Shown here: one piece after another, positions 1 through 64,000 of the stretch
Numbering within the stretch: position 1 is the first letter of the stretch
Layout: each line of letters opens with the position of its first letter
Assembly (NCBI GenBank): GCA_044507735.1
Contig: JBIQJB010000007.1
Location: forward strand, 18,873-82,872
Reading direction: 5' to 3'
Source of the DNA: Nitrosopumilales archaeon
GTDB taxonomy: Archaea; Thermoproteota; Nitrososphaeria; Nitrososphaerales; Nitrososphaeraceae
Length of the DNA: 64,000 nt
Made by a program: the position numbers and the translations under genes
The notes under the pieces: generated by a model
Seen by the model: the letters and a program-made list of their open reading frames with translations, nothing else
Database searches by the model: none
What the model was told of the DNA's origin: nothing

Positions 1-1993
1 TGAAAAAGATGTACAGTATCGCTATTATCTCGAACCTGCCAACTATCATGTTTGCAGTCAGCATCAGCTTTGAAACTGCGTCAAGCTGCAGCGAAGTTAT
101 CCCTACGCTTGTGCCTGTCGTCGAAAGTGCCGAGACTGACTCAAACAGGCCGTCCTCAAAGCTCCTGCCGGTGTTATAGCTCAATACAGATCCGGTCAAT
201 ATGGAGATGCCGATAAAGAGCCCGGTTACGAGCAGGATCTCCCTCACCAGTTTTATGCTCAGCACCTCTTTGATCACCTGAAATAGCTCGCCCTGCTTCT
301 CCAGGATTTCCTTGATATCGCGGATGCGGTAGTAGTATCTTTCCGTCATGTCCCGCATACCGCCGTCCTCGGAGCTTCTGTGAGGGTTTGCGGTGAACGA
401 AATCGAGCTGTATGTTTCCTGACCTGGTGTGAAGGACTCGTGGTGCATCTCCTCTTCCTCGCTCCTCTTTTTTCCAATCCTCTTTGCAAACTCCTGATAC
501 AGGATGAGGAAACGGCCCACCTTGATGCCGCCTGCTGTAGAGAATGCGGTTCCGCCTACCAGCATTGTGGCTATCAAGAATCCCTTGGCGGCCGGCGGAA
601 CTGCAGACATGTCTATGTACTGGAACCCTGTGGTGGTAGACGCGCTTATTGTATGGAATGCAGCCGTTCCAATGTCAATACCCGGGATCAATAGGTAGAG
701 GATGGGGACCGAGGCAGCCATCATTATAAGATAAACTGTTACCTCCGGCCCGAGCGTCTTTTTGCTGATAAGGCCCTTCTTGCTGAAAATGTAGTAGTGG
801 AAAGCAAATGGAAGAGCTGATAGGATCATGCCCGCACTGACTATCATCAGGAAATACAGGTGGTCCGGCGAAACAAGGTTCGACGTTGGAGCAAAGCCTC
901 CACCAGTTATGCTAGAGAGGATTGCCGCAACCGAATAGAGATCCCCTATCTCCTCTGCGGACATGAGCAGGAGCACCAGTATGATCGTATACACCGAAAA
1001 TATCCCGACCAGCGTTACGATGAACTCCTTTAGGCGCATCATGCCACCGCCGATCACGCTCTTCCACGCGCTCAGCTTTTCCTCAGGGAAGAAGAGGATC
1101 ATAACCAGATACACAAAAGAAAGGCCGCCGACCCATTGCGTATATGACCGGTAAAAATTAAAGCTCTGCGGAAGGTTCTCCGGTTGCGTTATTGTTGAAA
1201 GCCCGGTGGTGGTAAATCCAGAGGCACTTTCAAACAGGCTGTTGACAAAGAGCGAGCCGGCATCCATGTCGGGAGCAAAAGGATTGAGGTAAATGTATGG
1301 AAGTGAGCCGAAAAGCGACATCACGATAAAGCTTGCCACTATGAAGATTGAGGCCTGCTTCAGGTTCATCTGACCCTTCTCGCCGTACGCCATCAGGAAA
1401 AACCCGGTAAACGAGAGACCTACAACCTCAAGATAGACGCCCGTAATGTTTCCGGCCTCGCCAAGGGCTGTACCAACCAGAGCCGGCACTACCAGCAGCA
1501 CTGCAGAGAACTGAAGAAGCACACCGAGGTTGCCCAGAACCGGCTTGTACTGTATCTTGAACGTGTTCTTGGCCCGTGCTAGTGTTCTTTCCAGCACCGA
1601 CTTGCTGATTGCGTCTGCCAGCGACCGCTGCGTAACTATTCCAATCACGCCAGTGTCGTTGGTCACGGGAACGCGCTTTATCTTGTTCACCCGCATAAGC
1701 TGCAGCGCCTGTTTGACTGTTCCTGCCGACGACATTGTCACTAGAGGTGACGACATGATCGACTTGATCGCAGTCATCTTGGAATCTTCGCCCTTGAGCA
1801 CCACCCTTTCGACGACGTCACTGTTGGTGACGATTCCAACCGGGGACCCGCCTCTTGTCACAATGATCGAGTCAAGCTTTTGCTCCTGCATCTGCTCGAC
1901 TGCCGTAGCGACAGTCGCCTCTTCTTCCAGAGTCAGGAAATGCCTCTCAATGTATGTGAGAGCTAGCCTTTCTAGAACGTCTTGATGCTGCAC
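1..1993 (-). CDS. trkH: TrkH/KtrB-family K+ uptake permease with N-terminal CBS pair; runs off the left edge
   Basis: Not in the ORF track. Hand translation from GTG at 1993 gives CBS-like DSIIVTRGGSPVGIVTNSDVVERVV, then the Trk pore motifs MLVGGTAFSTAGGIKVGRF and C-terminal MIVGRFEIIAILYIFF, all in one frame. Confidence 0.88.
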   Translation of the reverse strand, partial: MQHQDVLERLALTYIERHFLTLEEEATVATAVEQMQEQKLDSIIVTRGGSPVGIVTNSDVVERVVLKGEDSKMTAIKSIMSSPLVTMSSAGTVKQALQLMRVNKIKRVPVTNDTGVIGIVTQRSLADAISKSVLERTLARAKNTFKIQYKPVLGNLGVLLQFSAVLLVVPALVGTALGEAGNITGVYLEVVGLSFTGFFLMAYGEKGQMNLKQASIFIVASFIVMSLFGSLPYIYLNPFAPDMDAGSLFVNSLFESASGFTTTGLSTITQPENLPQSFNFYRSYTQWVGGLSFVYLVMILFFPEEKLSAWKSVIGGGMMRLKEFIVTLVGIFSVYTIILVLLLMSAEEIGDLYSVAAILSSITGGGFAPTSNLVSPDHLYFLMIVSAGMILSALPFAFHYYIFSKKGLISKKTLGPEVTVYLIMMAASVPILYLLIPGIDIGTAAFHTISASTTTGFQYIDMSAVPPAAKGFLIATMLVGGTAFSTAGGIKVGRFLILYQEFAKRIGKKRSEEEEMHHESFTPGQETYSSISFTANPHRSSEDGGMRDMTERYYYRIRDIKEILEKQGELFQVIKEVLSIKLVREILLVTGLFIGISILTGSVLSYNTGRSFEDGLFESVSALSTTGTSVGITSLQLDAVSKLMLTANMIVGRFEIIAILYIFF

Positions 1994-2495
1994 TATGCAG
2001 GCTATCAGCTATTGCCATTTCTAATATTCTTTCTGGTAGCAGGAAAGGCAGTTGCGTGGGACAATCAACCAACCGGCCAGCCAGTGCCATCTATTGACCG
2101 TGTCCTTCCCACCCTTGCTACCGCGCATGTGTTCCCGGTCTCTCTTGCAATTGCCGTATAGCTACACATGACCTATGCTAGAGGGCGCTTTCTCTTAGGC
2201 GGAAACATGTCGATGCTGCAAGAAAGAACATGTCACTGGCAGCGGCTGATCTGCACTGATGTCTGATCTGTAGACCGCGGTAATCTTGCGACATCAACAG
2301 ATCCAAAATGGGCCCAAGCGCCAACTGCATGCATCGCAGGAGGTTCTTGACGTAAACACGCATCAACAAGGTAAGAGCCAAGATCAAGACAGTCAAAGAT
2401 CACTCTGCTAGTGCCATGGGCCATTCTGTGAAAATTCTACAAACAGCCAGCGCGCTAGGTTCATATCGGTATTTCCCATGCCTGTACACACATAA

Positions 2496-3161
2496 TTGGC
2501 CATATACCGCTATACGTTCTACAAGAGCCCAAACATAGGCATCTTTGTCAAGACGAACGACACGCTGGTGCTCGTCCCACCTGGCTTTTCCGAGACAAAG
2601 TCGGAGAAGCTTGCCGACTACCTTCAGGTGAGCGAGGTACATACCTCGGTGGCCGGCACCCGATTACTTGGGCCAATGACAGTCATGAACAACAATGGCA
2701 TCCTGTTGCCCTCCATAGCTTCTGACGAGGAGGTCGAGACCATCCGGCAGGCAAGCAAGCTCAACGTGGATCGGCTAAAGAGCCGGCTCACTGCGATAGG
2801 CAACCTCATTGTGGCAAACGACAACGGTGCCATTGTCTCCCCCCTTCTCAAAGGGGAGGTCAGCCATCAGGTGCAGGATGTCCTTGGAGTGCCTGCTCAC
2901 ACCATGGCAGTGGGCGGCTTTGTGCAGGCAGGGTCTATGATAGTGGCTACAAATGTAGGCGCAGCCGTGACTCCGAGGGCAAGCGAGGGAGAAGTCAAGC
3001 TAGTTTCTGAAATACTGCAGGTGCCGGCAGAGCCGGTGACTGTGAACAACGGCATGCCTTTCTTGTCGTCCGGTATAGTCGCAAACAGCAAGACAGTGAT
3101 TGTAGGCACGCTTACAACCGGCCCCGAGCTTATTATGATGAGCAGGGTCTTTAACGCATGA
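2496..3161 (+). CDS. eif6: Translation initiation factor 6 (aIF6)
   Basis: SPNIGIF, AGTRLLG..TVMNNNGILLP, AIGNLIVANDNGAIVSP, TVNNG..SSGIVANS, TTGPEL. Confidence 0.93.
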   Translation: MAIYRYTFYKSPNIGIFVKTNDTLVLVPPGFSETKSEKLADYLQVSEVHTSVAGTRLLGPMTVMNNNGILLPSIASDEEVETIRQASKLNVDRLKSRLTAIGNLIVANDNGAIVSPLLKGEVSHQVQDVLGVPAHTMAVGGFVQAGSMIVATNVGAAVTPRASEGEVKLVSEILQVPAEPVTVNNGMPFLSSGIVANSKTVIVGTLTTGPELIMMSRVFNA

Positions 3162-3961
3162 TAGTTGAAATCCTGTGCGTCGGCAACGAGCTTCTCTCGG
3201 GCATTACACTCAACTCTAATGCTCACTGGCTCGCAGGTCAGATTGCCGCCGCGGGCGGTACGCTGAAAAGGGTGACAGTGGTGGGCGACGACCTTGTCGA
3301 AATATCGACTGCAGTCAGGGAGTCGCTTGCAAGAAAGCCTGACATCTTGGTAACCACTGGAGGACTAGGCGCAACCTATGACGATCTGACACTTGAAGGT
3401 GTGGCGCAGGCGCTTGGTGTAGGGACCGTGCTTGACGAGCGCGCCGTGGAGATGCTGAGGAAGAGCTACGCCATACGCAAGCTCAACTATGAGCTGACCA
3501 GCGAGCGGCTGAAGATGGCCAGAATACCCGAAGGCTCGACCCCAATACAGAACCTCCTTGGCAGCGCGCCAGCAGTATTCGTGCAGGCTGGTAACACCAA
3601 GATCTTCTGCTTGCAGGGGGTCCCCTCGGAAATGAAAGCGATCTTTGAAGAGAAGGTCCTCCCGCTGATAAGAGAAGGTGCAGGTTCCTTTGTGGCAAAA
3701 GAGATCAACTATAATGTGAGAGGAGTGAGCGAGTCAATGATAGCGCCTGCTCTGTTGAAAATAGTCGGGTCGCACCCCAAGGACTCGATCTACCTGAAAA
3801 CACACCCGCAAGGGTATTACCGCAAAAAGACCCCTCAGATAAGGATCCAGTTGATATCTCGCGGAAGCGACAGCAAGGAGGTAAAGAAAAGGCTGGATGC
3901 AATAGCAAAAGTGATTGAAAAAGAAGTGGCAGCTCTTGGCGGAAGGATACTGCGCTCATGA
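3158..3961 (+). CDS. CinA-like molybdopterin-binding-domain protein
   Basis: EILCVGNELLSG, NSNAHWLA, VGDD, TTGGLGATYDDLT, GVPSEM; ATGA overlap with eif6. Confidence 0.85.
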   Translation: MIVEILCVGNELLSGITLNSNAHWLAGQIAAAGGTLKRVTVVGDDLVEISTAVRESLARKPDILVTTGGLGATYDDLTLEGVAQALGVGTVLDERAVEMLRKSYAIRKLNYELTSERLKMARIPEGSTPIQNLLGSAPAVFVQAGNTKIFCLQGVPSEMKAIFEEKVLPLIREGAGSFVAKEINYNVRGVSESMIAPALLKIVGSHPKDSIYLKTHPQGYYRKKTPQIRIQLISRGSDSKEVKKRLDAIAKVIEKEVAALGGRILRS

Positions 3962-4245
3962 TGATGATCTATCTTGTTCTTGGAATTGCAGCCGGCGTCG
4001 CAAGCGCCCTTTATCTCTTCTACAATTATCATCCATTGCTGCCCAACGGCGCGATCCATGCCGCAATCTTTGGCTCCGGGCTAGTCGCAATGTATTTTGC
4101 GAAAAGGCTGAATGCCAGAAGTGCTGGGTGGTATCTGTCTGGCGCTCTGCCTGTGCATCTGGCCATCCATTTTTTGGTAATAGGAGATCTTGCTCAGTTG
4201 ACGGGAGTCAGCCACATCTTGCTGAACTTTTCGTCTTTGCCGTGA
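3958..4245 (+). CDS. Small membrane protein, hypothetical
   Basis: Three hydrophobic segments; ATGA coupling to the upstream gene; 3' end overlaps ilvE convergently. Confidence 0.5.
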   Translation: MMMIYLVLGIAAGVASALYLFYNYHPLLPNGAIHAAIFGSGLVAMYFAKRLNARSAGWYLSGALPVHLAIHFLVIGDLAQLTGVSHILLNFSSLP

Positions 4246-5108
4246 ACCACAGCTTCGAACAGCTCTTTCAGCTGCTTTGTCATCTTGCCCGTGCGGCCGT
4301 CGCCAATCGCCCTGTTGTCAATCTCTCCGACTGGCTTTATCTCCGCTGCCGTTCCTGTCAGGAATACTTCGTCTGCTGTGTATAGCTCATCCCGGGCAAT
4401 GTCGCGTATTTCACAGCCAATGTCGTTTTCCTTTGCTATCTTTATGACGCTATCCCTGGTGATGCCTTCAAGGGCTCCCGATGTTGCCGGCGGCGTCGCA
4501 AGCGCTCCATCCTTTACGATGAAAACGTTCTCGGCGCTTGCCTCTATCACCCTGCCGGAGGAGTTGAGCATAATGGCTTCGTCAAAGCCAGCCTTTAGCG
4601 CTTCTACCCTTGCAAGGGCCGAGTTGGCATAGTTGGCAGTTGCCTTTGCCCGCATCGGAAGTGCTCTTGCGTCAATCCTTGCCCATGACGACACCATGAG
4701 ACGCGCGCCTTTTTCTGCGCTGCCTTTCAGGTACTCGTCCCACTTCCATACAGCGATGGCAACCGAAACCTTGTTTGGCATCGGGTTGACGCCCATCTTG
4801 CCATAGCTGTAGTATGCTATTGGTCTGATGTAGCACTCTTCCATCCCGTTAGCCTTCACAGTTTCAATTACAGCTCTTTCCAGCTCTGGTTTTGAGTACC
4901 CGAGATCCATAAAGTAACACTTGCCACTATCTATCAGACGCTGTATGTGATCGCCCAGTCTGAATATTGCGCTGCCGTTGATGGTCTTGTAGCACCGGAT
5001 GCCCTCAAAGACGCCGGTCGCATAGTGCAGCGCATGCGTCAGCACGTGGATTTTTGCGTCGTCAAAATCGACTAGCGAGCCGTTAAGCCAGATCTTGCCA
5101 TCTGTCAT
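4194..5108 (-). CDS. ilvE: Branched-chain amino acid aminotransferase
   Basis: HALHYATGVFEGIRCY, AKATANY, EASAENVF, LEGITR, ADEVFLTGTAAEI. Confidence 0.94.
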   Translation of the reverse strand: MTDGKIWLNGSLVDFDDAKIHVLTHALHYATGVFEGIRCYKTINGSAIFRLGDHIQRLIDSGKCYFMDLGYSKPELERAVIETVKANGMEECYIRPIAYYSYGKMGVNPMPNKVSVAIAVWKWDEYLKGSAEKGARLMVSSWARIDARALPMRAKATANYANSALARVEALKAGFDEAIMLNSSGRVIEASAENVFIVKDGALATPPATSGALEGITRDSVIKIAKENDIGCEIRDIARDELYTADEVFLTGTAAEIKPVGEIDNRAIGDGRTGKMTKQLKELFEAVVHGKDEKFSKMWLTPVN

Positions 5109-6520
5109 GTGCGGATCTTCTTCCTTGTAGAGTGAATAGCCTTGACCGCATCAGCGACACTTGAACCCTTGTCCTCGACGACTATCAGTATCCTGGATGT
5201 CTCTTCCTGGGCGTCAAGGTTGAGGATGTTGATGTCGTGCTCGCTGACGATGCTGCTGGCAGTCGAGGCTATTTTTGGAACCTTCCACATTTCGTCCCCT
5301 ATGAGCGTGACAACTCCCCTGTCATACACGATGTCGGCCTTTGGATAATAGGCGCGGATATGCCTTTCATGACGCCGGACATAGTCAGCATCAAGGAACA
5401 GCAACCGCGTCATCTCTGTATCGTCTATTTTGTACGGCGATAGCTTTACGAAATCGTGGTACTGCCTGTCAAGCTCAAGCGACGCTACAAGGTGAGACGC
5501 TGCAGTGCTCTCCATCCTCACCATCGAGCAGTTCCTTTTGCCAGTGACTATTTTTATCGGGTTGCCGGTATCTGAAGGCGGCTTTCTCTGTATCATGGTC
5601 ACGCCGTCAGGCTTGGCCATATCTGTTATGACAATCGGAATGTCAAGGTCGTTATCATCGATCTCCTTTATCGCGATCGGGTCAAGGATTTTCATGCCAA
5701 ACATACCAGCGATCTTGGCTTCATTATAAGACAAATACTGGATGAACTCCAGGTCTTCCTTCACGATCCTCGGGTCTGCACTCAATACCACGCTGTCCTT
5801 TTCAAGATCGATCTTGACGTCATAGCTGTCATTGAGCAGTATCGCAATGTCGGCTGCGGTGCGGTCAGAGCCACCGCGTTCGTATGTAGTTTCAAGCCCA
5901 TCTACTGTCCTGCCAATAAAGCCTCCTATCGATACTACATCGTTGTGCTCCACGAGCTCGATCAGATGATCGGCATGCTGCTTTGACTCGTTTATCATAA
6001 AGTTGGCGGCTTCAAAGTTATCGTCAGTGATTATCGGCCATTTTTCTATTGGAACATGTGCTGATTTGATCCCTGCAGTCTGCATTACATAGTCCATCAG
6101 GTACGACATCGTCACTTCGCCGCTATATGCAAGCGTCCTCGACCTTATCACATCGACAAAGCGCTTGTTCTCTGCAGCTTGCTTTAACGAAATTATTACC
6201 TGCCTGTAGAACTTGTCAAGAATATCAAGAAACTCTTGTCGGCGGCTTTCCTGTACATACTTGCTCGCTATTCTCTCGTACACTTCTCGCAGGATTTCTA
6301 TCTCCACAGGCATTGATGCGGCATAGCTCCTGCCAACCTGTATCGCGACATCGGTCATGGAGCTGACCTTTCCGTTGTACTCGACTAGCGGCGCGGAAAA
6401 TACTGTGACCACCTTGGACTCTTGCTGCAGCTGCTTTATCCTGTCGATAATCTTGGGGATCAAGTTCCCGTCCACCCCAAGGGCGCTGCCGCCGAACTTG
6501 GCCACCGTGATAGAAGTCAT
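5105..6520 (-). CDS. lysC: Aspartate kinase with C-terminal ACT domain
   Basis: VAKFGGS, YERGGSDRTAA, SADPRIV, LSYNEA, G.KILDP. Confidence 0.85.
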   Translation of the reverse strand: MTSITVAKFGGSALGVDGNLIPKIIDRIKQLQQESKVVTVFSAPLVEYNGKVSSMTDVAIQVGRSYAASMPVEIEILREVYERIASKYVQESRRQEFLDILDKFYRQVIISLKQAAENKRFVDVIRSRTLAYSGEVTMSYLMDYVMQTAGIKSAHVPIEKWPIITDDNFEAANFMINESKQHADHLIELVEHNDVVSIGGFIGRTVDGLETTYERGGSDRTAADIAILLNDSYDVKIDLEKDSVVLSADPRIVKEDLEFIQYLSYNEAKIAGMFGMKILDPIAIKEIDDNDLDIPIVITDMAKPDGVTMIQRKPPSDTGNPIKIVTGKRNCSMVRMESTAASHLVASLELDRQYHDFVKLSPYKIDDTEMTRLLFLDADYVRRHERHIRAYYPKADIVYDRGVVTLIGDEMWKVPKIASTASSIVSEHDINILNLDAQEETSRILIVVEDKGSSVADAVKAIHSTRKKIRT

Positions 6521-6822
6521 CGATATGTCTCTCGGGCTAGTTCGTCCAATTCCCTATATTAAAGATGGGGCACGACAGGACGCGCTCTATTATGTGTGAT
6601 TCATATACTGCTGAGAACAGATTTCGCTGTGAGATGTGAGGTAGTGGGATGGGCACAAGAGATCGTGACAGAAGACACGTCAAAAAAAGATCTCATATGC
6701 TGTGACGATTGGTGGGTGTTTGTGGGGGTGCTATTTCCGCTCTTGAGTTATTCTTGCGCTCCAACTCTCTACATACAGGCAATATGGAGTCTCTATAACT
6801 GTTCAAGGGGTACTGACTCTCG

Positions 6823-7284
6823 TTAATGCTGCAGCTGCCTATCAAAGAGCAGTTGTCCCAAATTCCAGCTCAAGGAAAGCTTTCTAGCCTGCTTGCTATC
6901 ATCGTCAGCGGTAATGATCTTGCTGCAGCCAAGCGTGGCTGCCCCATCGGGCGTCATCTCAAGTATGTATTCGGAATCACGAGTTTTGCGCGTGATAAGC
7001 AAGCGCGGCGAAAAGGACTCTTCAAATTTGCGAACTTCTTTGCTAGCGCTTGCCTTCCCTCCTCTGATGTTTCTTGGAATTCCATGCGCGGCCTCAAAGA
7101 TAATGGTTGACAGAAACGGAGCCAAATCTGCGATAAATCGTCTGAGGCTTGAGACCTCCCTTTCTGGTATTCCATATGAAGAATGGTCCCATTCCAGAAA
7201 ATAGTTCCCAACCCTGATATCCGGTTTAACATAATCTCCCGGGATTAGATATTCATCTATCACACTGGCTGGTATTTCCAACAA
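6823..7284 (-). CDS. Hypothetical protein
   Basis: 153-aa ORF filling the gap, co-oriented with neighbours; no motif recognised. Confidence 0.5.
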   Translation of the reverse strand: MLEIPASVIDEYLIPGDYVKPDIRVGNYFLEWDHSSYGIPEREVSSLRRFIADLAPFLSTIIFEAAHGIPRNIRGGKASASKEVRKFEESFSPRLLITRKTRDSEYILEMTPDGAATLGCSKIITADDDSKQARKLSLSWNLGQLLFDRQLQH

Positions 7285-7384
7285 GCCTACAACCCGTGGC
7301 GATCGACTGATAAGTATATCTACATCCGGTATATGGTGTCACAATTTTTCGCGCGTCCTTCTGATCCACCCTTCTTCGCAACTC

Positions 7385-8902
7385 TCAGGATCCAAGGTAT
7401 TTGGTCTCTATGTAGTTTGTAAAGTAATTTGGATCATATCCTTCAATGTTGAAGGCGTTTCTGAGAAGCACCTTGGGTGCATAAACAGATCCGTGTTGGT
7501 GTATCTTTGCCCTTAGCCATTCCTTGATGGGACCAAAGTCTCCCTTCCTGATGTCCTCTTCGTAAGAGCTCAGCTCTTTTCGCATCTTTGAAGCTATGAT
7601 CGCTGAAATCAAGTTGCCCAAAGTGTAAGTAGGAAAATATCCAAACAGGCCACTGCTCCAGTGGGTATCCTGAAGCACGCCTTGCGAATCCTGAGCCGGT
7701 CTTACTCCAAGCAGCTGCTCCATTCTATCGTTCCAAAATTGAGGGATCTCAGAGACGCTTAGCTCGTCTCCGAAAATCTTCTTCTCTATCTCGTACCTAA
7801 TTGCTATGTGTAGGTTGTAGGTCACTTCATCGGCATCTACTCGTATGTAATCAGGCTTGACGCTGTTGAAGTAGAGGTACAACTCCTCATCTGTTGATTG
7901 GTTTGCAAAGCTTACGTGCTTTCTAATCAAGGGCGCGATCAATTGGATAAAAGGCTGACTTCTGCCTACAATATTTTCCCAAAACCTTGATTGAGATTCA
8001 TGAAGTCCCAGGGAAGATCCGCCTTCCACAGGAGTGACCGACAATGACTGATCGCACTGCAAGTGATACAAGGCATGTCCGGCTTCATGAATTGTGCTAG
8101 ATATCGATCTCTTAAAATCAGTCCCTTCATACCGGGTTGTTATCCTGACGTCGTTGAGGCCGAGGGATTCAGTAAAAGGATGTGTGGATACATCCATTCT
8201 AAAGCGATCCATGTCGTATTGCAAAAGTTTCAAAATTTCACGGTTGAGCTCATCCACCTCTTGAACGTCATATTTTGATTTTCCAAGATGATTGTTATCG
8301 CTGCTCTCTTTGCAAAACGGGCTGTCCGAATCTACTAGCTTTTTCAATGTCTTTTGGATATGTGGAGTCAGCACTCCAAATACCTCGTCCAAATCGTCCA
8401 CCGTAAGGTCTTCTTCAAACTGATCCAAGAGCGCGTCGTACGGGTGCTTTTCGTAGCCTATTTTCTCTGCAATTTTCTTCTTTATTTCTATCATGTTTTT
8501 GAGATGGGGCTCGTACATCTTGAAATCGGACTTTTCTCTGGCCTGCCTCCAGACCATATTGCCCCTTATTCTTTCCAGAGACTCTGCTTCGGTCAGTTCC
8601 TTTGGTATCTTTAGCTGCCTGGTTATCTCCCTGTCAAGCACCCGTATGATGCCCTTCTCTACATCATTGAGGCCTTCCTTCTGTTTCTTGGCCGACTCGA
8701 CAAGATCTACAAAATTTTTGCTGAGCAAAAGTTCCTTATACAGCAGGTGAAGCTGAGAATCAGCCACCCCTCTTTCTTCCGTGCCCTTCCTAGGCATGTA
8801 AGTCTCAAAATCCCAGCCCATTAGAGAAACGGCGTGACCTAGGGACCACATGGGCTTGTAAGCATCAAGAATCTGGTTTATGACGGGTCTCTCAGATTTC
8901 AT
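7385..8902 (-). CDS. Carboxypeptidase Taq (peptidase M32)
   Basis: HPF, DVRITTRY, HEAGH, HESQSRFWEN, IRVDADEVTY, GYFPTYTLG; ATG at 8902 preferred as start. Confidence 0.94.
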   Translation of the reverse strand: MKSERPVINQILDAYKPMWSLGHAVSLMGWDFETYMPRKGTEERGVADSQLHLLYKELLLSKNFVDLVESAKKQKEGLNDVEKGIIRVLDREITRQLKIPKELTEAESLERIRGNMVWRQAREKSDFKMYEPHLKNMIEIKKKIAEKIGYEKHPYDALLDQFEEDLTVDDLDEVFGVLTPHIQKTLKKLVDSDSPFCKESSDNNHLGKSKYDVQEVDELNREILKLLQYDMDRFRMDVSTHPFTESLGLNDVRITTRYEGTDFKRSISSTIHEAGHALYHLQCDQSLSVTPVEGGSSLGLHESQSRFWENIVGRSQPFIQLIAPLIRKHVSFANQSTDEELYLYFNSVKPDYIRVDADEVTYNLHIAIRYEIEKKIFGDELSVSEIPQFWNDRMEQLLGVRPAQDSQGVLQDTHWSSGLFGYFPTYTLGNLISAIIASKMRKELSSYEEDIRKGDFGPIKEWLRAKIHQHGSVYAPKVLLRNAFNIEGYDPNYFTNYIETKYLGS

Positions 8903-9047
8903 ATTGGCTTTATCACACACACCTTTCAAAAAATGAAGCGCATCATCAGTCTATTAATCATTATCTTGCATGAGAGAAGAGGGGGGGAGAAAAATGAGGG
9001 AGAAAATGGAAGAAGGATATACACGCACACAGATACATCCATCTATC

Positions 9048-9893
9048 CTAGTCTTCGTCTTCTATTTCTCGTACCGAGAGGTTCTTGAACTCGAACACCG
9101 AGTCATCGATCCTGTAGGTGACTCTCGGCTGTGCTTCGTCAATCACGTAATCTCTTGGCCTATCACAGTCGCCCTCATTTACTTTAAGGTCGCCATCATC
9201 TGTGTACTCTGTGAGTAGTTTCCAATCGTTGGTTTCATCCCCTTCGTCCGCGTACAGCTCAAGTTTTACTTCGTCGTCGCCAGTGTTGTAGACAACGAAC
9301 TTGAGGCCCACCCATTCGTCCTCAAGGTCATCAACAGCATCCTCTACCACTGCCACCTTATCAGAGTAGCCGCCATCCTCGTGATGCAACTTCTTCTTAA
9401 AGTAAGCATTGCCGTCCATGTCAACCATCGCATAATATCCCATCGCCTCGCAGCCGCCATTGTCGTGGTAACTCCTGCCGTGCCTCGCTATCATGGTGAT
9501 CTGGTCATCTCCTTCCAGCATCTTGAAGTAACCTGTCATCTCGACATTCTTCCAATCTTCGCCATCCGGCCTGTAAACGTGCATCCTGGCCCCGTGTTCA
9601 TGAGAGCCGGTTGTTACATCCATTTTCCAGATTCCATTCTTCTTGTAGTCGAGTTCCTCTATGTTCTTGTTTGTACCAAATCGGAAGACCTGATCATCGT
9701 CGTCTCCGTCTCTTGCTTTCTCGGGATCGTCATCTTGCATCTCCCAAGTCTCATCGCCTGTTGGGTATAGCTTTTCAATGCCGAACTCATCCTCGTCCGC
9801 ATACGCCGACATTACTAGACTTGACGGCGTAAAAACAATGCAGGCCAGAATAATGAGTCCTATGGTTATTGTTCGCTGCATCGGCCAATACAT
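9048..9893 (-). CDS. Secreted acidic beta-rich protein; paralogue of the C-terminal domain of 54895..56286
   Basis: Signal peptide ending AYA; shared motifs FGI..LYPT, DWKNVEMTGY, W.G.K.V.Y, FK..S.REI. Confidence 0.8.
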   Translation of the reverse strand: MYWPMQRTITIGLIILACIVFTPSSLVMSAYADEDEFGIEKLYPTGDETWEMQDDDPEKARDGDDDDQVFRFGTNKNIEELDYKKNGIWKMDVTTGSHEHGARMHVYRPDGEDWKNVEMTGYFKMLEGDDQITMIARHGRSYHDNGGCEAMGYYAMVDMDGNAYFKKKLHHEDGGYSDKVAVVEDAVDDLEDEWVGLKFVVYNTGDDEVKLELYADEGDETNDWKLLTEYTDDGDLKVNEGDCDRPRDYVIDEAQPRVTYRIDDSVFEFKNLSVREIEDED

Positions 9894-10236
9894 CGGATGG
9901 AGGATTAATATTATTCTGGAAGGCTTTTCGGAATGCGAAATCGAAAATGTATTAATGCCTGAATTTTTCAGCAGATTTGTAGATTGATATTTTCTGCCTG
10001 ATTCTGTGCGAGAGAAATATTACGCAGCAAGCCCATGACCTGTGCCAGTACTTGCAAGGCATTATGCCGGGTTCGAATCGAGACATGCCGTCATTGCCTG
10101 ATGGAGTTGAGCCTAGGCATATTGAATATCTGCATGGCAGCACGGCAGTAAAAAATGCAATAGGGCGGATGCCTGCGGCCCGCCAGCCTCATTACCGTGT
10201 TGCAGATTATGCGAGGAGACGCTCCAAGTATTACTA

Positions 10237-11556
10237 CTATGCAATGGCTCTTCTCAAGAAAGTCTCGGCATAGCTGTTGGCGGCCCTCTCCTCACGCTCA
10301 TTTCTTGCATAATATCCGGTTACTGGATCGGGGATCATCTGGTAGTCCAGCATATCCCTGACGCCATAGCAGCTGACAAGATGATGATAAAATTCATGTA
10401 GTATCGTCCGCATGCTCGTGCCTTCAGGCTTAAAGTATGCTATCATGTCGTCGGAATAATAGACTGCTATTGCATCCCTGCAGACCATGTCATTAATGGG
10501 AAACCTGTGCTGGAATACAAGCCTCATTGAGGGGACGCCGTATATCTTGCAGAGCATGTCGATTGCTGCCTGCGCCGACTTTGTCCTACAGATGTTTGCA
10601 AAGGTGGCGCATACTTCTTTTGGTGGAAGCCTGAGCTCGCTTATGTGCTTGACCGGCTGGAACATGGTTGCCGGCTCCATCTCTTCCTGTGGCACTTCGA
10701 TGGTGGTGCCCTCAAGCTCCGAACGAATTATGCTGCTGATAGCGTCCCTCAGCTTTGTGTAAAAGTCAAGGGTGATCTCATGGCTGGCGTTGTGGTACTT
10801 TGCACCGTGGAGGTAAAGGTACGGCAGACCGTTGATGATTGTAAAGCTCATGGAGCTGTAGCAGTAGAGCGACACATTTGTCTGCCCTCTATTCCAGAAC
10901 CTTGCATCGAAATGTGCGCGCATCTCCGGTTTGCCTATGACCTCTAGGTCGTCCAGCTTTTCTTTGGGGTCCATCAATTTGTAAATGGCCCTGAAGAGGC
11001 GCTCAAATGCCACGTCGGTGTATATCGAATACTGCTTCTGGGTTCCGTTGGTGTGTATCCAAATAGTGGGGATTGTAACGCTGTTTTCAAACACGATCGC
11101 CTCGTCAGAGTCCATGATGCTAATGACCGCAATGTCGTCCATCACGTATCCTTCTGTGAATGCGCCTTCAAGCTCAACCTTGATCGTAGTCTGTTGGATG
11201 CTGCCAAGCGCTGGTATGGTGGAATCGTACTGCCGTCTCCTGCCTCTGTCTATGAGGGTGTCGTAGGCCATCTGTATGACAGTAAAGATTGCGGTAGCCT
11301 CGGGCGACTTGTTCCTGTCAGGGTGGTATTGGAGGGCAAGCCTCCTATACGCACGCTTGATTTCCTCTTCAGTGGCATTGTGGGTTATGCCTAGGATGGA
11401 ATAGCAATCATACTTGTTGAGGTTAGCCGGGTCCTTGCGCTCGTATGTATTTCTTGCTGAGGGTTCTTCTTCTCTGCCGTCATCGTAGTCCTGCTTGCCC
11501 CTCGATTCCCCGTGATCGTCGCTGCCGGACTTTTTTCTTCCCCTCCACCACTTCAC
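10237..11556 (-). CDS. J-domain protein with C-terminal HExxH zincin-like domain
   Basis: YSILG..A..EEIKRAYRRLALQYHPDRN..AYDTL (J domain, HPD intact); RTILHEFYHH..EERAANSYA. Confidence 0.8.
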   Translation of the reverse strand: MKWWRGRKKSGSDDHGESRGKQDYDDGREEEPSARNTYERKDPANLNKYDCYSILGITHNATEEEIKRAYRRLALQYHPDRNKSPEATAIFTVIQMAYDTLIDRGRRRQYDSTIPALGSIQQTTIKVELEGAFTEGYVMDDIAVISIMDSDEAIVFENSVTIPTIWIHTNGTQKQYSIYTDVAFERLFRAIYKLMDPKEKLDDLEVIGKPEMRAHFDARFWNRGQTNVSLYCYSSMSFTIINGLPYLYLHGAKYHNASHEITLDFYTKLRDAISSIIRSELEGTTIEVPQEEMEPATMFQPVKHISELRLPPKEVCATFANICRTKSAQAAIDMLCKIYGVPSMRLVFQHRFPINDMVCRDAIAVYYSDDMIAYFKPEGTSMRTILHEFYHHLVSCYGVRDMLDYQMIPDPVTGYYARNEREERAANSYAETFLRRAIA

Positions 11557-11756
11557 TGAGAATTGCTACACGATAATTGTATATAATCTTGGTAGCACAA
11601 AATGCTCCAATTATTCGGACGTGCCTGTTTGCTTTCCACAAGAATGTACAATCTTATTCCTACCTCATCAGCTGAGATGCTATGCAGAGTTGCACATCAA
11701 GAGTCCCGCATGCCCTGCAAGAACCTGCCTCTAACAAAAAAGAGCGCTGCACAGCA

Positions 11757-11785
11757 AATTCACTGGCGAGAAAGTGCCAGAATGT
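11757..11785. repeat. Short palindromic intergenic element, copy 1
   Basis: AATTCACTGGCGAGAAAGTGCCAGAATGT, near-identical to 32489..32515; CTGGC/GCCAG stem. Confidence 0.45.
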
Positions 11786-11891
11786 GTGAAAGAAGATGAA
11801 GAAAAAGAAGGCACAGGGGGTAGACGGGTGATGGTCAGAGGCTGGATTGCTCTGCCACGTCCACCGCCGCTGTATCGTCCTGCTCTACCGG

Positions 11892-12758
11892 TTAGCAGAT
11901 GCCTCCCGGAAGACCAATTCCGCAGTTGTTGTTCTCTCCAAAGTTGTTGCGGTTTACGTTCACTGGCATTCCGTTAGCATTGTTGATGTCTGCCTTCGTG
12001 TGGCCAAATACGTTGTTCAAGTCTACAAAGTTGTCAAAGCTCTGCGCATCCACGAATATCCCGTTGTTACCGTTGGCAAACACTGTGTTTCCGAATATCA
12101 GATCGTCGTCGCTATCTGTAAGGACTATGCCTTGCTTTTCATTGGCAGCTATCAGGTTAAATATCACTTGATTCTCTTGACTCGATTCCGATACCACGCC
12201 AAACCTGTTATTGTCGATGGTGTTCGTAGTCACCGAGATCTTGCTTGAGCCAGTTATGAAAACGGCAGCATCATTGTCTCTCAGAACAATGTCCTTCACC
12301 AGCCCACCTTTGCTACCTGTAAATGTGACTGCCCTGTCAAAGCCAGATATCGAGCCTGGGCCGATTATCGAAACGTTGTTTGAGTCTGCAACCAGTATGC
12401 CATTGTTATCGCCATACTTCACTGTCAGATTCACTGAGTCGTCATCTTCCTCTCCGATGGACCTTATTGTATGACCATTGAGGTTAATTGTCACGTCACT
12501 CGCGCCCACTATCAGCCCATTCCCTGCACATTCTAGGTCTTGGTTCAAGCTCACATCTTCTGTCACCACAGCGCCACATGCGGGTACTCCTTGTACAGTG
12601 CTGGGGAGATCCAGGCCAAGATCTTCGACGGCGTTGTTCCCGTTGCCATTTTGCCCTGATTCATCTTGGGCCGCCACAGGCAAAGTACTCGAAAATGCCC
12701 CTGCGACGACGATCGCCCCAATCACTAAGGCATAGTACATCGCAAATTTAGATTTCAT
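11892..12758 (-). CDS. Secreted right-handed beta-helix (NosD/pectin-lyase fold) protein
   Basis: Signal peptide; CGAVVTEDVSLNQDLEC, INLNGHTI, repeated N.I..N..GI turns. Confidence 0.82.
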   Translation of the reverse strand: MKSKFAMYYALVIGAIVVAGAFSSTLPVAAQDESGQNGNGNNAVEDLGLDLPSTVQGVPACGAVVTEDVSLNQDLECAGNGLIVGASDVTINLNGHTIRSIGEEDDDSVNLTVKYGDNNGILVADSNNVSIIGPGSISGFDRAVTFTGSKGGLVKDIVLRDNDAAVFITGSSKISVTTNTIDNNRFGVVSESSQENQVIFNLIAANEKQGIVLTDSDDDLIFGNTVFANGNNGIFVDAQSFDNFVDLNNVFGHTKADINNANGMPVNVNRNNFGENNNCGIGLPGGIC

Positions 12759-13113
12759 ATTGAGAGAGACCCTCGTTTTTGACTATTTATGCAATGGGCA
12801 ATGTCATACCCTACCAGTCATCTTGAGTATACTTCTACGGCTTAACAATTGGGCCATCATCTTTCTGATGTTGTTGGCGATGATAACAATTTGTGGTGAT
12901 ACTCTGTGACGCTATAGAGCATAGAACCGACATGCTACGGTTCCAAGCAGACCGCCCCGCAAAAATCAGTCCCTTTTCTCTTGTTTGATCATGAAATATC
13001 TTGCTCCCATCACGCTGCATGCATGTCGCCATAAAAGAAAATTGACAAAATGTCCAAATTTTTAGCAGTACGAAGGTTATCATTCTACCAAGGATCGCAA
13101 GCCGAAGAACAAA

Positions 13114-13398
13114 ATGGTCAGGGTGTTAGAACATGCCCCTAATGCTCCTACTCACAATCGCGACAGAATTGATATTATTTCAAGTATTATAGATAGCACA
13201 AATGGCGGGTCGTCCAGAAGAAGAATATTGTTGACGACGGGTCTATCCAGCACCCAATTCAAGAGATATCTTTCGCTGTTGGTGCAAAGCGGTTACATAG
13301 AGGTAGTAGAAGATAACAGGCAAAAAATCTATAGGGCAACAGAGAAAGGAATCGCTCTCTTGAACGTGTACAACAACATTAAGGAGCTCTTGCAGTAG
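13114..13398 (+). CDS. Archaeal winged-helix transcription regulator
   Basis: RDRIDIISSII..GLS..FKRYLSLLVQSGYI..IYRATEKG. Confidence 0.8.
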   Translation: MVRVLEHAPNAPTHNRDRIDIISSIIDSTNGGSSRRRILLTTGLSSTQFKRYLSLLVQSGYIEVVEDNRQKIYRATEKGIALLNVYNNIKELLQ

Positions 13399-13620
13399 AA
13401 CATAACACCGCGAGGTGGTTATTTGCAGGGTACAATTCAGAATCTCTCATACCCTCTTCTACGTGGTTTTCCTCTGCAGACTGCCCGCAGCTCTTGCATG
13501 ACAGTTCCTCATAGCAAAAGAAGGCAGCAATAACATGATCCTCCGCGGTCTTCTGAAAAATTTGCAGGAATGGGAATGCCCATTGCATATATGCACACGT
13601 AGATTTCTTCACTTGCGAGC

Positions 13621-14778
13621 ATGCGGCGGCTTGCCGGGTATCAAAGCCCCAGGCTTACAATGACGTTGGGAGCGGTAGCCTTGGTGATATTATCATCAAT
13701 AGTGGGGATGATGTCGATCTTCAAGCAACAAGAACAGGAAGAAGAGGAAGAAGAAGACGAAACAACAACAGCAGCAACAGCAGCAACAACAACAGCAAGA
13801 CAACAACAGGAAATACCCTCGCAAGGCGAGGCTGGATCGATCCCAAGGGCTTCCCGTTCGATGAATTATGTAAGAGCGGACGCACGCATAGCTCTCACGA
13901 CTCTAGATCATCCGGATCAACAGACCCCCGCCGATGTAGTAGCTAATGCCACCACTAGCAACTCTGCCAGCAACAGTGTTGCAAATAGCAACGCTAGCGA
14001 CAATAATGGAAAGCAAAAAGAAGACAATGATGACGATAATAACAGCAACAGACGTCCAATTTCCGCATCATGCGGCCAGGTCTTGACAGAGGATGCCATT
14101 CTATCGCATGATCTTGAGTGCACTGGCATTGGAATGATTGCTGGCAAGGATGGAATAACGATACGGCTCAACAATCACAAATTATCGTCGTTGATCAACA
14201 CCAACAATAACAACAGTAATCATAATAATCATACAAACTCAACAATGATTCTCGAACTAGAAAGTATCGGGATATCAATCCCAAATGCAAATAATGTCAC
14301 AATAGTTGGGCCGGGTGTCATTACAGGCTTTAACACCGCAATCGAATTTGCGGGCAGCGAAGTGGGACGTGTCTTGGATCTCAAGCTAGCTGATAACAAG
14401 ATTGGCATCATGCTTAAAGCCTCTAATAATATAGCAATCCAATCGACATCCATCGAGGGGAACGCTGTTGGCATAGCGTCCCAATCGAGCAGGGCAGGCA
14501 AGATAAATTTTAACCAAATATTTCAAAATACGGACCAGGGAATTGTGCTCATAGATTCTGACTACTTTACCATAAGTTCCAATAGCGTTATTGATAGTGG
14601 GGATAATGGCATCTTTCTCGATATTCAGAGCTTCAACAACACTATATCCTATAACAACCTCTTCAACCAGACGTCCGTAGATATTAACAACGCCAATGGA
14701 GTACCGAACGACATATTGTCAAACGAATTTGTGGGAAATATTTGTCGCAAGACTGAGCCAGCTGGGCTATGCCATTGA
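13621..14778 (+). CDS. Membrane-anchored or secreted beta-helix protein with low-complexity linker; paralogue of 11892..12758
   Basis: N-terminal TM, poly-E/T/N runs, CGQVLTEDAILSHDLEC, NVTIVGPG, GIFLDIQSFNN, DINNANG. Confidence 0.8.
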   Translation: MRRLAGYQSPRLTMTLGAVALVILSSIVGMMSIFKQQEQEEEEEEDETTTAATAATTTARQQQEIPSQGEAGSIPRASRSMNYVRADARIALTTLDHPDQQTPADVVANATTSNSASNSVANSNASDNNGKQKEDNDDDNNSNRRPISASCGQVLTEDAILSHDLECTGIGMIAGKDGITIRLNNHKLSSLINTNNNNSNHNNHTNSTMILELESIGISIPNANNVTIVGPGVITGFNTAIEFAGSEVGRVLDLKLADNKIGIMLKASNNIAIQSTSIEGNAVGIASQSSRAGKINFNQIFQNTDQGIVLIDSDYFTISSNSVIDSGDNGIFLDIQSFNNTISYNNLFNQTSVDINNANGVPNDILSNEFVGNICRKTEPAGLCH

Positions 14779-15230
14779 CTACTCTCGCCCATAAACGGTG
14801 TGGATTTCTTCTGTGATCAATATGCCTATCCTGCAGCTGCAATCGCCAGAGGCTCGGGGATAGTCAACGTGACACTCTTTATTCTTGAAGGCATCCCAAG
14901 AGCTCGTCACATTACGTGCATATGCTGCCGATACACTCGACATTCTTCCTTTCATGCTGGCCAACAGATACCGCTATCCTAGTCTGGCTGATCCTATCCT
15001 TGCTGATTCTGATGACAGGATCCGTTCCAGCGTCATGTGACAAGTGTCATGTACTTTTTGGCCGGATATGCGCTGCAGTTTCGTCTTCTCTCTATACAAC
15101 ATAATCAAATGTCATATTACATAATATCGGATTCAGATTCAATTTTGGTTGGAACATAAATTAACAAAAGGAGCTCAATCACTTGCGTGGGGGCAATATC
15201 CGGTGTACTTGAGCCACCGGTTGGTTCAAA

Positions 15231-18200
15231 ATGATCCGTCGAAGCTATTCCGCGGCAGCCATCGCTTGCTTTTCGCTCTTGCTTGCTGCCGCCATCCAGC
15301 CATCTATGCCTTTTGCAAGCGCCCAGCTTGCTAGTGATGCGCATCAACCTGAAGGGTCAGTGCGGTTTGCATTTGTGGATTCCTTTTGGACAGATTCTGT
15401 CGCGCTTGGTTCGGTCGTTGCGAGCACATCTTCTGAAAACATTTCGGTAAACCCTCTGCCGCCCGCTGCCAAGAGGGAAACTGAGCCGGGACAAGGCGAG
15501 GCCATCCTTGCAGTTGTACTGGTTAACAGGGGTTCTGCCGACGCGACCAGCATAAGGGCATCATTGGATTTTCCATCCGGCTTTAATGCGATTGTCACCC
15601 CTGAGGACGTGGACTCGGACACTGCGCTGGCAAGCTACAACGGCGTGGTGGCGGCTGGTCGAACATTTACGCTGTATTTCCGAGTCGAGATCACCGACGA
15701 CGCCGATGTGGACAAGGAGTACGAGGGCGACCTTCGCATACGCTACGTCATGGTGGGAGACCCTGAAGATACCAGATCTACAACCATTGAAGTTCCGTTC
15801 AGGCTGACAGGAACGGCAATCCTGAGCGCACATGCAGTCGAGTCAGACGAATCACGGGAGTCTGACCTGGGCGTCGTAAGCGTTTCCCCCGGCTCGTCCA
15901 GCACCCTCGAGATTGAGATAAGAAATGACGGGACTGCGCCAGCAACTCGGGTGGTCGCAAGCATCGCGGCTGGCGGCCAAGAGACTCCAGCGACTGGCGG
16001 CAACAACAGCCAGGTCGTGCCGCCTAGGTCTGTCCCGCTTGTAATTGTCGGCAGCCCGACGTTTAACATCGGCAGATTGGAAGCCGACGATGACGAGGAG
16101 ATAAAACCCGTCGTCTTTGCCGCTGACGCGGCTGCAGGAACCCTGACAACCCTGAACATCCAGATCACGTACAACGACGCATACGGGAACCAAAGGGTTG
16201 CAAACCAAATAGTGGGCATACAGGTGTCACCCAAATCGCCGCAGTCTGGGCTGAACATCTCGCCATCTGTCCTGGATGCGCCCTCCAGGCAGCCAGAGGT
16301 GCCCCTGACGCTAACTACTCTGAGTCCTTCTGCCGCCGGAAACGTCACTGCCCCGGCCGGCAACGGTACTGCGGCATTGCCGCAGACTGCTACTGCATCG
16401 CAGCCAATCAAGATACAGGCAGGCAGCATACAGGATCTGAAATTTGCGATCACCAACGACGAGACTGTCGGTGGGTCCATAACCGACGTCACAGTGACGC
16501 TCACATCTGGATCGAACGAAGTCAGGATCCTGGGCGATTCCCGGTGGAACCTGCAGAGCCTGCCGGAGGGGTCGCGGCAGCAACTGTCAACCCAGGTGTA
16601 CGCCTCTACCGCCGTCATCGGAAGTCCTGTGTTCTTTACGGTGACCATGGAGTACATACGGGATGGCGATGAGCTTAGGACAGAGACATTCCAGCTTGGG
16701 GCGGTTGTGGTCGGCGAAATCAGGATAAGCGCAAACGACCTTGCGATAAGCTACATCGGAGATACCCCGAACCTGGCGGGGAATCTCTTGAACACCGGCA
16801 ACACGCCGGCGCTCTTTACCAGCATAGAGCTGGTGGCGCAGGAGGGCCAGAGCCTGCAGCCAGCCACATCTTCTCAGTATCTCGGCGACCTGCCGGTGAA
16901 TTCCCCTGTTGCATTCAACATCCCTCTGGCATTGCCGGAGAACGCCACAGGGCAGACATATCCAGTATTGCTCCGCATTACGTACAGCGACGAGCTTAGA
17001 AACAATCAAGAGCAGATCGTCAATGGGACGGTCAGTTTGGGGAATTTGCTTGCGGGGGATGCGCTCGGTCCGGGTGCAGCCAACACCGGGTTTGTCGACG
17101 CGTACTGGGCGCAGTCCGCATCGCCTGCAGCCACCGCGTCAAACACATCGGAGCAGGCAGCAGGCCAAGGCCTTCCTTCCGAGCGTGAGGTCGGGCCGGG
17201 AGAGGGGCCGGCCTTTCTTGCAGTGGTGCTGAGCAACACCGCGTTTTCAGACATTACGGGGATAATCGGGTATCTCCGGCTACCTGAAGGATTTACAGCC
17301 GCGACCTTGGATCAGGGGCAGACTGCGATTGCAAGCCTGAGCGGGGTGGTCAGGGCCGGCCAGACGTATACTCTCTACTTCCGGGTGAATGTGCAGGAGG
17401 GGGCACAGATAGGCGTGCACAACGCCCTCCTTGAAATAAACTACTTCAAGGTGCCCGAGCCCCAGCCGGGGAGATACAGGGTGCAGACCATAACAGTGCC
17501 CTTTGAGCTTGCAGGCAAGGTGGTTCTAGACGCGTCGCCGGAGACAAGCAACCTAGTACCGGGGGAGACAAACGAGGTGAAAATCAACATCAGAAACAGG
17601 GGATCCGCAGACGCCCGAAGCGTCATAGTAACCCTTGACTCGATTGGCGGCAGCATCATTACAGGCGACAGCAGCAACCGGCAGACAAGCGGCAACGCTC
17701 AACGCAACGAAACAGGAGAGGCTTCTGCCTCCGCCGTCAGCCTCGGCGCAAGAACATTCAACATCGGAACCATTCCTGCCGGCGGAGCCGCAGAGATAAC
17801 GACCACCGTGTTTCCGTCAAGCACCGCAGGCGGGACTCTCCAGAACCTAGATGTTACTATATCGTACAACGACGCAAACGGAGATGCTAAATCGACAGCC
17901 GTTTCGCTTGGATTCAGGGTGTCGCCAAATCCGCCTGACGGCGGCCTGAGCGTGACCCCATCTGCGGCAGAGGGCGCGCAGGCAGGAAGAATCATTTTCG
18001 GAACGACAATCACCGGCTCGCCGGCCGGTAGCGCCGGCAATGCAAGCGGCGGCGCCACTTCCAAGGCAGCCATTGTCGCAGGCAGGGTGGACGACCTGAA
18101 TTTCAACATCACGAACAACAACAATAACCCCGTAACCGATGTCGTGGTTACGCTCACCCCAAGGTCGGGCTCGCTTGAAATTCTCGGAGATTCCCGATGG

Positions 18201-18932
18201 ACGCTGCCGTCGCTTGAGCCGCGTACAACCGCGCGGTTCTCCACCACCGTGTTTGCTTCAGAATCCTTGATTGGAAATCCTGTATCCTTTGAGGTAGGGA
18301 TACAATACATATCGGGAGATGAGGCAAAGTCAGAGACCCTGTCGCTTGGGGCAAACGTGATGGGCGAGATCAGGATAACTGTAACCGACCTGCAGGTGAG
18401 CTATATAGGAGGCACTCCAAACCTGGCAGGGAATCTGCTGAACCAGGGAAACACAATGGCGTTCTTTACGACCATAGCAATGGAAAAACCTGCCTCAAAC
18501 AGCAGCAGCAACAGCCTCATGCCGCTGACAGACGATCCGCAGTATCTGGGCGACCTGGAGGAAAACTCGCCCCTCCCATTCACGATCCCGCTTGCATCCG
18601 ACGGCGGCAGAATCCCGGCAGGCCAGTACCCTGTCTCGCTTCTGATCAAGTATAGCGACGAGCTGAGGGACGAATACGAGTTTGAAATAAACTCGGTTGT
18701 TCCAGTTGAGCCGCCCGCGCAAGAAGGGCCTGCCCAGAGCGGTGGGATGCCTGACGGCACGACCAACATGATAGTCATCGGCCTGATATTGGTGGCCGTG
18801 GCAGTCATTGCCGTCATAGTCATCACGAGGAGGCGGAGACAAAGGGTGTCAAGATTGGTGAGCAAGGACGAAGAAGATTATGAACGTCTGGACGAGTACC
18901 GCCGATCCGAGCGCGATTCAGCAGGCCTGTAA
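15231..18932 (+). CDS. Large COG1361-type S-layer-domain surface protein with an internal duplication
   Basis: Signal peptide; Ig-like repeats (NxGT..A, ITY.D); two halves starting FVDSFW and FVDAYW; C-terminal TM followed by RRRR. Confidence 0.85.
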   Translation: MIRRSYSAAAIACFSLLLAAAIQPSMPFASAQLASDAHQPEGSVRFAFVDSFWTDSVALGSVVASTSSENISVNPLPPAAKRETEPGQGEAILAVVLVNRGSADATSIRASLDFPSGFNAIVTPEDVDSDTALASYNGVVAAGRTFTLYFRVEITDDADVDKEYEGDLRIRYVMVGDPEDTRSTTIEVPFRLTGTAILSAHAVESDESRESDLGVVSVSPGSSSTLEIEIRNDGTAPATRVVASIAAGGQETPATGGNNSQVVPPRSVPLVIVGSPTFNIGRLEADDDEEIKPVVFAADAAAGTLTTLNIQITYNDAYGNQRVANQIVGIQVSPKSPQSGLNISPSVLDAPSRQPEVPLTLTTLSPSAAGNVTAPAGNGTAALPQTATASQPIKIQAGSIQDLKFAITNDETVGGSITDVTVTLTSGSNEVRILGDSRWNLQSLPEGSRQQLSTQVYASTAVIGSPVFFTVTMEYIRDGDELRTETFQLGAVVVGEIRISANDLAISYIGDTPNLAGNLLNTGNTPALFTSIELVAQEGQSLQPATSSQYLGDLPVNSPVAFNIPLALPENATGQTYPVLLRITYSDELRNNQEQIVNGTVSLGNLLAGDALGPGAANTGFVDAYWAQSASPAATASNTSEQAAGQGLPSEREVGPGEGPAFLAVVLSNTAFSDITGIIGYLRLPEGFTAATLDQGQTAIASLSGVVRAGQTYTLYFRVNVQEGAQIGVHNALLEINYFKVPEPQPGRYRVQTITVPFELAGKVVLDASPETSNLVPGETNEVKINIRNRGSADARSVIVTLDSIGGSIITGDSSNRQTSGNAQRNETGEASASAVSLGARTFNIGTIPAGGAAEITTTVFPSSTAGGTLQNLDVTISYNDANGDAKSTAVSLGFRVSPNPPDGGLSVTPSAAEGAQAGRIIFGTTITGSPAGSAGNASGGATSKAAIVAGRVDDLNFNITNNNNNPVTDVVVTLTPRSGSLEILGDSRWTLPSLEPRTTARFSTTVFASESLIGNPVSFEVGIQYISGDEAKSETLSLGANVMGEIRITVTDLQVSYIGGTPNLAGNLLNQGNTMAFFTTIAMEKPASNSSSNSLMPLTDDPQYLGDLEENSPLPFTIPLASDGGRIPAGQYPVSLLIKYSDELRDEYEFEINSVVPVEPPAQEGPAQSGGMPDGTTNMIVIGLILVAVAVIAVIVITRRRRQRVSRLVSKDEEDYERLDEYRRSERDSAGL

Positions 18933-18993
18933 AGACAGCTTTGTCGAACTCTTATTATTTGATAAGTGTACATTTTTTTGCAGCATTCTATTG

Positions 18994-20175
18994 TTGGATT
19001 ACAGGCTCAAAGTTGCAGTCAGCATGCTGTTCAAAAAGAAAAGCAGCATGTTCGCAGCAGTCATCGCCGTTGCAATCGCGGTGCTTGTCATAGTGATAAA
19101 CTATGTCACATTTGACGGGGTGGCAAACGCAATCATACGCGATCTGGTCGACTACAGGTTTGGGCACATCCAGATATCAGACAGAAATGGCGACATCGAA
19201 AGGCCGGAAAGCGAGCTGATAGGATTCTTGGAAAGCACGGGGATGGTCAAGGGGGCGACCGTGAGGCTGAATGACGTTGCATCGATAAACAACACCAGAA
19301 CCTCTGTCCCGGTCAGAGTCTACGGCGTCCCTATTGTGGGGGTTCTTCCGCAGGAGGAAGAGGACGCAACGCGTTTGGCAGACACCGTGGTGCAAGGGAC
19401 GTTTCTCACATCCCGCGATTCAATAGTGCTTGGCGCCAGCGTTGCAGAAGACCTTGAGGCCAGAATCGGCGACCCGGTAAGGGTGAAGGTGACTGACGAA
19501 TCCGGAAACGAGCAGACAAAGAGGTTCACTGTAGTCGGGATATCAGAGACTGCCGGCGGGCTTGGTTTTGACACGTCTGCGATCGTTCACATCGAAGCTT
19601 TGCGCGACTTGAACGGCAGGGATGACAGCAGCAGCGAGCTGATAGTGAGGCTCTATGACCAGCGGGACTCTGACAATGTATCCCGGGCGTTTTCCACAAG
19701 ATACGCAGGCGAGCACTTTAAAATACAGACGATCGAGGAGTCCGCTGAGGGCATCCTCCAGGGGATACGCTCCGGAATCGCATTCATAAACCTGGTGGGA
19801 TATTTCGGGATGCTGTCATCGGCCTTTGGCATCATTACGATAATGATGATGATTGTAACAAGCAAGATAAGGGAGATAGGAGTGATGCGGGCTTTAGGCT
19901 CGAGCAAGAGCGATGTCATGATAATCTTTCTGCTGCAGGGAACAATCATCGGGGCAATGGGCGCCGCGCTTGGGTTTCTGCTTGGGTCATCCTATGCCCT
20001 CTACGCACAGAACTCGGATCTTTCATTTGGGGAGAGCCTGTCGCTTGCAGTGCGCTACGACCCGGTGTTTGTGGCAAACACCGCGCTCACCGGCCTTGTA
20101 ATGGGGGTTGCTGCTTCGATCTATCCGGCATGGCGCACCACAAAGCTAGAACCGGCGGAGGCGACTCGCTATTAG
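18994..20175 (+). CDS. MacB/LolE/FtsX-type ABC permease
   Basis: REIGVMRALG, IYPAWRTTKLEP; TTG start at 18994 (MDYRLKVA) parallels the paralogue's MDFRVILA. Confidence 0.9.
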   Translation: MDYRLKVAVSMLFKKKSSMFAAVIAVAIAVLVIVINYVTFDGVANAIIRDLVDYRFGHIQISDRNGDIERPESELIGFLESTGMVKGATVRLNDVASINNTRTSVPVRVYGVPIVGVLPQEEEDATRLADTVVQGTFLTSRDSIVLGASVAEDLEARIGDPVRVKVTDESGNEQTKRFTVVGISETAGGLGFDTSAIVHIEALRDLNGRDDSSSELIVRLYDQRDSDNVSRAFSTRYAGEHFKIQTIEESAEGILQGIRSGIAFINLVGYFGMLSSAFGIITIMMMIVTSKIREIGVMRALGSSKSDVMIIFLLQGTIIGAMGAALGFLLGSSYALYAQNSDLSFGESLSLAVRYDPVFVANTALTGLVMGVAASIYPAWRTTKLEPAEATRY

Positions 20176-20191
20176 GGATAGGTCAAGGATT

Positions 20192-20866
20192 GTGGAAGCA
20201 CACGGCCTGACCAAGATATACGGGACAGGCGATGTCTCCACGCTCGCGCTCAGAAACGTATCGTTTGACATACGCAGGGGCGAATTTGTCCTGATAGTGG
20301 GCCAGTCCGGCTCTGGCAAGTCAACGCTGCTGCACATAATCGGGCTACTTGACAAGCCCACTGCAGGTAGGATCGTAATTGATGGGATAGACACAACCCG
20401 TCTCTCCGACGCTGACAGGTCAATAGTGCGGCGGCGCAAGATTGGATTTATCTTTCAGGCATACAACCTCCTGTCCGACCTCACCGTGGTGGAAAACGTG
20501 ATGCTGCCGCTAATGATGACAAACAGAGGCTCGTCTTCTACGATGCGGAGAGAGGCTGAAAGGTTGCTTGGGAAGGTGGGCCTTGCCCGGCAAGTAGACA
20601 AGCAGTCAAACCAGCTGTCAGGGGGACAGATGCAGCGGGTTGCGGTGGCAAGGGCGCTGGTCAGCAGGCCGGCGCTTGTCCTTGGCGACGAGCCGACTGG
20701 AAACCTGGATTCAAAGTCGTCGCAAGATGTCATTACGCTGATGAAGGAGCTGAACAAAGAGCTGAACCAGACGTTTGTCATTGTGACCCACTCAAGGGAG
20801 TCTTTTGGCAGGGTAGACAGGACAATCGTACTGAGGGACGGGAGGATCGAAAAGATTGTGGAGTAG
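20192..20866 (+). CDS. LolD/MacB-type ABC ATPase
   Basis: GQSGSGKST, IGFIFQAYNL, LSGGQMQRVA, DEPTGNLD, VTH. Confidence 0.95.
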   Translation: MEAHGLTKIYGTGDVSTLALRNVSFDIRRGEFVLIVGQSGSGKSTLLHIIGLLDKPTAGRIVIDGIDTTRLSDADRSIVRRRKIGFIFQAYNLLSDLTVVENVMLPLMMTNRGSSSTMRREAERLLGKVGLARQVDKQSNQLSGGQMQRVAVARALVSRPALVLGDEPTGNLDSKSSQDVITLMKELNKELNQTFVIVTHSRESFGRVDRTIVLRDGRIEKIVE

Positions 20867-20916
20867 TATTGGGGTTCAGGGGCGCAGCTCAATTTTGTCA
20901 TGGGAGGCTAAGCGAA

Positions 20917-22101
20917 ATGGACTTTAGGGTAATCCTGGCGACAAGGCTCCTGTTAAAGAGAAGGGGCAACTTCATTGCGTCCATAACCGCGCTGGTAATT
21001 GGCATCATGGTAATCCTCTTTAATTCTCTGATATTCAACGGGGTTGCCTTGGGGATACTCCGAGACCTTGGCGACTACAGGTTTGGCAACGTGCTGGTGA
21101 CAAAGAACGAAGGTAACTTTCACAACGAAGCCACACAGATCATTAGGTACGCGCAGACCTTCCCGTATGTCGACGGGGCCGCGCCCCGGCTCCAATCGAT
21201 AGCGTGGATGAATTCAACTGAAGGCAATACTAGGAATGAAGCTGACAAGGTGCCGGTTGTAGGGGTGGACCCGATGAGGGACCCGACGGCTTCGCGGCTC
21301 TTTGAGACCGTGACGGAGGGCTCGTTTGTGGATTCCAGGGGTGAAATCGTACTTGGAAGAAATGTAGCCGACGATCTAAAGGCCAAGGTCGGAACAAGGC
21401 TGGACCTCCGGATGGTCACGGCAGGCGGCGAGGACGCCACGAGGCGGCTCATAGTTGTCGGGATTTCAAGCTCACCTGGCGGCCTCGCCTTTGACGACTC
21501 TGCGATAATGACAATCGAAGATGTCAGGGAGATAACCGGAAGGCGGGGCGAGACTGACCAGATACTCATCAAGCTGGCGGACGCGTCGTTTCAAGAGGAT
21601 CTGAAGGCCAGGCTGGGCGAGGCCTATCGCGAGGAGAACCTGAAGGTTCAGACACTTGAAGAGGCTGGGGAAGAGACCCTCTCCGGCATCCGGTCCGGGA
21701 TCGCTTTCATAAACCTTGTAGGATACTTTGGGCTGCTCTCTGCCTCCTTTGCGATCGTAACGATAATGATGCTCATGGTGTCAAGCAAGACTCGCGACAT
21801 CGGCATCATAAAGTCTCTTGGCGGCAAGAGCACAGACATCCTTTTGATATTTGTCTTGCAGGGGTTGATTATCGGTTCCATCGCAGCTGCAAGCGGATTC
21901 GTTGTGGGTTCGTTCGTAGGCATCTACTTTCAATCGGTTGAATTTTCATTTGGGCCGGGACTTGTCCTTGAAGTAGTCTATGACCCCCTGTTCACCCTGA
22001 CGTCGTCTCTTTCTGCCATACCACTTGGAACGGCTGCAGCGGTCTACCCGGCATACCGGGCTTCCAAGCTGGAGCCAATCGGAGCCATCGGGCGTGCCTG
22101 A
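20917..22101 (+). CDS. Second MacB/LolE-type ABC permease
   Basis: RDIGIIKSLG, VYPAYRASKLEP; shares IRSGIAFINLVGYFG with the first permease. Confidence 0.9.
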   Translation: MDFRVILATRLLLKRRGNFIASITALVIGIMVILFNSLIFNGVALGILRDLGDYRFGNVLVTKNEGNFHNEATQIIRYAQTFPYVDGAAPRLQSIAWMNSTEGNTRNEADKVPVVGVDPMRDPTASRLFETVTEGSFVDSRGEIVLGRNVADDLKAKVGTRLDLRMVTAGGEDATRRLIVVGISSSPGGLAFDDSAIMTIEDVREITGRRGETDQILIKLADASFQEDLKARLGEAYREENLKVQTLEEAGEETLSGIRSGIAFINLVGYFGLLSASFAIVTIMMLMVSSKTRDIGIIKSLGGKSTDILLIFVLQGLIIGSIAAASGFVVGSFVGIYFQSVEFSFGPGLVLEVVYDPLFTLTSSLSAIPLGTAAAVYPAYRASKLEPIGAIGRA

Positions 22102-22324
22102 AACAACAGGCTCAGCCCCCTGACCTCGGCAATACCATGGATCATTCTTGTTTTCACGCTCAAAATATAGCAGCAGAACATTGCAGAATCTTGGGCACTG
22201 CAAAGTACTAGGATGGTCACACTAGATGGCATCATCAATTTCTCACGAGTGTACAGCTCTTTTTTGAAGCGTGAGTCTGGGGGATTTTTTCCCCTCGCAG
22301 CCTCTGCAGTGGAAGCGCACACAG

Positions 22325-23647
22325 CTACCTGTTTGTCAGGCTGATATACTCGTACGCCTTGACAGCGTTGTCAAACGCGTACTGCACTTTCTGGAACTGC
22401 TTTCTAAACTCTGCAACATCCTTGGCCACGATTGACGGATCCTGCTTGTCCACAACTACCCGCTTGATGAAGGTGGCGATCTCTTTCATCTCGCTCTCCT
22501 TCATGCCAAGGCGTGTAGTCTCCGGCACCCCGATCCTGACACCGCTTGGGTGCATATAGTGCCTGCCTGCCTTGATGTCGCCTGGCAGAAGCTGCCTGTT
22601 CAATATGATGCCTGCCTTTTCCAGGTCCTTTTCAATTGTACCGCCATCTCCAAACTTCATGACATCGACGGCTATCTGGTGAGATGCTGTATAGCCGCGC
22701 TTTTCCCCCAAAACTCCAAATCCATATCCTGCCAGAGCTTCTGCTAATGCTTTTGCGTTCTTGATCACCTGCTTGGCATACTGCTTGCCAAATTCAAGCG
22801 ATTCTGCAAGTGCAATTGCCTTTCCTGCTACATGATGCAGGTGGTGGCTACTTGTGTTTCCCGGAAATATGCCCTTCTTGATGGCTTCAGCGTGCTTTTC
22901 TAGAGATACAATAATTCCGCCCTGCGGACCCCAGAGTGTCTTGTGCGAGCTCATGGTCATCGAGTCAACACCTTCTCCCAGTGGGTCTTGGAATTCTCCA
23001 CCCGCTATCAGGCCGGCGACATGCGCTCCATCATAGTTGATATACATGCCGTGGTCATGCATAAAGCCGGCAAGCTCTTTTACTGGGTGTGGAAACAAGA
23101 ACAAGCTGCCGCCAAACATGGCCATCTTGGGTGCCCTGCCTTCGCGGGCCATCTCTTCAATCTTCTTCTTTGTAGCGTCAACGTCGATGGTCATCTCCTC
23201 CTTTGAAAATGGATAGTGCTCTATGTTCAGGCCGTGAACCAACCCTGCAGTGCCGGCATGCTCTTTCTTACCGTGAGAGATGTGACCGCCAGATGGTATG
23301 GAAGCGGCCATCATCCAATCGCCCGGACTCGAAAATGCTGAATATATCGCAAGGTTTGCCACGACGCCAGAAGTAGCGCGGCAGTCTGCAAACTCTGCAT
23401 GGAATACTTTGCGTGCAAGGTCGTTGCATATCATTTCAACTTGGTCAATGTAAATGCAACCAGCGTAAACGCGCTCGCCAGGCCATCCCTCTGCATAGCG
23501 GTTGCCAAAGTCGGATATCACAGCTTCCCTTACGGCCGGGCTTGGGATGTTCTCGCTTGCAATGAGCGGTATAGACCTGTTAAACCAGTCGTGATGCTCA
23601 CGCATCAGTCTCAAAACGTCATCATACGCTTTCTTGCTGTCACTCAT
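22325..23647 (-). CDS. glyA: Serine hydroxymethyltransferase
   Basis: LIASEN, RYAEG, GGHISH, DGAHVAGLIAGG, SSHKTLWGPQGG. Confidence 0.95.
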   Translation of the reverse strand: MSDSKKAYDDVLRLMREHHDWFNRSIPLIASENIPSPAVREAVISDFGNRYAEGWPGERVYAGCIYIDQVEMICNDLARKVFHAEFADCRATSGVVANLAIYSAFSSPGDWMMAASIPSGGHISHGKKEHAGTAGLVHGLNIEHYPFSKEEMTIDVDATKKKIEEMAREGRAPKMAMFGGSLFLFPHPVKELAGFMHDHGMYINYDGAHVAGLIAGGEFQDPLGEGVDSMTMSSHKTLWGPQGGIIVSLEKHAEAIKKGIFPGNTSSHHLHHVAGKAIALAESLEFGKQYAKQVIKNAKALAEALAGYGFGVLGEKRGYTASHQIAVDVMKFGDGGTIEKDLEKAGIILNRQLLPGDIKAGRHYMHPSGVRIGVPETTRLGMKESEMKEIATFIKRVVVDKQDPSIVAKDVAEFRKQFQKVQYAFDNAVKAYEYISLTNR

Positions 23648-23697
23648 ATTCGATATGTCCTCTACGACTCTTTGAGGGGAGCGCTGGTTCTTTTAAG

Positions 23698-24570
23698 TTA
23701 TCGCTTTTCCTCTTCAAACAGAAACTTGTGAAGAAGCTCGCATATTATGGCTGGCTTTTCTGCGAACGGCGCATGACCCGCATCTTCCACTATCGCTACT
23801 TCAGAGCCATCTATCGATTCTTGAAAAGTTTGAAGATATTCAAGCGGGATTAGCTCGTCGCGCTTTCCCCATATTATCAACGTTGGCGCCTTTATCTGAC
23901 CTAGTCGGTCAATGCCTATCTGCGTGTTGACGCTATTTTCGTACGCTGACTTGAAGGCATGTTTTGCACCTGTCTGGTGCATCTTGTAGATAAAGCCATC
24001 AACCAGCACTTCTGGTATTCTTACCGGATCTGCTACCATCTGCTCAAGGACTGCTCTCACATTCTTTTTATCCGGATTCATGGCAGCCTCAAGGTACTGC
24101 TTGAGCAAAGGCGTAGGGCCGTTGAGCATACCTGATGTGTCTATCAAAACCAGCCTCTCTATCAGATCAGGATGTTCTGCAGCCAGGCGCGCTGCAATGT
24201 ATCCACCAAGTGAGTGACCTACAACGCTTGCCCTTTCCATCTTGGTTGTACGGATAAACTCTGCAACAACTTGTACAAACTTTGCAATGGTATAGTCAAT
24301 TTCAGGCTTGGCGCTCAGCCCAAAGCCGGGAAGGTCCACCGCGACAGAGTGCAGACCGAGGAGAGACATTGCATCCGGTATGTCAAGCCATCGGTCCGCC
24401 GAAGAGCCAAGACCGTGGATGAATATCACATGGTGTCCTCCTCTTGTATCTTGGAGGGGGCCAGCCGCAGAACCTTCGCTACCTAGAACACCGCTGCCGC
24501 CCTCAAGATAGTGCATCTTCAAGCTGGCCACATCTACAAAGCCTTGCCTCAACACCGTATCCTCACACAT
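23698..24570 (-). CDS. Alpha/beta hydrolase
   Basis: FIHGLG, DLPGFGLS, GHSLGG, IIWG..D, AGHAPFAEKP. Confidence 0.9.
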   Translation of the reverse strand: MCEDTVLRQGFVDVASLKMHYLEGGSGVLGSEGSAAGPLQDTRGGHHVIFIHGLGSSADRWLDIPDAMSLLGLHSVAVDLPGFGLSAKPEIDYTIAKFVQVVAEFIRTTKMERASVVGHSLGGYIAARLAAEHPDLIERLVLIDTSGMLNGPTPLLKQYLEAAMNPDKKNVRAVLEQMVADPVRIPEVLVDGFIYKMHQTGAKHAFKSAYENSVNTQIGIDRLGQIKAPTLIIWGKRDELIPLEYLQTFQESIDGSEVAIVEDAGHAPFAEKPAIICELLHKFLFEEEKR

Positions 24571-24631
24571 ATTGGGCGGCAGAACTAAACAACGTTTCTA
24601 ATCTTTGTTGCATCATGCACAGACAAACTTT

Positions 24632-24817
24632 TCAGGTATGCCACAATCTCTTTTTCAGCTCTTTTAGGCGGTAATAGATGTTGCAAGAACTGCATGTCCA
24701 CACAGGATTCTTGTCTGCAATCCAGTACTGGCTATCAAAGTGCTTTTTAGCCATCATGTTGCCGCACTGAGGGCACGCAAATAACGGTGATAGGAGTGGG
24801 GCAGTGTTCTGTGGCAT
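24632..24817 (-). CDS. Small zinc-ribbon protein
   Basis: CPQC..CSSC; ATG at 24817. Confidence 0.6.
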   Translation of the reverse strand: MPQNTAPLLSPLFACPQCGNMMAKKHFDSQYWIADKNPVWTCSSCNIYYRLKELKKRLWHT

Positions 24818-25675
24818 GGTTTCTAAGTTATGAATGCAATATAATAGCAAGTATCATAGAAAAATGAAATTCTATGATAATTGCATGATTGTTGATCTGA
24901 TTGTTGTTATTGGTGGTTGGTTCGTTCAGTTCTTGGACAATGCGGGTACACGATATATGAGAGTACACTCTGTTCAACTAGCGTAAGTAACGAAATCAGA
25001 CTGCACCGGTACCTTTTGAGCCCGGTGCGCAGAGTGCTCAAACCTCTCACTTTTTGCTCGTGCATCTTTTGCCCTGTTGGATTTTTGCATATGTCTTTTT
25101 TGTCGGGCCGACAGATCTTCCGATATTTGGATAATGTGTTATACTATTACTATCAAATGCATATAGAAATTACAATGTGTCTGCTAATAGATCCAAAAAT
25201 GTACATCTAAACCTAGTATGATTGGTGATCCAATTATGATTATAACATAAAACACTAATTTTATGATAAACTCTAAATACATGCTCTACGCCATAGATGG
25301 TGGAAATGCCGGTTACTGTAAGAAGACAACAACATCCACAACAGCATGTGGGCGGTGGCAAGAACTACGATCCTGACTATTCTAGGCGAAAGTACCAACA
25401 ATATGTACAGCACAAATGCAACCACAATCGCCTAAACAAATGCCACGTCTGCAATAATTACTGCCATTGTTAAAAGAAGGTAGGAAGGAGAGAAAGGGCG
25501 GATATGTCGTTACTGAATCTCCGTCCTTCTTTTTCTCCTTCTCTTTCTGCCTGCCCGGAATTACCAAAGATTGATGGATTGATGGATGGATTCTTTGAGC
25601 AACATAAACAGCTGAGAACTCCATCTATGCAGTTTGCAGTACCCTATTCGCTGTCATTTCATTGTTCTTGTCTCC

Positions 25676-25849
25676 CTATGCTCCAGCAGATCTAAACAAT
25701 GTTTTTCTAACCTTTGGGTTATTCCTGCCATAATTTCTCGGTCCGGCTATCCAGACAGTCTCATTGCATTGCGGGCAATGTGTGAAGAACTTTGCCCTAC
25801 CCTCGTATTGGAATACTCTTTTGCAGTTCTTGCACCGCAGCTCTACCAT
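25676..25849 (-). CDS. Small zinc-ribbon protein
   Basis: MVELRCKNC..CPQC; ATG at 25849. Confidence 0.65.
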   Translation of the reverse strand: MVELRCKNCKRVFQYEGRAKFFTHCPQCNETVWIAGPRNYGRNNPKVRKTLFRSAGA

Positions 25850-25898
25850 ACCAACAACTGTGGCGTACATTGGATTTAACTCCTAAGTAGGAGCTGCG

Positions 25899-26214
25899 TT
25901 ACAATTCGAATGGAGCCTCAACAATCAAGACTGCATCCTGCACTGCCACATTGCACACCTTCTGCCCCTCGTCCTTGTTTGCCCGTATTCTGCTGTGAGA
26001 GCAGCAACACAGTTTAATCTCTATTGCATATCGGATTAATTTTGGTTCTACATTTCTTGCGGTTATGTTTCCAATTTCCATTCTCAAAACATTCTAGATG
26101 CTTGATGTCGTCTTTGTCCGACACTATTCGTTCGTCGCCGTCCTTTGGACCGCCTGACAGAATGCGCCTTATGCCTGACAATGATGGTGGAGGAGGAGGT
26201 CTAAGCTGCGACAT
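25899..26214 (-). pseudogene. Possible frameshifted small Cys/His-rich gene
   Basis: Two overlapping ORFs (26014..26214 and 25899..26087) that would join into one Cys-rich peptide. Confidence 0.25.
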
Positions 26215-26320
26215 GTTGCTAGCTGCATGATATCCTACTTAATTAGATCTGATTGCATATGTAGGGACACAAGCACGCAAGTATCAACTCACCGGGATGT
26301 TAGGCCAAGGTAGTGCTGTA

Positions 26321-26806
26321 TCAGCGGACCACCATTACTGGGCACTTGGCCCGCTCTAGAACCCCTCTTGACACACTACCAAGTAACTTTAGCTTCTTGG
26401 CAATGGTTCCATACCTTGTACTACCTATGATTATCAACTCCACCCCTTTGCTTTCCGCATATTCCAATATCTTGTCAATAGGTCTGCCCAGAACTACGTC
26501 TATCCTGATTTTTTTCAATCCTTCTTTCTGTTCGTATTCGCGTTTTTTCTCTTCAAGCATCTTGATAACTTGGTCCTTAATTGCTGAATAGACATACTGT
26601 ACGTGTTCTTCAACAGCTGTAAGTTTGGAGTCTTTTCTTGATTTGATTGCATGCTCCATCAAGGGATAGATGGGAATTTCGGTTATAACATGCAAGAGAA
26701 TGATCTCTGTATCGGGGTTTGCTCTTGCAAGTTTGGCGGCGTGCTCTAGCGCATCGTCAGCAGGATTGTAAGTATCGTACGGAACTAGGATTTTCCTATA
26801 CGCCAA
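26321..26806 (-). CDS. Universal stress protein (UspA family)
   Basis: YRKILVPYD, LLHVI, G.P...ILEYAE, LIIIGS, LLGSVSRGVLERAKCPVMVVR. Confidence 0.92.
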   Translation of the reverse strand: MAYRKILVPYDTYNPADDALEHAAKLARANPDTEIILLHVITEIPIYPLMEHAIKSRKDSKLTAVEEHVQYVYSAIKDQVIKMLEEKKREYEQKEGLKKIRIDVVLGRPIDKILEYAESKGVELIIIGSTRYGTIAKKLKLLGSVSRGVLERAKCPVMVVR

Positions 26807-27089
26807 GGTAATCTAACATGTGAGCGAGTTTATTTAAGCCGATTGCCTCAGTATACGAAAATTCAAGTCAATTACAGTCTTTTGTGGCACGGTGCAGAAT
26901 TGACGCATCTGCCAAAATGATAGGGAGGAAAATAGTGTGTGTATGCGCATACAGCAAAAGCACAATGTCACCAAACTCGCACTCCAAAATACCAGGAGTA
27001 TTAGTCCCGCACAGCTGAAAGATTGAACGAATTTCTTCCAATAGTCCACATGATATTCAATTATGCAATTTGCGGCATGCACCTGCACC

Positions 27090-27507
27090 ATGTTGATGTT
27101 GCCATCCTCTCCAATCTGCAGCGCGTCTGCCAAAGAGACCTATGCACAGGTTTTGCAGCTTGATAGGTAAATCAGATTTGCGCGGGATCGCCAGCAACTA
27201 GGGCACCTCGTCTGTGCATTGATGGCAAAAGGATGTAGAGCCTCTGTTCAATGAAGATGAGCTTCGTGACAACATAATGAAATCTGTCCTCCGGATGAAA
27301 ACGAGAGAAGATTACGAATCAAAATTGGGAAGAGTGATGTACACGTTTGCGCATTACGAGAAGGTCAAGAGGGCTACCATCCCGCTTTCAGGTCATCATC
27401 CATATCTGGCGGTTCTGGCAGTGTCCTTTGAGATAAATGCTGATCATGAAAATATCATTCTGGGCAAAATTCTGCCCACGATAGGACGACAAAAAAGCAA
27501 AGCGTAG
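27090..27507 (+). pseudogene. Disrupted DUF6659/roadblock-like gene
   Basis: AQVLQLDR*IRFA, then a +1 frameshift, then GIASN*G..H*..VEPLFNEDEL continuing into the intact C-terminal ORF 27277..27507; homologous to intact 63590..63964 (DIRYAGVID..G). Confidence 0.7.
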
Positions 27508-27568
27508 CTGCTGAGTCTCGAATTAACCCGGCAGATATAAGTGGGAGTTGGGATAATCAAAGACAGCG

Positions 27569-27901
27569 ATGGATGAAAGTACGAAGCGTTTCCTCCGCGT
27601 CCAGCTGATGTGGATGGGGATCTATTTCGGGATCGCAATCGCGATATCTCTCCTACTTCCCTTTCCATACTCCTTCATTGTGCTTATCGGGGTAATCATG
27701 GGCCTTGCCTTCTGGAGGAGGCGAAGGATGTTTCGGCAAATGGGCGGCAGGGGAGGCTATGGCGGCTCCTTCTTTGGAGGTGGCGGCATGTTTGGGCAAC
27801 GGGACGGAGGTATCAGCTATTACTGCATGAATTGCGGCACAAAACACAACCAAATCTCTTGTCCCAAGTGCGGGTCGAAGCTGAAAAAGGCTGGCTTTTA
27901 G
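27569..27901 (+). CDS. Small two-TM protein with Gly-rich linker and C-terminal zinc ribbon
   Basis: Two hydrophobic helices, GGRGGYGGSFFGGGG, CMNCG..CPKCG. Confidence 0.8.
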   Translation: MDESTKRFLRVQLMWMGIYFGIAIAISLLLPFPYSFIVLIGVIMGLAFWRRRRMFRQMGGRGGYGGSFFGGGGMFGQRDGGISYYCMNCGTKHNQISCPKCGSKLKKAGF

Positions 27902-28249
27902 CCCTTGTGAATGGTGTGAGAAACAAATTCATCACACACGTAAACAGTAGGTCAAATATCTCGATGTCGATGTCGTGATAGTTCCACAGCTTTCAGCTGT
28001 CCATTTACACACACACATGTACACAGCTAAGAAAAGCGCCGGAGACGCATCTGCAGAGGGTGAAGAATGTGGGACAGGGGCAAGCTCTAACTACCTTTCA
28101 CACTTCAAGCATTTGTTGGCCGGGTATCAGAATTGTCGGCGTGTACGTGCATACGCTTGGAAGCAGAGAGGATCTGACAGCCTGCAAACTGACAAAATTT
28201 TGATCAAATGTAACTGGCAAGTCCTTTTCTTCAGAAGACAATCATGGTA

Positions 28250-29215
28250 TCATGCTTTCCCCATAGCAAATGACTTTACAACCTCCGTCCAGGCTGCCCC
28301 AATATTGGTTCTGTTGTATCCACCGCCGCCTAGCGCAATTATCCTGCCCTGACAGTGCTTGTGCGCCAGCTGGTGTAGCACGTCCGCTGCGTGTCTGTGC
28401 GCTTTCGGCGAATAGCGCAGATCCGTTATGGGGTCACCGGCCAGTCCGTCGGCGCCACACTGGAGTATTATCAACTCAGGCCTGGCGCTGTCCACAAACT
28501 GTTCAACCTTGTCAAATGCCTCGATGAATTCAGCATCGCCAGCTTCCGGTTCAAGTGGAAGGTTCAATTTTGTACCAGCTGCATCGCCCTTGCCCGTCTC
28601 CATCGCAAAACCTGTTCCTGGAAACAAGTACCGGCCATCTTCGTGTATGTCTGCAAAGAACAATAATGGATCATCTTCAAATTCATAAAAGACTCCGTCA
28701 CCATGGTGCGCGTCAATGTCTACATACATTACACGCTTTATCCCGTACTTTTTGCGAGCAACAATTATTGCCACTCCGATGTCGTTGAACACACAAAAGC
28801 CACCAGCAGTGTCGCGCCGAGCATGGTGCAGTCCGCCAATTGGGTTGAACGCGTGATCTATTCTTGTCTCCTTGCCGTCTTTGCCGGCAACTGTCATGTC
28901 AAGTGCTGCCAAGGTTGAGCCGACAACGTATAGTGATGCTTCAAAGACTCCTTTGAATGCTGGCGTGTCTCCCTTATCTAACGGCACACCTCCATGCTTT
29001 GATGCCATTCTCACAAGATCTACGTACTCTTTGTCGTGGAATAACAATGCGTCCTGCTCGGTTCCAAGCGCAGGCTCTTCTATCACAACATTTTCGATAT
29101 ACTCGCTTTGCAGTCTTCTCCAGAAAGCATCCAGCCGGTCAGTGCCAAATGGGTGTGAACCACCAAATCCATATCTTGCGAGCGCCTCGCCATAAAAAAC
29201 GGCTGTCTGGCACAT
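28250..29215 (-). CDS. Histone deacetylase/AcuC-family deacetylase
   Basis: GGLHHA, GFCVFND, DIDAHHGDG, GADG, GGGGY. Confidence 0.93.
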   Translation of the reverse strand: MCQTAVFYGEALARYGFGGSHPFGTDRLDAFWRRLQSEYIENVVIEEPALGTEQDALLFHDKEYVDLVRMASKHGGVPLDKGDTPAFKGVFEASLYVVGSTLAALDMTVAGKDGKETRIDHAFNPIGGLHHARRDTAGGFCVFNDIGVAIIVARKKYGIKRVMYVDIDAHHGDGVFYEFEDDPLLFFADIHEDGRYLFPGTGFAMETGKGDAAGTKLNLPLEPEAGDAEFIEAFDKVEQFVDSARPELIILQCGADGLAGDPITDLRYSPKAHRHAADVLHQLAHKHCQGRIIALGGGGYNRTNIGAAWTEVVKSFAMGKA

Positions 29216-29285
29216 GACTTACAATAAGGGAGATTGCAAATAAATATTCAACACATAAACACATAATCTGGTAGGATGTTGTTGC

Positions 29286-29882
29286 ATGTTCACAGGCATA
29301 GTCGAAGGGACGGGCAAGGTTAAGTCCATATCAAAGAGCAAAAAGGGCGCCGACACGGTGATGAGAGTCGGTCTTGGCAGGCTTGCACGCGGTCTCAAGC
29401 GGGGCGATAGCGTTTGCATAAACGGCGCATGCCTGACAGTCACAAAGCTATCAAAAGGCGATGCAGAATTTGAGATGGTGGCAGAGACTATTAGACGTAC
29501 AAACCTAGGCAATGTGAAGCCTGGAGACAAGGTGAACATCGAGAGATCCATGAAAGTGGGTGACAGAATTGAGGGTCATTTTGTCTTGGGCCACGTTGAT
29601 GGAACCGGCATAATTGAGGATGTGCAAAGCCTACCATCTGAGACCAAAGTGTGGATCAAGCTCGGCGAAGGGCTGGCAAGAACCCTGGTTCCAAAAGGTT
29701 CCATTGCAGTGGATGGCGTAAGCCTCACTCTGGTTGACATCAAGGGAGATTTGGTCTCTGTATCTCTGATACCTCATACCCTTGGAGCTACGACCCTTGG
29801 ACTGAGAAAAAAGGGTGATATCGTAAACATTGAGACAGATATTCTAGGCAAGTATGTAGCAAATAACCTGCCAATAAAATAG
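29286..29882 (+). CDS. ribE: Riboflavin synthase, bacterial-type alpha chain
   Basis: MFTGIVE, INGACLTV, VNIERS, GHFVLGHVDG, KGSIAVDGVSLT, VNIETD. Confidence 0.94.
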   Translation: MFTGIVEGTGKVKSISKSKKGADTVMRVGLGRLARGLKRGDSVCINGACLTVTKLSKGDAEFEMVAETIRRTNLGNVKPGDKVNIERSMKVGDRIEGHFVLGHVDGTGIIEDVQSLPSETKVWIKLGEGLARTLVPKGSIAVDGVSLTLVDIKGDLVSVSLIPHTLGATTLGLRKKGDIVNIETDILGKYVANNLPIK

Positions 29883-30138
29883 GGCGCGAGGAGGACAGGC
29901 GCTTCCGCAGAAAACCAAGAACAAGAATTTGAATCAAAAAGTTCATCAGCGAAAGGGCAAGATTTTGCTGTAAGGCAATTCGATAAAAATACAACGGGTC
30001 ATTGAAGTATTCTTGTGCTTCGCTATCGGAAATGTCACATGCACGTTGCCGTCTGAGCAGGACCCCAGAAATTGATGAAATACGGTTGTAGATCAATTGT
30101 AGAACTGCGTATATCCTACAAGTGGGAAGATCAGATAG

Positions 30139-30363
30139 ATGACTGGGATTCTGGCATATTGCGAAGGGTGCAAACACGCATTGTATGAATCTGACATTTC
30201 TGTCAATACCTATGATTTGGCAGTGGATGATGGAACGATCTTGACCTGCCCCAATTGCGATCGGGTAAATGAAGTGTACTCCCACACAGTCACAAAAGAA
30301 CGACACAGTCCTGCAATGCGGAGCGACGATACAAGACACCACACAAGGCAGCACTACCAATAA
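30139..30363 (+). CDS. Small zinc-ribbon protein
   Basis: CEGC..CPNC. Confidence 0.55.
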   Translation: MTGILAYCEGCKHALYESDISVNTYDLAVDDGTILTCPNCDRVNEVYSHTVTKERHSPAMRSDDTRHHTRQHYQ

Positions 30364-30375
30364 AGTGACAACACT

Positions 30376-30740
30376 GTTGCAGCATTTGAAGAGGCCAAAT
30401 CAAACACACATGGAATAGGACCTGAGCAGATGTCCCCTAATTCGCTCAGACATTGCAATAGCGGAGTTAAGGTATTTGCAAACGCAAAGCGCGTTGATTA
30501 CTGCGGGCTAGGCAAAAAAACAGGACAACCACGTCAACCCCTTAGAGTGCTTGAACACAACGCTGCGCGAAAGGCTAAAGGTGTAGCACGGATAGAAAAC
30601 AGCAAAGACACTGCTAGCGGAAGGCAACTGCATATACAGTACAATTTCGTAAAGCCATATGTGGTTCTAGACGGTCAGACACCAGCTCAAGCGGCGGGAT
30701 TGAAAGTGAGAGGGGTGGAAAGAATCGTTGACGCTGGCTG
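30376..30740 (+). pseudogene. Decayed DDE (IS6-like/rve) transposase C-terminal fragment
   Basis: VAAFEEAK..NSLRHCNSG; in another frame NPLECLNTTLRERLKV*HG*K..LAEG; then QYNFVKPY..LDGQTPAQAAG. Matches the ERLNGTLRER..YNFVKPH..L.G.TPA pattern, with stops and frameshifts. Confidence 0.75.
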
Positions 30741-30978
30741 TCAAGGACGATGCGTAAAGAATTTCATGAGGATTACACTTGTTGCACCCGCAGCTATTGC
30801 GACAATGCTAAAGGGGAAAAGAATCCAAACTCCTAAACATACAGTCCATGAAAGGTAGAATAGAACTAACCCAAATGCAAAAAAGGAGATAGCAAGTACC
30901 ATAGTCTCCAATTGCGTCTTTAATTATCAAGAACTGTTAAATTCCTTTATCAATTCCATAAAAATTAGTCACATCATT

Positions 30979-32148
30979 TTGTCCAGCCAGGAGCAAATAG
31001 AAGATACGCCCAGTGATCCTCTGGTAGCAGCAGAAGTTAATGATGACAAGTTTTGGTTTTCACATTGGACGCACGAATATGAGGTCAAAGAGACTGGACC
31101 GATGAAGAAGGAATTCTTCTTGCTGAAAAATAAACCGCAGATAAAGATGGATTGGGACAATTGTACAATAAATATTGCGACAGCACTTGGCGATGGCAAG
31201 ATAAGGCTTGTTGTACGAAGCAAGACTGATAGAAATAGCGACTACATGGGTGACAAGCCTGTACAGATCCGGTTTATGCTAGGCATTGACGTTTCTCCAG
31301 ATTCAATTTCAGAAGTACGCGCAGAACCATACAAAATAGCTCGGGATTCCAAACGAAAAGATCTGAATTCCCTGAAAGAGGAAGAAGAGCGCGAGCGATG
31401 GGTGTTTAATTTGGGAAAAGAGGCAGAGGTGTGGCAGTGGGCCAACAATAATCAAGACATGAGATCAAGCAAGGTATTTGCGCTTCGAGAAAGGATAAGA
31501 AAGTTTCTAGACCTGCCAGAGGAACCCAGTGGGGGCAAGATATTCCGAGTAAAGGTAGAACAGCTTGACAAGGTAATACCAGTCATATATCAGCCAGCAG
31601 TAGATTCACTCGATAACTTTTTGCGCGACGTGCACTGCCATATAAAGAATGAACAAGACAGCGATAATGTTGTTGATGTTGAAGTAACTCTAGTGTTCAA
31701 TAATGAATATCTGCGCAGATTTTGGATACTTGATCACAGCTACAAATGGTTCAGAAAAATAAAGTATGGAAGAATGTTGGATATCGAGACTTTTCACATT
31801 CATTTCGTCAAAGACAAGCTGAACGAAAATTATTTCTTGTTTGAAGGGATCTATAGTGGATCCCACGACTTGCAGCAGGACGCTACTCACTTTGATGTGG
31901 GGAAACGTGTAGAACATGAAATAGCATACTATTTGGCGGATCAATTCCATCCGATAGTGTTTGTCAATACATCCAACCATGCAATGTCGGAGCACGATAA
32001 TAACCATGGGCTATGGAAATGGGAGTATATTCCATGGATAAAAAAGGCTCCCATAAAGCTTGGCAACAAGAGCCGAAAGCAGATAGATGCAGAGTATCTG
32101 ACAATATTTGATAGGTTTATCAGACTGTTAAGCAAGCTTGGAAATTGA
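30979..32148 (+). CDS. Hypothetical protein (389 aa)
   Basis: Long open frame, soluble and aromatic-rich; C-terminal VFVNTSNHAM; no family recognised. Confidence 0.7.
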   Translation: MSSQEQIEDTPSDPLVAAEVNDDKFWFSHWTHEYEVKETGPMKKEFFLLKNKPQIKMDWDNCTINIATALGDGKIRLVVRSKTDRNSDYMGDKPVQIRFMLGIDVSPDSISEVRAEPYKIARDSKRKDLNSLKEEEERERWVFNLGKEAEVWQWANNNQDMRSSKVFALRERIRKFLDLPEEPSGGKIFRVKVEQLDKVIPVIYQPAVDSLDNFLRDVHCHIKNEQDSDNVVDVEVTLVFNNEYLRRFWILDHSYKWFRKIKYGRMLDIETFHIHFVKDKLNENYFLFEGIYSGSHDLQQDATHFDVGKRVEHEIAYYLADQFHPIVFVNTSNHAMSEHDNNHGLWKWEYIPWIKKAPIKLGNKSRKQIDAEYLTIFDRFIRLLSKLGN

Positions 32149-32212
32149 TCTTTCATTGGCATCGCACCATTATTCTCGTTTTTGGAAAAAAGATATAGCA
32201 TGCGTGTAATAA

Positions 32213-32400
32213 GCGAGGATATATCATTTCGGCATAGCATGATTCAAGCCTGGAGTTTGAGTTAGTAGGGTCTTTTTTACAAAATAGAGCTCTAATGGAG
32301 CACATATTGCCGCTCTAGCGGCTATATTGATATTATATCTCGCCTGCAATAACATTGCCCCTAAATTGTCAAGAGACCTACTGTAACAAGAATAGCCAAA
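32213..32400 (+). repeat. ~190-bp diverged direct repeat, copy A
   Basis: GCGAGGATATATCATT...TGGAGTTTGA...TATTGCCGC...GCCTGCAATAA...TGTCAAGAGACCT.CTGTAACAAGAATAGCCAAA, shared with 33975..34163. Confidence 0.85.
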
Positions 32401-32488
32401 TGAGATAGAAATATTGTTGGGTTTCTACGTCAAGATTGGCAAGAGACCATCCCAATACAGCACGGTCTCCATTTCATCAACAATTTCC

Positions 32489-32515
32489 AATTCGCTGGCA
32501 AAAGTGCCAGAATGT
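32489..32515. repeat. Short palindromic intergenic element, copy 2
   Basis: AATTCGCTGGCAAAAGTGCCAGAATGT; compare 11757..11785. Confidence 0.45.
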
Positions 32516-32550
32516 CTTGCCAGCAGGATAGAAATTTGAATATGAAAAGG

Positions 32551-32580
32551 TGTGAAGTGCGGGATTTGAACAAACCCCGC
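32551..32580 (-). repeat. tRNA-3'-end-like (att-like) relic, copy 1
   Basis: Minus strand reads GTTCAAATCCCGCACTTCACA: T-loop, T-stem 3' side and an acceptor-like strand. Confidence 0.45.
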
Positions 32581-32594
32581 ATGTCGCCTCTCTA

Positions 32595-33677
32595 TTATTG
32601 GGCCACTTCCTGCGTTTCTTCACGCGGTCCTTCGGTAGGTATCTGTATGAAGGGAGTGCCTCCTTCACCTACGACCAGGGGAAGCCTTCCATCCCACTGC
32701 TGAGTCTTGAGCCACTCCAGATAATGCGGGTTGTTCCTTAGCTGCTCGTCGATAATCCTTATGGCTTCGGCTTCTCCTTGCGCTTCAAGGATGTTTGCCT
32801 GCCTCAGGCCCTCTGCGCGAGCAATGTTTGCCTGCTGCTCTCCGATGGCTCTTGCTTCTGCCTGCTGGGCTTCTATTTCGATCCTGCGAAGCTCGTTGCT
32901 GGCCTGAAGCGCCCTCTGCTCTGCTTCAACCTTGGCCTCGACAGCCCTTGTGAACTGGTCAGAGAACTTGAATTCTGTGATTGAAATGGTTTCTACGATT
33001 ACATTGTATGTTGCAAGCCTCTGCTTTATCTGCTGCTCAATCTCTGTTTTCACCGTCTCTCTTTTTGTAATCAGTTCCTCCGCGTTGAACCTGGCTGTTA
33101 CCTGCTTTACCGATTCCTGGATTGCAGGGCTTATGACTCTGGTTCCATATTCATATCCCAGCTGCTGGTACAGTATCTGAGCATTTTCTGGGCTCACATG
33201 ATAGTTCAGTGCAACTTCTGTCCTGACGTCCTGCAGGTCCTTGGATGCCGAAGCTGCGCTCTCGACTGTCTTGAGCGTCCTAACTTCTACTTGTATGACG
33301 TTATCTCTAAACGGCGTCACAAGATGAAGTCCTTCAGGTAACGAACGTGTTGTATCCACAGCTCCAAACTGGAGCAAGACTCCTCTGTGACCCGCTTCGA
33401 CTATCTTGATGCTTGACGCAAGCACTATTGACAGCACTATCACTCCAATGACAGCAGGTATCGCTATCTTCGTTATCTTCTTTGGATAGCCGTTGCTTAT
33501 GCCCCTGTAAGAACGCGGGTCTTCTAACGGCTCTCCTTCCGGGGTGGTGTTTCTGCCCGGATATATTTTTCTTCCATAGGATCGCGCTAAAGATATCCGC
33601 CTGTAGGCGATGAATCCAATGATTCCAAGTATTATGACAGTGATTGCAATCGAAATTATAGTGCCTGCTTCAACCAT
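32595..33677 (-). CDS. SPFH/prohibitin-family membrane protein
   Basis: VEAGHRGVLLQFG, EGLH, SKDLQDV, QESVKQVTARFNAEELITKR, AVEAKVEAEQ, QWDGRLP. Confidence 0.92.
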   Translation of the reverse strand: MVEAGTIISIAITVIILGIIGFIAYRRISLARSYGRKIYPGRNTTPEGEPLEDPRSYRGISNGYPKKITKIAIPAVIGVIVLSIVLASSIKIVEAGHRGVLLQFGAVDTTRSLPEGLHLVTPFRDNVIQVEVRTLKTVESAASASKDLQDVRTEVALNYHVSPENAQILYQQLGYEYGTRVISPAIQESVKQVTARFNAEELITKRETVKTEIEQQIKQRLATYNVIVETISITEFKFSDQFTRAVEAKVEAEQRALQASNELRRIEIEAQQAEARAIGEQQANIARAEGLRQANILEAQGEAEAIRIIDEQLRNNPHYLEWLKTQQWDGRLPLVVGEGGTPFIQIPTEGPREETQEVAQ

Positions 33678-33838
33678 TGTTCAGCTCCTCCGAGCAACAG
33701 TTTCTGTCTAGAAATCTATTAGACAAAATGTTTCTTACTCTAACCATTAGTAAAATGATCTACAGTCATCATTATTAAGTTCTTGCAGTGAGAGCATTCT
33801 GATTACTACTACTACAACATTTATTTTGTTAAAGTGAA

Positions 33839-33864
33839 TGCGAAGTGCAGGATTTGAACCTCGC
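33839..33864 (-). repeat. tRNA-3'-end-like (att-like) relic, copy 2
   Basis: Minus strand reads GCGAGGTTCAAATCCTGCACTTCGCA; direct repeat of 32551..32571. Confidence 0.5.
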
Positions 33865-33974
33865 ATTATAGTCGTTGTCATCCTTCTCCGAAATATCGTC
33901 ATCGTTCAATAGCCTATTTTCAAAAACCGTTCGAGCAAGAAGGAAATGTAATAATGTCAAATGCTTACGGATTT

Positions 33975-34163
33975 GCGAGGATATATCATTGCGGCACGGC
34001 ATGACTCATACCTTGGAGTTTGAATTAGCAAGGTCTTCTTTTTACAGAATATAGATCTAGTAGAGTATATTGCCGCAATCGATTTTGACGACAGCATCAT
34101 TGCCTGCAATAATGCTGCTCCCAAAAAAATGTCAAGAGACCTCCTGTAACAAGAATAGCCAAA
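33975..34163 (+). repeat. ~190-bp diverged direct repeat, copy B
   Basis: See copy A; ends 39 nt before the ATG of the first DUF4157 gene. Confidence 0.85.
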
Positions 34164-34202
34164 ACTTATCTAGAAGAGCCAAGTAAGGGAACAACAATAT
34201 CG

Positions 34203-35801
34203 ATGTCGTTCATTTTGCATCGCACAGAGAAGAATAAGGCGGCCAACAGCAAATCATCAGATGCTGCCAAAACCCATATCCAAAATAGTTTGGTCAATAA
34301 TGGTCCTCAGGAATCTGTTGTTAATCTACAACGATTCAATCGCAGCCAAGAATCACTAATAACAAGACTCCGCTCAAATGAAAGCTTGTTTGATTTCTCC
34401 ACAATTCGTATTCAACCAAAGCTAAAAGTGAGCCAGCCAGGAGATGCCTATGAACAAGAGGCTGACAGAATTGCTGATGCGGTAATCGCAACTCCCGTTA
34501 CCAATCCTGCTCCCGTCACAGTCACACATACTCAGCCCAAGTTGCATGCGAGGCGCAGTTGTAGTACTTGCAAGGGCGCCAGAAAAGATAAGGATGAAAA
34601 ATTTCAGACATCAAATCTTGAGATAGGAAGAAAAGCTACCAACAACAACTCCTCTAGCCTCAAGACATCTGATCAAATAACCAATGAGATCAACACTGCT
34701 ATCAAGTCTGACAGTGGTAAAGCGCTTGATCCTTCAACAAGACATTTCATGGAAACTCAATTTGGTCATGATTTTTCAACCGTTCGGATACATACTGATC
34801 AGAAAGCAGTTCAATCAGCCCAACTCCTTAACGCACATGCCTATACTGTAGGAACTGATATCGTATTTGACGATGCTCAATATCAACCTGATACGACTGA
34901 AGGAAAAAGACTGCTTGCTCATGAACTGACGCATGTAGTGCAGCAAAGCTCGGCACCGCTGCAAGAATCGCAGCCAGGAGCATCATACGGATCTGCTGCC
35001 GCAGCCTCGCTTTATGTACAGCGCGACCTTGCTCGCCCGCCCACGGGGGCACCTGATGCACTGGTTGAACTGACACCGGAGCAGATTGAAGAAGCAATAG
35101 CGTTTAATGAGTCTCAATTTACAGACCCATACTCTATTCTTCGGATCCGCGACGTGCTGGGAATCGAACCAATAGGAATAGTAGATGAAGCTCTAATTAG
35201 AGCTGTAGTTCAGTGGCAGTCAGAGTTTCATCTACAACAAGACGGTAAAATCGGCTTGGCAACATTTCGGTCAATAATAAGGGAGCTGCAGGCAGAAGGT
35301 CAGCGCGATGATGTTATCGTACTCATAATCGACTTTTTCCACATGCCCACCCGCGGACTGGTTTCCATCCGTTTTGACTCTACAGTTGCGGCTAATGCTT
35401 CTACAAGCGGACCAATTCCAGGCAATTCCACAGTACGTGTTGGACCTGCCGCCTTTGCACAGGGGTTCGCCGGCCTGGTACATACCATTAGACACGAACT
35501 AGAACACGTGCAGCAGCGCCGAGCTGGAATGTTGAACCAAAACTTGCGCGAGTTCCTTGCAGAGTCTGTTGAGATACTTAGCGTTGGAATGCCTCGGGAA
35601 AATGTGGCCGGCTTTATGGATGATGCAGGTCGCGCTCTGCATTTCTGGAATCTGCTTTCAGTTGCAGAACAGAGGGCAAACTGGGCGCAATTTGAGCGTG
35701 TAAGAGATGAGGTTCGTCGCAGATTCAATGGCGCACCTGCAGCAGAGCAGGCAACGCATCAAGCTCTAATGGATTCATACAATGCAGTAGTTCAACCATG
35801 A
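34203..35801 (+). CDS. DUF4157 (eCIS core) protein with putative peptidoglycan-binding domain and C-terminal HExxH metallopeptidase
   Basis: IQPKLKVSQPGDAYEQEAD; GKALD..R.FME..FGHDFSTVRIHTD..AHAYTVG.DIVF..LLAHELTHVVQQ; VQR; AVVQWQSEFHLQQDGKIGLAT; HELEH..EFLAE. Confidence 0.88.
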   Translation: MSFILHRTEKNKAANSKSSDAAKTHIQNSLVNNGPQESVVNLQRFNRSQESLITRLRSNESLFDFSTIRIQPKLKVSQPGDAYEQEADRIADAVIATPVTNPAPVTVTHTQPKLHARRSCSTCKGARKDKDEKFQTSNLEIGRKATNNNSSSLKTSDQITNEINTAIKSDSGKALDPSTRHFMETQFGHDFSTVRIHTDQKAVQSAQLLNAHAYTVGTDIVFDDAQYQPDTTEGKRLLAHELTHVVQQSSAPLQESQPGASYGSAAAASLYVQRDLARPPTGAPDALVELTPEQIEEAIAFNESQFTDPYSILRIRDVLGIEPIGIVDEALIRAVVQWQSEFHLQQDGKIGLATFRSIIRELQAEGQRDDVIVLIIDFFHMPTRGLVSIRFDSTVAANASTSGPIPGNSTVRVGPAAFAQGFAGLVHTIRHELEHVQQRRAGMLNQNLREFLAESVEILSVGMPRENVAGFMDDAGRALHFWNLLSVAEQRANWAQFERVRDEVRRRFNGAPAAEQATHQALMDSYNAVVQP

Positions 35802-35851
35802 TGATGATAATGGGCATTATTATTCGCTAGAATGGTGGGAACAAACAAATC

Positions 35852-36301
35852 ATGACATCGGGTCCTCTAAGACTGGAAATAAGCGTACAAAAACAAGTTA
35901 TTCACTTTGGAGCACCTTGCCAAGTCCTAGTCAAACTTTCAAATGAAGGGCTGAAATCCCAAATGGTCAATAAACGCCTGGCTATAGGCTATAGAGACAA
36001 CATTTCTCGCGAAATATTTGCAGATCTAATAAATCTCGATACGGGCGAGCCTGCCAGAATAGATGCAGTTGATTACAACAGAAATTTTTCCCCCGCTTCT
36101 GATTATGTTTACTTGCAACCGGGTGAAACTATATCGACATTATTTGACCTTTTCGAGTGGTATCCTCCAGTATATGATGGGACTTACAGATTAGTTGTAT
36201 ACTATCAAGCAGACGAACCGATGGCCACAGCGGCTCCACCAGATGTAGTTTCAGGAGTAATTGAGAGCAATCAAATTGTCTTGACCATCACTAAGCAGTA
36301 A
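35852..36301 (+). CDS. Ig-like cytoplasmic protein; candidate immunity protein or peptidase inhibitor
   Basis: V.V.LSN.G..DYVYLQPGET....DL..WY....GTYRLVV.Y..SN; no signal peptide; 50 nt downstream of the toxin-like gene. Confidence 0.7.
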   Translation: MTSGPLRLEISVQKQVIHFGAPCQVLVKLSNEGLKSQMVNKRLAIGYRDNISREIFADLINLDTGEPARIDAVDYNRNFSPASDYVYLQPGETISTLFDLFEWYPPVYDGTYRLVVYYQADEPMATAAPPDVVSGVIESNQIVLTITKQ

Positions 36302-36499
36302 GAAAACTTCTTGAACATCTATGGTTCACAGAACAATGCGGCAATTGCGAAAGTGACACGATGTATTCCTCCTCAGAAATGTACACACATAGCTGATCAC
36401 GCTTTTGTAGTTCTCGATCGATATGGCAGAGATATTTGCATCAGACCGCATCAAAAGTGACAACACTTTTCTAGTCCATCGAATTATGATATCATCGCT

Positions 36500-38026
36500 G
36501 TGGCATTGCACGCATTGGCAAAAAGTGTGAATAAGGAAAAAATGGGCAATGCGTATTGGTCAAAAGAACCAATGTATCCCAGCTTGTCTCGGTCTGCCAA
36601 TCCTACGAGACATTCTCAGAATTCTACCCATTATTATTACCAAAAATCATCGTCATCTATCAGTGACGGGGAAAAGGCCATTCATAGCAGTACATCTTCA
36701 TCTTCATCATCATTTGATTTTTCAAAAATTGGAATCCAACCAAAGTTAAGAATCAGCCAGTCAGATGATGTCTATGAAAAAGAAGCCGATGAAATTGCTG
36801 GCCAAATAGTAGGAAGTGGCGCAGACTCTGCTTACTATCCTAGTGTAGCCGCGGTTGGAGCAAGAAACCTTCAGCAATCACCATCAAGTGACATGGATGA
36901 TGGAAATCTACATGAGGATCTCTCTGATCATAACGCTAATAGGGTAAAGAGCGTACTCAACTCAGGAGGACAACCACTTGATTCATCGACGCGCTTGTTG
37001 ATGGAATCGCGATTTGGCTACGACTTTGGTCAAATAAGGATACATACGGGAAGTGACGCCTCGGCTTCTGCAGAGTCGGTAGGAGCCTTGGCGTATACTG
37101 CGGGACAGGATATTGTTTTTCGTGAAGGAATGTACTCGCCACTGACAGACGCAGGTCAAAGGTTGATTGCACATGAACTGGTGCACGCCATACAGCAGGA
37201 AAAAGCCAGCACAAAGGCCGTGACGACGATGACGGCAGCAGGTAATAATAGTCTTCTGCTGCAGCGCCAAGAAGCAAAAGAAGAAAGCCAAGGTAAGAAA
37301 AAAGAGGATGATAATAATACAGGCGAAGTCATAGCAGAAGGATTAAAGACTGTGGCAGAACAGGCGGTGGATAACAATCCCAAAGTCAAAAAAGAGATAA
37401 TAGAACCGTTGGAAAAGGCTGCGAAGAAAAAGGTGGAGAGCATGTCGACAGGAGAAAAGGCAGCGGTTGTGAGTTTTGGTGTCGCAACAGTTGGTCTTGC
37501 AGGCGGTGCGCTATTATCTGATCCAAAGGGGCGCGAGCTTTTAGAGGGGATAAATCTGGGCGCTCCACTTGCACTCATTCCATACATGCCCTTGACAGGT
37601 TTTAGCTATAAACTGCCAAGCGGTGATACGGGAGAAAAAAGTCAGTTTAGGTTTGAAACGACTTTTTCCGGTAATGACTATCTAAAGTTACTTACCGAGC
37701 GCAAGGATTTTCCCAAAATGTCACTGGGAGTCAAGATGCAGTGGGGATATGACCCCAATACAGAACAACTAAGAGTGCTTGGAGCTCAGGCTCAACTTGG
37801 TCTTATGCCTGGAGTGAGCATAGCTGGCGGCACTTATCCTAACATACTTTCGATGCCTCAGACTTTTATAACTCCAGAAGGGCAGATGGTAACGAGTAAA
37901 AAGCGGATCCCAGATGTGGGCGGAGAGTCCATTCCCGATACGCGTGTAATGCTGAGCATAGACTTGCTCAAACTGGACAAGCGGATAATAGGCAAGAGAC
38001 TTTACAATATTTTGCACTCCTTTTAG
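36500..38026 (+). CDS. Second DUF4157 (eCIS core) protein with an unrelated C-terminal payload
   Basis: IQPKLRISQSDDVYEKEAD; GGQPLD..R..MESRFGYDFGQIRIHTG..ALAYTAGQDIVF..LIAHELVHAIQQ; LQRQ; start may be the ATG at 36542. Confidence 0.88.
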   Translation: MALHALAKSVNKEKMGNAYWSKEPMYPSLSRSANPTRHSQNSTHYYYQKSSSSISDGEKAIHSSTSSSSSSFDFSKIGIQPKLRISQSDDVYEKEADEIAGQIVGSGADSAYYPSVAAVGARNLQQSPSSDMDDGNLHEDLSDHNANRVKSVLNSGGQPLDSSTRLLMESRFGYDFGQIRIHTGSDASASAESVGALAYTAGQDIVFREGMYSPLTDAGQRLIAHELVHAIQQEKASTKAVTTMTAAGNNSLLLQRQEAKEESQGKKKEDDNNTGEVIAEGLKTVAEQAVDNNPKVKKEIIEPLEKAAKKKVESMSTGEKAAVVSFGVATVGLAGGALLSDPKGRELLEGINLGAPLALIPYMPLTGFSYKLPSGDTGEKSQFRFETTFSGNDYLKLLTERKDFPKMSLGVKMQWGYDPNTEQLRVLGAQAQLGLMPGVSIAGGTYPNILSMPQTFITPEGQMVTSKKRIPDVGGESIPDTRVMLSIDLLKLDKRIIGKRLYNILHSF

Positions 38027-38752
38027 GAGAGAAAAACTATTGATTGCAAATGCCCCTAAATTGAGCTAGATAATCCTCAAGGCTAGTGAACAGGTTGAAT
38101 TATGTGAAATATGCGATGATGTATTAATTACTACAAGTGTAAGTGTCTAATCTCATTGCAAGACATTCTATATGAATGGGAAGACATCCCAGTGCAACAT
38201 TTATCACGAATCCTTTTTGAGTCAAGCGTAGCCCAAGGATCATATTGATGTGGAGCATCGAATCGCAAATTCAAAAATAAAAGATGCGACAATGATCCTT
38301 ACTATGTTGCTTAGACTACAACCTTGCAAATGATGTGATCAATGCCAACCTGAGCCTTGACACCGTTTCTGGATCGTGTGATGCTGCTTCATTCCTTGAC
38401 CACTTCTCGTTCACTCCTGTCAAAAAGGACTTGCCGACTGGCGCAGCAATCAGCCCGGGCTCGGTGACGATCTATGTCAATGTGTACGACCTAGTAGGCG
38501 ACATAGTGAAGTCAAAAGAGTTCAGAGACCCAGACGTTTGAGATAGAGAAGGATTTTACAGAGCAACTGTTGTTCGAGTCTGATCGACGGCGATACGTAC
38601 AGGATGAGGGTATTCACCATCAGGGTGTGGCAGCACTCCGATAAAGTTCGGAGATAAAGATTACATGACGATTGTAGTCTAGCGGTCCTCTTTTCACAGT
38701 ATTTGGCAGTACCTGCCGAGGCTTTGATAGAAGGATTCAACCAATAAATTGG

Positions 38753-38783
38753 TATTAACCAACATTTTAGTAATCTTTTAATA
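38753..38783 (+). promoter_or_regulatory. Imperfect palindrome plus TATA-like box upstream of ribB
   Basis: TATTAA-N8-TTAGTA (38753-38772), then TTTTAATA about 25-30 nt before the TTG start. Confidence 0.35.
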
Positions 38784-38806
38784 ACAAAAACCTACAACAA
38801 CTGTCA

Positions 38807-39487
38807 TTGTCTCTTGCTGAAGCAATGGCAGCACTCAAGGCTGGGAAATTCGTTCTGGTCCACGACGACAAGGGACGCGAGAACGAGATTGATATGGTAG
38901 TAGCCGCGGAGCACGTCAAGCCGCACCATGTTGCTACAATGAGAGAGGCTGCTGGTGGCTTGCTGTGCCTTGCAATTGCAAACGAGATCACCACAAAGCT
39001 TGGGCTGGTCTACATGCATGACATGATAGACAGGATGGGCAAAGTCAACCCGATATTTTCAAAGTTAACAGAGGGAAAAGCAGCATATGGCGACAAGCCT
39101 TCATTTTCGATCTCTATCAACCATCGCTCGACCTTTACCGGCATTACCGATAACGACAGGGCTCTAACGATATCCAAGATGGCAGAAGTCTGCAGAAATA
39201 TTGATTTCGGAGGCGTTGAAGACTTTGCGAATAGCTTTCGCGCCCCTGGCCACGTTCCAATCCTGATAGCGTCAAGACGCCTGTTGCATGATCGGATGGG
39301 CCACACCGAGCTGTGCATCTATCTTGCAAAGCTCGCCGGAATCGTACCTGCAGTGGCCATGTGCGAAATGATGGATTCAGCTACACATGGGGCGCTTTCA
39401 ATTGAAGCGGCACAGGAATACGCAGACAAATTCGGCATCCCGCTGGTTGATGCAAGCGAGCTCAAAGCTCACGCCAGGGTGGCATAA
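38807..39487 (+). CDS. ribB: 3,4-dihydroxy-2-butanone 4-phosphate synthase
   Basis: DDKGRENEID, GGLLC, TGITDNDRA, PGHVP, RMGHTE, CEM. Confidence 0.94.
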   Translation: MSLAEAMAALKAGKFVLVHDDKGRENEIDMVVAAEHVKPHHVATMREAAGGLLCLAIANEITTKLGLVYMHDMIDRMGKVNPIFSKLTEGKAAYGDKPSFSISINHRSTFTGITDNDRALTISKMAEVCRNIDFGGVEDFANSFRAPGHVPILIASRRLLHDRMGHTELCIYLAKLAGIVPAVAMCEMMDSATHGALSIEAAQEYADKFGIPLVDASELKAHARVA

Positions 39488-39493
39488 GCAAGA

Positions 39494-39973
39494 TTGGTAG
39501 TACGCATTGCAATAGTTGTTTCCGAGTTTAACAGCGAAGTCACTTTCAAGATGCTCGAACGCGCAAGGAACCATGCAGAAAAGGCAGGCGCCAAGGTCAG
39601 TCATGTCTTTTACGTGCCCGGTGCATTTGACATGCCGCTTGCAGTAGAGCAATTGCTAAGGAAAAGGAGCGTGGACGCAGTAGTCACGCTTGGCGCGGTG
39701 ATAAAGGGGGATACGCGGCATGACGACATTGTTGCAGAAAACGCTGCGAGGTTGATAGCTGACCTATCGCTAAAGTATGGAAAACCAGTCGCGCTTGGCA
39801 TAACGGGACCCGGCATGACCGTCAACCAGGCAATAGAAAGGGTTAATCCCGTGCCTATCAGAGCAGTTGAGGCAGCAGCGAACATGGTTGTGCGTTTGAG
39901 AAAGCTACAAAAGGCAGCCAACAAGGGAACTGTGGTAATAATAAATGATACAGCTTACAATAATCAGGATTGA
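39494..39973 (+). CDS. ribH: Lumazine synthase
   Basis: IAIVVSEFN, VPGAFDMP, LGAVIKGDTRH, KPVALGI. Confidence 0.94.
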   Translation: MVVRIAIVVSEFNSEVTFKMLERARNHAEKAGAKVSHVFYVPGAFDMPLAVEQLLRKRSVDAVVTLGAVIKGDTRHDDIVAENAARLIADLSLKYGKPVALGITGPGMTVNQAIERVNPVPIRAVEAAANMVVRLRKLQKAANKGTVVIINDTAYNNQD

Positions 39974-40697
39974 AGGATACGGGCCTTGGACGGTCACCCT
40001 CGGTTACGACAGGGAAGCCCAGCTGCAGATGCTCCAGGCAAGAATCTATCATGATGTGCAACGGCTATTTTCATCCAAGGACGGCATCGTGTTCTTTAAC
40101 AGGTTTGATGAATACTTTGCGATAACAAACGGCCTCGATGCTGACGACCACCGGGAAATCCAGCGCGAGCTAGCAAAGTCGTACAAGAACCTGGTGATGT
40201 CAATGGCGATCGGGTCTGGCGAGACTGCATTTGAGGCAAACCTGAACGCATATCGCGCAAGAAAAGAAGACAAGATGCTGGACAGAGAGGCGAGAATATT
40301 TGGCAGCGTAAATGAATCAGCAGGCTTGGCCCAGATCATGCACGTTGACGTTGATAGCTCGACAAAAGTGGGCAACAGGCTTTCGCCGTATGAAGTGACT
40401 GCACTTGTAATGAAAATCTACAGCAGGCTTGCCGAAGAATTCCTGAAATACAATTCCCTTGCATTTTTTCTTGGCGGTGACAACGTCATGGTGATTTCAA
40501 ACGGCATGACCAAAGAACAGGCTGACGAAGTAATAAAGAAAGTGACATCCGGCATAGAAATCAAGCTCAACTGCGGCATCGGGATCGGGAAAAACGGAAG
40601 AAGGGCCGCCGAGGCTGCTACAACAGCGCTTGACACGATCAGGGACCTGCGGAGAGAAGGAAAAATCCAGACAATATACGAGATACGATGTCCATAG
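39945..40697 (+). CDS. gch3: GTP cyclohydrolase III
   Basis: GYGPWT.TLG.DRE..LQ.LQ, RFD, FFLGGDN. Confidence 0.9.
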   Translation: MIQLTIIRIEGYGPWTVTLGYDREAQLQMLQARIYHDVQRLFSSKDGIVFFNRFDEYFAITNGLDADDHREIQRELAKSYKNLVMSMAIGSGETAFEANLNAYRARKEDKMLDREARIFGSVNESAGLAQIMHVDVDSSTKVGNRLSPYEVTALVMKIYSRLAEEFLKYNSLAFFLGGDNVMVISNGMTKEQADEVIKKVTSGIEIKLNCGIGIGKNGRRAAEAATTALDTIRDLRREGKIQTIYEIRCP

Positions 40698-41884
40698 CCA
40701 TAACCAACGTCAGCCTGCTCTTGAACAAAGAGCTCGACTATGTCGAGACTGGCTATGTTGAGATTGATGAGTGTGGCAAGATAAAAAGCGCAGGTGAAGG
40801 GAGCTACGGGGGCTCCGGCAAGCAGCTCAGCGCAAAAGGGTTTCTCGTGATTCCGGGGCTCATCAATTCGCATACTCACATTGGAGATTCTATAGGAAAG
40901 GACATTGCAGCCGGCCACAAGCTCGACGCGCGGGTCCATCCCGTGTTTGGAGCAAAAAAGAAGATTCTGCAAAATAGCCCGCCAGAGCACCTAAAGGCAT
41001 TCATAAGAAACTCTGCTATATCGATGATGAAGAAAGGCATTGTAGCTTTTGCAGATTTTCGGGAAGATGGTCCAGAAGGCGTAAAGCTATTGAAAGAGGC
41101 GATAGCCGGCCTGCCTATAAAGTGCATAGCACTTGGCAGAACAAACCATCACAGCGATCCAAACGATGTGGCGGGCCTTCCTCCGGAAGCGTTAGAGCAA
41201 GCCCGGCAGGTACTGGAAATGGCAGATGGACTTGGGATCAGCGGTGCCAACGAAAACACCGACGAATCTCTTTCGCAATATAGGAAACTTGCAGGAGACA
41301 AGATAGTTGCCATACACGCTGCCGAATCAAGAGAAACTGTTGAATTTTCAAAAGCGCGCACTGGCAGAAGCGAAGTCGAAAGGATAATCGAGCGGCTAAA
41401 ACCGGACTTTATTGTGCATATGACAAATGCGTCAGAAGACGAAATCTCGCTTGTCGCGAAAAGCAGGGCAGGAATAGTAATCTGCCCCAGGGCAAACGGT
41501 GTGCTTGGCGCGGGCATTCCAAAGGTTGCCCAGATGCTCAGGCAAGGCTGCCTGGTGGCCATAGGAACGGACAATGTTATGTTGAATTCGCCAGATTTAT
41601 TGAGAGACTTGGATTACATCTGGAAAGCGTCAAGGGCAGTCGAGGGTGAGATGGTACCGCCCCGTGAATTTCTGAAAATGGCGACTATCAACGGAGCGCA
41701 AATTCTCCGACTAAATTCTGGATGCATTGAAGCTGGCCGCTCAGCAGATCTGTTATTCATTGATAAGATGCATGCCGATCTCTATCCTGTGCACGATCCT
41801 TATGCAGCAATAGTTCACAGGCTGAGCCAGAGTTCCATCAGATCGGTCATGATAAACGGCAAGTTTGTAGAGGATGTAAATTGA
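40688..41884 (+). CDS. Metal-dependent amidohydrolase (SsnA/deaminase-like) inside the riboflavin operon
   Basis: PGLINSHTHIGDS, HAAE, VHMT, CPRAN, GTDN, MATINGA. Confidence 0.88.
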   Translation: MSIAITNVSLLLNKELDYVETGYVEIDECGKIKSAGEGSYGGSGKQLSAKGFLVIPGLINSHTHIGDSIGKDIAAGHKLDARVHPVFGAKKKILQNSPPEHLKAFIRNSAISMMKKGIVAFADFREDGPEGVKLLKEAIAGLPIKCIALGRTNHHSDPNDVAGLPPEALEQARQVLEMADGLGISGANENTDESLSQYRKLAGDKIVAIHAAESRETVEFSKARTGRSEVERIIERLKPDFIVHMTNASEDEISLVAKSRAGIVICPRANGVLGAGIPKVAQMLRQGCLVAIGTDNVMLNSPDLLRDLDYIWKASRAVEGEMVPPREFLKMATINGAQILRLNSGCIEAGRSADLLFIDKMHADLYPVHDPYAAIVHRLSQSSIRSVMINGKFVEDVN

Positions 41885-42585
41885 AAGTAATGATCAATGG
41901 CGCAATGACAGTTGACGGCAAGATCGCAACTGCAAGCGGAGATTCAAAAATTTCCTCAAAGGAAGACCTTATCAGGGTACACAAACTCCGGGCCTCGGTT
42001 GACGCAGTAATAGTGGGCATCTCAACCATCTTGGCAGACGATCCTAGGCTTACTGTCAGGCACGTGAATGGAAAAAACCCTGCCCGAGTAATAGTTGACA
42101 GCAAGGCCAGAATCCCAATCGACTCGCAGATAATGCGCACTGCGCCGAAGATCAGGACAATTATAGCAGTAACTGACCAGGCTCCAGAAGAAAAGGTACA
42201 CAAGCTAGAGGATATGGGCGCGGAGGTGCTGGTTATCCGAGAAGGGAAAAGAGGCGAGAGTGCTGCAGTACCTCATGGCGTGGATCTAAAAGAGCTCTTT
42301 CGCAGGCTGGACGAGATGGGAATGAAAAAGATCCTGGTCGAGGGTGGAGGGGAGCTCAACTGGTCCCTGTTGCATCTGGGGCTGGTAGACGAGCTCACGG
42401 TGACGGTAGCACCCAAGATCGCTGGCGGCAGGCTGGCAACCACGCTTGTAGAAGGCGATGGGGTGGATGAAATGTCGCAGGGAATCAAGTTGAAGTTAAA
42501 GCACGTTGAGCAAGACAAGAAAACGGGTGAGCTTGTATTGCACTACAGGCTGGTAGACGGGTTATCGAACAAGGAGCGACAATAA
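41881..42585 (+). CDS. arfC: 2,5-diamino-6-ribosylamino-4(3H)-pyrimidinone 5'-phosphate reductase (Rib7/ArfC)
   Basis: AMTVDGKIA, VHKLRASVDAVIVG..T..DDPRLT, LVEGGG, VDEL...APKIAGG; no deaminase domain. Confidence 0.9.
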   Translation: MKVMINGAMTVDGKIATASGDSKISSKEDLIRVHKLRASVDAVIVGISTILADDPRLTVRHVNGKNPARVIVDSKARIPIDSQIMRTAPKIRTIIAVTDQAPEEKVHKLEDMGAEVLVIREGKRGESAAVPHGVDLKELFRRLDEMGMKKILVEGGGELNWSLLHLGLVDELTVTVAPKIAGGRLATTLVEGDGVDEMSQGIKLKLKHVEQDKKTGELVLHYRLVDGLSNKERQ

Positions 42586-42875
42586 CTGAGGCATGCCATG
42601 ATATGCATATTCCCGCGCTCCCGCGGAAAGCCATGTAACGCGTTGCAGAGCGTAAATAATGCGAGACCAAGATACAGGGTCATTTCATCATCTAACGTGG
42701 AAGTTCAATGCAATTAGCGCGGCAATGGATCTGCAGTCTTGCTGAAATTTGATATTGCCAATTTTGTTGGAGCGAATCTCTCCTTCAGCGAAATCTCGCG
42801 ATAGCCGGCGAACTCTCCCACCGATCTAACTTATTAACTCCCATACCTTATCATTTCAGCTGGACAGAGCAACTC

Positions 42876-43034
42876 TTGGTCAATTGGAGCTACATCGTTG
42901 TTTGCAAACATTGTGGATATATTTCGGCAGAAAAGTTGCCTGAAAAGGAAGCTAAGGATCTGATGCATGCACATGAGAAGAGTAATACCGGGTGCACAAT
43001 AGGCCATATACAGTTGATGAAAGTGAGGGCCTAG
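42876..43034 (+). CDS. 52-aa Cys/His metal-binding microprotein (below the ORF-track cutoff)
   Basis: MVNWSYIVVCKHCGYISAEKLPEKEAKDLMHAHEKSNTGCTIGHIQLMKVRA; its stop overlaps the stop of the convergent ORF (CTAG). Confidence 0.65.
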   Translation: MVNWSYIVVCKHCGYISAEKLPEKEAKDLMHAHEKSNTGCTIGHIQLMKVRA

Positions 43035-43243
43035 GCAACTCCTGCCTTCTTGTACAGCATCTTTACGCATTCAGAATATGTGCGGTACTTGAATTTGATC
43101 TCGTCTATCGGGACATCTTGCTTCAAGAGATCTTTGTTAGTATCAATCTTGTATTTCTTGCCAATGTCCTGCAAGATAGTATTTACAGTGGAGTTGCGAT
43201 ACGATTCATCTATTAATTCCGCCACAATATACAATTGTGTCAT
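43031..43243 (-). CDS. Small hypothetical protein
   Basis: 70 aa, protein-like composition, divergent from the ATPase. Confidence 0.55.
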   Translation of the reverse strand: MTQLYIVAELIDESYRNSTVNTILQDIGKKYKIDTNKDLLKQDVPIDEIKFKYRTYSECVKMLYKKAGVA

Positions 43244-43330
43244 GCTTGCATATCAAACTATGCTCCATTACATGCGCAGGCAGCATGGCAACCTTATGTC
43301 CTTTGTCGGAATTCCATAGCACTTTTTAAG

Positions 43331-46006
43331 ATGTCAATTATATTGGAATCATCCTTGGACGGCCCTGGAAAATTCAACATAGGAAAAACCATGGACGGCA
43401 TGAAATTTGAGCTTGACCGGGCATCGCTTACAAAGCATGCAATAGTTCTGGGCGCAACTGGCTCCGGCAAGACTGTGCTTTCAAAAGTTATTGTAGAAGA
43501 AGCTGCCCTGCAGGGCATCCCGACATTTGCCATCGATCCAAAAGGAGACATTGGCAACCTTGCATTCAAGTCTGCCACGTTTGACTTCTCAAAATGGTGC
43601 GGAAAAGAGGCTGATGCTCTGAAAATCGACAGGGCGCAATATGCCGCCCACCTTCAAGAGACTTACCAAGAAAAGGCACGCGAATTCAGCATGGAATCAA
43701 CTTCCGTTGCCAAGAACTTTGAAAAGGTTACAGTCAGGATATTTACTCCAAAGTCATCAGCCGGACTTGCGGTTGGGATATCGCCTGATCTCTCTGCCCC
43801 AAAAGACTTTGACAAGCTGCTCAGCAATGACATTTCGTCTGCAGCCGATCTCCTCGACCTCACTTCGTTTAACTTGCTAAGGCTGGCCGGGTATGGCGAA
43901 GGCGACAGAAAGCAGGTAACCTTTGTTTCTGCAATCCTGGAGAACGCATGGAAAAATGGCGAAAACCTCAAGATAAGGGACCTTATCAAAAATATCGAGA
44001 ACCCCTCGTTCAGCTACATCGGATCGCTGCCGGTCTCAAAAGTGGTGTCCGAAAAGGAAAGAAAGGACCTTGCAACGAGGATTAACCTGCTAATATCGGA
44101 TCCAAAGCTCCGTTCCTGGTCGTCCGCAGAATCTATCAATTTTTCAGAACTGTTCAGCAGTCCCTCAATCAACATACTTGACCTCCGAAACATCCAGTCA
44201 GAGCAGGAAAAACACCTGTTTGTCGAGCTGATACTTCAGCGGCTGTTTCAGTGGCTCATCAAGCAGGGCAGTGCTCAGACTCTGCGTTACCTGCTGTATT
44301 TCGATGAAATCGCCGGCTACTGCCCGCCTGTAAGGGAACCTGCGTCCAAGAAGCTGCTTCTGCTCCTGATTAAACAGGCAAGGGCCTTTGGTCTTGGGAT
44401 GATACTTGCAAGCCAGAATGCAGTAGATCTCGACTACAAAGTGATCTCCAACGCTAATGTCCGCTTCATAGGAAGGCTGGGCGCGCAGCGCGATATCCAA
44501 CGCGTAAGCGTTGGGCTGGAGCTTGATTCTGACGCAGAAAGAGAAATTGCAAGACTGCGTCCAGGTGAATTCTTTTGCAACACGTTTGACCCCAAATTCA
44601 GATCGGTCATTAGATCCAGGTGGACCTTGACGTATCACAGGGGGCCACTTGAAGACAACGAGATTGCCGAACTCATGGCAGAATTCAAGAAGAAGAGCGA
44701 GGCGATCGTCAGCCAAGAGCAAGAAGAGGGGGAGGACGGGCCTGAAATCAAAGAAGAGGCAATTGAAGAAGATCTAGAAGAGCCAACCAAATTCCTGCCT
44801 GTCGTGGCACCCGAGAGCGAGATAGTGGCAGCGAGCGATGACGAGACGTTCTTCTTGTTAGAAAGGAAATTTGAGCCAAAGAACCTTCCTGCCTTTATCA
44901 AGCTTGGAAGTAATCTCAAGTCAGTCAAAGTACTGTCTGTAGAACCTGAAGAAAGGTTCTCTCCTGTCTTTGAACTGAGTGTTTCAGTTTTTGAAAAGGG
45001 CTACGTCAAGCAGACGCTCGACAAGATTGTCGAGCTTGCAGCATTTAACGACGGACTTGTTGAGCTGCCAGAGGAGCATTCCATAACATCGCACCGAATT
45101 GTTCCTGCAGAAGACCGCGGCAAAGCTGGGATGTGGAAAGGCGATATCCAAAGTGCAATCAACGGGATGGAAAAAGAGCTGATGCACAAGTTTGACATCC
45201 TGATCGAAGAAAAGAGAAAGGAGAACATCACAAGCAGGTCCGAAAAGCCACTGGCCAAGATAGCCGATATCAAAGCTAGCGTTGCTAGGCTGCAGCAGTC
45301 TATCAACACAGACATCGACTCTGTTAAAGAATACGAAAAGCTGTACAAGCAGCTAAAGAAGGAAAGCAAGAAGAAAAAGACGCTAAAGGCACGCCTGATA
45401 TCTGTAGAAAACAGGATTGAAACAAAGAAACAAAAGATCATCTCCACAAGGAGAAAGATCGAGCAGCTGCATACCAACCAGAAAGCATTGGAGGAAAAGC
45501 TAGAAGAGATCGAGCAGGATGAGGAAGAAAAATTCCACCACGCGCTTGGTAACATCAAGGCCAAGACAGACTACCATATCGCCGGCTGGCTCGTTGAGAC
45601 AATATATCGAGCGAGGATCCTCGTCAATGACTCAAAGGAGCATTATGGCGATGTCATGTGGAGCGCATACACTGGAAAGGGGACTTGGGGGAGGTGCTCA
45701 TCATGCTCTGTTCCTCTTGCAGAAGGCTCGACTTGCAGCTGCGGCAACTTGCTTTGCAGTACTCACCTTGCCTATTGCAAGATGTGCCTAGCACCTGCAT
45801 GCACGGAACACCGCGCGATGTGCCACATTTGCAGCACAATATTCTGCGCCTCACATCATATCAGATGTGAAATTTGCCGGTTCACTGCGTGCACAGGTCA
45901 CAGCGGCGTTTGCAGCATCTGTAACAGAAAGGTGTGCAACAATTGCTCCCAGAAAAAAGGGCTCATAAAGAGCAAGATAATCTGCGATGGCTGTGCTATG
46001 TCCTAG
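43331..46006 (+). CDS. HerA/VirB4/FtsK-clade ATPase (DUF87/DUF853-like) with coiled coil and Cys-rich C-terminus
   Basis: GATGSGKT, IDPKGD, LLYFDE, KQARAFGLG.ILASQN, Lys/Glu-rich coiled coil, many CxxC/CxxH motifs; ATG at 43331. Confidence 0.87.
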   Translation: MSIILESSLDGPGKFNIGKTMDGMKFELDRASLTKHAIVLGATGSGKTVLSKVIVEEAALQGIPTFAIDPKGDIGNLAFKSATFDFSKWCGKEADALKIDRAQYAAHLQETYQEKAREFSMESTSVAKNFEKVTVRIFTPKSSAGLAVGISPDLSAPKDFDKLLSNDISSAADLLDLTSFNLLRLAGYGEGDRKQVTFVSAILENAWKNGENLKIRDLIKNIENPSFSYIGSLPVSKVVSEKERKDLATRINLLISDPKLRSWSSAESINFSELFSSPSINILDLRNIQSEQEKHLFVELILQRLFQWLIKQGSAQTLRYLLYFDEIAGYCPPVREPASKKLLLLLIKQARAFGLGMILASQNAVDLDYKVISNANVRFIGRLGAQRDIQRVSVGLELDSDAEREIARLRPGEFFCNTFDPKFRSVIRSRWTLTYHRGPLEDNEIAELMAEFKKKSEAIVSQEQEEGEDGPEIKEEAIEEDLEEPTKFLPVVAPESEIVAASDDETFFLLERKFEPKNLPAFIKLGSNLKSVKVLSVEPEERFSPVFELSVSVFEKGYVKQTLDKIVELAAFNDGLVELPEEHSITSHRIVPAEDRGKAGMWKGDIQSAINGMEKELMHKFDILIEEKRKENITSRSEKPLAKIADIKASVARLQQSINTDIDSVKEYEKLYKQLKKESKKKKTLKARLISVENRIETKKQKIISTRRKIEQLHTNQKALEEKLEEIEQDEEEKFHHALGNIKAKTDYHIAGWLVETIYRARILVNDSKEHYGDVMWSAYTGKGTWGRCSSCSVPLAEGSTCSCGNLLCSTHLAYCKMCLAPACTEHRAMCHICSTIFCASHHIRCEICRFTACTGHSGVCSICNRKVCNNCSQKKGLIKSKIICDGCAMS

Positions 46007-46245
46007 GCCCTTGCAGAACAATTGCTCCCAGCCGACTTGGGACTTACTTTGGACAGCAATCACAGGCTATGTAAATTGCTTGCGCAGGTAACGCTCGGGT
46101 CAGCAGTAACAGTAGAGTCATATGGACATATGATGCCTGCAAGAAAACAATCTGGGATTCGTATGACGCCTAGACCGCCTCCACGCCGCCTGCTGACATG
46201 CTTGACGGCAAACTGGCAGAGTCAGGGTTGAGAATAAAAAACGCC

Positions 46246-46446
46246 CTAGTATGGAATACACTCGCTAAACATCCTTTGCTCGCCTGTAAGCACTATGGTG
46301 CACGTCGCCTGCGAAATAACTTGCTGGTTGCTGTTAGTGGCGCTGTTTGTTAATGCCGCAGCTACAAAGCTGGTGATGAAAAAGACGAGGGCAATGACTA
46401 CCAGTAGGAAAAGCAATATCCGCGACTTGCTGCTGGTAGCGCTCAT
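46246..46446 (-). CDS. Small single-TM or secreted protein
   Basis: Hydrophobic N-terminal helix; two Cys in the tail. Confidence 0.5.
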   Translation of the reverse strand: MSATSSKSRILLFLLVVIALVFFITSFVAAALTNSATNSNQQVISQATCTIVLTGEQRMFSECIPY

Positions 46447-46531
46447 GTTAGGATGATGATTGGGAAAAGGAATTGTTATTCTTTTCTATCGCTGATGATT
46501 TTTAAGCTTCTGCCACCATAGGGATGGTATA

Positions 46532-48103
46532 ATGTTTGAAAACGAGCACACTCTGCGCAGATTCATGACCGAGAAGGCCGAAGGCCAGTTTCATGACAGG
46601 TACGAGTCGGCATTGGAGCAGGTCAGGAAGGAGTTTGGCAGAAAATACCCGATGATAATTGGAGGCAAAGAGGTAAGGACTTCTTCCACAGTGGCACAGA
46701 CATCGCCGATAGACACTCGTATAGTCCTTGGGTACCTTCCGGTTGGAAGCGCAAGCCATGCAAAGCAGGCCATAGCTGAGGCAAAAAAGGCGTTTAGTGA
46801 CTGGAGCAGAAGGCCATACAAAGAGCGTGTGCAGATATGCAGGTCAGCAGCGGACATCATGTCCCAGTGCAAGTTTGAGCTAGCAGCATGGATATCATTT
46901 GAAAATGGCAAGAACAGGTATGAGGCCATAGCCGACGTGGACGAGGCCATTGACTTTTTGCGCTATTACTCTGAAGAGGTAGAAAAGAATGAAGGCTTTG
47001 AGGTGGCAATGAAGAGCGCCCAGCCAAACGAAAGGAGCAAGAGTGTGATGAAGCCCCGAGGGGTATGGGGGGTTATTGCGCCTTTCAACTTCCCTGCGGC
47101 TATTCTGGTCGGTATGAGTTCCGGCGCGATAATCACCGGCAACACCACGGTGGTCAAACCCTCAAGCAACACCCCTATAATCGCGTTCAAGTTTGCAGAG
47201 ATATTCAGGGAGGCAGGCCTTCCCGATGGTGTCTTTAACCTTGTAATCGGGCCCGGCAGCAAGGTTGGCGGAGAGCTAGTCCGCAACAAGGATATCACCG
47301 GCATCGTGTTTACTGGCTCCCGAGACGTTGGCTACAGGATGTCTAGGGAATTCAGCAAGGAAAGACCAAGACCTCTGATAGCCGAGCTTGGGGGTAAGAA
47401 TCCCGCCATAGTGACTGAGACTGCGGACATTGGCAAAGCAGTCGATGGCGTCATGAAAGCAGCGTTTGGCTACTCGGGCCAAAAGTGCAGCGCATGCTCG
47501 CGAGTCTACGTGCACAAGAAAGTGAGAGACGAATTCATGAAGAGACTTGTTGAAAAGACAAAGAGCCTGCCAGTCGGAAACCCGCTTGACCCCAACACGT
47601 TTGTCGGTCCGCTGGCAAACCAGGACGCCTACAAGAAATACCAGCAGTATGTCCGGATAGCGGACAGAGATGGCAAGATTCTGGTGGGCGGTTCAGCGAT
47701 AAAGGACGGCGATCTAAAGCACGGCTATTATGTACAACCGACGATTGTTACCGGCCTGCCAAAAAAGCACCGGCTCTTTAAAGAAGAGATGTTTGTCCCG
47801 ATCCTCTGCGTGGCAGATTATGAAAAGTTTGACGACGCGATCAAGCTCGCAAACGATTCTGATTACGGATTGACCGCCGGGATATTCAGTGGCAAACAGG
47901 AAGAAATCAAAGAGTTTCTTGATTGTATTGAGGCCGGCGTAGTGTATGTGAACAGGCAGGCAAGCGCCACTACTGGCGCCATGGTGGGCTGCCAGCCATT
48001 TGGCGGCTGGAAAGACTCTGGCACTACCGGCAGGGGAACGGGCGGACCTCATTACCTCACGCAGTTTATGCGGGAGCAGAGCCAGACCATTATTGTTGAA
48101 TGA
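46532..48103 (+). CDS. rocA: 1-pyrroline-5-carboxylate dehydrogenase (ALDH family)
   Basis: EAIDFLRYY, IAPFNFP, FTGS, ELGGKN, GQKCSACSR, QPFGGWKDSG; adjacent to proline dehydrogenase. Confidence 0.9.
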   Translation: MFENEHTLRRFMTEKAEGQFHDRYESALEQVRKEFGRKYPMIIGGKEVRTSSTVAQTSPIDTRIVLGYLPVGSASHAKQAIAEAKKAFSDWSRRPYKERVQICRSAADIMSQCKFELAAWISFENGKNRYEAIADVDEAIDFLRYYSEEVEKNEGFEVAMKSAQPNERSKSVMKPRGVWGVIAPFNFPAAILVGMSSGAIITGNTTVVKPSSNTPIIAFKFAEIFREAGLPDGVFNLVIGPGSKVGGELVRNKDITGIVFTGSRDVGYRMSREFSKERPRPLIAELGGKNPAIVTETADIGKAVDGVMKAAFGYSGQKCSACSRVYVHKKVRDEFMKRLVEKTKSLPVGNPLDPNTFVGPLANQDAYKKYQQYVRIADRDGKILVGGSAIKDGDLKHGYYVQPTIVTGLPKKHRLFKEEMFVPILCVADYEKFDDAIKLANDSDYGLTAGIFSGKQEEIKEFLDCIEAGVVYVNRQASATTGAMVGCQPFGGWKDSGTTGRGTGGPHYLTQFMREQSQTIIVE

Positions 48104-48980
48104 GGGACCTGGCCAGCAGTAGCAGGTTGCGCTTGCGCTCCCTTATCCTGCGGACAGAGTAAGGGAGCCACTGGCTGCCATAGGGGATGTATTCTGAAAC
48201 TATGAACCCCTTCTTGACAAGGTCTGCTTTGAGCTCATCGCGTATTCCCATCAGCAATTGGAATTCAAACTTTGAATTGTTGTTAGTGCTCAGCCTGATC
48301 GCCTCCTCCACCATGTTTGTGTCATGCGTCGCAATCGCAAAATAGTTCTTGCTCTCAAATAACATCTTCATCAGCTTAAGGTAGTTGGCGTTGACCTCTT
48401 CCTTTGATGTGAATGCTTCTTCCTCCGGTTCGTGGTATGCGCCCTTTACGAGCCTCACCATGCCACCGCATTCGATTATGTGCAGGAGATCACTTGCGCT
48501 CCTGCGCAGGTATGACTGTATGGCGACGCCGGTCAGGTCGTATTGCTCATGAATTTGCAGATAGATGGCTATTGTGTCTTCGGTGAACTTGGTCGACTCC
48601 ATGTCTATCCACAAGAACTGCCCAAGCTCCTTGGCTCTTGACGCAAGTCTCTTGAAATTCTGAAGACACAGATCGTAACTGATTACAAGTCCAAGTTGCG
48701 TAGGCTTGGCGGAAATGCAGCCGCGCACACCTCGTTTGTGAATTAGCTCCATAAGCAAAATATACTCTGCCAGTGTCTTTTCGACCGCATTTGTATCAAC
48801 CACCTCTTCGCCAAGAAAGTTTAGAATGGCAGATGTGCCTCTGCTGTTAGAATCAAGAGCAGCCGTTATCGCCTTTTCTGTGTCATAGCCGGCGACCCAC
48901 CTTTTTGCCACCCTGAAGAGCAGCCGCTCTACAAGGCCGGAATCGTAGCTGTGGGAGTATGCTGCGGCAGTTGCTACCAC
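48090..48980 (-). CDS. Monofunctional proline dehydrogenase
   Basis: KPTQLG, IDME, QSYL, VRLVKGAY, IATHD, EFQLLMGIR, YIPYG..W.PY..RR..ER. Confidence 0.92.
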   Translation of the reverse strand: MVATAAAYSHSYDSGLVERLLFRVAKRWVAGYDTEKAITAALDSNSRGTSAILNFLGEEVVDTNAVEKTLAEYILLMELIHKRGVRGCISAKPTQLGLVISYDLCLQNFKRLASRAKELGQFLWIDMESTKFTEDTIAIYLQIHEQYDLTGVAIQSYLRRSASDLLHIIECGGMVRLVKGAYHEPEEEAFTSKEEVNANYLKLMKMLFESKNYFAIATHDTNMVEEAIRLSTNNNSKFEFQLLMGIRDELKADLVKKGFIVSEYIPYGSQWLPYSVRRIRERKRNLLLLARSLIQQ

Positions 48981-49141
48981 AATAATTTTTTCGTGTTTCT
49001 ATGATATAACCTTAGGTGGCCAAAAAGGCGAAATCTGAATTGCAAATCAAGAGCTAGAGCGTTCCCGGCGCGGTCTCTGCGCGCTTACATACACACTTAC
49101 GCATAATCTTTTATTGAGTTCTTGTTGAAGGGTGCCTATTC

Positions 49142-49930
49142 ATGATGGTAGTAGATGTCTTGAAGCAGGCCTGCAGGCAAGTGCACAGTAAGACCCGAGG
49201 TCTTGCCGGTACCGCCAGAGCAAGCAGACAGATGGGGAGGGGAGCTGGAGGGGACATGTCGCGCAGGATAGATCTTGTTGCAGAAAGGACAGTCATTGAC
49301 CTCTTAAAAAAGCGCAAGCTTGACGCCACAGTGATAGGCGAAGAATGCGGCAGGATCGAAGGCAGGAAAGGCTATGTGATCATGGATGCCATAGATGGCA
49401 CCACCAACGCGGTGCGCGGCATCCCATTCTACTGCTGCTCTATCGCATATGCTACTGACTTCAAATTGAGCACGGTAACAGACGCAGCAATAATCGATCT
49501 TGCAAGGGGCGACCTCTACTATGCCTCAAAGGGCAAGGGTGCATTTGTAAACAACGGCAAGAGGATCCATGCAAAGAAAGAGAGTCCTCCTGACCCGACT
49601 ATTGGCATTAACGTGTCTGGCGTAAAACCCTCTGTGGTCGAGCGGCTTGCGCCCATAATCGCAGAGGCAGACCATACCCGGCAGTTTGGCGCAAACGCGC
49701 TTGAGATGTGCTTCCTCGCAAGAGGGCTATTGGACGCATACATTGATCTCCGGGGAAAGATCCGGCCAACCGACATTGCAGCAGGATACCTGATAGCAAA
49801 GGAGGCGGGGGCAAAGGTGTATTCTCATACCGGCTCGGATCTGGATTCGGACCTTGATGTAAAGACCCGTCTGTCATATGTAGTTGCGGCAAACTACGGT
49901 ATGCGGAAGCGGCTGGCAGGCCTGTTCTGA
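49142..49930 (+). CDS. suhB: Inositol monophosphatase / fructose-1,6-bisphosphatase
   Basis: EECG, DAIDGTTN, GKGAF.N, R.FGA.ALE, DIAAG.LIAKEAG. Confidence 0.9.
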   Translation: MMVVDVLKQACRQVHSKTRGLAGTARASRQMGRGAGGDMSRRIDLVAERTVIDLLKKRKLDATVIGEECGRIEGRKGYVIMDAIDGTTNAVRGIPFYCCSIAYATDFKLSTVTDAAIIDLARGDLYYASKGKGAFVNNGKRIHAKKESPPDPTIGINVSGVKPSVVERLAPIIAEADHTRQFGANALEMCFLARGLLDAYIDLRGKIRPTDIAAGYLIAKEAGAKVYSHTGSDLDSDLDVKTRLSYVVAANYGMRKRLAGLF

Positions 49931-50229
49931 AATGCACGGGTTTTTTCAGGAACGAAGGTCTGGCGCATAAAGCCAATGGCATAGCACCTCGTAATCGTCT
50001 AACCTTGCATTGTCAAGGCTGTACCGTTGAGATTTTGCCAGAGTCGAGCTCTTTTCCCGGGCTTGGATTTAACGATATAGAGTGCCATCATGCATGATGG
50101 GAGAACGAGGATAAAGGCAATCTCAATCGCTAATTAACGCACATCCTGATTGATAAACAACCAACCAGACTATCAACATTGGTGCACAAGAAGGTTCAAA
50201 GACACATTCGCCGTCTTTTCAGGCATATA

Positions 50230-50427
50230 ATGACAAAGACTTCGTGTAGGGCATGCGGGGGATATCTGACTCCCACTTCCCACTGCACAGTGTGCAAGGA
50301 GTACATCACGTGGATGTGCAACAACTGCGAGAAAATGGAAGACGTAACTCACAGCCATAACTTCTGCAGGCTGCCATCAGTGATGGAAAAAGAGTGGGAA
50401 GAAAAAATCGTCAAAGAAATCTTTTAG
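50230..50427 (+). CDS. Small triple-CxxC zinc-binding protein
   Basis: CRACG..CTVC..CNNC..HSH; ATG at 50230. Confidence 0.7.
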   Translation: MTKTSCRACGGYLTPTSHCTVCKEYITWMCNNCEKMEDVTHSHNFCRLPSVMEKEWEEKIVKEIF

Positions 50428-50573
50428 ATCTGCTTTGACTTTCTCCGGGCCATCTCCTTTCTCGGGTCTTTCTCAGGATATGGGTCAGGTCGCGGTTCCT
50501 CTCCCAGCTGGCCGTCGGTCGCATCATTCAGAGCTTGGTCTCGCCTGAAGGGGTTCTTCCTTTCCGTGCTCAT
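50424..50573 (-). CDS. 49-aa hydrophilic microprotein (below the ORF-track cutoff)
   Basis: MSTERKNPFRRDQALNDATDGQLGEEPRPDPYPEKDPRKEMARRKSKQI; its stop overlaps the convergent gene's stop. Confidence 0.5.
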   Translation of the reverse strand: MSTERKNPFRRDQALNDATDGQLGEEPRPDPYPEKDPRKEMARRKSKQI

Positions 50574-50910
50574 ATATATGCAGAATAATATGCGGCTTTA
50601 TCGCTAATACGCATTTTATCATATTCTGGCGACAAGGTCCGCAGCCTTCAAGTTTCTGGCAGAATCGCCAGCTTATTGATCATTGAATCCCTCCTCAAGA
50701 GTAGAGGACGATCCGAGGACTTATCGCCAAGACCAAGACTGGCCGTCAAAGCAAGACTGACAGACGGTGGCAAGACAAGCTTTGCAGGGATGCTGTGCAT
50801 TTAAAGCATCCATCTCCGGACCTCTGGTAACTGAAGACACCGGCGCAGGGTGGTTATAGGGTAGTATAATCTCACAGCTTTGGCAGTGGGAGTAGCCAAG
50901 AACACGTGGC

Positions 50911-52725
50911 CTAGGAGATCATAGCATTCTCAATATTGTTTGGCGGGCCTCCAATAGCACTGGATTCATCCAGTTTTATGGATTGAAACTCGTTATTCTG
51001 TATTATATTGTGGACAAGTGTGTTGTTGTAAGATCTATCAAGAATGCCAATGCCGTCCTTGTTTCCTACTACAGTATTGCTCATGATTAGATTGTCATAG
51101 CATTGCTTGTCGATGTAGATGCCATACTTGTCATTGTACCTTGCAATATTATCCTGAACAATGCTAGAATTTGTGAGCCAGTGAAGTCCGATACCTTCAG
51201 TGTTGTACTCCACTAGGTTGTTAGTTACGGTCACGTTAAAGCAGTATTTTGAGCATATGAACCCCTGGTTCCCGTTGTCGTGGATATGGTTTGAATCTAC
51301 AACAAAATTTCCTGATTCAGTGTGGGGATCAAGCCCGTACCTGTCATTTGCATAGATCTTGTTGTTGGTTATGGTGAAATTCTCGGCCCTGCTACTGTAG
51401 AATCCATAGTAGTTGTGGGCAATGGTAGAGTTGGCGATGGTGAAATTCCCTGTGCTCCTGTACTCGAGGGCCGCTCGTGCGTTGTCGGTATTGGATATGC
51501 CGCCTAGAGGGAATCCAAGATGTGTTATCGAAGAGTTTATCACATCCATTTTCCCGCCGTTTGTTGCCACAAGATATGGTCTTGGGTGGTACGAGTTACG
51601 GTCAGGAGCGTTTCTTTCAGAGTCCCACGAGGTGACTGTCGAGTTTATTATCGCGACTTTGCCTCCATCGACCCCTATCCTTCTTGGCAGGACATCTTGA
51701 GGATCTGACCTGATGAGCAGCTTTTCATTTGCGATCGTCAGCTGGGCGTCGTCTTTGAAAATAATTGTCTTGTTCATCATAAATTCGCCGCTATCTCCCT
51801 TATCATCGTCCTCTCCTTGCAACACAATCATCGCATCTGGGTATCTGGCATGCAGGCTGCTCAAGGTCCAACTCCCATTGGTGAGAATTAGATCTGTTTT
51901 GGGGTTTTCCTCAGCATCAAATTTGGTGGATAGCGTGTGATTTAGCCGTTCTGAAATATTCATGCTCAGCTTCTCTGGATACTCTGGGTTCAGCACATTG
52001 TTTGAATCATTATTGTTGCTATCTGTAAACCGTATTGTACCTTTGATGTTCAATAAATTTTCCATCAATGCGTTGCTGAACTGAAACTTGGGCGGGTCTC
52101 TGGGAGTAAAGGCGATTATGCTCGAGTTCCAATAGTGGATCCCAGTTTCAAGAAACGTGACAGCGTTTGCAATCTTACTGTTCTGAGCCAGGATTTCTCT
52201 ATCGACCAGGGCAATGTTGTTGAAGGTCGTTGGCGGGTAGCTCTTGTCGTACTCGCTGGTATTTGTCCAAGGCTTGACAACATATCCAAGGCGATTTAGC
52301 GCTTGTACCATTATGGGGTGCTTCTCTGCAAATGTATCTTCCAAGAAAAAGACAGCCTTTGAGACGTTGTATTTGAGAAGTGCATAGAGAACATGCTCTA
52401 GGTGGCTGCTACCGCCTTCTGGAATATAGAACGTCACTGTGACATTCCGTACCGAATCTCCATACAGGATGCCCTGCCTCTGGCCTTTCTGGATGGTAGC
52501 TTGTGCCTGCACATCTAGGTCAGCTCCTTCTGCCATTATGTAGGGCGCTATCCATCTCAAGGGCGATTCTCTGCTATCGTCGCGCAAATACCACTGGTAG
52601 ATGCTAAGCTCGACATTGCTCCAGATATCTAAAAAATGATGTCCGACTAGTGGCGCGGCGATATACCAAACCATCAACCCGACAGCAATGACAACAATGA
52701 CAGGCACTAGGGAAAATCTATCCAT
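50911..52725 (-). CDS. Membrane-anchored protein: degenerate CE4/NodB-like domain plus AlgG-like (mannuronan C5-epimerase-type) beta-helix
   Basis: N-terminal TM; VTVTF..VL.ALLKYNVSKAVFFL; NSTVTSWD..RPYL..MDVINS.I..LG; HNYYGFYS; YGLDPHT. Confidence 0.8.
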   Translation of the reverse strand: MDRFSLVPVIVVIAVGLMVWYIAAPLVGHHFLDIWSNVELSIYQWYLRDDSRESPLRWIAPYIMAEGADLDVQAQATIQKGQRQGILYGDSVRNVTVTFYIPEGGSSHLEHVLYALLKYNVSKAVFFLEDTFAEKHPIMVQALNRLGYVVKPWTNTSEYDKSYPPTTFNNIALVDREILAQNSKIANAVTFLETGIHYWNSSIIAFTPRDPPKFQFSNALMENLLNIKGTIRFTDSNNNDSNNVLNPEYPEKLSMNISERLNHTLSTKFDAEENPKTDLILTNGSWTLSSLHARYPDAMIVLQGEDDDKGDSGEFMMNKTIIFKDDAQLTIANEKLLIRSDPQDVLPRRIGVDGGKVAIINSTVTSWDSERNAPDRNSYHPRPYLVATNGGKMDVINSSITHLGFPLGGISNTDNARAALEYRSTGNFTIANSTIAHNYYGFYSSRAENFTITNNKIYANDRYGLDPHTESGNFVVDSNHIHDNGNQGFICSKYCFNVTVTNNLVEYNTEGIGLHWLTNSSIVQDNIARYNDKYGIYIDKQCYDNLIMSNTVVGNKDGIGILDRSYNNTLVHNIIQNNEFQSIKLDESSAIGGPPNNIENAMIS

Positions 52726-53087
52726 CGATACCGCCCCTGACCATTTTGTTGTTGTCTCTTGCTAGACGCGGATTTCCAAACTCTATAGTCATCACCGTCA
52801 GAGGAATAAACAGCAGTTGCGTGCGAGCTAGCTCTGATAGTCTGAACAAGTATGACAGAATATTGTCGTTATGCCAATCTACTTAACAGATGCTTTTTTT
52901 TGTTGCATCAAATATTTAGCAAAACGACTTTCTGAGACTTGTTCGACAAGAACTTTTGTTTGAAAATATCCGTAGATGGTTTGATATGTAGCTCACTTTA
53001 GTTTTAATCGCAATTCGCTCGTCATACAATGTGCACATATGAAAGTGACTCAATGCTCAAATAGCAATCTCGTGACTGACGTTTGCA

Positions 53088-54140
53088 TTGTCAAGAAGAA
53101 AGATTATTGAGAAAGATAATAGTAGTAACGACAACAATAGCCATAGCAATAGCAACAGCCATCATCATCACCATCATCACTACAATGGCAGCCTCGGCAC
53201 CAGGGTTCTTGTTGTCGGCCTCGGTCAGCTCGGGCTTCCAGTGGCGCAGTATGTAAAGCAAAGAGGATTTGACACCTATGGTCATGACATCAGCACCAGA
53301 GCCATGGAGAATGCTGAGAGGTTGGCCGGAATAAAGAAAGCAGGCAATTTTAGCGATTTCGACGTTTACATCTTGTGCGTGTCGACGCACATGCCCAACG
53401 ATATCTACCTCCCTTACACCGATAACCTGATGGATGTTGCCCGTCGGATATCAGAACAGGCCGACGATGGAGCTCTTGTGTGCATAGAGAGTACGATTCC
53501 ACTAGGCACTGCAAGAAAGATCTGTAGTATGTTCAACCACAGGCTGCATGTTGCGCATGTGCCGCATAGATGGTATGTGCACGATCAGGAAAAGTATGGA
53601 GTCAACCAGATGCGCGTGGCTGGTGGGATCGAACCCTGTTGTCTGGCCATGGCCGTTCAATTCTATTCAGGCGACTTGAATGGCAATGCCTTTTCCAGCA
53701 ACAATAGCCGGATAAAGGGAAGCTTGGGGATTCCAATTCATCCGGTCAGAAGCGCGGAGGTGGCGGAGCTATCCAAGACAGTTGAAAACGCACACAGGTA
53801 CTTGCAGATAGCGTTCGCAGAGGAGCTGTATATCTGGTGCCGCCTCAATAACATTGACTTCTGGGAGATGAGGGACGCCCTCAATACCAAGTGGAATGTA
53901 AATATCTTGGAGCCAAGAGAAGGTATTGGTGGGCATTGCCTGCCCAAGGATACGAGGATGTTCTTGAACTCATCCCAACTGATCAAGAGCAAGATACTCT
54001 CAGCAGCGCTTGAAGTTGATTTGGACTATAGGAACTACAAAAAGTTCGAAAGCCAAGCAACAACAACGACTACAGCAAATACGACCTCCCTAGAGGACAG
54101 CAACAGCGGGATTGGAAGAAATGTATCGATTCCGGTTTGA
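53088..54140 (+). CDS. UDP-glucose/GDP-mannose/UDP-HexNAc dehydrogenase family protein (short form)
   Basis: GLGQLGLP, CVST, IESTIP.GT, HVPHR, AELSKTVEN..R...IAFAEE, GIGGHCLPKD. Confidence 0.87.
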   Translation: MSRRKIIEKDNSSNDNNSHSNSNSHHHHHHHYNGSLGTRVLVVGLGQLGLPVAQYVKQRGFDTYGHDISTRAMENAERLAGIKKAGNFSDFDVYILCVSTHMPNDIYLPYTDNLMDVARRISEQADDGALVCIESTIPLGTARKICSMFNHRLHVAHVPHRWYVHDQEKYGVNQMRVAGGIEPCCLAMAVQFYSGDLNGNAFSSNNSRIKGSLGIPIHPVRSAEVAELSKTVENAHRYLQIAFAEELYIWCRLNNIDFWEMRDALNTKWNVNILEPREGIGGHCLPKDTRMFLNSSQLIKSKILSAALEVDLDYRNYKKFESQATTTTTANTTSLEDSNSGIGRNVSIPV

Positions 54141-54197
54141 CTGCGACAACGACGACACTGATAGCTGTCGTAGTTGCATGCGGTAGGCTGCTGGTGC

Positions 54198-54833
54198 ATG
54201 AATAGGAAGCAGTCTATACTGGCATTTGGCGCGCATCCTGACGACATCGAAATAGGGATGGGCGGTACCGTAGCCAAACTGGTAGGCATGGGCTACGATG
54301 TGTATCCTGTCATATGCACCCTGCCGGATTTTACAAAGACGGACAGGAAAGAAGAGCGCAAGTCGGAAGCCATCATGTCCTCCAAAATTCTGGGAACGAG
54401 GCCTCCCACGATCCTTGACCTTGCTCCGGACGAGCTGCAGTTTGGCCGCAAGTTTGTCACCCTGCTCGACGAAATCATCCAAAAGTATCAACCGGAAGCG
54501 GTTTTTACACAGTGGATTGGCGACTCTCATCAGGATCACTATGTGCTTACAAGGGCAGTAATGGCCGCTGCGCGGTATACAAAGAACCTCATGATGTACG
54601 AAACAACTATTCCAGGAGGCATAACGGAGCAAGCGTTTAGACCACAGCTGTTCATAGATATCAGCGACACGCTTGAAGTAAAAACTGATGCTCTCAACTG
54701 TTTCAACTCCCAGAAGGCTCGCGGAGGGCACTTGTGGATAGACGCCGTTATCGGCAGATCACGCTACAGGGGATTTCAAATCCGGACAGAATCTGCAGAG
54801 GCGTTTGAGGTTGTCAAAGTAAACAAATGGTAA
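54198..54833 (+). CDS. PIG-L/LmbE-family de-N-acetylase
   Basis: AHPDDIE.GMGGT, RKSEA, DSHQDH, SQ, AEAF. Confidence 0.9.
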   Translation: MNRKQSILAFGAHPDDIEIGMGGTVAKLVGMGYDVYPVICTLPDFTKTDRKEERKSEAIMSSKILGTRPPTILDLAPDELQFGRKFVTLLDEIIQKYQPEAVFTQWIGDSHQDHYVLTRAVMAAARYTKNLMMYETTIPGGITEQAFRPQLFIDISDTLEVKTDALNCFNSQKARGGHLWIDAVIGRSRYRGFQIRTESAEAFEVVKVNKW

Positions 54834-54894
54834 AAGATTGCCAAATCAAAACCCCGCTCTCTCAAAAAAGAGGGAAAGAGAAAAAAATGAGGGT

Positions 54895-56286
54895 TTAGGC
54901 GGGGGGATTTATTTCCCTGATGCTAAACCACTTGAAGTCGACGTCGGATGCGTTATCCCATCTGAAAGTGGCGACCGGACCGCCCCACAGGATTACCTGA
55001 TCCTTGGAGCCTCCACAGATGTTGGAATCAGCTCTCCATCCTCCTCTGTCAAGATATTCGTTGACCTTGCGCCATGATGTCCTGTCGTTCTTTTCGTCAA
55101 CCCACAGCTCCTGCTTTACTGCGGTTGAACCGTCAGGCAATTTTACATCATAGATCACAGTCTTTATGCCGATCCACCTTCCCTCCAAGCCGTCGGTGGA
55201 GCCAGCTATCCTGTTGGTCACTGCATATCCGTCATTGTGCCACAACTCCTTTACCGAGGCGGTGTTTCCGTTATAGTATATCCTTGGCTTGACGCCGGTT
55301 CCTTCGCATTCCTGGTTCTCCCCGTTCGGTGCTTGCTTATGTGTGTGCCGCCCGCTCCTTGCATACCAGCTAAAGTAGCCGTTTGAGTCATAGTCATTCA
55401 GCTTGACATAGCCTGTCATTTCCACATTCTTCCAGTCGTTTGGATCCTGCATGTAGCCTTTGGTGGCAAGGACTTTTTGATTATACGTCTTGATCCTTTC
55501 TGGACTGTATCCGCTCTTTGTGAAGACGTTCATGCGGATCTGTCCGTCTTTTACCTTCCAGGAGCCGTCCTTGTTCTTTGTTATCTTGTCCTTGGTGGTG
55601 AATTTGTCCTCATCGACGTTTGGATTGTCCATATTCATGAACCATTCGTCGCCTCCTTTCTTGGTAGGATACAGCTCCTTTATTCCAAACTTGTCTATTC
55701 CGGTGCCGCTCGTGTAGTCATCGTCACCGTTCGCTCCTGATCGTGACGTATCATCCTTTTCTCCATTCACGTCTATCTCGGTTATGCTTGCCCATTGGTT
55801 CATGGTGTTGCCGTTGACAGTTATCTTGACATATCTCGCGGACACTCGTTGCTGGATGGTGTATTTCTCGAGTGAATTGGTCTCTCCGCTGCTCTTGCCC
55901 GAATAGACATCGGTAAAAGATCCTCCGTCAGAAGAGACTGAAACTACAAAGTCGTTGACTCTTTCATCTCCCCTGTACCATGCGATATTGACGCTACAGA
56001 CTACTGCCTGTTCTCCGAGGTCTGCAGTAATCCATGATCCAATTCCGTAGGCAGACCACCTGGTATTGAGGTTGTTGTCGAGTGTGTTTGTTGGTACGTT
56101 GCCATCGTCGCTGCTAGCACGAAGACCTGCAATTGTAAGGTCGTCGCATATGGAACCTGTTGCAGCACTTGCGTGCCCTGTGGGCAAAATGGACGTCATG
56201 CCTACAAAAGATGCTGCAAGCAGTCCTGCTAGGGAGAGGGCTTCAATTTGTCTGCCGCTTCCCGATTTTTTCTCTAGAGATTTCAT
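54895..56286 (-). CDS. Secreted CBM32/F5-8 type C domain protein with a C-terminal beta-sandwich domain
   Basis: Signal peptide; DGNVPTNTLDNNLNTRWSA, WITADLG, IAWYRGDER, ARYVKITVNGN..WASITE. Confidence 0.85.
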   Translation of the reverse strand: MKSLEKKSGSGRQIEALSLAGLLAASFVGMTSILPTGHASAATGSICDDLTIAGLRASSDDGNVPTNTLDNNLNTRWSAYGIGSWITADLGEQAVVCSVNIAWYRGDERVNDFVVSVSSDGGSFTDVYSGKSSGETNSLEKYTIQQRVSARYVKITVNGNTMNQWASITEIDVNGEKDDTSRSGANGDDDYTSGTGIDKFGIKELYPTKKGGDEWFMNMDNPNVDEDKFTTKDKITKNKDGSWKVKDGQIRMNVFTKSGYSPERIKTYNQKVLATKGYMQDPNDWKNVEMTGYVKLNDYDSNGYFSWYARSGRHTHKQAPNGENQECEGTGVKPRIYYNGNTASVKELWHNDGYAVTNRIAGSTDGLEGRWIGIKTVIYDVKLPDGSTAVKQELWVDEKNDRTSWRKVNEYLDRGGWRADSNICGGSKDQVILWGGPVATFRWDNASDVDFKWFSIREINPPA

Positions 56287-56564
56287 CTCGCACTAGGCGT
56301 CTGATGAATCTTATTTAAAATTGCGCGAGGTAGTCTATGCTCCAGTCAGGGACTTTCCTGATCGTGAAATTCTCTGACGTAAAAAAGACTCTATAGCTCT
56401 ACCACGACAAACGATCTTTTTTATCTCATACCAATTTTTACCGGAGGCAACTATGTTAAGCAAAACTGCAAGTTATTCTTCTTAACCCATTAATACTTCA
56501 GCAGCAACAACATCGATGCCATGACGATCCTTCTTGTTACTGCTTACAATTGTGGTGAATCCTG

Positions 56565-58037
56565 ATGAACATGCAGCGGCAAGAAAAAAGCGTCTATCCG
56601 CATAGAGAGCTAGACAAGAAGCGCTGGTTAGTCAGGTACCTCTGCCTTGCTGCGCTTGGAGTAATATTGTCGATCAAGGTCTATCTTTTGCTTTTCATTT
56701 TTGACTTTACTGTAGGAGTGTATAGCTTTATCACAACTTTTGTCTTGTTTTCCACTCTACTGCTATCTTATGTGAAATTCAGAGATCCATACTTTATCGC
56801 TCTGGAGAATGCCGGAGACAAGAATAACAATTCATCGCCACTTGTCTCAGTAATTCTGCCCGTGAAAAATGAAGAAGGTCACATTGCGGACTGTGTCAAA
56901 TCATGCATAAATTCGACATATCCAAACAAGGAAATCATTGTAGTAAACGATGGCAGCACGGATGGCACAGCAAGAGTTCTTGATGATGTTTACCGGGCAA
57001 GTGCGAATCCAAGCCTGCACATCATACATCTATCAAAAAATGTAGGAAAAAAGAAGGCTATAGAAGCTGGCGCAAGCATCGCCAATGGCGAAATCTATGT
57101 CTTCATAGACAGCGATTGTGAGATGGCAGCAGATGCCATAGAAAAATTTGTCAGGATCTTTAATTCTGACCACACTGTTGGCGCAGTAACCGCCCACGGC
57201 AGGGTAAGAAACGTAAGTGAGGGGAACGTACTTGAAAAAATTGAGGACGTATGGTATGACGGCCAGTTTCGCATCATAAAAGGGATGGAAAGTTCGTTCT
57301 CATCAGTGACATGCTGTTCTGGCGCCCTGAGTGCATATAGGAAGATTGCAATCCAGTCACACATTTCGGCTTGGGCGCATGAGAAATTCCTTGGCAGAGA
57401 GTTCAAGTTTGCAACAGATAGGCGTCTCACCGCATACGTTCTAGCCGGCGGGCCGCCTCCTCAAATGCGGCAAGAACCAAAAGAAGCAGTAGAACAAGAT
57501 CCAACAATACTGCAGACAGGCAACGACGAACTGGAAGCAATGAAGATGTCCTCTGATCCTGACGAAGAAGACAACAACACTTCCAAAGAATCTTCGGCAA
57601 ATTGGAAGGTGCAGTATAGCCCGAGCATATTTGTATCGATCGGCCCACCGTCCACATTTACCGCATTCATCAGACAGCAAATCAGATGGCGCAAGAGCTT
57701 CATCCGGAGCGTTTTTGCCACAGGCAAGGTATACTGGAGGAGGCCGATTCCCGCGGCAATGCTCTACTATCTGCAGATGGGATTGAAGTTCTTTCGTCCC
57801 TTCATTGTGCTCAAGACCCTTGTTCTCCTACCGCTTGCCGGGGACTACATTACTGGCTTGCTCTTTGTTTCAGCCGTGCTTTTCACCGGCATGATCTATG
57901 GTATTGACTTTCGACTGCGCAATCCCGGCAGCAGTTTGTGGGTGTACAGGCCACTAATGACATTGCTCTCAACGTTCGTTCTAACCTGGCTTCTCATCTA
58001 TTCTGCAATTACAATCCGAAAAATGTCATGGAGGTAA
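56565..58037 (+). CDS. Processive GT2 polysaccharide synthase, hyaluronan-synthase/NodC-like
   Basis: Two N-terminal TMs; PVKNE, VNDGSTD, N.GKK.A, FIDSD, CCSGALSAYR, TDRRLT, QQIRWRKS; C-terminal TMs ending SWR. Confidence 0.9.
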   Translation: MNMQRQEKSVYPHRELDKKRWLVRYLCLAALGVILSIKVYLLLFIFDFTVGVYSFITTFVLFSTLLLSYVKFRDPYFIALENAGDKNNNSSPLVSVILPVKNEEGHIADCVKSCINSTYPNKEIIVVNDGSTDGTARVLDDVYRASANPSLHIIHLSKNVGKKKAIEAGASIANGEIYVFIDSDCEMAADAIEKFVRIFNSDHTVGAVTAHGRVRNVSEGNVLEKIEDVWYDGQFRIIKGMESSFSSVTCCSGALSAYRKIAIQSHISAWAHEKFLGREFKFATDRRLTAYVLAGGPPPQMRQEPKEAVEQDPTILQTGNDELEAMKMSSDPDEEDNNTSKESSANWKVQYSPSIFVSIGPPSTFTAFIRQQIRWRKSFIRSVFATGKVYWRRPIPAAMLYYLQMGLKFFRPFIVLKTLVLLPLAGDYITGLLFVSAVLFTGMIYGIDFRLRNPGSSLWVYRPLMTLLSTFVLTWLLIYSAITIRKMSWR

Positions 58038-58062
58038 GAAGAAGGAAGAAGAGGGAAAGATT

Positions 58063-58263
58063 ATGGCTCATAAGGGAAAGGTCCTCAGCAGGATAGATGT
58101 CATACTAGTTGGAGCAGGGATGGTGATAGCTTTTTCTCTTATACTGATAAGGTTGTTAGGCCTTGTTGAATCACCCACTGCGAGTTCATCTGAAATTGTT
58201 GCAAGTTTTCTCCAGCGCCTCTGTGTCACAATGCCGTTTGACCTCATGACGCTGTGCAAGTAG
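58063..58263 (+). CDS. Small single-TM protein, possible synthase accessory subunit
   Basis: 25 nt after the GT2 stop; one hydrophobic helix. Confidence 0.55.
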   Translation: MAHKGKVLSRIDVILVGAGMVIAFSLILIRLLGLVESPTASSSEIVASFLQRLCVTMPFDLMTLCK

Positions 58264-58437
58264 TTTTGTAGAGAAGATTCGTGAGGCATTTGGATTGCAT
58301 GGGAATTGACAATTCACCAACTGAGGTAAATGTTATGTTCATGCTATCTTGTTAGAGTAAATACACTTGCGCTTCCATATTCAGATTAATGTTCGATAAT
58401 GGAGAAAAGCCAAACACCGCTCCTCATTCATTAGAAA

Positions 58438-59253
58438 ATGAATCATAACTCGATCCTTTTTCGTACAACTTTCGGAGCGATGGTCGTCATTGGCAGTGTT
58501 TCTTTTCTGCTACTACTATACATTGTATCCGGCAGCCAGCTTGCAAGCCAAGGCGATACGGGGGCAAGCGCCAATACTGCCACCGCATTTATCAATGCCT
58601 ACGCACAGTCGAGCGATTTCAATCTGAATGGGACCTCGGAGAACGACACTAGTGGTGGCAACAATAATCATGAATCCATTCCCACGACCACTGGGACCTT
58701 TAATTATGATAGTAGTAGTACTGGTGCAAACACCGATCAGTTAGAGAACACGCCTGCATTCATGGAGATTAGGGGGCACATAGGAGGCATGATTACTGAA
58801 GATTCTACCGGCGGGGCGACAATAGGAGATGCGGAGAACGAGACTGCTCAATCTATTCGAGGAGGAAAGGAATATGTGATGACGGGACATTGGAGAGTCG
58901 TTGCCAACCAGAGTATTCTGGAGAGATTCGTTGCAAACCTGACTATTGCGCGGACTGACGGAATGGAATCTCACATTATCATAATTGAAGATGAGGGGCC
59001 TCGCTTTGATCTAAGCAGCACTGGCAACATCATAACGTCAGAGTTTCCGGCGACAATTTATCGTAACAACTTTAACCTTACAACCATTTCTGCACCGGTG
59101 CAGCTATCGCTCAGAGGCAACAATATCATGCAGTTTAGTGCAACCATCAACAATGACAATAGTACTTCCTTGCCCGCCAGCTTGCAGATACTGCGACTGC
59201 TTGATGAAAGACCTGTATTTGGGACTGTAGACATAGTTACAACAGAGAGTTAG
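58438..59253 (+). CDS. Membrane-anchored or secreted beta-rich protein
   Basis: N-terminal TM; G.I..., G.W.V, F.A, PVFG motifs shared with 60393..61124. Confidence 0.72.
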   Translation: MNHNSILFRTTFGAMVVIGSVSFLLLLYIVSGSQLASQGDTGASANTATAFINAYAQSSDFNLNGTSENDTSGGNNNHESIPTTTGTFNYDSSSTGANTDQLENTPAFMEIRGHIGGMITEDSTGGATIGDAENETAQSIRGGKEYVMTGHWRVVANQSILERFVANLTIARTDGMESHIIIIEDEGPRFDLSSTGNIITSEFPATIYRNNFNLTTISAPVQLSLRGNNIMQFSATINNDNSTSLPASLQILRLLDERPVFGTVDIVTTES

Positions 59254-59393
59254 GGGTGACCTCTGCTCTCTACAAGATATCTTTTCTGTTATTTCCAGTG
59301 CAGCGTTAGTCTTCAGTAAAATCTCACAACAGGTTTTGGCGGAATGCTCAATAGTTCAAGTTTCAAACAAGTTGCGGAGGACACCTTGCAGAG

Positions 59394-60356
59394 TTGCAGC
59401 TGACATTCTTCACCAATGATCAAAACGTCACACCGCTGTTGGAGGGGTCTGAATGCAATGGCACAGCTGCCGCTTGCCTGAAAATAATGAACAAGCCGCT
59501 TATTGTACACAACATTGATGCTCTGAATAGGACTCTAAAAGGGAAGATAACTGGCGTGGCAATTCCAAGAGATCTAAAAGGCATACTGGACGCAATTAAT
59601 GAGCATTGCCGTGATATCAATATCAGAGAAATTGATGATTGCAACAACAGCTCCTGGAATGGGTCGGACAATACTAAGCAGCAGCAACAACAACAAAACT
59701 ATTGTGATGCCATCATCAACTGGGCTGAGGATTCGGTCAGAGTGCCCATTAATTCGATAGTACATTCATCATCACCTGAAGACATCAAGGTGGATCTGAT
59801 AACTTATCCATGGCATTTTCTGGCAGCGGTTCAGAGCTTGCTCAAAGAGCATGTCACAACCACGTATATCTCTCCTACCGCGAGAATCAGCAAGACTTCC
59901 GTCATTGAAGGGCCCTGCATCATTGAGGACAACGTGGTTCTGGATGACTTTTGCAAGATAAAAGGACCAGCCTACATATCTGCAGGCAGTACTGTCGGCA
60001 TGTGCTCTCTGGTTCGAAGTTCAATACTGGGAAAGAATACCAAGATAGGGTTTAACTGTGAAATTGCCAAGAGCTTCTTTTATGGCAACACCAAAATGCC
60101 TCACCAGAATGAAATACTGGACAGCCTAATCGGCGACAATGTCTGGTTTGGTGGATACTCTGCAACAGCCAATGTCCTGCTGTCAAGGGAGAACGTCAAA
60201 TTCCAGATTAACGGGAATCTTTTGGACACAGGCACCGATCACTTTGGAGCTGTTGTCGGCAACAATAGTACCGTGGGCGCTAACGTTCTGATTCTGCCTG
60301 GAAGACAGATCCCTCCAAATAGCAGGATTCAAGCCGGAACGATTGTCCGCAAGTAA
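59394..60356 (+). CDS. GlmU-like protein: degenerate nucleotidyltransferase plus left-handed beta-helix acetyltransferase
   Basis: NKPLI, YPW.FL, hexapeptide repeats IEGPCII, DSLIGDNVWFG, FGAVVG; no GxGxR loop. Confidence 0.8.
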   Translation: MQLTFFTNDQNVTPLLEGSECNGTAAACLKIMNKPLIVHNIDALNRTLKGKITGVAIPRDLKGILDAINEHCRDINIREIDDCNNSSWNGSDNTKQQQQQQNYCDAIINWAEDSVRVPINSIVHSSSPEDIKVDLITYPWHFLAAVQSLLKEHVTTTYISPTARISKTSVIEGPCIIEDNVVLDDFCKIKGPAYISAGSTVGMCSLVRSSILGKNTKIGFNCEIAKSFFYGNTKMPHQNEILDSLIGDNVWFGGYSATANVLLSRENVKFQINGNLLDTGTDHFGAVVGNNSTVGANVLILPGRQIPPNSRIQAGTIVRK

Positions 60357-60392
60357 AAAATAAGCAGGAAGGTATTTTCTGTCCGGATATTA

Positions 60393-61124
60393 TTATCCTA
60401 CATGTGTGTTGTTTGACAGTGATCGCTCGTGCACTGCTACTCCGTAAATTGGCTGGCCGGAGAAGATCTCGTCAAGCTCGGGTTCTCCAAGACTTATGGA
60501 CAAGTTCTTGCCATTTACTAATAATATCGACACCGCGACGCTCTTCCATGATTGGTTCTGACTGCTCTCTGATACGTCCACTGTCCCGCCGAGCACCACG
60601 TGACTGTTTACCAGCTGGAATGTATTCATTGTAAAGTTGTCAATCCTGTAGTGGATACCCCCGGTCCCATTAAAGTCTGCATCAAATGATGCATTGTTGA
60701 TGCTGCGGACTTGGAGCGACCAGTTTCCAAAAAATGTCTGCTCGATCTGACCATTGCTCAAGTTAAAATGGGCACTTGCAATATTGCCCGAAAGCCGCAT
60801 GTCAGCCACTCTGCTTCCTCCGACCCCTGTATTGTTTGTGACAGACGCGATCAAATTATCTATGCGTTCCCTGATGCCGCCTACGCTGGCGCTGTTTTGT
60901 GCCGGATCGTTGTTGCTATCGATTATGACACTCATCCCCCGGCTGTCATTCTGACCGCTAGTTCGCTGACTAGTGATTATAGTTGTAGTTGTAGAATTGG
61001 TTGTTACCTCTTCCCTCTCTTCCAATAACGCTGCACTTGATGAAAGGGGAGGGAAGACCAGCAAAGCGCCAGCAACAACGACAGACAAACTGAAAGCACC
61101 TGCTACTATGTCATACCCGCGCAT
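60393..61124 (-). CDS. Secreted beta-rich protein; distant paralogue of 58438..59253
   Basis: Signal/TM; LSGNIAS, GNWSL, FDADF, GTVDV, QPIYG. Confidence 0.72.
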   Translation of the reverse strand: MRGYDIVAGAFSLSVVVAGALLVFPPLSSSAALLEEREEVTTNSTTTTIITSQRTSGQNDSRGMSVIIDSNNDPAQNSASVGGIRERIDNLIASVTNNTGVGGSRVADMRLSGNIASAHFNLSNGQIEQTFFGNWSLQVRSINNASFDADFNGTGGIHYRIDNFTMNTFQLVNSHVVLGGTVDVSESSQNQSWKSVAVSILLVNGKNLSISLGEPELDEIFSGQPIYGVAVHERSLSNNTHVG

Positions 61125-61342
61125 GGTAATGCAATTTCGCTTCCTGTGCGTTTATGTGTTCTCTTCTCTTAATCTGTACTCCCTCATCCTATCTTGGATT
61201 GAAAATGGATCTTAAGAATTAGTAGTTGGTTGCCGTGATTGGTTTTGTTTCCCGAATTGTTTTTTCATAAAAAAAACATTGGGTAGGCAAACTAGATTAC
61301 AGTAGTGGATGTCATAAAAACGATAAATGTGCGAATCCGGCG

Positions 61343-63406
61343 ATGGATATTCGTAATTCGGCCGGAGCGGACGGTAGTGACGACGCACGCTCAAGAAGAC
61401 GTTCAAGCGTCATTTCGCTGCTAGCGGTCACATTGCTCTCTTCGATAATTCTCGGAGGGCTTTTTGTAGCGACACAACAGCCGCTGTACGCACAGACCGA
61501 AGAGACAGAACAGATGATTGCACAAATTGCCGAACAAGTTGCAGATGCTCAAGGTAGCGATGAGGCAGACATCGAGCAGGTTCTCCAACAGATCGCTTCA
61601 CAGGTAGCGGAGAACTCGGACGACGAGACGGCCGAGCAGACCATAACTCAGCTGGCACAACAAGCTGCTGAAGGTGGCAACGTCTCACAGGCGATAGCAC
61701 AGATCGCAGAACAAGCTGCTGAAGGAGGTGACGAAGCTGAACAGGCCATCACGCAAATAGCGGATCAAGCTGCTGAAGGAGAGGACATTTCCCAAGCCAT
61801 AGTCCAGTATGCGGGTCAAATTGCAGGAACAGAAGAAGAAGGATCTGAACCTAATGGTCCGCCCGCAGATGAAACGACTGATGGTGGTACGGAAGACAAT
61901 GCTACAGGCACAGAGCCGGGGAACGTAACTGACACAGGGCCCAATGAGAATGTCACCGACGGCCAGCCAGAGAATGTAACGGGCACCACCGCTGGTGAAG
62001 GTGTTGAACAGCAAATCATCCAGGTGGCACAACAGGTGGCCAACGCGACAGGTGCGGACGAAGGAGTGGTCGAACAAGTCATACAGCAGATTGCAGTCCA
62101 AACTGCAGAAGCTGGCGGAAATTCCTCTCAGGTCATTGAGCAAATAGCGCAGCAGATTGCAGAGACGCCTAGTGGTCCCGTTTCACAATCAATAGCCCAG
62201 ATAGCAGAACAGCAGGCCGCTGGAAACAGCACTGCAGTAGATCAGGCAGTTACGCAGATCGCAGAGCAGGTAGCAACCGCCCCGCCGACGGCAGGTCAGA
62301 CCATAATCTACCAGACAATAGTTCAAGTCGCAGTCCAGATAGCGATAGGCCAAAACATCAACCAAGAGATCACACAGGTTGCCCAGCAGGTGGCAGGGCA
62401 GACAGGTGCCGATCAGCAATCTATAGAGCAGGTTCTCCAGCAGCTCGCAATTCAGACTGCAGGGGAAGGAGGAAATGTTGAACAGGCAATCGCTCAGATC
62501 GCAGAACAGGCCGCGCAAGGAGGTGCCGTTTCACAATCAATAGCCCAGATAGCAGAACAGCATGCAGGTGGCCAGTCGAAGGAGGTAGCCCAAGATGTAA
62601 TCCAGATTGCAGAACAGGCCGCGCAGGGCACAGACGTCTCGCAGGCGATATCCCAAGCTGCCGAACAGCGGGCAACAACGACGACACAACCAACAGCAAC
62701 AACTGACATCAACCAGCAAATAACGCAGATTGCAAAGCAGGTGGCAGTGGCAGTGGCGGAGCAGACAGAAGGATCAGCAGAATATAGCAAGGTAGAGCAG
62801 GTCATACAACAGATTGCGTTACAGGTGGCTGCAAGCGGCGGTACCGGTCAGGACATCAACCAAGTCGTACAACAGATTGCTTCGCAGGTGGCCGATAATC
62901 CGCGCGGAGTCGTATCACAATCCATAGTCCAACTTGCAATGCAGCAAGCAAGCGGCAAGAACATCAACCAAGCAATAGTCCAGGTAGCGCAGCAGGTTGC
63001 AGCTGGCGAGAACATCAACCAAGCAATAACCCAAGTGGCCGTGCAAGAGTCAGCGGGCAGAGGAGCGGAGCAGAGGATCACACAGGTTGCCCAGCAGGTG
63101 GCAGAACAGACCGGATATGATGATCCGCAATCAATAGAGCAAATAATAGGTCAGATCGCGATTCAGGTAGCCGGAGAAGGCGGAGACGCAGAACAAGCGA
63201 TAACCCAGCTTGCACAGCAGGCCGCACGAGGAGGAGAGGTTGCCCAGGCTATAACCCAGCTTGCACAGCAGGAAGCCGCAGGTGCTGGTAGCGACGTAGC
63301 CCAAGACATCACTCAAGTGGCAGAGCAGGTGGCTGAAGGGGAAGACGTGGCTCAAGCAATAACCCAGGCTGCAAGCCAAACAGCTGGTCAAGTACCCCCA
63401 CGATAA
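61343..63406 (+). CDS. Secreted Gln/Ala-rich repeat protein
   Basis: Signal peptide ending LYAQ; dozens of (I/V)xQ(I/V/L)AxQxA units; almost no aromatic residues or Cys. Confidence 0.85.
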   Translation: MDIRNSAGADGSDDARSRRRSSVISLLAVTLLSSIILGGLFVATQQPLYAQTEETEQMIAQIAEQVADAQGSDEADIEQVLQQIASQVAENSDDETAEQTITQLAQQAAEGGNVSQAIAQIAEQAAEGGDEAEQAITQIADQAAEGEDISQAIVQYAGQIAGTEEEGSEPNGPPADETTDGGTEDNATGTEPGNVTDTGPNENVTDGQPENVTGTTAGEGVEQQIIQVAQQVANATGADEGVVEQVIQQIAVQTAEAGGNSSQVIEQIAQQIAETPSGPVSQSIAQIAEQQAAGNSTAVDQAVTQIAEQVATAPPTAGQTIIYQTIVQVAVQIAIGQNINQEITQVAQQVAGQTGADQQSIEQVLQQLAIQTAGEGGNVEQAIAQIAEQAAQGGAVSQSIAQIAEQHAGGQSKEVAQDVIQIAEQAAQGTDVSQAISQAAEQRATTTTQPTATTDINQQITQIAKQVAVAVAEQTEGSAEYSKVEQVIQQIALQVAASGGTGQDINQVVQQIASQVADNPRGVVSQSIVQLAMQQASGKNINQAIVQVAQQVAAGENINQAITQVAVQESAGRGAEQRITQVAQQVAEQTGYDDPQSIEQIIGQIAIQVAGEGGDAEQAITQLAQQAARGGEVAQAITQLAQQEAAGAGSDVAQDITQVAEQVAEGEDVAQAITQAASQTAGQVPPR
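62178..62562 (+). repeat. Exact intragenic DNA repeats in the Gln/Ala-rich gene
   Basis: 37-nt CCGTTTCACAATCAATAGCCCAGATAGCAGAACAGCA at 62178 and 62526; 29-nt GATCACACAGGTTGCCCAGCAGGTGGCAG at 62368 and 63076. Confidence 0.85.
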
Positions 63407-63589
63407 TCATCTTCGCCACAGTAGCATATAATGACATAAGGACTGCATCAATGGAGAAGTAGGAGAAGAAGACAATAAGGTGCCGATGATTAGAGAGGCG
63501 TATATATGCATCTCGTCATCCGCCTTTTCTTTTTGTTGTTTTTTGTTAAACTCTATAAGCATCTGTATCAAGAAGATATAGAGTAACAG

Positions 63590-63964
63590 ATGGACCTCGA
63601 ACAGCTTTGCGGCAAAGTGTTTATGCTCAATGACGACATCCGGTACGCTGGAGTTATCGATAGCACTGGCACTCTAATAGCAGGGGGAATGCGCAAGGGC
63701 ATCGATTCGATAGTTTCCGAAAATGATGAAGAGCTATTCCTCACCCAGACTGCACTCCGCAAGTCAATGAGAGAGCGCTTTGATCAGGCCATGGGGAGAG
63801 CAAGATTTGCCTATGTCGAGCGAGAAAAAGTATCAGTCCTTACCTTTTACATGGACGACAAGACATTGCTAGTCACGCTTGAGCCAAACGTAGAATCGCA
63901 TACTGCAATGGATATAGCTGAAGCCACGCTAGATTTGATAAACGGCGACACACCTAACACATAG
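63590..63964 (+). CDS. DUF6659/roadblock-LC7-like protein
   Basis: DIRYAGVID..G.LIAGG.RKG, LRKSMRE.FD..MG, YVEREKV. Confidence 0.78.
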   Translation: MDLEQLCGKVFMLNDDIRYAGVIDSTGTLIAGGMRKGIDSIVSENDEELFLTQTALRKSMRERFDQAMGRARFAYVEREKVSVLTFYMDDKTLLVTLEPNVESHTAMDIAEATLDLINGDTPNT

Positions 63965-64000
63965 TTAAATACGACACGTGTCTAAAGATAGGCAATGGGA

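Follow-up and report, generated by a model that had tools for sequence, protein, structure and literature searches.

What does a DUF4157 protein with a peptidoglycan-binding-type domain and a zinc-peptidase motif do in a wall-less, ammonia-oxidising archaeon? An initial annotation of the 64,000-nucleotide stretch analysed here (the window) had proposed a horizontally acquired effector directed at bacterial cell walls. We consider it rather probable that the genes at positions 34203-35801 and 35852-36301 were taken from bacteria as a toxin-inhibitor cassette belonging to a contractile injection system (CIS), and we propose for this cassette a wall-tethered attack on the bacterial envelope; an antibacterial role is plausible. 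Below we give the evidence for the two genes, their likely target, their origin and their delivery.

The putative toxin gene and its partner

The putative toxin ORF (34203-35801, + strand, 532 aa) encodes four parts: a leader of low complexity comes first, the DUF4157/eCIS_core domain second and a PG_binding_1-type domain of three helices third, and a zincin with an HExxH…E site forms the C-terminus. Two further genes of interest follow the ORF:

34203..34724, + strand: N-terminal leader (aa 1-174), 75% disorder-promoting residues and few hydrophobic residues
34725..34955, + strand: DUF4157/eCIS_core domain (aa 175-251), PF13699 E 3.4e-35, 120.5 bits
35013..35030, + strand: YVQRDL junction linking front part to rear module; congeners have 'IQRDLAI'
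35076..35306, + strand: PG_binding_1-type helical domain (about aa 292-368), Pfam match aa 323-357, invariant Q339 and G348
35328..35798, + strand: zincin domain (aa 376-532), HELEH at 35493-35507 (H431, E432, H435), E457 at 35571-35573
35852..36301, + strand: w149 partner gene, 149 aa, all-beta, a free-standing homologue of the AsaP1 propeptide
36500..38026, + strand: second DUF4157 gene, 508 aa, PF13699 E 9.8e-29, C-terminal half uncharacterised

The ORF and the motifs quoted in the initial annotation were all found (YVQRDL at 35013-35030, EALIRAVVQWQSEFHLQQDGKIGLAT at 35187-35264, HTIRHELEHVQQ at 35481-35516 and REFLAE at 35547-35564), and the order it had read, a DUF4157 core followed by a PG_binding_1-type domain and an HExxH domain, was borne out by the Pfam scan, the homologues and the structure model. 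The DUF4157 domain (eCIS_core), also called 'PVC-metallopeptidase', scored 120.5 bits in the HMM scan against a Pfam cut-off for PF13699 of 22 bits, and has an HExxH of its own, HELTH, within LLAHELTHVVQQ (34911-34946, aa 237-248). DUF4157 is described as a conserved eCIS core domain sited N-terminal to toxin domains, with a proposed role in toxin processing or maturation (PMC8213781, available text).

The protein was also said to lack a signal peptide, in agreement with a maximum Kyte-Doolittle mean of 0.27 (15-residue window, first 70 aa), which is a crude measure and not the output of a signal-peptide predictor. The leader is only 35% identical to that of an archaeal relative (locus L065); a motif within it, QPKLKVSQPGDAYEQEADRIADAV at 34413-34484, recurs in the other DUF4157 proteins of the host, including the 508-aa neighbour, as well as in congeners and bacterial relatives. 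Loading in AlgoCIS requires a disordered N-terminal domain, according to the accessible part of 10.64898/2026.05.27.728243, and we infer that the leader is a loading sequence for an injection system.

In the zincin domain, H431, E432, H435 and E457 are invariant in 59 sequences and make up a site of the gluzincin type. Two details of the initial annotation needed correction: the motif reads HELEH, not HQLEH, and the invariant acidic residue after it is E457, which lies 22 residues past H435 and outside REFLAE (within REFLAE, at least 90% of sequences keep E450; E454 received no flag). Apart from a weak eCIS_core match of 16-17 bits, no Pfam or NCBIfam family was found for this domain. Neither the toxin nor its C-terminal part matched Aspzincin_M35 (PF14521) with the E limit raised to 10, whereas the cargo of a relative, G044, matches it at 36.7 bits. 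A phmmer search of the rear module against PDB sequences returned nothing at E <= 1, and Foldseek with the model of the helical domain and zincin together (the two-domain model) returned no PDB match at E <= 0.001; structural alignments were used instead. These gave SPRTN (6mdx; Z 7.4, rmsd 2.8, 88 residues), the HExxH oxygenase domain 8s5f, which is not a protease (Z 7.1), and IrrE (Z 5.8), all below Z 8. A protein atlas search led to unnamed bacterial clusters, and its named matches (Peptidase_M91, DUF6782, Tox-MPTase4 and DUF6647) lay below 0.9 and serve as leads only. Aligned with DUF4157 cores, the zincin reached an hhalign probability of 86% (E 4.9e-6); by this profile comparison it is a distant relative of DUF4157 itself, a kinship which suggests that the DUF4157 core could itself be a protease. 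What the initial annotation labelled a 'zinc peptidase' is a distant DUF4157 relative with an invariant HExxH…E site, belonging to no known peptidoglycan-hydrolase family.

A w149 homologue adjoins the payload, directly downstream, in 33 of 37 bacterial loci, and L065 and L066, both archaeal relatives, have the gene too. Payload and partner are separated by -4 to 133 nt at 27 of the 28 loci for which spacing was analysed, and in ten of the 28, all from Actinomycetota, the partner start overlaps the payload stop. The partner has ten invariant residues and a model pLDDT of 92.8; its profile matches AsaP1 residues 35-149 (E 1.5e-7), and its fold matches AsaP1 (2x3a, chain residues 23-155; Z 11.8, rmsd 2.8, 118 residues) and, second, the B. 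subtilis proteinase inhibitor 3isy (Z 9.5). The AsaP1 region concerned (residues about 23-155) is the propeptide, which blocks the active site. No NCBIfam family matched the toxin, its partner or the neighbour of 508 aa.

Modelling of the zincin with w149 placed the partner in the active-site cleft with a complex score of 0.81 (best of three controls, 0.09). In the calibration, 58 of 80 solved complexes attained that mark, as did 2 of 110 mismatched pairs; the custom alignments and the zinc ion used here make the job unlike the calibration, and part of the score may stem from memorisation of the solved AsaP1 proenzyme by the predictor. The runs share at least 98% of contacts, among them H431, E432 and H435, with a partner pLDDT of at least 91. 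The model supports binding, and w149 is probably an active-site inhibitor or immunity protein of the zincin.

Sequence comparison shows the toxin and partner genes to be under purifying selection in two archaeal relatives. The dN/dS values, which come from a single sequence pair (the toxin locus versus archaeal L065), were 0.26 for the DUF4157 core, 0.043 for the helical domain (the most constrained part of the toxin gene), 0.078 for the zincin, which is likewise strongly constrained, and 0.30 for w149.

The predicted wall-binding domain and the possible target

The claim of a PG_binding_1 domain fared well for the family and the fold, and less well on this protein alone. On the toxin, PF01471 is borderline (20.8 and 22.1 bits on the protein, 23.7 bits in a six-frame search; Pfam cut-off 23) and spans only profile positions 22-56 of 57. 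Among the 59 aligned family members, however, 46 match PF01471 (best E 5.2e-23), and PG_binding_3 is additionally present in 14. The three-helix fold expected of such a domain was predicted (pLDDT 96) and aligned with the solved wall-binding domain 1lbu (Z 6.5, rmsd 2.3, 64 residues, 22% identity) and with 8da2 (Z 6.4), 6tci (Z 6.3), 5nm7 (Z 6.2), 9h68 (Z 6.2) and 3bkh (Z 5.9), of which 5nm7 and 3bkh are endolysin wall-binding domains. These matches each span the whole small domain, and their modest Z values follow from its size of only about 65 residues. The fold matches of the two-domain model also include proMMP-9; because the same fold serves as a matrix metalloprotease prodomain, the helical domain need not bind peptidoglycan.

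Wall-binding matches recur in DUF4157 proteins of this archaeal family: 6 of the 13 scanned have a PG_binding_1 or OmpA match at E <= 0.01, two of them above the cut-off, and in three of the six (P0001, the present toxin; C42_597, from the host; and G044) a zinc peptidase lies behind the match. In congeners the wall-binding domain is part of a conserved front followed by other C-termini. Thus G188, G180 and G197 share the leader, core and wall-binding domain, with 37-42% identity up to P0001 residues 366-385, and their C-termini and downstream ORFs are unrelated to those of the present toxin locus. A conserved front with exchangeable C-termini and a conserved small downstream gene are both features of polymorphic toxins.

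A signal-peptide-like or lipoprotein-like N-terminal extension is present on the partner in 8 of 28 loci, all from Bacteroidota, Balneolota or Gammaproteobacteria, and the other 20 partners have no export signal. An inhibitor kept under selection in a wall-less archaeon implies that the enzyme is apparently not harmless outside peptidoglycan, and a strictly wall-specific enzyme should need no cytoplasmic inhibitor, so that a retained, mostly unexported one counts against a wall-only role. This fits a protease dangerous in any cytoplasm, and we regard as unlikely, yet deserving real weight, a CIS toxin-inhibitor pair aimed at something other than bacterial peptidoglycan, that is, a general or specific protease acting against archaea, eukaryotes or any cell, with the helical domain structural or protein-binding, as matrix metalloprotease prodomains are. 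Consistent with such a target, the two-domain model has a pTM of 0.91, a sign that its helical part sits rigidly against the zincin; the zincin matches no known peptidoglycan-hydrolase family; and haloarchaeal CIS kill other archaea (PMC11566945, in the text available). The clear PF01471 matches in 46 of 59 members and the added PG_binding_3 in 14 of 59 argue against it, as do the second host cargo with an OmpA-like wall-binding domain above the Pfam cut-off, the exported appearance of the inhibitor in 8 of 28 bacterial loci and the strong constraint on the wall-binding domain. Our proposed target is the bacterial envelope.

Origin, host and injection system

The initial annotation had inferred a horizontally acquired payload, and a bacterial origin is supported: none of 150 other family genomes has the payload, all 37 payload loci in genomes of other species are bacterial, and the archaeal payload clade nests among bacterial sequences in the tree. 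The rear module and the next gene co-occur in bacteria of at least seven phyla. The DNA match of relatives stops at 36294, before the 508-aa gene, which we regard as a neighbouring cargo candidate outside the conserved two-gene unit. A simple picture of an island inserted between conserved flanks was not supported: the Band_7 neighbour is closely matched only in G101, where it lies tens of kb from ribB, and in L065 the cassette is flanked by other genes.

The host was read as an ammonia oxidiser, and its genome gave two amoA matches, indicating an archaeal ammonia oxidiser of the Nitrososphaeria type; ribB on the toxin contig is 69-82% identical to ribB in four of five genomes of the genus, in line with this reading. 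That a bacterial contig was wrongly put into an archaeal bin is very improbable, even though the genome is a draft of 55 contigs and the relatives of the payload are bacterial. Besides ribB, the toxin contig carries GTP cyclohydrolase III and riboflavin genes; the toxin locus has a G+C content of 45%, equal to its flanks, and the contamination estimate is 0.48%. A 78-kb metagenome contig pairs a 93%-identical payload with an MscL-like gene 79.5% identical to that of the host genome. Furthermore, sheath, Pvc16_N and DUF4157 genes are present in a genome of the genus assembled as a single contig.

A Pfam scan of the neighbouring genes agreed with the annotation that no sheath, tube or baseplate genes lie in the window. 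The delivery route, which had been called unknown, now has a probable answer, since a CIS cluster was found elsewhere in the genome, on contigs C53 and C42. The start of C53 carries genes for PAAR, gp25, two Baseplate_J proteins, DUF6519, sheath, gp19 tube and T4_baseplate, and the end of C42 carries CIS_tube, a Phage_base_V spike, an AAA ATPase and Pvc16_N (an ORF on C42, 'o230', was set aside as a probable antisense shadow of that ATPase gene). Gene order over the C53/C42 break agrees with that of an Acidobacteriota locus, and judged by gene content the CIS looks complete, split over two contigs. Phage_GPD, the VgrG-type spike, was not found in the host genome, which has the Phage_base_V spike instead. 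Within the cluster lies a third DUF4157 protein (C42_597), with an OmpA-like domain above the Pfam cut-off and a reprolysin-like peptidase. The toxin gene and the CIS cluster are on different contigs; within 10 kb of the payload in bacterial relatives, structural CIS genes occur at 3 of 37 loci and an Afp15-like ATPase at 10 of 37.

These data bear on a reading in which the protein is no weapon at all: in bacteria it would act much like an endolysin, in the release or maturation of CIS particles, and it would have come into the archaeon as a passenger with CIS genes. A wall-binding domain and a hydrolase without a signal peptide are the usual endolysin layout, 5nm7 and 3bkh are among the matches, and the literature ascribes to DUF4157 a tentative part in processing or maturing toxins (PMC8213781, available text). 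We nevertheless find this reading improbable: dN/dS of 0.04-0.08 at dS 0.7-0.9 between archaeal copies misfits a passenger of no use, a leader followed by DUF4157 is how loaded cargo is laid out (PMC11566945; 10.64898/2026.05.27.728243; available portions), and a modelled active-site inhibitor together with polymorphic congener C-termini are marks of toxin-immunity systems.

Returning to the envelope-directed cassette, we propose the following sequence of events. In the producer cytoplasm, the 149-aa beta-sandwich would put its loop 71-78 in the active-site cleft, keeping the protease latent. An Afp15-like AAA+ ATPase would then remove the inhibitor, unfold the cargo and load it via the leader. 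Once the cargo had been injected into a bacterial envelope, its helical domain would anchor the enzyme at the peptidoglycan layer, where the zincin may cleave stem peptides or wall-associated proteins.

Beyond this locus, we put forward as a tentative proposal, short of an even bet, that soil ammonia-oxidising archaea turn CIS on bacteria by means of a front ending in a peptidoglycan-binding domain with swapped toxin heads, one head being a new family of wall-tethered zinc proteases with a gene-encoded 'propeptide' inhibitor, both from bacteria. If true, a key group of nitrifiers would supply the first case, at the level of mechanism, of an archaeon attacking bacteria by CIS; the accessible text of PMC12352652 poses as an open question whether archaea direct their injection systems at bacteria. 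The locus offers a concrete, clonable test case in ammonia oxidisers, which live alongside bacteria and control soil nitrification. A two-gene family not described before, and spread over at least seven bacterial phyla, also emerges from it, consisting of a DUF4157-related wall-binding zincin and a separate candidate inhibitor homologous to the aspzincin propeptide.

Comparison with known systems

Our literature search found no report linking DUF4157 with ammonia-oxidizing archaea, and the retrieved portions of the literature on contractile injection and Nitrososphaer or Thaumarchaeo described no such system. The closest parallel is the DUF4157 cargo of eCIS, such as Cgo1 and Cgo2 of AlgoCIS and the toxins that Geller et al. 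2021 associate with eCIS (PMC8213781; 10.64898/2026.05.27.728243), which in the text available has in common with the present toxin a disordered leader and a DUF4157 core ahead of a C-terminal effector that varies, the lack of a signal peptide, and a genome that encodes a CIS with an Afp15-like ATPase. Here, by comparison, the gene belongs to an archaeal ammonia oxidiser and is not sited with the CIS cluster, and the effector is an uncharacterised DUF4157-related zincin fused to a PG_binding_1-type domain.

Among archaea, the CIS of Halogeometricum borinquense ('archaeal T6SS') kills other haloarchaea, and haloarchaeal DUF4157 proteins are secreted in a sheath-dependent manner, some being toxic and neutralised by a downstream gene (PMC11566945, available text). 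An archaeal CIS, DUF4157 cargo and a small downstream gene are common to both systems, whereas the cargo here has wall-binding domains and the lineage is of the Nitrososphaeria type (amoA); the word peptidoglycan does not occur in PMC11566945.

Woldo and Danwoldo are secreted archaeal peptidoglycan hydrolases that kill bacteria, as the accessible part of PMC12352652 reports. They resemble the present protein in joining one or more PG_binding_1-type domains of bacterial origin to a hydrolase (a putative one here) and in domain shuffling behind a conserved wall-binding part, but have Tat signal peptides and catalytic domains of the M23 or glucosaminidase families, whereas the present toxin lacks a signal peptide and combines a CIS leader with a zincin of no known class, alongside a dedicated candidate inhibitor. 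By the definition of a modular peptidoglycan hydrolase given there, the toxin falls outside that class, having no recognised hydrolase catalytic domain beside its wall-binding domain. In the same text, CIS delivery of archaeal peptidoglycan hydrolases is raised only as a suggestion.

The minimal zincins SPRTN (6mdx), IrrE (3dte) and selecase (4qhi) have the same three-stranded sheet, HExxH helix and helical subdomain, and at about 10% identity and Z < 8 this denotes a shared arrangement only, not family membership. For the pair as a whole, the nearest counterpart is AsaP1, the aspzincin M35 proenzyme of Aeromonas salmonicida (2x3a/2x3b/2x3c), which contains the w149-homologous region; w149 itself is modelled in the zincin cleft. 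In contrast to AsaP1, the 'propeptide' here is a separate gene, and the protease has HExxH with an invariant Glu and no Aspzincin_M35 match.

Architecture of the putative toxin gene

We read the locus as a putative contractile injection system (CIS) cassette, a toxin gene with its probable inhibitor, that derives from bacteria and has been kept by selection in an archaeon that oxidises ammonia. Its features in the window are:

34203..35801, + strand: DUF4157-type putative toxin gene, 532-aa open reading frame (ORF).
Toxin residues 175-251, + strand: eCIS_core/DUF4157 domain (Pfam, E 3.4e-35).
Toxin residues 323-357, + strand: partial PG_binding_1 match (Pfam, 20.8 bits, slightly below the cut-off of 23).
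35852-36301, + strand: partner gene, 149-aa ORF, whose homologue adjoins the rear module in 33 of 37 bacterial loci.

The ORF and all motifs quoted in the initial annotation were found where it had placed them, confirming the observation, and its interpretation was partly supported overall. In the profile scan (PF13699, PF01471) DUF4157 was recovered firmly; PG_binding_1 was recovered as a partial match scoring around the cut-off (20.8 bits for the whole protein, 22.1 for the rear part alone and 23.7 in a six-frame genome search, where the toxin gene was the sole match in 2.33 Mb). The N-terminus carries no hydrophobic stretch, and 75% of its first 165 residues are disorder-promoting.

Of 4419 candidate proteins searched with the rear module (residues 270-532), 69 matched at E <= 0.001. 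The alignment (A1, 59 rows) joins the window's module with 58 of these, omitting an identical self-hit (P0002), P0050 (54% coverage), three weak rows (P0068-70) and six near-duplicate actinobacterial rows (P0035, P0037-39, P0041-42); its rows matched PG_binding_1 (46/59), eCIS_core (28/59) and PG_binding_3 (14/59). Six positions never vary across these rows: Q339 and G348, which lie in the helical domain, and the catalytic-part residues H431, E432, H435 and E457.

The AlphaFold2 model from A1 reached a mean pLDDT of 96.0 and a pTM of 0.91. Foldseek gave no match to it at E <= 0.001; an exhaustive VIA search aligned model residues 29-99 to wall-binding domains, the best being a Streptomyces Zn DD-peptidase (1lbu, Z 6.5, rmsd 2.3, 64 residues), followed by an L,D-transpeptidase, SleB and a phage endolysin, and residues 94-195 to the minimal zincin SPRTN (Z 7.4, rmsd 2.8, 88 residues). 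A second VIA look was consistent with the first. We call the catalytic part a putative peptidase because every Z was below 8 and one match was a non-protease HExxH oxygenase domain (8s5f, Z 7.1). On its weak eCIS_core match (16-17 bits) and a profile-profile alignment with 29 DUF4157 cores (probability 86%, E 4.9e-6, 59 columns covering the HExxH helix and the strands preceding it), we read it as a distant DUF4157 relative with an extra helical subdomain bearing E457.

The partner gene and the possible site of toxin action

Scanning one genome per species, in a list that may omit the archaeon's own genome, we found the rear module encoded at 37 loci, every record title naming a bacterium (Desulfobacteraceae, Bacteroidota, Balneolota, Chloroflexota, Actinomycetota, Myxococcota, Gammaproteobacteria, Acidobacteriota and Dormibacterota). 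A partner homologue was absent at L038, which ends about 200 nt past the payload, and at L057, L059 and L060, where the payload matches are weak or short. Of the 28 loci taken further, 27 have between -4 and 133 nt separating toxin and partner; at the Actinomycetota loci the partner start overlaps the toxin stop codon.

The partner family alignment (A2, 30 rows) holds ten invariant residues, and the partner was modelled as an all-beta sandwich (pLDDT 92.8). Its top fold match was the proenzyme of AsaP1, the aspzincin of Aeromonas salmonicida (2x3a, Z 11.8, rmsd 2.8, 118 residues, chain residues 23-155). Next came the Bacillus subtilis intracellular proteinase inhibitor (3isy, Z 9.5, 114/117 residues), level with generic beta-sandwiches (Vibrio cholerae RbmA, Z 9.4; Spo0M, Z 8.9), so that the AsaP1 entries alone stood clearly higher. 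The A2 profile likewise matched the AsaP1 sequence (E 1.5e-7, chain residues 35-149; runner-up E 0.065). We take the region of AsaP1 that resembles the partner to be its inhibitory propeptide.

The predicted complex of the partner with the rear module and zinc gave scores of 0.81, 0.81 and 0.84 (best of three controls, 0.09), to which the predictor's memory of a similar solved complex, the AsaP1 proenzyme, may contribute. In the calibration, 58 of 80 solved complexes attained the mark, as did 2 of 110 mismatched pairs; this job is unlike it in using its own alignments and a zinc ion. At least 98% of contacts were common to the runs, with partner pLDDT at least 91. In the model, partner loop 71-78 (D74) contacts H431, E432 and H435 and pairs with the edge strand at residues 396-405.

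An in-frame N-terminal extension of the partner (26-52 aa) occurs in 8 of the 28 loci (L026, L028, L029, L033, L040, L045, L049 and L050), all from Bacteroidota, Balneolota or one gammaproteobacterium. By a crude hydropathy test rather than a predictor, these extensions resemble those of signal peptides or lipoproteins: they have a hydrophobic core, followed in four loci by a lipoprotein-like Cys, and none was found in the other 20 loci or the archaeal copy. Ammonia-oxidising archaea of this kind are known to be without peptidoglycan. Probable inhibitors that look exported fit an enzyme acting in the periplasm; cytoplasmic ones, and the retention of one by a wall-less archaeon, fit an enzyme harmful in any cytoplasm. 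Both readings may hold together.

The injection system and related candidate cargo

A search of the archaeon's genome (G000) for eCIS or phage-tail genes, as the initial annotation had proposed, found a sheath and further CIS genes on two contigs, C53 and C42:

C53 start, one strand, running off the contig: PAAR, gp25, two Baseplate_J, an 867-aa protein, DUF6519, sheath, gp19 tube, T4_baseplate/DUF6760.
C42 end: CIS_tube, a 382-aa protein, Phage_base_V spike, third DUF4157 protein.
C42 end, opposite strand to the CIS_tube and spike genes: AAA ATPase and Pvc16_N.
C42 (L007:7978-9771), + strand: the third DUF4157 protein, 597 aa, inside the CIS cluster directly after the spike.

The gene order of an Acidobacteriota locus, L058 (sheath, tube, T4_baseplate, one ORF, Pvc16, AAA), and its identities to the archaeal proteins (55%, 77%, 28%, 32% and 47% for sheath, tube, T4_baseplate, Pvc16 and AAA, respectively) support placing the start of C53 next to the end of C42. 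The likeness of the two sets hints that the whole machine may have been transferred between domains. A 230-aa ORF (L007:10156-10848, + strand) was rejected as probably a shadow ORF, since it overlaps the opposite-strand AAA ATPase gene, as do its 'homologues'.

The 597-aa protein carries an OmpA-type wall-binding domain (37.7 bits, cut-off 27.2) and then a reprolysin-like zincin; a 108-aa ORF follows its gene. Of 72 genomes in the genus, 12 gave a sheath match (11/71 without G163, flagged unpublished), one of them a single-contig genome; the ten strongest matches in other genomes were 61-70% identical, and the weaker one in G195 was 52% identical over 64 residues. Matches in G101, G118, G135, G163 and G196 are interrupted in frame by one or two stop codons; these could be decayed clusters, or matches crossing gene borders.

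Three congeners, G188, G180 and G197, all with a sheath gene, match rear-module residues 3-99 only. Their proteins (606, 485 and 516 aa) consist of a leader, the core (E 1e-30 to 1e-32) and PG_binding_1 (27.2, 20.8 and 16.8 bits, respectively), followed by unrelated C-termini, one with another HExxH. A constant front joined to such C-termini is the layout of polymorphic toxins, seen here in archaea that oxidise ammonia. Unrelated small ORFs of 155 and 150 aa lie downstream in G188 (L061) and G180 (L062); the G197 locus is L063.

Among the 13 DUF4157 proteins of the family scanned, six matched PG_binding_1 or OmpA at E <= 0.01, two over the cut-off. One, from another genus (G044, contig C73, L015), combines a weak OmpA match with Aspzincin_M35 (36.7 bits, cut-off 30), the protease family whose propeptide the partner resembles. 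A second gene for a DUF4157 protein lies in the window:

36500-38026, + strand: gene for a 508-aa protein with a DUF4157 match (PF13699 E 9.8e-29).

The C-terminal half of its product matched no Pfam or NCBIfam family and includes a Gly/Ala-rich hydrophobic stretch. Upstream of the toxin gene, a 389-aa ORF (30979-32148, + strand) matched no Pfam family.

Distribution, origin and comparison with known systems

The host is an ammonia-oxidiser by its two archaeal amoA matches, both full-length:

C17:115287-115835: amoA match, E 3e-120.
C9:29699-30247: amoA match, E 2e-115.

Four of five genomes of the genus have a ribB 69-82% identical to that of the window. The full rear module was found in the archaeon's own genome alone among 72 of the genus, and none of the 150 other family genomes (18 genera) gave it; of 151 family genomes, PF13699 matched 8 (7 over the cut-off) and Pvc16_N matched 5 (4 over the cut-off).

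In a quick, midpoint-rooted payload tree of 39 rows, which omits L056 (stop codons), L047 and L048 (irregular matches) and L057-L060 (weak matches), the window's module formed a clade (SH-aLRT 100) with P0003 (93% identical) and P0004 (84% identical), sister (89, unstarred) to a clade holding two Desulfobacteraceae rows; the remaining tree is bacterial. A core tree (44 rows, 100 columns, two starred branches only), with P0004 assumed archaeal, grouped 13 of 15 archaeal cores (SH-aLRT 80) and allowed all 15 on one side of a branch (support 70), separate from the cores of payload-sharing bacterial proteins. Of the separate phylogenies proposed at the outset, the first thus placed the payload among bacteria; because the archaeal cores stand apart in the second, core and payload seem, weakly, to have different histories.

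A metagenome scan gave four loci, including a 78-kb contig, L065, with the 93%-identical copy of the payload. An MscL-like gene near that cassette is 79.5% identical to the archaeon's own, and L065 therefore comes from a relative. The match covers only window positions 34662-36294 (81% nucleotide identity), from the DUF4157 core through the partner end, and leaves the 508-aa DUF4157 gene outside the common unit; the genes on both sides differ. For this single pair (Nei-Gojobori), dN/dS was 0.26 for the core, 0.043 for the linker and wall-binding domain, 0.078 for the zincin and 0.30 for the partner gene; the leader was saturated (35% identity).

A literature search found no paper joining 'ammonia-oxidizing archaea' with 'DUF4157', and a Nitrososphaera sheath protein appears in a published list (PMC9230969). 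We consider an antibacterial, wall-directed role of the candidate toxin the best reading, and a fairly probable one. As far as the cited accounts describe, DUF4157 is the conserved eCIS core domain, N-terminal to toxins, and eCIS were described from one archaeal phylum (PMC8213781); AlgoCIS loading depends on a disordered N-terminal domain, not on DUF4157 (10.64898/2026.05.27.728243, preprint). Secreted archaeal peptidoglycan hydrolases are described as killing bacteria, and those without a signal peptide as somewhat enriched where the genome has a sheath domain (PMC12352652). Haloarchaeal CIS are likewise described as exporting DUF4157 toxins, which downstream genes neutralise (PMC11566945).

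Follow-up and report, generated by a model that had tools for sequence, protein, structure and literature searches.

A candidate archaeal gene cluster for a synthase-dependent, N-acetylhexosamine-based exopolysaccharide in a soil ammonia-oxidising Nitrososphaera

The genes at positions 50911..63406 of the window, which is the whole 64,000-nucleotide stretch of DNA analysed from a soil ammonia-oxidising Nitrososphaera, are read here as a locus for a synthase-dependent exopolysaccharide that would be HexNAc-based, probably acidic and modified outside the cell, with a probability of roughly 0.55. The open reading frames were found exactly where the initial annotation had placed them and, as it had also reported, on both strands, giving at least four transcription units. 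The window reaches the contig end, and the genome goes on in contig C7. A hydrophobic segment is absent from the dehydrogenase, the PIG-L protein and the LbH protein and present in all the other cluster proteins, a topology that fits a scheme of cytoplasmic helpers and extracytoplasmic modifiers. The GT2 synthase and its 66-aa partner would polymerise UDP-activated N-acetylhexosamine-type sugars at the inner membrane face, and the chain would leave through the C-terminal helices of the synthase itself, like in hyaluronan, chitin and Nod-factor synthases. The short dehydrogenase, the PIG-L protein and the LbH acyltransferase might act in the cytoplasm on the precursor or on the growing chain, candidate changes being C6 oxidation to hexosaminuronic acid and N-acetyl removal with re-acylation. 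On the emerging chain, an anchored CE4-like/AlgG-like protein would abstract the uronate C5 proton, the outcome being either epimerisation or beta-elimination, and a secreted CBM32/jelly-roll protein may bind the acidic polymer and perhaps cut it. The product could serve in a biofilm matrix.

The synthase (490 aa, 56565..58037, plus strand) gives a GT2 match and has N- and C-terminal membrane helices, the invariant residues D129, DSD182-184, D285-R286 and QQIRW371-375, and an acidic insertion of about 50 residues (297-346) after the catalytic DR motif. Among solved structures, its C-terminal half matches hyaluronan synthases best (E 3e-11), with chitin synthase at E 0.003 and BcsA at 0.01, and its CxSGxLxxYR, DRxLT and QQxRWxKS motifs are in register with those of solved HAS. 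Among plasmid sequences, HasA aligns to residues 84-489, including the whole C-terminal membrane region, NodC to residues 92-384, past QxxRW, and PgaC to residues 72-273 only, that is, the N-terminal half. The best-scoring NCBIfam model is PgaC/IcaA (131.8 bits against a cut-off of 422), the NodC model scores 111 bits against 550, and NodC matches almost the entire GT2 paralog encoded on contig C37 of this genome (153 bits). Judged by these alignments, the protein is a processive synthase of the HAS/NodC/chitin-synthase type, which agrees with the HAS-like GT2 described initially. The small transmembrane protein noted beside it is a one-helix protein of 66 aa (58063..58263, plus strand), the gene of which starts 25 nt after the synthase; a one-helix counterpart follows the synthase in six of six orthologous loci examined.

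The beta-helix protein (604 aa, 50911..52725, minus strand; Pfam Beta_helix/NosD) comprises an N-terminal helix (1-30), a CE4-like alpha/beta domain (about 90-235) and the beta-helix (about 310-600), and is predicted to be membrane-anchored and extracytoplasmic. All eight PDB sequence matches of the beta-helix are mannuronan C5-epimerases, its YGLDPH aligns with the YGIDPH of AlgG, DPH is invariant in the family alignment, and the top Foldseek match of the AF2 model (mean pLDDT 82.3) is AlgG (E 1e-11, TMt 0.58-0.64), with beta-helix hydrolases and tailspikes also among the fold matches. The AlgG likeness proposed earlier thus holds in sequence and predicted fold but not in every detail: the AlgG model of NCBIfam matches at E 5e-17 but with 61.7 bits, where the cut-off is 700, the position of the AlgG Arg (iiiSR) is not conserved, being Lys in this protein and Leu/Ile in paralogs, and Thr takes the place of the final D in DPHD (DPHT). 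The CE4 resemblance is weak (4m1b at E 0.015) and the domain is degenerate, with TFY replacing TFDD and the Asp pair gone. The secreted protein (463 aa, 54895..56286, minus strand) exhibits an N-terminal signal/anchor segment, an F5/8-C (CBM32) match and a 270-aa jelly-roll domain. The CBM32 assignment is borne out, its nearest relatives being the CBM32 of the alginate lyase AlyQ (E 6.7e-35) and YeCBM32. The jelly-roll domain has no Pfam model and belongs to a family of >850 homologs; the AF2 model (mean pLDDT 85.6) matches lectins, GH16 and PL7/14/36 alike (generic fold matches, Z 10-14), and fold and language-model comparisons yielded no decisive match for this domain, giving weak leads towards the lyase function suggested before.

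The dehydrogenase (350 aa, 53088..54140, plus strand) has the Rossmann and central domains behind a His-rich N-terminal tail, with profile matches limited to its N-terminal and central domains; Pfam and NCBIfam profiles did not detect PF03720, the UDP-binding domain. The K..EN and GGHCLPKD catalytic motifs are kept in the alignment with 4r16, a solved UDP-ManNAcA dehydrogenase, and the protein falls in the UDP-HexNAc (WecC) branch, not with the UDP-glucose (UGDH) or GDP-mannose enzymes, so that the nucleotide-sugar dehydrogenase of the initial annotation stands in its catalytic motifs but is WecC-like and without the UDP-binding domain. The best 120 homologs are all 235-448 aa long and all without PF03720, seven of them carry the wHTH domain PF14947 (N-terminal in the four of four scanned), and the short enzymes form a large Nitrososphaeraceae family with some members fused to wHTH. 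The sole PF03720 domain of the genome sits elsewhere, on contig C17. Because PF03720 is absent and wHTH occurs in some homologs, the short dehydrogenase may sense or regulate instead of making UDP-uronic acid.

The PIG-L gene (54174..54833, plus strand) begins 33 nt after the dehydrogenase and encodes a 219-aa PIG-L/LmbE-family de-N-acetylase, as previously annotated (PIG-L 70 bits; BshB1-like, 109 bits, under cut-off), which has no hydrophobic segment and is predicted to be cytoplasmic; in L023 and L028 its ortholog is a neighbour of the dehydrogenase and of GT2. The GlmU-like protein (320 aa, 59394..60356, plus strand) retains the LbH acyl/acetyltransferase half of GlmU (Arch_glmU profile positions 214-393) and has lost the nucleotidyltransferase half: the N-terminal domain of about 135 aa is degenerate and a profile search found no NTP_transferase domain. 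This lost half is the activity that HasC/GlmU would provide, which weakens the analogy to the has genes.

The remaining proteins are an anchored Gln/Ala-rich repeat protein (687 aa, 61343..63406, plus strand), confirmed as such with Q 18%, A 17.5% and 23 copies of a repeat of about 17 residues, and two membrane-anchored or secreted proteins of 271 aa (58438..59253, plus strand) and 243 aa (60393..61124, minus strand), each with an N-terminal hydrophobic segment. The 271-aa protein has no Pfam or NCBIfam match and belongs to Nitrososphaerota-only families, its Atlas neighbours are without exception hypothetical proteins of archaea, and its gene is syntenic in L020, L021, L022 and L028. The 271-aa and 243-aa proteins had been called paralogous, a relationship that is not upheld by any detectable similarity (BLASTP E 1.6; hhalign probability 0.1%).

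The contiguous cluster proposed initially is recovered in relatives: the metagenome contig L028 preserves the complete order of the 11 genes (87-94% identity), and L020 and L022 are syntenic over the right half. The dehydrogenase, PIG-L, GT2 and small ORF lie together in L023, where GT2 is 58% identical, and the GT2, small ORF and short dehydrogenase are side by side in G009. A paralogous cluster on contig C37 contains the same gene kinds at 37-47% identity, namely CBM32/jelly-roll, beta-helix, GT2, a giant CE4 protein, GlmS and a short dehydrogenase. A beta-helix gene adjoins a GT2 paralog in three other species (G003, G007 and G017), and P0273 is a single 924-aa protein fusing GT2, LysM and beta-helix. 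In L038, L039 and L042 the gene of a full-length WecC-like dehydrogenase runs into the start of GT2, and distant relatives exhibit dehydrogenase-GT2-CE4 as overlapping operons. A deacetylase stands beside all three GT2 paralogs (PIG-L in the window, CE4 proteins on C37 and C40) and GlmS within both the C37 and L042 clusters, from which we infer an amino-sugar content. The spread is patchy: of 40 sampled relatives, a single one has a GT2 ortholog at 58% identity or higher. Neither the more distant ortholog loci nor the paralog clusters contain the LbH gene. Four close relatives keep the repeat, 271-aa and 243-aa genes in synteny with the synthase; these genes were not found at L023, L029-L037 or the C37 cluster, the repeat protein accompanying the cluster only in close relatives. 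The arrangement of the cluster is beyond chance, and its genes are a conserved functional unit. In one RNA library, contigs at at least 99% identity fall on the dehydrogenase, the dehydrogenase/PIG-L junction, the CBM32 gene, the 271-aa and 243-aa genes and the repeat gene, with GT2 not covered in that library, a weak hint of expression given that DNA carry-over is possible there. A biofilm transcriptome of other ammonia-oxidising archaeal strains reportedly showed no differential expression of the CAZyme genes that had been proposed before (passages of PMC12448741).

Some chance, though a clearly smaller one, is given to a GlcNAc polymer of neutral or cationic character that would resemble chitin/chitosan or PNAG, with part of its N-acetyl groups removed and no uronic acid; here the beta-helix would act in glycosidase-type trimming or release like PgaB/PelA and the short dehydrogenase as a regulator or in another pathway. 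PgaC/IcaA and NodC as the best curated family scores of GT2, the NodC score of the C37 paralog, the deacetylase as the one helper with all three paralogs and the GlmS genes would suit such a product, as would the incomplete, sometimes wHTH-fused dehydrogenase, the unconserved AlgG Arg position and the hydrolases and tailspikes among the fold matches. However, the exclusively C5-epimerase PDB matches with the invariant catalytic DPH, the AlgG fold with YGLDPH, the alginate-lyase-type CBM32, the translational coupling of related synthases to full-length WecC-like dehydrogenases and the retention of all catalytic motifs in the short one argue for a polymer that is probably acidic. An improbable alternative places the product in the cell envelope and not in a shed biofilm matrix, as a polymer or glycoconjugate that might form a wall-like sheath or an S-layer anchor, with the repeat, 271-aa and 243-aa proteins as envelope components; five neighbouring proteins are membrane-anchored, those three genes keep their synteny in the four close relatives, and an amino-sugar-rich outer layer was proposed for the related Nitrosocosmicus (passages of PMC11559005), but the extra genes are restricted to close relatives, and the patchy spread is more in keeping with an accessory trait than with an essential envelope layer.

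The triad of synthase, deacetylase and acyltransferase formally parallels NodC/NodB/NodA, and NodC aligns through QxxRW, so a short decorated chito-oligosaccharide signal analogous to Nod factor, with GT2 making an oligomer, PIG-L deacetylating it once and LbH re-acylating it, was considered; it is very unlikely, as HasA extends to residue 489 where NodC stops at 384, polymer-directed extracellular modules (CBM32 and beta-helix) stand beside the synthase, and the LbH gene is not kept in distant loci. Equally doubtful is neighbourhood by descent only, with genes that do not work together: the several transcription units on both strands and the concentration of full-length synteny among close relatives would allow it, whereas the recurrence of the same gene kinds in the diverged C37 cluster, the GT2/beta-helix adjacencies and fusion and the overlapping operons of distant relatives speak against it. 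For the preferred exopolysaccharide reading, novelty would lie in the pathway and not in the chemistry class, since glycosaminoglycan-like and uronic or amino-sugar glycans, a chemistry not known to the initial annotation as characterised in archaea, already have described archaeal examples in the glycosaminoglycan-like S-layer chain of Halobacterium and in iduronic acid (passages of PMC3068255).

Compared with known systems, the parallel drawn initially to the has and alginate genes is sustained by GT2, the AlgG-like beta-helix, the alginate-lyase-type CBM32 and the full-length dehydrogenases coupled in related clusters, but not by the dehydrogenase type or the GlmU half. The Nod system shares NodC alignment past QxxRW and the presence of a deacetylase and an acyltransferase, whereas the archaeal PIG-L and LbH have folds unrelated to those of their Nod counterparts, extracellular modules are added and the NodC score is far under cut-off. 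With PNAG (PgaABCD/IcaADBC) are shared a small membrane protein gene right after GT2, like PgaD/IcaD, a de-N-acetylase and an extracellular CE4-like module; in contrast, PgaC aligns to the N-terminal half only, the DRxLT motif is as in solved HAS, the deacetylase is a cytoplasmic PIG-L and the CE4-like domain is without the TFDD Asp pair. Alginate systems (Pseudomonas/Azotobacter Alg8/Alg44, AlgD, AlgG, AlgE, AlgL) likewise have the AlgG-like beta-helix with the invariant YGxDPH, in an extracytoplasmic protein whose gene is coupled to that of a GT2 synthase, and the CBM32 type; the archaeal beta-helix differs from AlgG in DPHT for DPHD, in the Arg position, in its N-terminal anchor and in sharing one chain with a degenerate CE4-like domain. 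The archaeal synthase does not resemble Alg8, the dehydrogenase belongs with the UDP-HexNAc and not the GDP-mannose enzymes, and PL5 AlgL, AlgK/E/X and PilZ were not seen in the cluster. Relative to class I HAS (Chlorella virus HAS, vertebrate HAS1 and streptococcal/Bacillus HasA), the archaeal GT2 is only about 26% identical, carries the acidic 50-residue insertion and has a small membrane protein dedicated to it, the dehydrogenase resembles WecC and is without the UDP-binding domain, an intact nucleotidyltransferase (HasC analogue) is absent and extracellular modifying proteins are added, while common to both are a single membrane-embedded GT2 that, in HAS, polymerises and exports the chain and, as in the has operon, a dehydrogenase gene beside the synthase.

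The genes at 50911–63406 form a genuine unit, and the open reading frames (ORFs) which the initial annotation had placed in this interval were all matched exactly in position. The unit encompasses a 604-aa beta-helix protein; a 350-aa nucleotide-sugar dehydrogenase in which only the N-terminal and central domains are recognized (Pfam, NCBIfam), hereafter the short dehydrogenase; a 219-aa PIG-L deacetylase (Pfam); a 463-aa F5/8-C (CBM32) protein whose C-terminal 270 residues carry no family assignment; a 490-aa family 2 glycosyltransferase (GT2); a 66-aa ORF with a single hydrophobic helix, starting 25 nt past the GT2 gene; a 320-aa LbH protein; two secreted-type proteins of 271 and 243 aa without a Pfam or NCBIfam family; and a 687-aa Gln/Ala-rich repeat protein. 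By a simple hydropathy scan, the short dehydrogenase, PIG-L and LbH proteins are predicted to be cytoplasmic, and all other products possess at least one hydrophobic segment.

The recurrence of this gene set in relatives, proposed at the outset as a synteny check, was observed both in complete and in partial form. A scan that gave 80 loci, 19 of which (L028–L046) were examined by tblastn, yielded one metagenome contig (L028) on which all 11 genes retain their order and orientation, with 73–94% amino acid identity. Partial sets are represented by two Nitrososphaera MAG contigs (L020 and L022), which keep the order CBM32–GT2–small ORF–271-aa–LbH–243-aa–repeat protein–DUF6659; by a more distant ortholog locus (L023, GT2 58% identical) with the order short dehydrogenase–PIG-L–GT2–123-aa ORF; and by an unpublished genome (G009, GT2 60% identical) with the order GT2–84-aa ORF–short dehydrogenase. 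The 271-aa, 243-aa, LbH and repeat proteins accompany the synthase in close relatives only. Of 40 relatives sampled, eight were found to carry the GT2 family, five the beta-helix family and four both (E 1e-30 or better), with the two genes adjacent on one contig in three genomes (G003, G007 and G017). In the loci whose GT2 is 50–56% identical, a jelly-roll gene lies directly upstream of the GT2 gene in six (L032, L033, L035, L036, L037 and L043), and none was seen there in L029, L030, L031 and L034. In the loci at 34–43% GT2 identity, a full-length WecC-like dehydrogenase gene overlaps the GT2 start in L038, L039 and L042, and a CE4 gene is located immediately 3' of the GT2 gene in L040, L041 and L042, the last of which also carries a double-CBM32 protein and GlmS. 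A recurrent synthase-dependent polysaccharide module with HAS/NodC-like and AlgG-like parts is real in Nitrososphaera.

Paralogous arrangements were also observed within the same genome. Contig C37 harbors a cluster with a CBM32/jelly-roll protein, a beta-helix protein, a GT2, a CE4 protein, GlmS and a short dehydrogenase, in which the beta-helix gene (580 aa, 38% identical over the full length) begins 2 nt past the end of the GT2 paralog, the GT2 is 37% identical to that of the window and scores 153 bits with the NodC model, the dehydrogenase has 295 aa (47% identical), and the CE4 protein, secreted and 1481 aa long, combines a CE4 domain above threshold with seven chitobiase-type domains. 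Contig C40 contains a third GT2 paralog, with a 246-aa CE4 gene before it and a 100-aa ORF after it, and contig C17 (positions 112000–131000, L027) contains a third beta-helix paralog of 572 aa, situated 2.3 kb downstream of a 487-aa full-length WecC-like dehydrogenase gene, with translation-factor, Fe-S assembly and methyltransferase genes in between. In addition, one database protein of 924 aa (P0273) unites an HAS-like GT2, LysM and an AlgG-like beta-helix in a single polypeptide, with DDKxLT and QQLRW motifs in the GT2 part and YGFDHHD and IIFSR in the beta-helix part. This protein is labelled 'hyaluronan synthase' by one source.

The GT2 had been described as HAS-like and accompanied by a small transmembrane protein, and both parts of this description are borne out. 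Its C-terminal two-thirds matched HAS1 best among PDB sequences (3e-11), followed by the Chlorella virus HAS (5e-11), chitin synthase (0.003) and BcsA (0.01), with the motifs of GT2 and HAS in register (CCSGALSAYR/CISGPLGMYR, FATDRRLT/LGDDRHLT and QQIRWRKS/QQTRWTKS). Of the class I HAS features, the GT2 core with DxD, (D)DRxLT and QxxRW is present, as are the C-terminal membrane helices; hydrophobic segments occupy residues 21–71 and 418–486, and D129, D133, D182-S-D184, D285-R286 and Q371-Q-I-R-W375 are invariant in the GT2 alignment. Against annotated plasmid genes (tblastn for pgaC), the alignments spanned 84–489 for HasA, 92–384 for NodC and only 72–273 for PgaC. All curated models scored below their cut-offs, including PgaC/IcaA (TIGR03937; 131.8 bits against 422.3, residues 55–272 covering profile positions 10–220 of 407) and NodC (TIGR04242; 111.4 bits against 550), and Chitin_synth_2 gave 31 bits. 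Because of the PDB motif match and the HasA, NodC and PgaC alignment spans, the GT2 is assigned by pairwise and profile scores to the HAS/NodC/chitin-synthase branch of processive GT2s and not to PgaC/BcsA. An acidic insertion of about 50 residues (297–346; window 57453–57602) follows just after the catalytic DR motif; it occurs in all five orthologs and not in the C37 paralog, is not matched by any segment of the HAS structures aligned, and contains the conserved stretch L-x-T-G-x-D-x-L-E-x-M-K-x-S-x-D-P. A one-helix small ORF is found directly downstream of the synthase in six of six ortholog loci, with R10, D12, G17, A23 and F24 invariant around the helix. The dehydrogenases associated with the GT2 are nearest to UDP-ManNAc dehydrogenase models (WecC type) and not to UDP-glucose dehydrogenase.

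The beta-helix protein, matched by Beta_helix/NosD models (Pfam, NCBIfam), was likewise correctly recognized from the beginning as AlgG-like, with AlgG ranking first both by PDB sequence and by Foldseek. All eight of its PDB sequence matches are mannuronan C5-epimerases (AlgG at 1e-11, AlgE4, AlgE6 and two others), and the AlgG model NF038177 aligned over profile positions 142–415 of 519 with 61.7 bits (E 5.2e-17), below the curated equivalog cut-off of 700. With the AF2 model (mean pLDDT 82.3), the top four Foldseek matches were AlgG entries (E 1e-11 to 8e-10, TMt 0.58–0.64, rmsd 3.0–4.2 Å), the next match standing at 7e-8, so that AlgG is ahead of tailspike, AlgE6, AlgE4 and the RbmB lyase; the predicted fold is a right-handed parallel beta-helix nearest to AlgG. 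The YGLDPHT of the protein aligns with YGIDPHD of AlgG, where DPHD is presumably the catalytic and functionally important motif, and the residue after the histidine is Thr, not Asp. Across the 23 family members aligned, D466 is invariant, and at least 90% of the members retain Y463, G464, L465, P467 and H468. The AlgG Arg located one turn past DPHD, which we take to be carboxylate-neutralizing, belongs to an 'iiiSR' stretch that aligns with 'FICSK', and the Arg column holds Lys here and Leu/Ile in the paralogs of the same alignment. The N-terminal alpha/beta domain shows weak similarity to CE4 (E 0.015 against 4m1b), with PF01522 reaching 17 bits against a gathering threshold of 23.1; TFDI of 4m1b aligns with TFYI, and T98, F99 and Y100 are invariant in the family, giving TFY where CE4 enzymes carry TFDD. 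A canonical deacetylase function of the CE4-like domain is therefore improbable.

The short dehydrogenase (53088–54140) was originally read as a nucleotide-sugar dehydrogenase, of which the catalytic part stands and the nucleotide-binding part does not, since the catalytic motifs are kept in a WecC-like type that has lost the UDP-binding domain. Its best solved relatives are the UDP-ManNAcA dehydrogenase 4r16, Cap5O and an NDP-GalNAcA dehydrogenase, and its 'sktvEN' and 'GGHCLPKD' align with the motifs of 4r16, so that the catalytic Lys/Asn and Cys/Asp are preserved. The alignment ends at residue 270–290 of the approximately 420-residue solved enzymes, and the match to TIGR03026/NF040825 covers the profile only up to position 293 of 413, with 128.8 bits, below the cut-off of 189.8. 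The UDP-binding domain PF03720 was absent by Pfam from the short dehydrogenase and from all of its best 120 database homologs (P0121–P0240), which are 235–448 aa long and about 60% identical, the named ones coming from Nitrososphaeraceae, Nitrosopolaris or Thermoproteota MAGs. The only PF03720 of the genome belongs to the full-length WecC-like dehydrogenase on contig C17. Because the catalytic motifs are kept and PF03720 is missing, the protein is probably active as an oxidoreductase that, as predicted from its domains, is unable to bind UDP-sugars in the conventional manner, and it may have another substrate or a sensor role. A wHTH domain (PF14947) occurs in seven of the best 120 homologs and is N-terminal in all four that were scanned. 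The protein of the window bears a natural run of seven His near its N-terminus in place of the wHTH.

Whether the CBM32 protein is a lyase divides between its two domains, the CBM32 being of the alginate-lyase kind and the jelly-roll fold resembling lectins and GH16 equally well. The CBM32 is nearest to that of the alginate lyase AlyQ (6.7e-35), followed by two further alginate lyases and YeCBM32, and modules of the AlyQ/YeCBM32 kind are assumed here to bind uronates. The jelly-roll domain (54898–55719, minus strand) represents a family of more than 850 members without a Pfam model (among them P0001–P0120), about 50% identical throughout, in which the domain stands by itself or is joined to other modules, CBM32, Big and cadherin-like ones among them. 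At least five further copies exist in the same genome, and the L020 and L022 contigs break within the CBM32/jelly-roll gene, probably because this domain is multi-copy. With a mean pLDDT of 85.6, the structural model shows a jelly roll of the concanavalin type, for which Foldseek placed PL36 (Aly36B at the top) and PL14 lyases first, at TM of only about 0.4 and with lectin-like domains mixed in among them. VIA-align gave Z 10–14 for lectins, GH16 and PL7/14/36 alike, with no family standing above the others, and the nearest named Atlas clusters were PF14099/PL14/heparin-lyase-I-like (0.90–0.92, with only 116–136 of 256 features shared). A Pfam scan of all 32 members of the jelly-roll alignment gave scattered matches only (E 0.0019 or worse), and the profile of this alignment met a single chance match among PDB sequences (E 0.75). 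That the protein is a lyase is a reasonable guess rather than a result.

Among the other members, the PIG-L deacetylase was confirmed by PF02585 (70.4 bits, above the cut-off of 28.2), with AHPDDIE and HQDH present in the translation, AHPDD and HxxH being what we take to be the PIG-L metal motifs. The protein first called GlmU-like retains this likeness in its LbH half and has no recognizable nucleotidyltransferase domain: the archaeal GlmU model TIGR03992 matched the LbH half only (profile 214–393, with 120.8 bits where 292 is the cut-off), and in Pfam no NTP_transferase match reached E 0.01. The 271-aa and 243-aa proteins, earlier taken for two paralogous secreted proteins, have no similarity to each other, and paralogy was ruled out (BLASTP E 1.6, hhalign probability 0.1%). 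The Atlas neighbors of the 271-aa protein are Nitrososphaerota hypothetical proteins only. The repeats of the Gln/Ala gene are visible at the protein level only, with a single 26-bp row of tandem repeats in the DNA.

When the intergenic regions were compared for a shared regulatory motif, only a 9–11-nt word, ACTCTATAG and variants, summarized as ACTCTATA(G/A), was seen to recur, in three of them, namely 52778–52788 between the beta-helix and dehydrogenase genes, 56388–56396 between the CBM32 and GT2 genes, and 63548–63557 between the repeat gene and DUF6659, and it could be a promoter element. Contigs from one RNA library (at least 99% identity) fall on the genes for the dehydrogenase, the CBM32 protein, the 243-aa protein and the repeat protein, on the 3' end of the 271-aa gene and across the dehydrogenase/PIG-L junction; they show neither strand nor level, DNA carry-over is possible, and they give only a weak hint of expression. 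None fell on the GT2 or beta-helix gene, which says nothing either way. Near-identical DNA of 50911–60356 (half or more of the sampled words) was detected in 19 runs from nine studies, labelled as soil, mangrove, landfill, compost and seawater metagenomes, and the lineage is widespread or commonly co-sampled.

The genes upstream of the cluster are unrelated to it and comprise a riboflavin operon, a HerA-like ATPase, aldehyde and proline dehydrogenases and an inositol monophosphatase. The ATPase (43235–46006, plus strand) is a 923-aa HerA/FtsK-like protein (DUF87, 47 bits) whose gene is flanked by the riboflavin operon and the proline-catabolism genes. Elsewhere in the window, two paralogs of 532 and 508 aa (34203–35801 and 36500–38026, plus strand) carry the eCIS core domain PF13699 (120 and 100 bits), which is unusual for an archaeon, and one of them also has a weak peptidoglycan-binding match. 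On the other side, the window, which spans positions 18873–82872 of contig C33, ends at the end of its contig and is continued by contig C7 in reverse orientation, where DUF6659 is followed by a DedA/VTT-like membrane protein (weak match), a PIN-like protein, a 487-aa protein without a family and a 277-aa protein. The last of these, about 4 kb past the window's end (L026:15337–16170, plus strand, on C7), is D-glucuronyl C5-epimerase-like, with PF06662 in its C-terminal part (127 bits), and has a counterpart at the same place in L020. It was not counted as a member of the system, because a PIN-domain gene intervenes and the more distant loci that were annotated showed no such gene.

Taken as a whole, the initial annotation was largely right in what it observed and partly right in how it interpreted this. 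The chemistry with the best support is an amino-sugar backbone that undergoes de-N-acetylation; uronic acid in the polymer is plausible, at about even odds, and C5-epimerization of the polymer is no more than possible. One further reading, an 'acetamido-alginate' of Nitrososphaera, brings these together as an N-acetylhexosamine polymer that is C6-oxidized by the short dehydrogenase and C5-epimerized outside the cell, and we regard it as unlikely, with a probability of roughly one in eight. Under this reading, the HAS/NodC-like synthase would polymerize beta-linked N-acetylhexosamine, the short dehydrogenase would oxidize C6 to N-acetylhexosaminuronic acid on the nascent or lipid-bound chain, and the archaeal AlgG-like enzyme would epimerize C5 extracellularly, such as ManNAcA to L-GulNAcA; the UDP-binding domain would have been shed because the dehydrogenase works on the chain and not on a UDP-sugar. 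If true, it would represent the first case in archaea of a C5-epimerase system acting at the polymer level, and hexosaminuronan polymers would have a new route of synthesis.

Soil ammonia-oxidizing archaea form biofilms and aggregates, and to our knowledge their matrix chemistry and the genes behind it are essentially uncharacterized. In one study, EPS capacity is proposed from genomes for all Nitrososphaeraceae, and putative EPS, of unknown composition, is described by SEM only (PMC12448741). Another considers a possible amino-sugar-rich outer layer for Nitrosocosmicus and cites the pgaABCD literature (PMC11559005), and a third treats archaeal GAG-like glycans and iduronic acid as known from Halobacterium and lists putative archaeal glucuronyl C5-epimerases for euryarchaea and Korarchaeum (PMC3068255). 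A full-text literature search on mannuronan, C5-epimerase, hyaluronan/chitin synthase and PgaC gave no Nitrososphaera among the matches listed. The locus supplies a defined set of genes that can be tested for the making of a secreted polymer by Nitrososphaera, together with three archaeal families that seem to be unexamined: AlgG-like beta-helix proteins with a degenerate CE4 domain, wired to a synthase; a very large group of short WecC-like dehydrogenases lacking the UDP-binding domain, some with a DNA-binding domain; and the more than 850 jelly-roll domains without a Pfam model. Should the polymer be acidic and epimerized, alginate-type post-polymerization chemistry would reach archaea, with relevance for the trapping of cations (Cu, NH4+) near the cells of soil ammonia-oxidizing archaea.

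The analogies with the has operon and the alginate operon each fail on defined points. In comparison with AlgG, the position aligned with its Arg is not conserved here, and in comparison with the has and alginate operons, the nucleotidyltransferase is missing and the dehydrogenase differs in both type and architecture.
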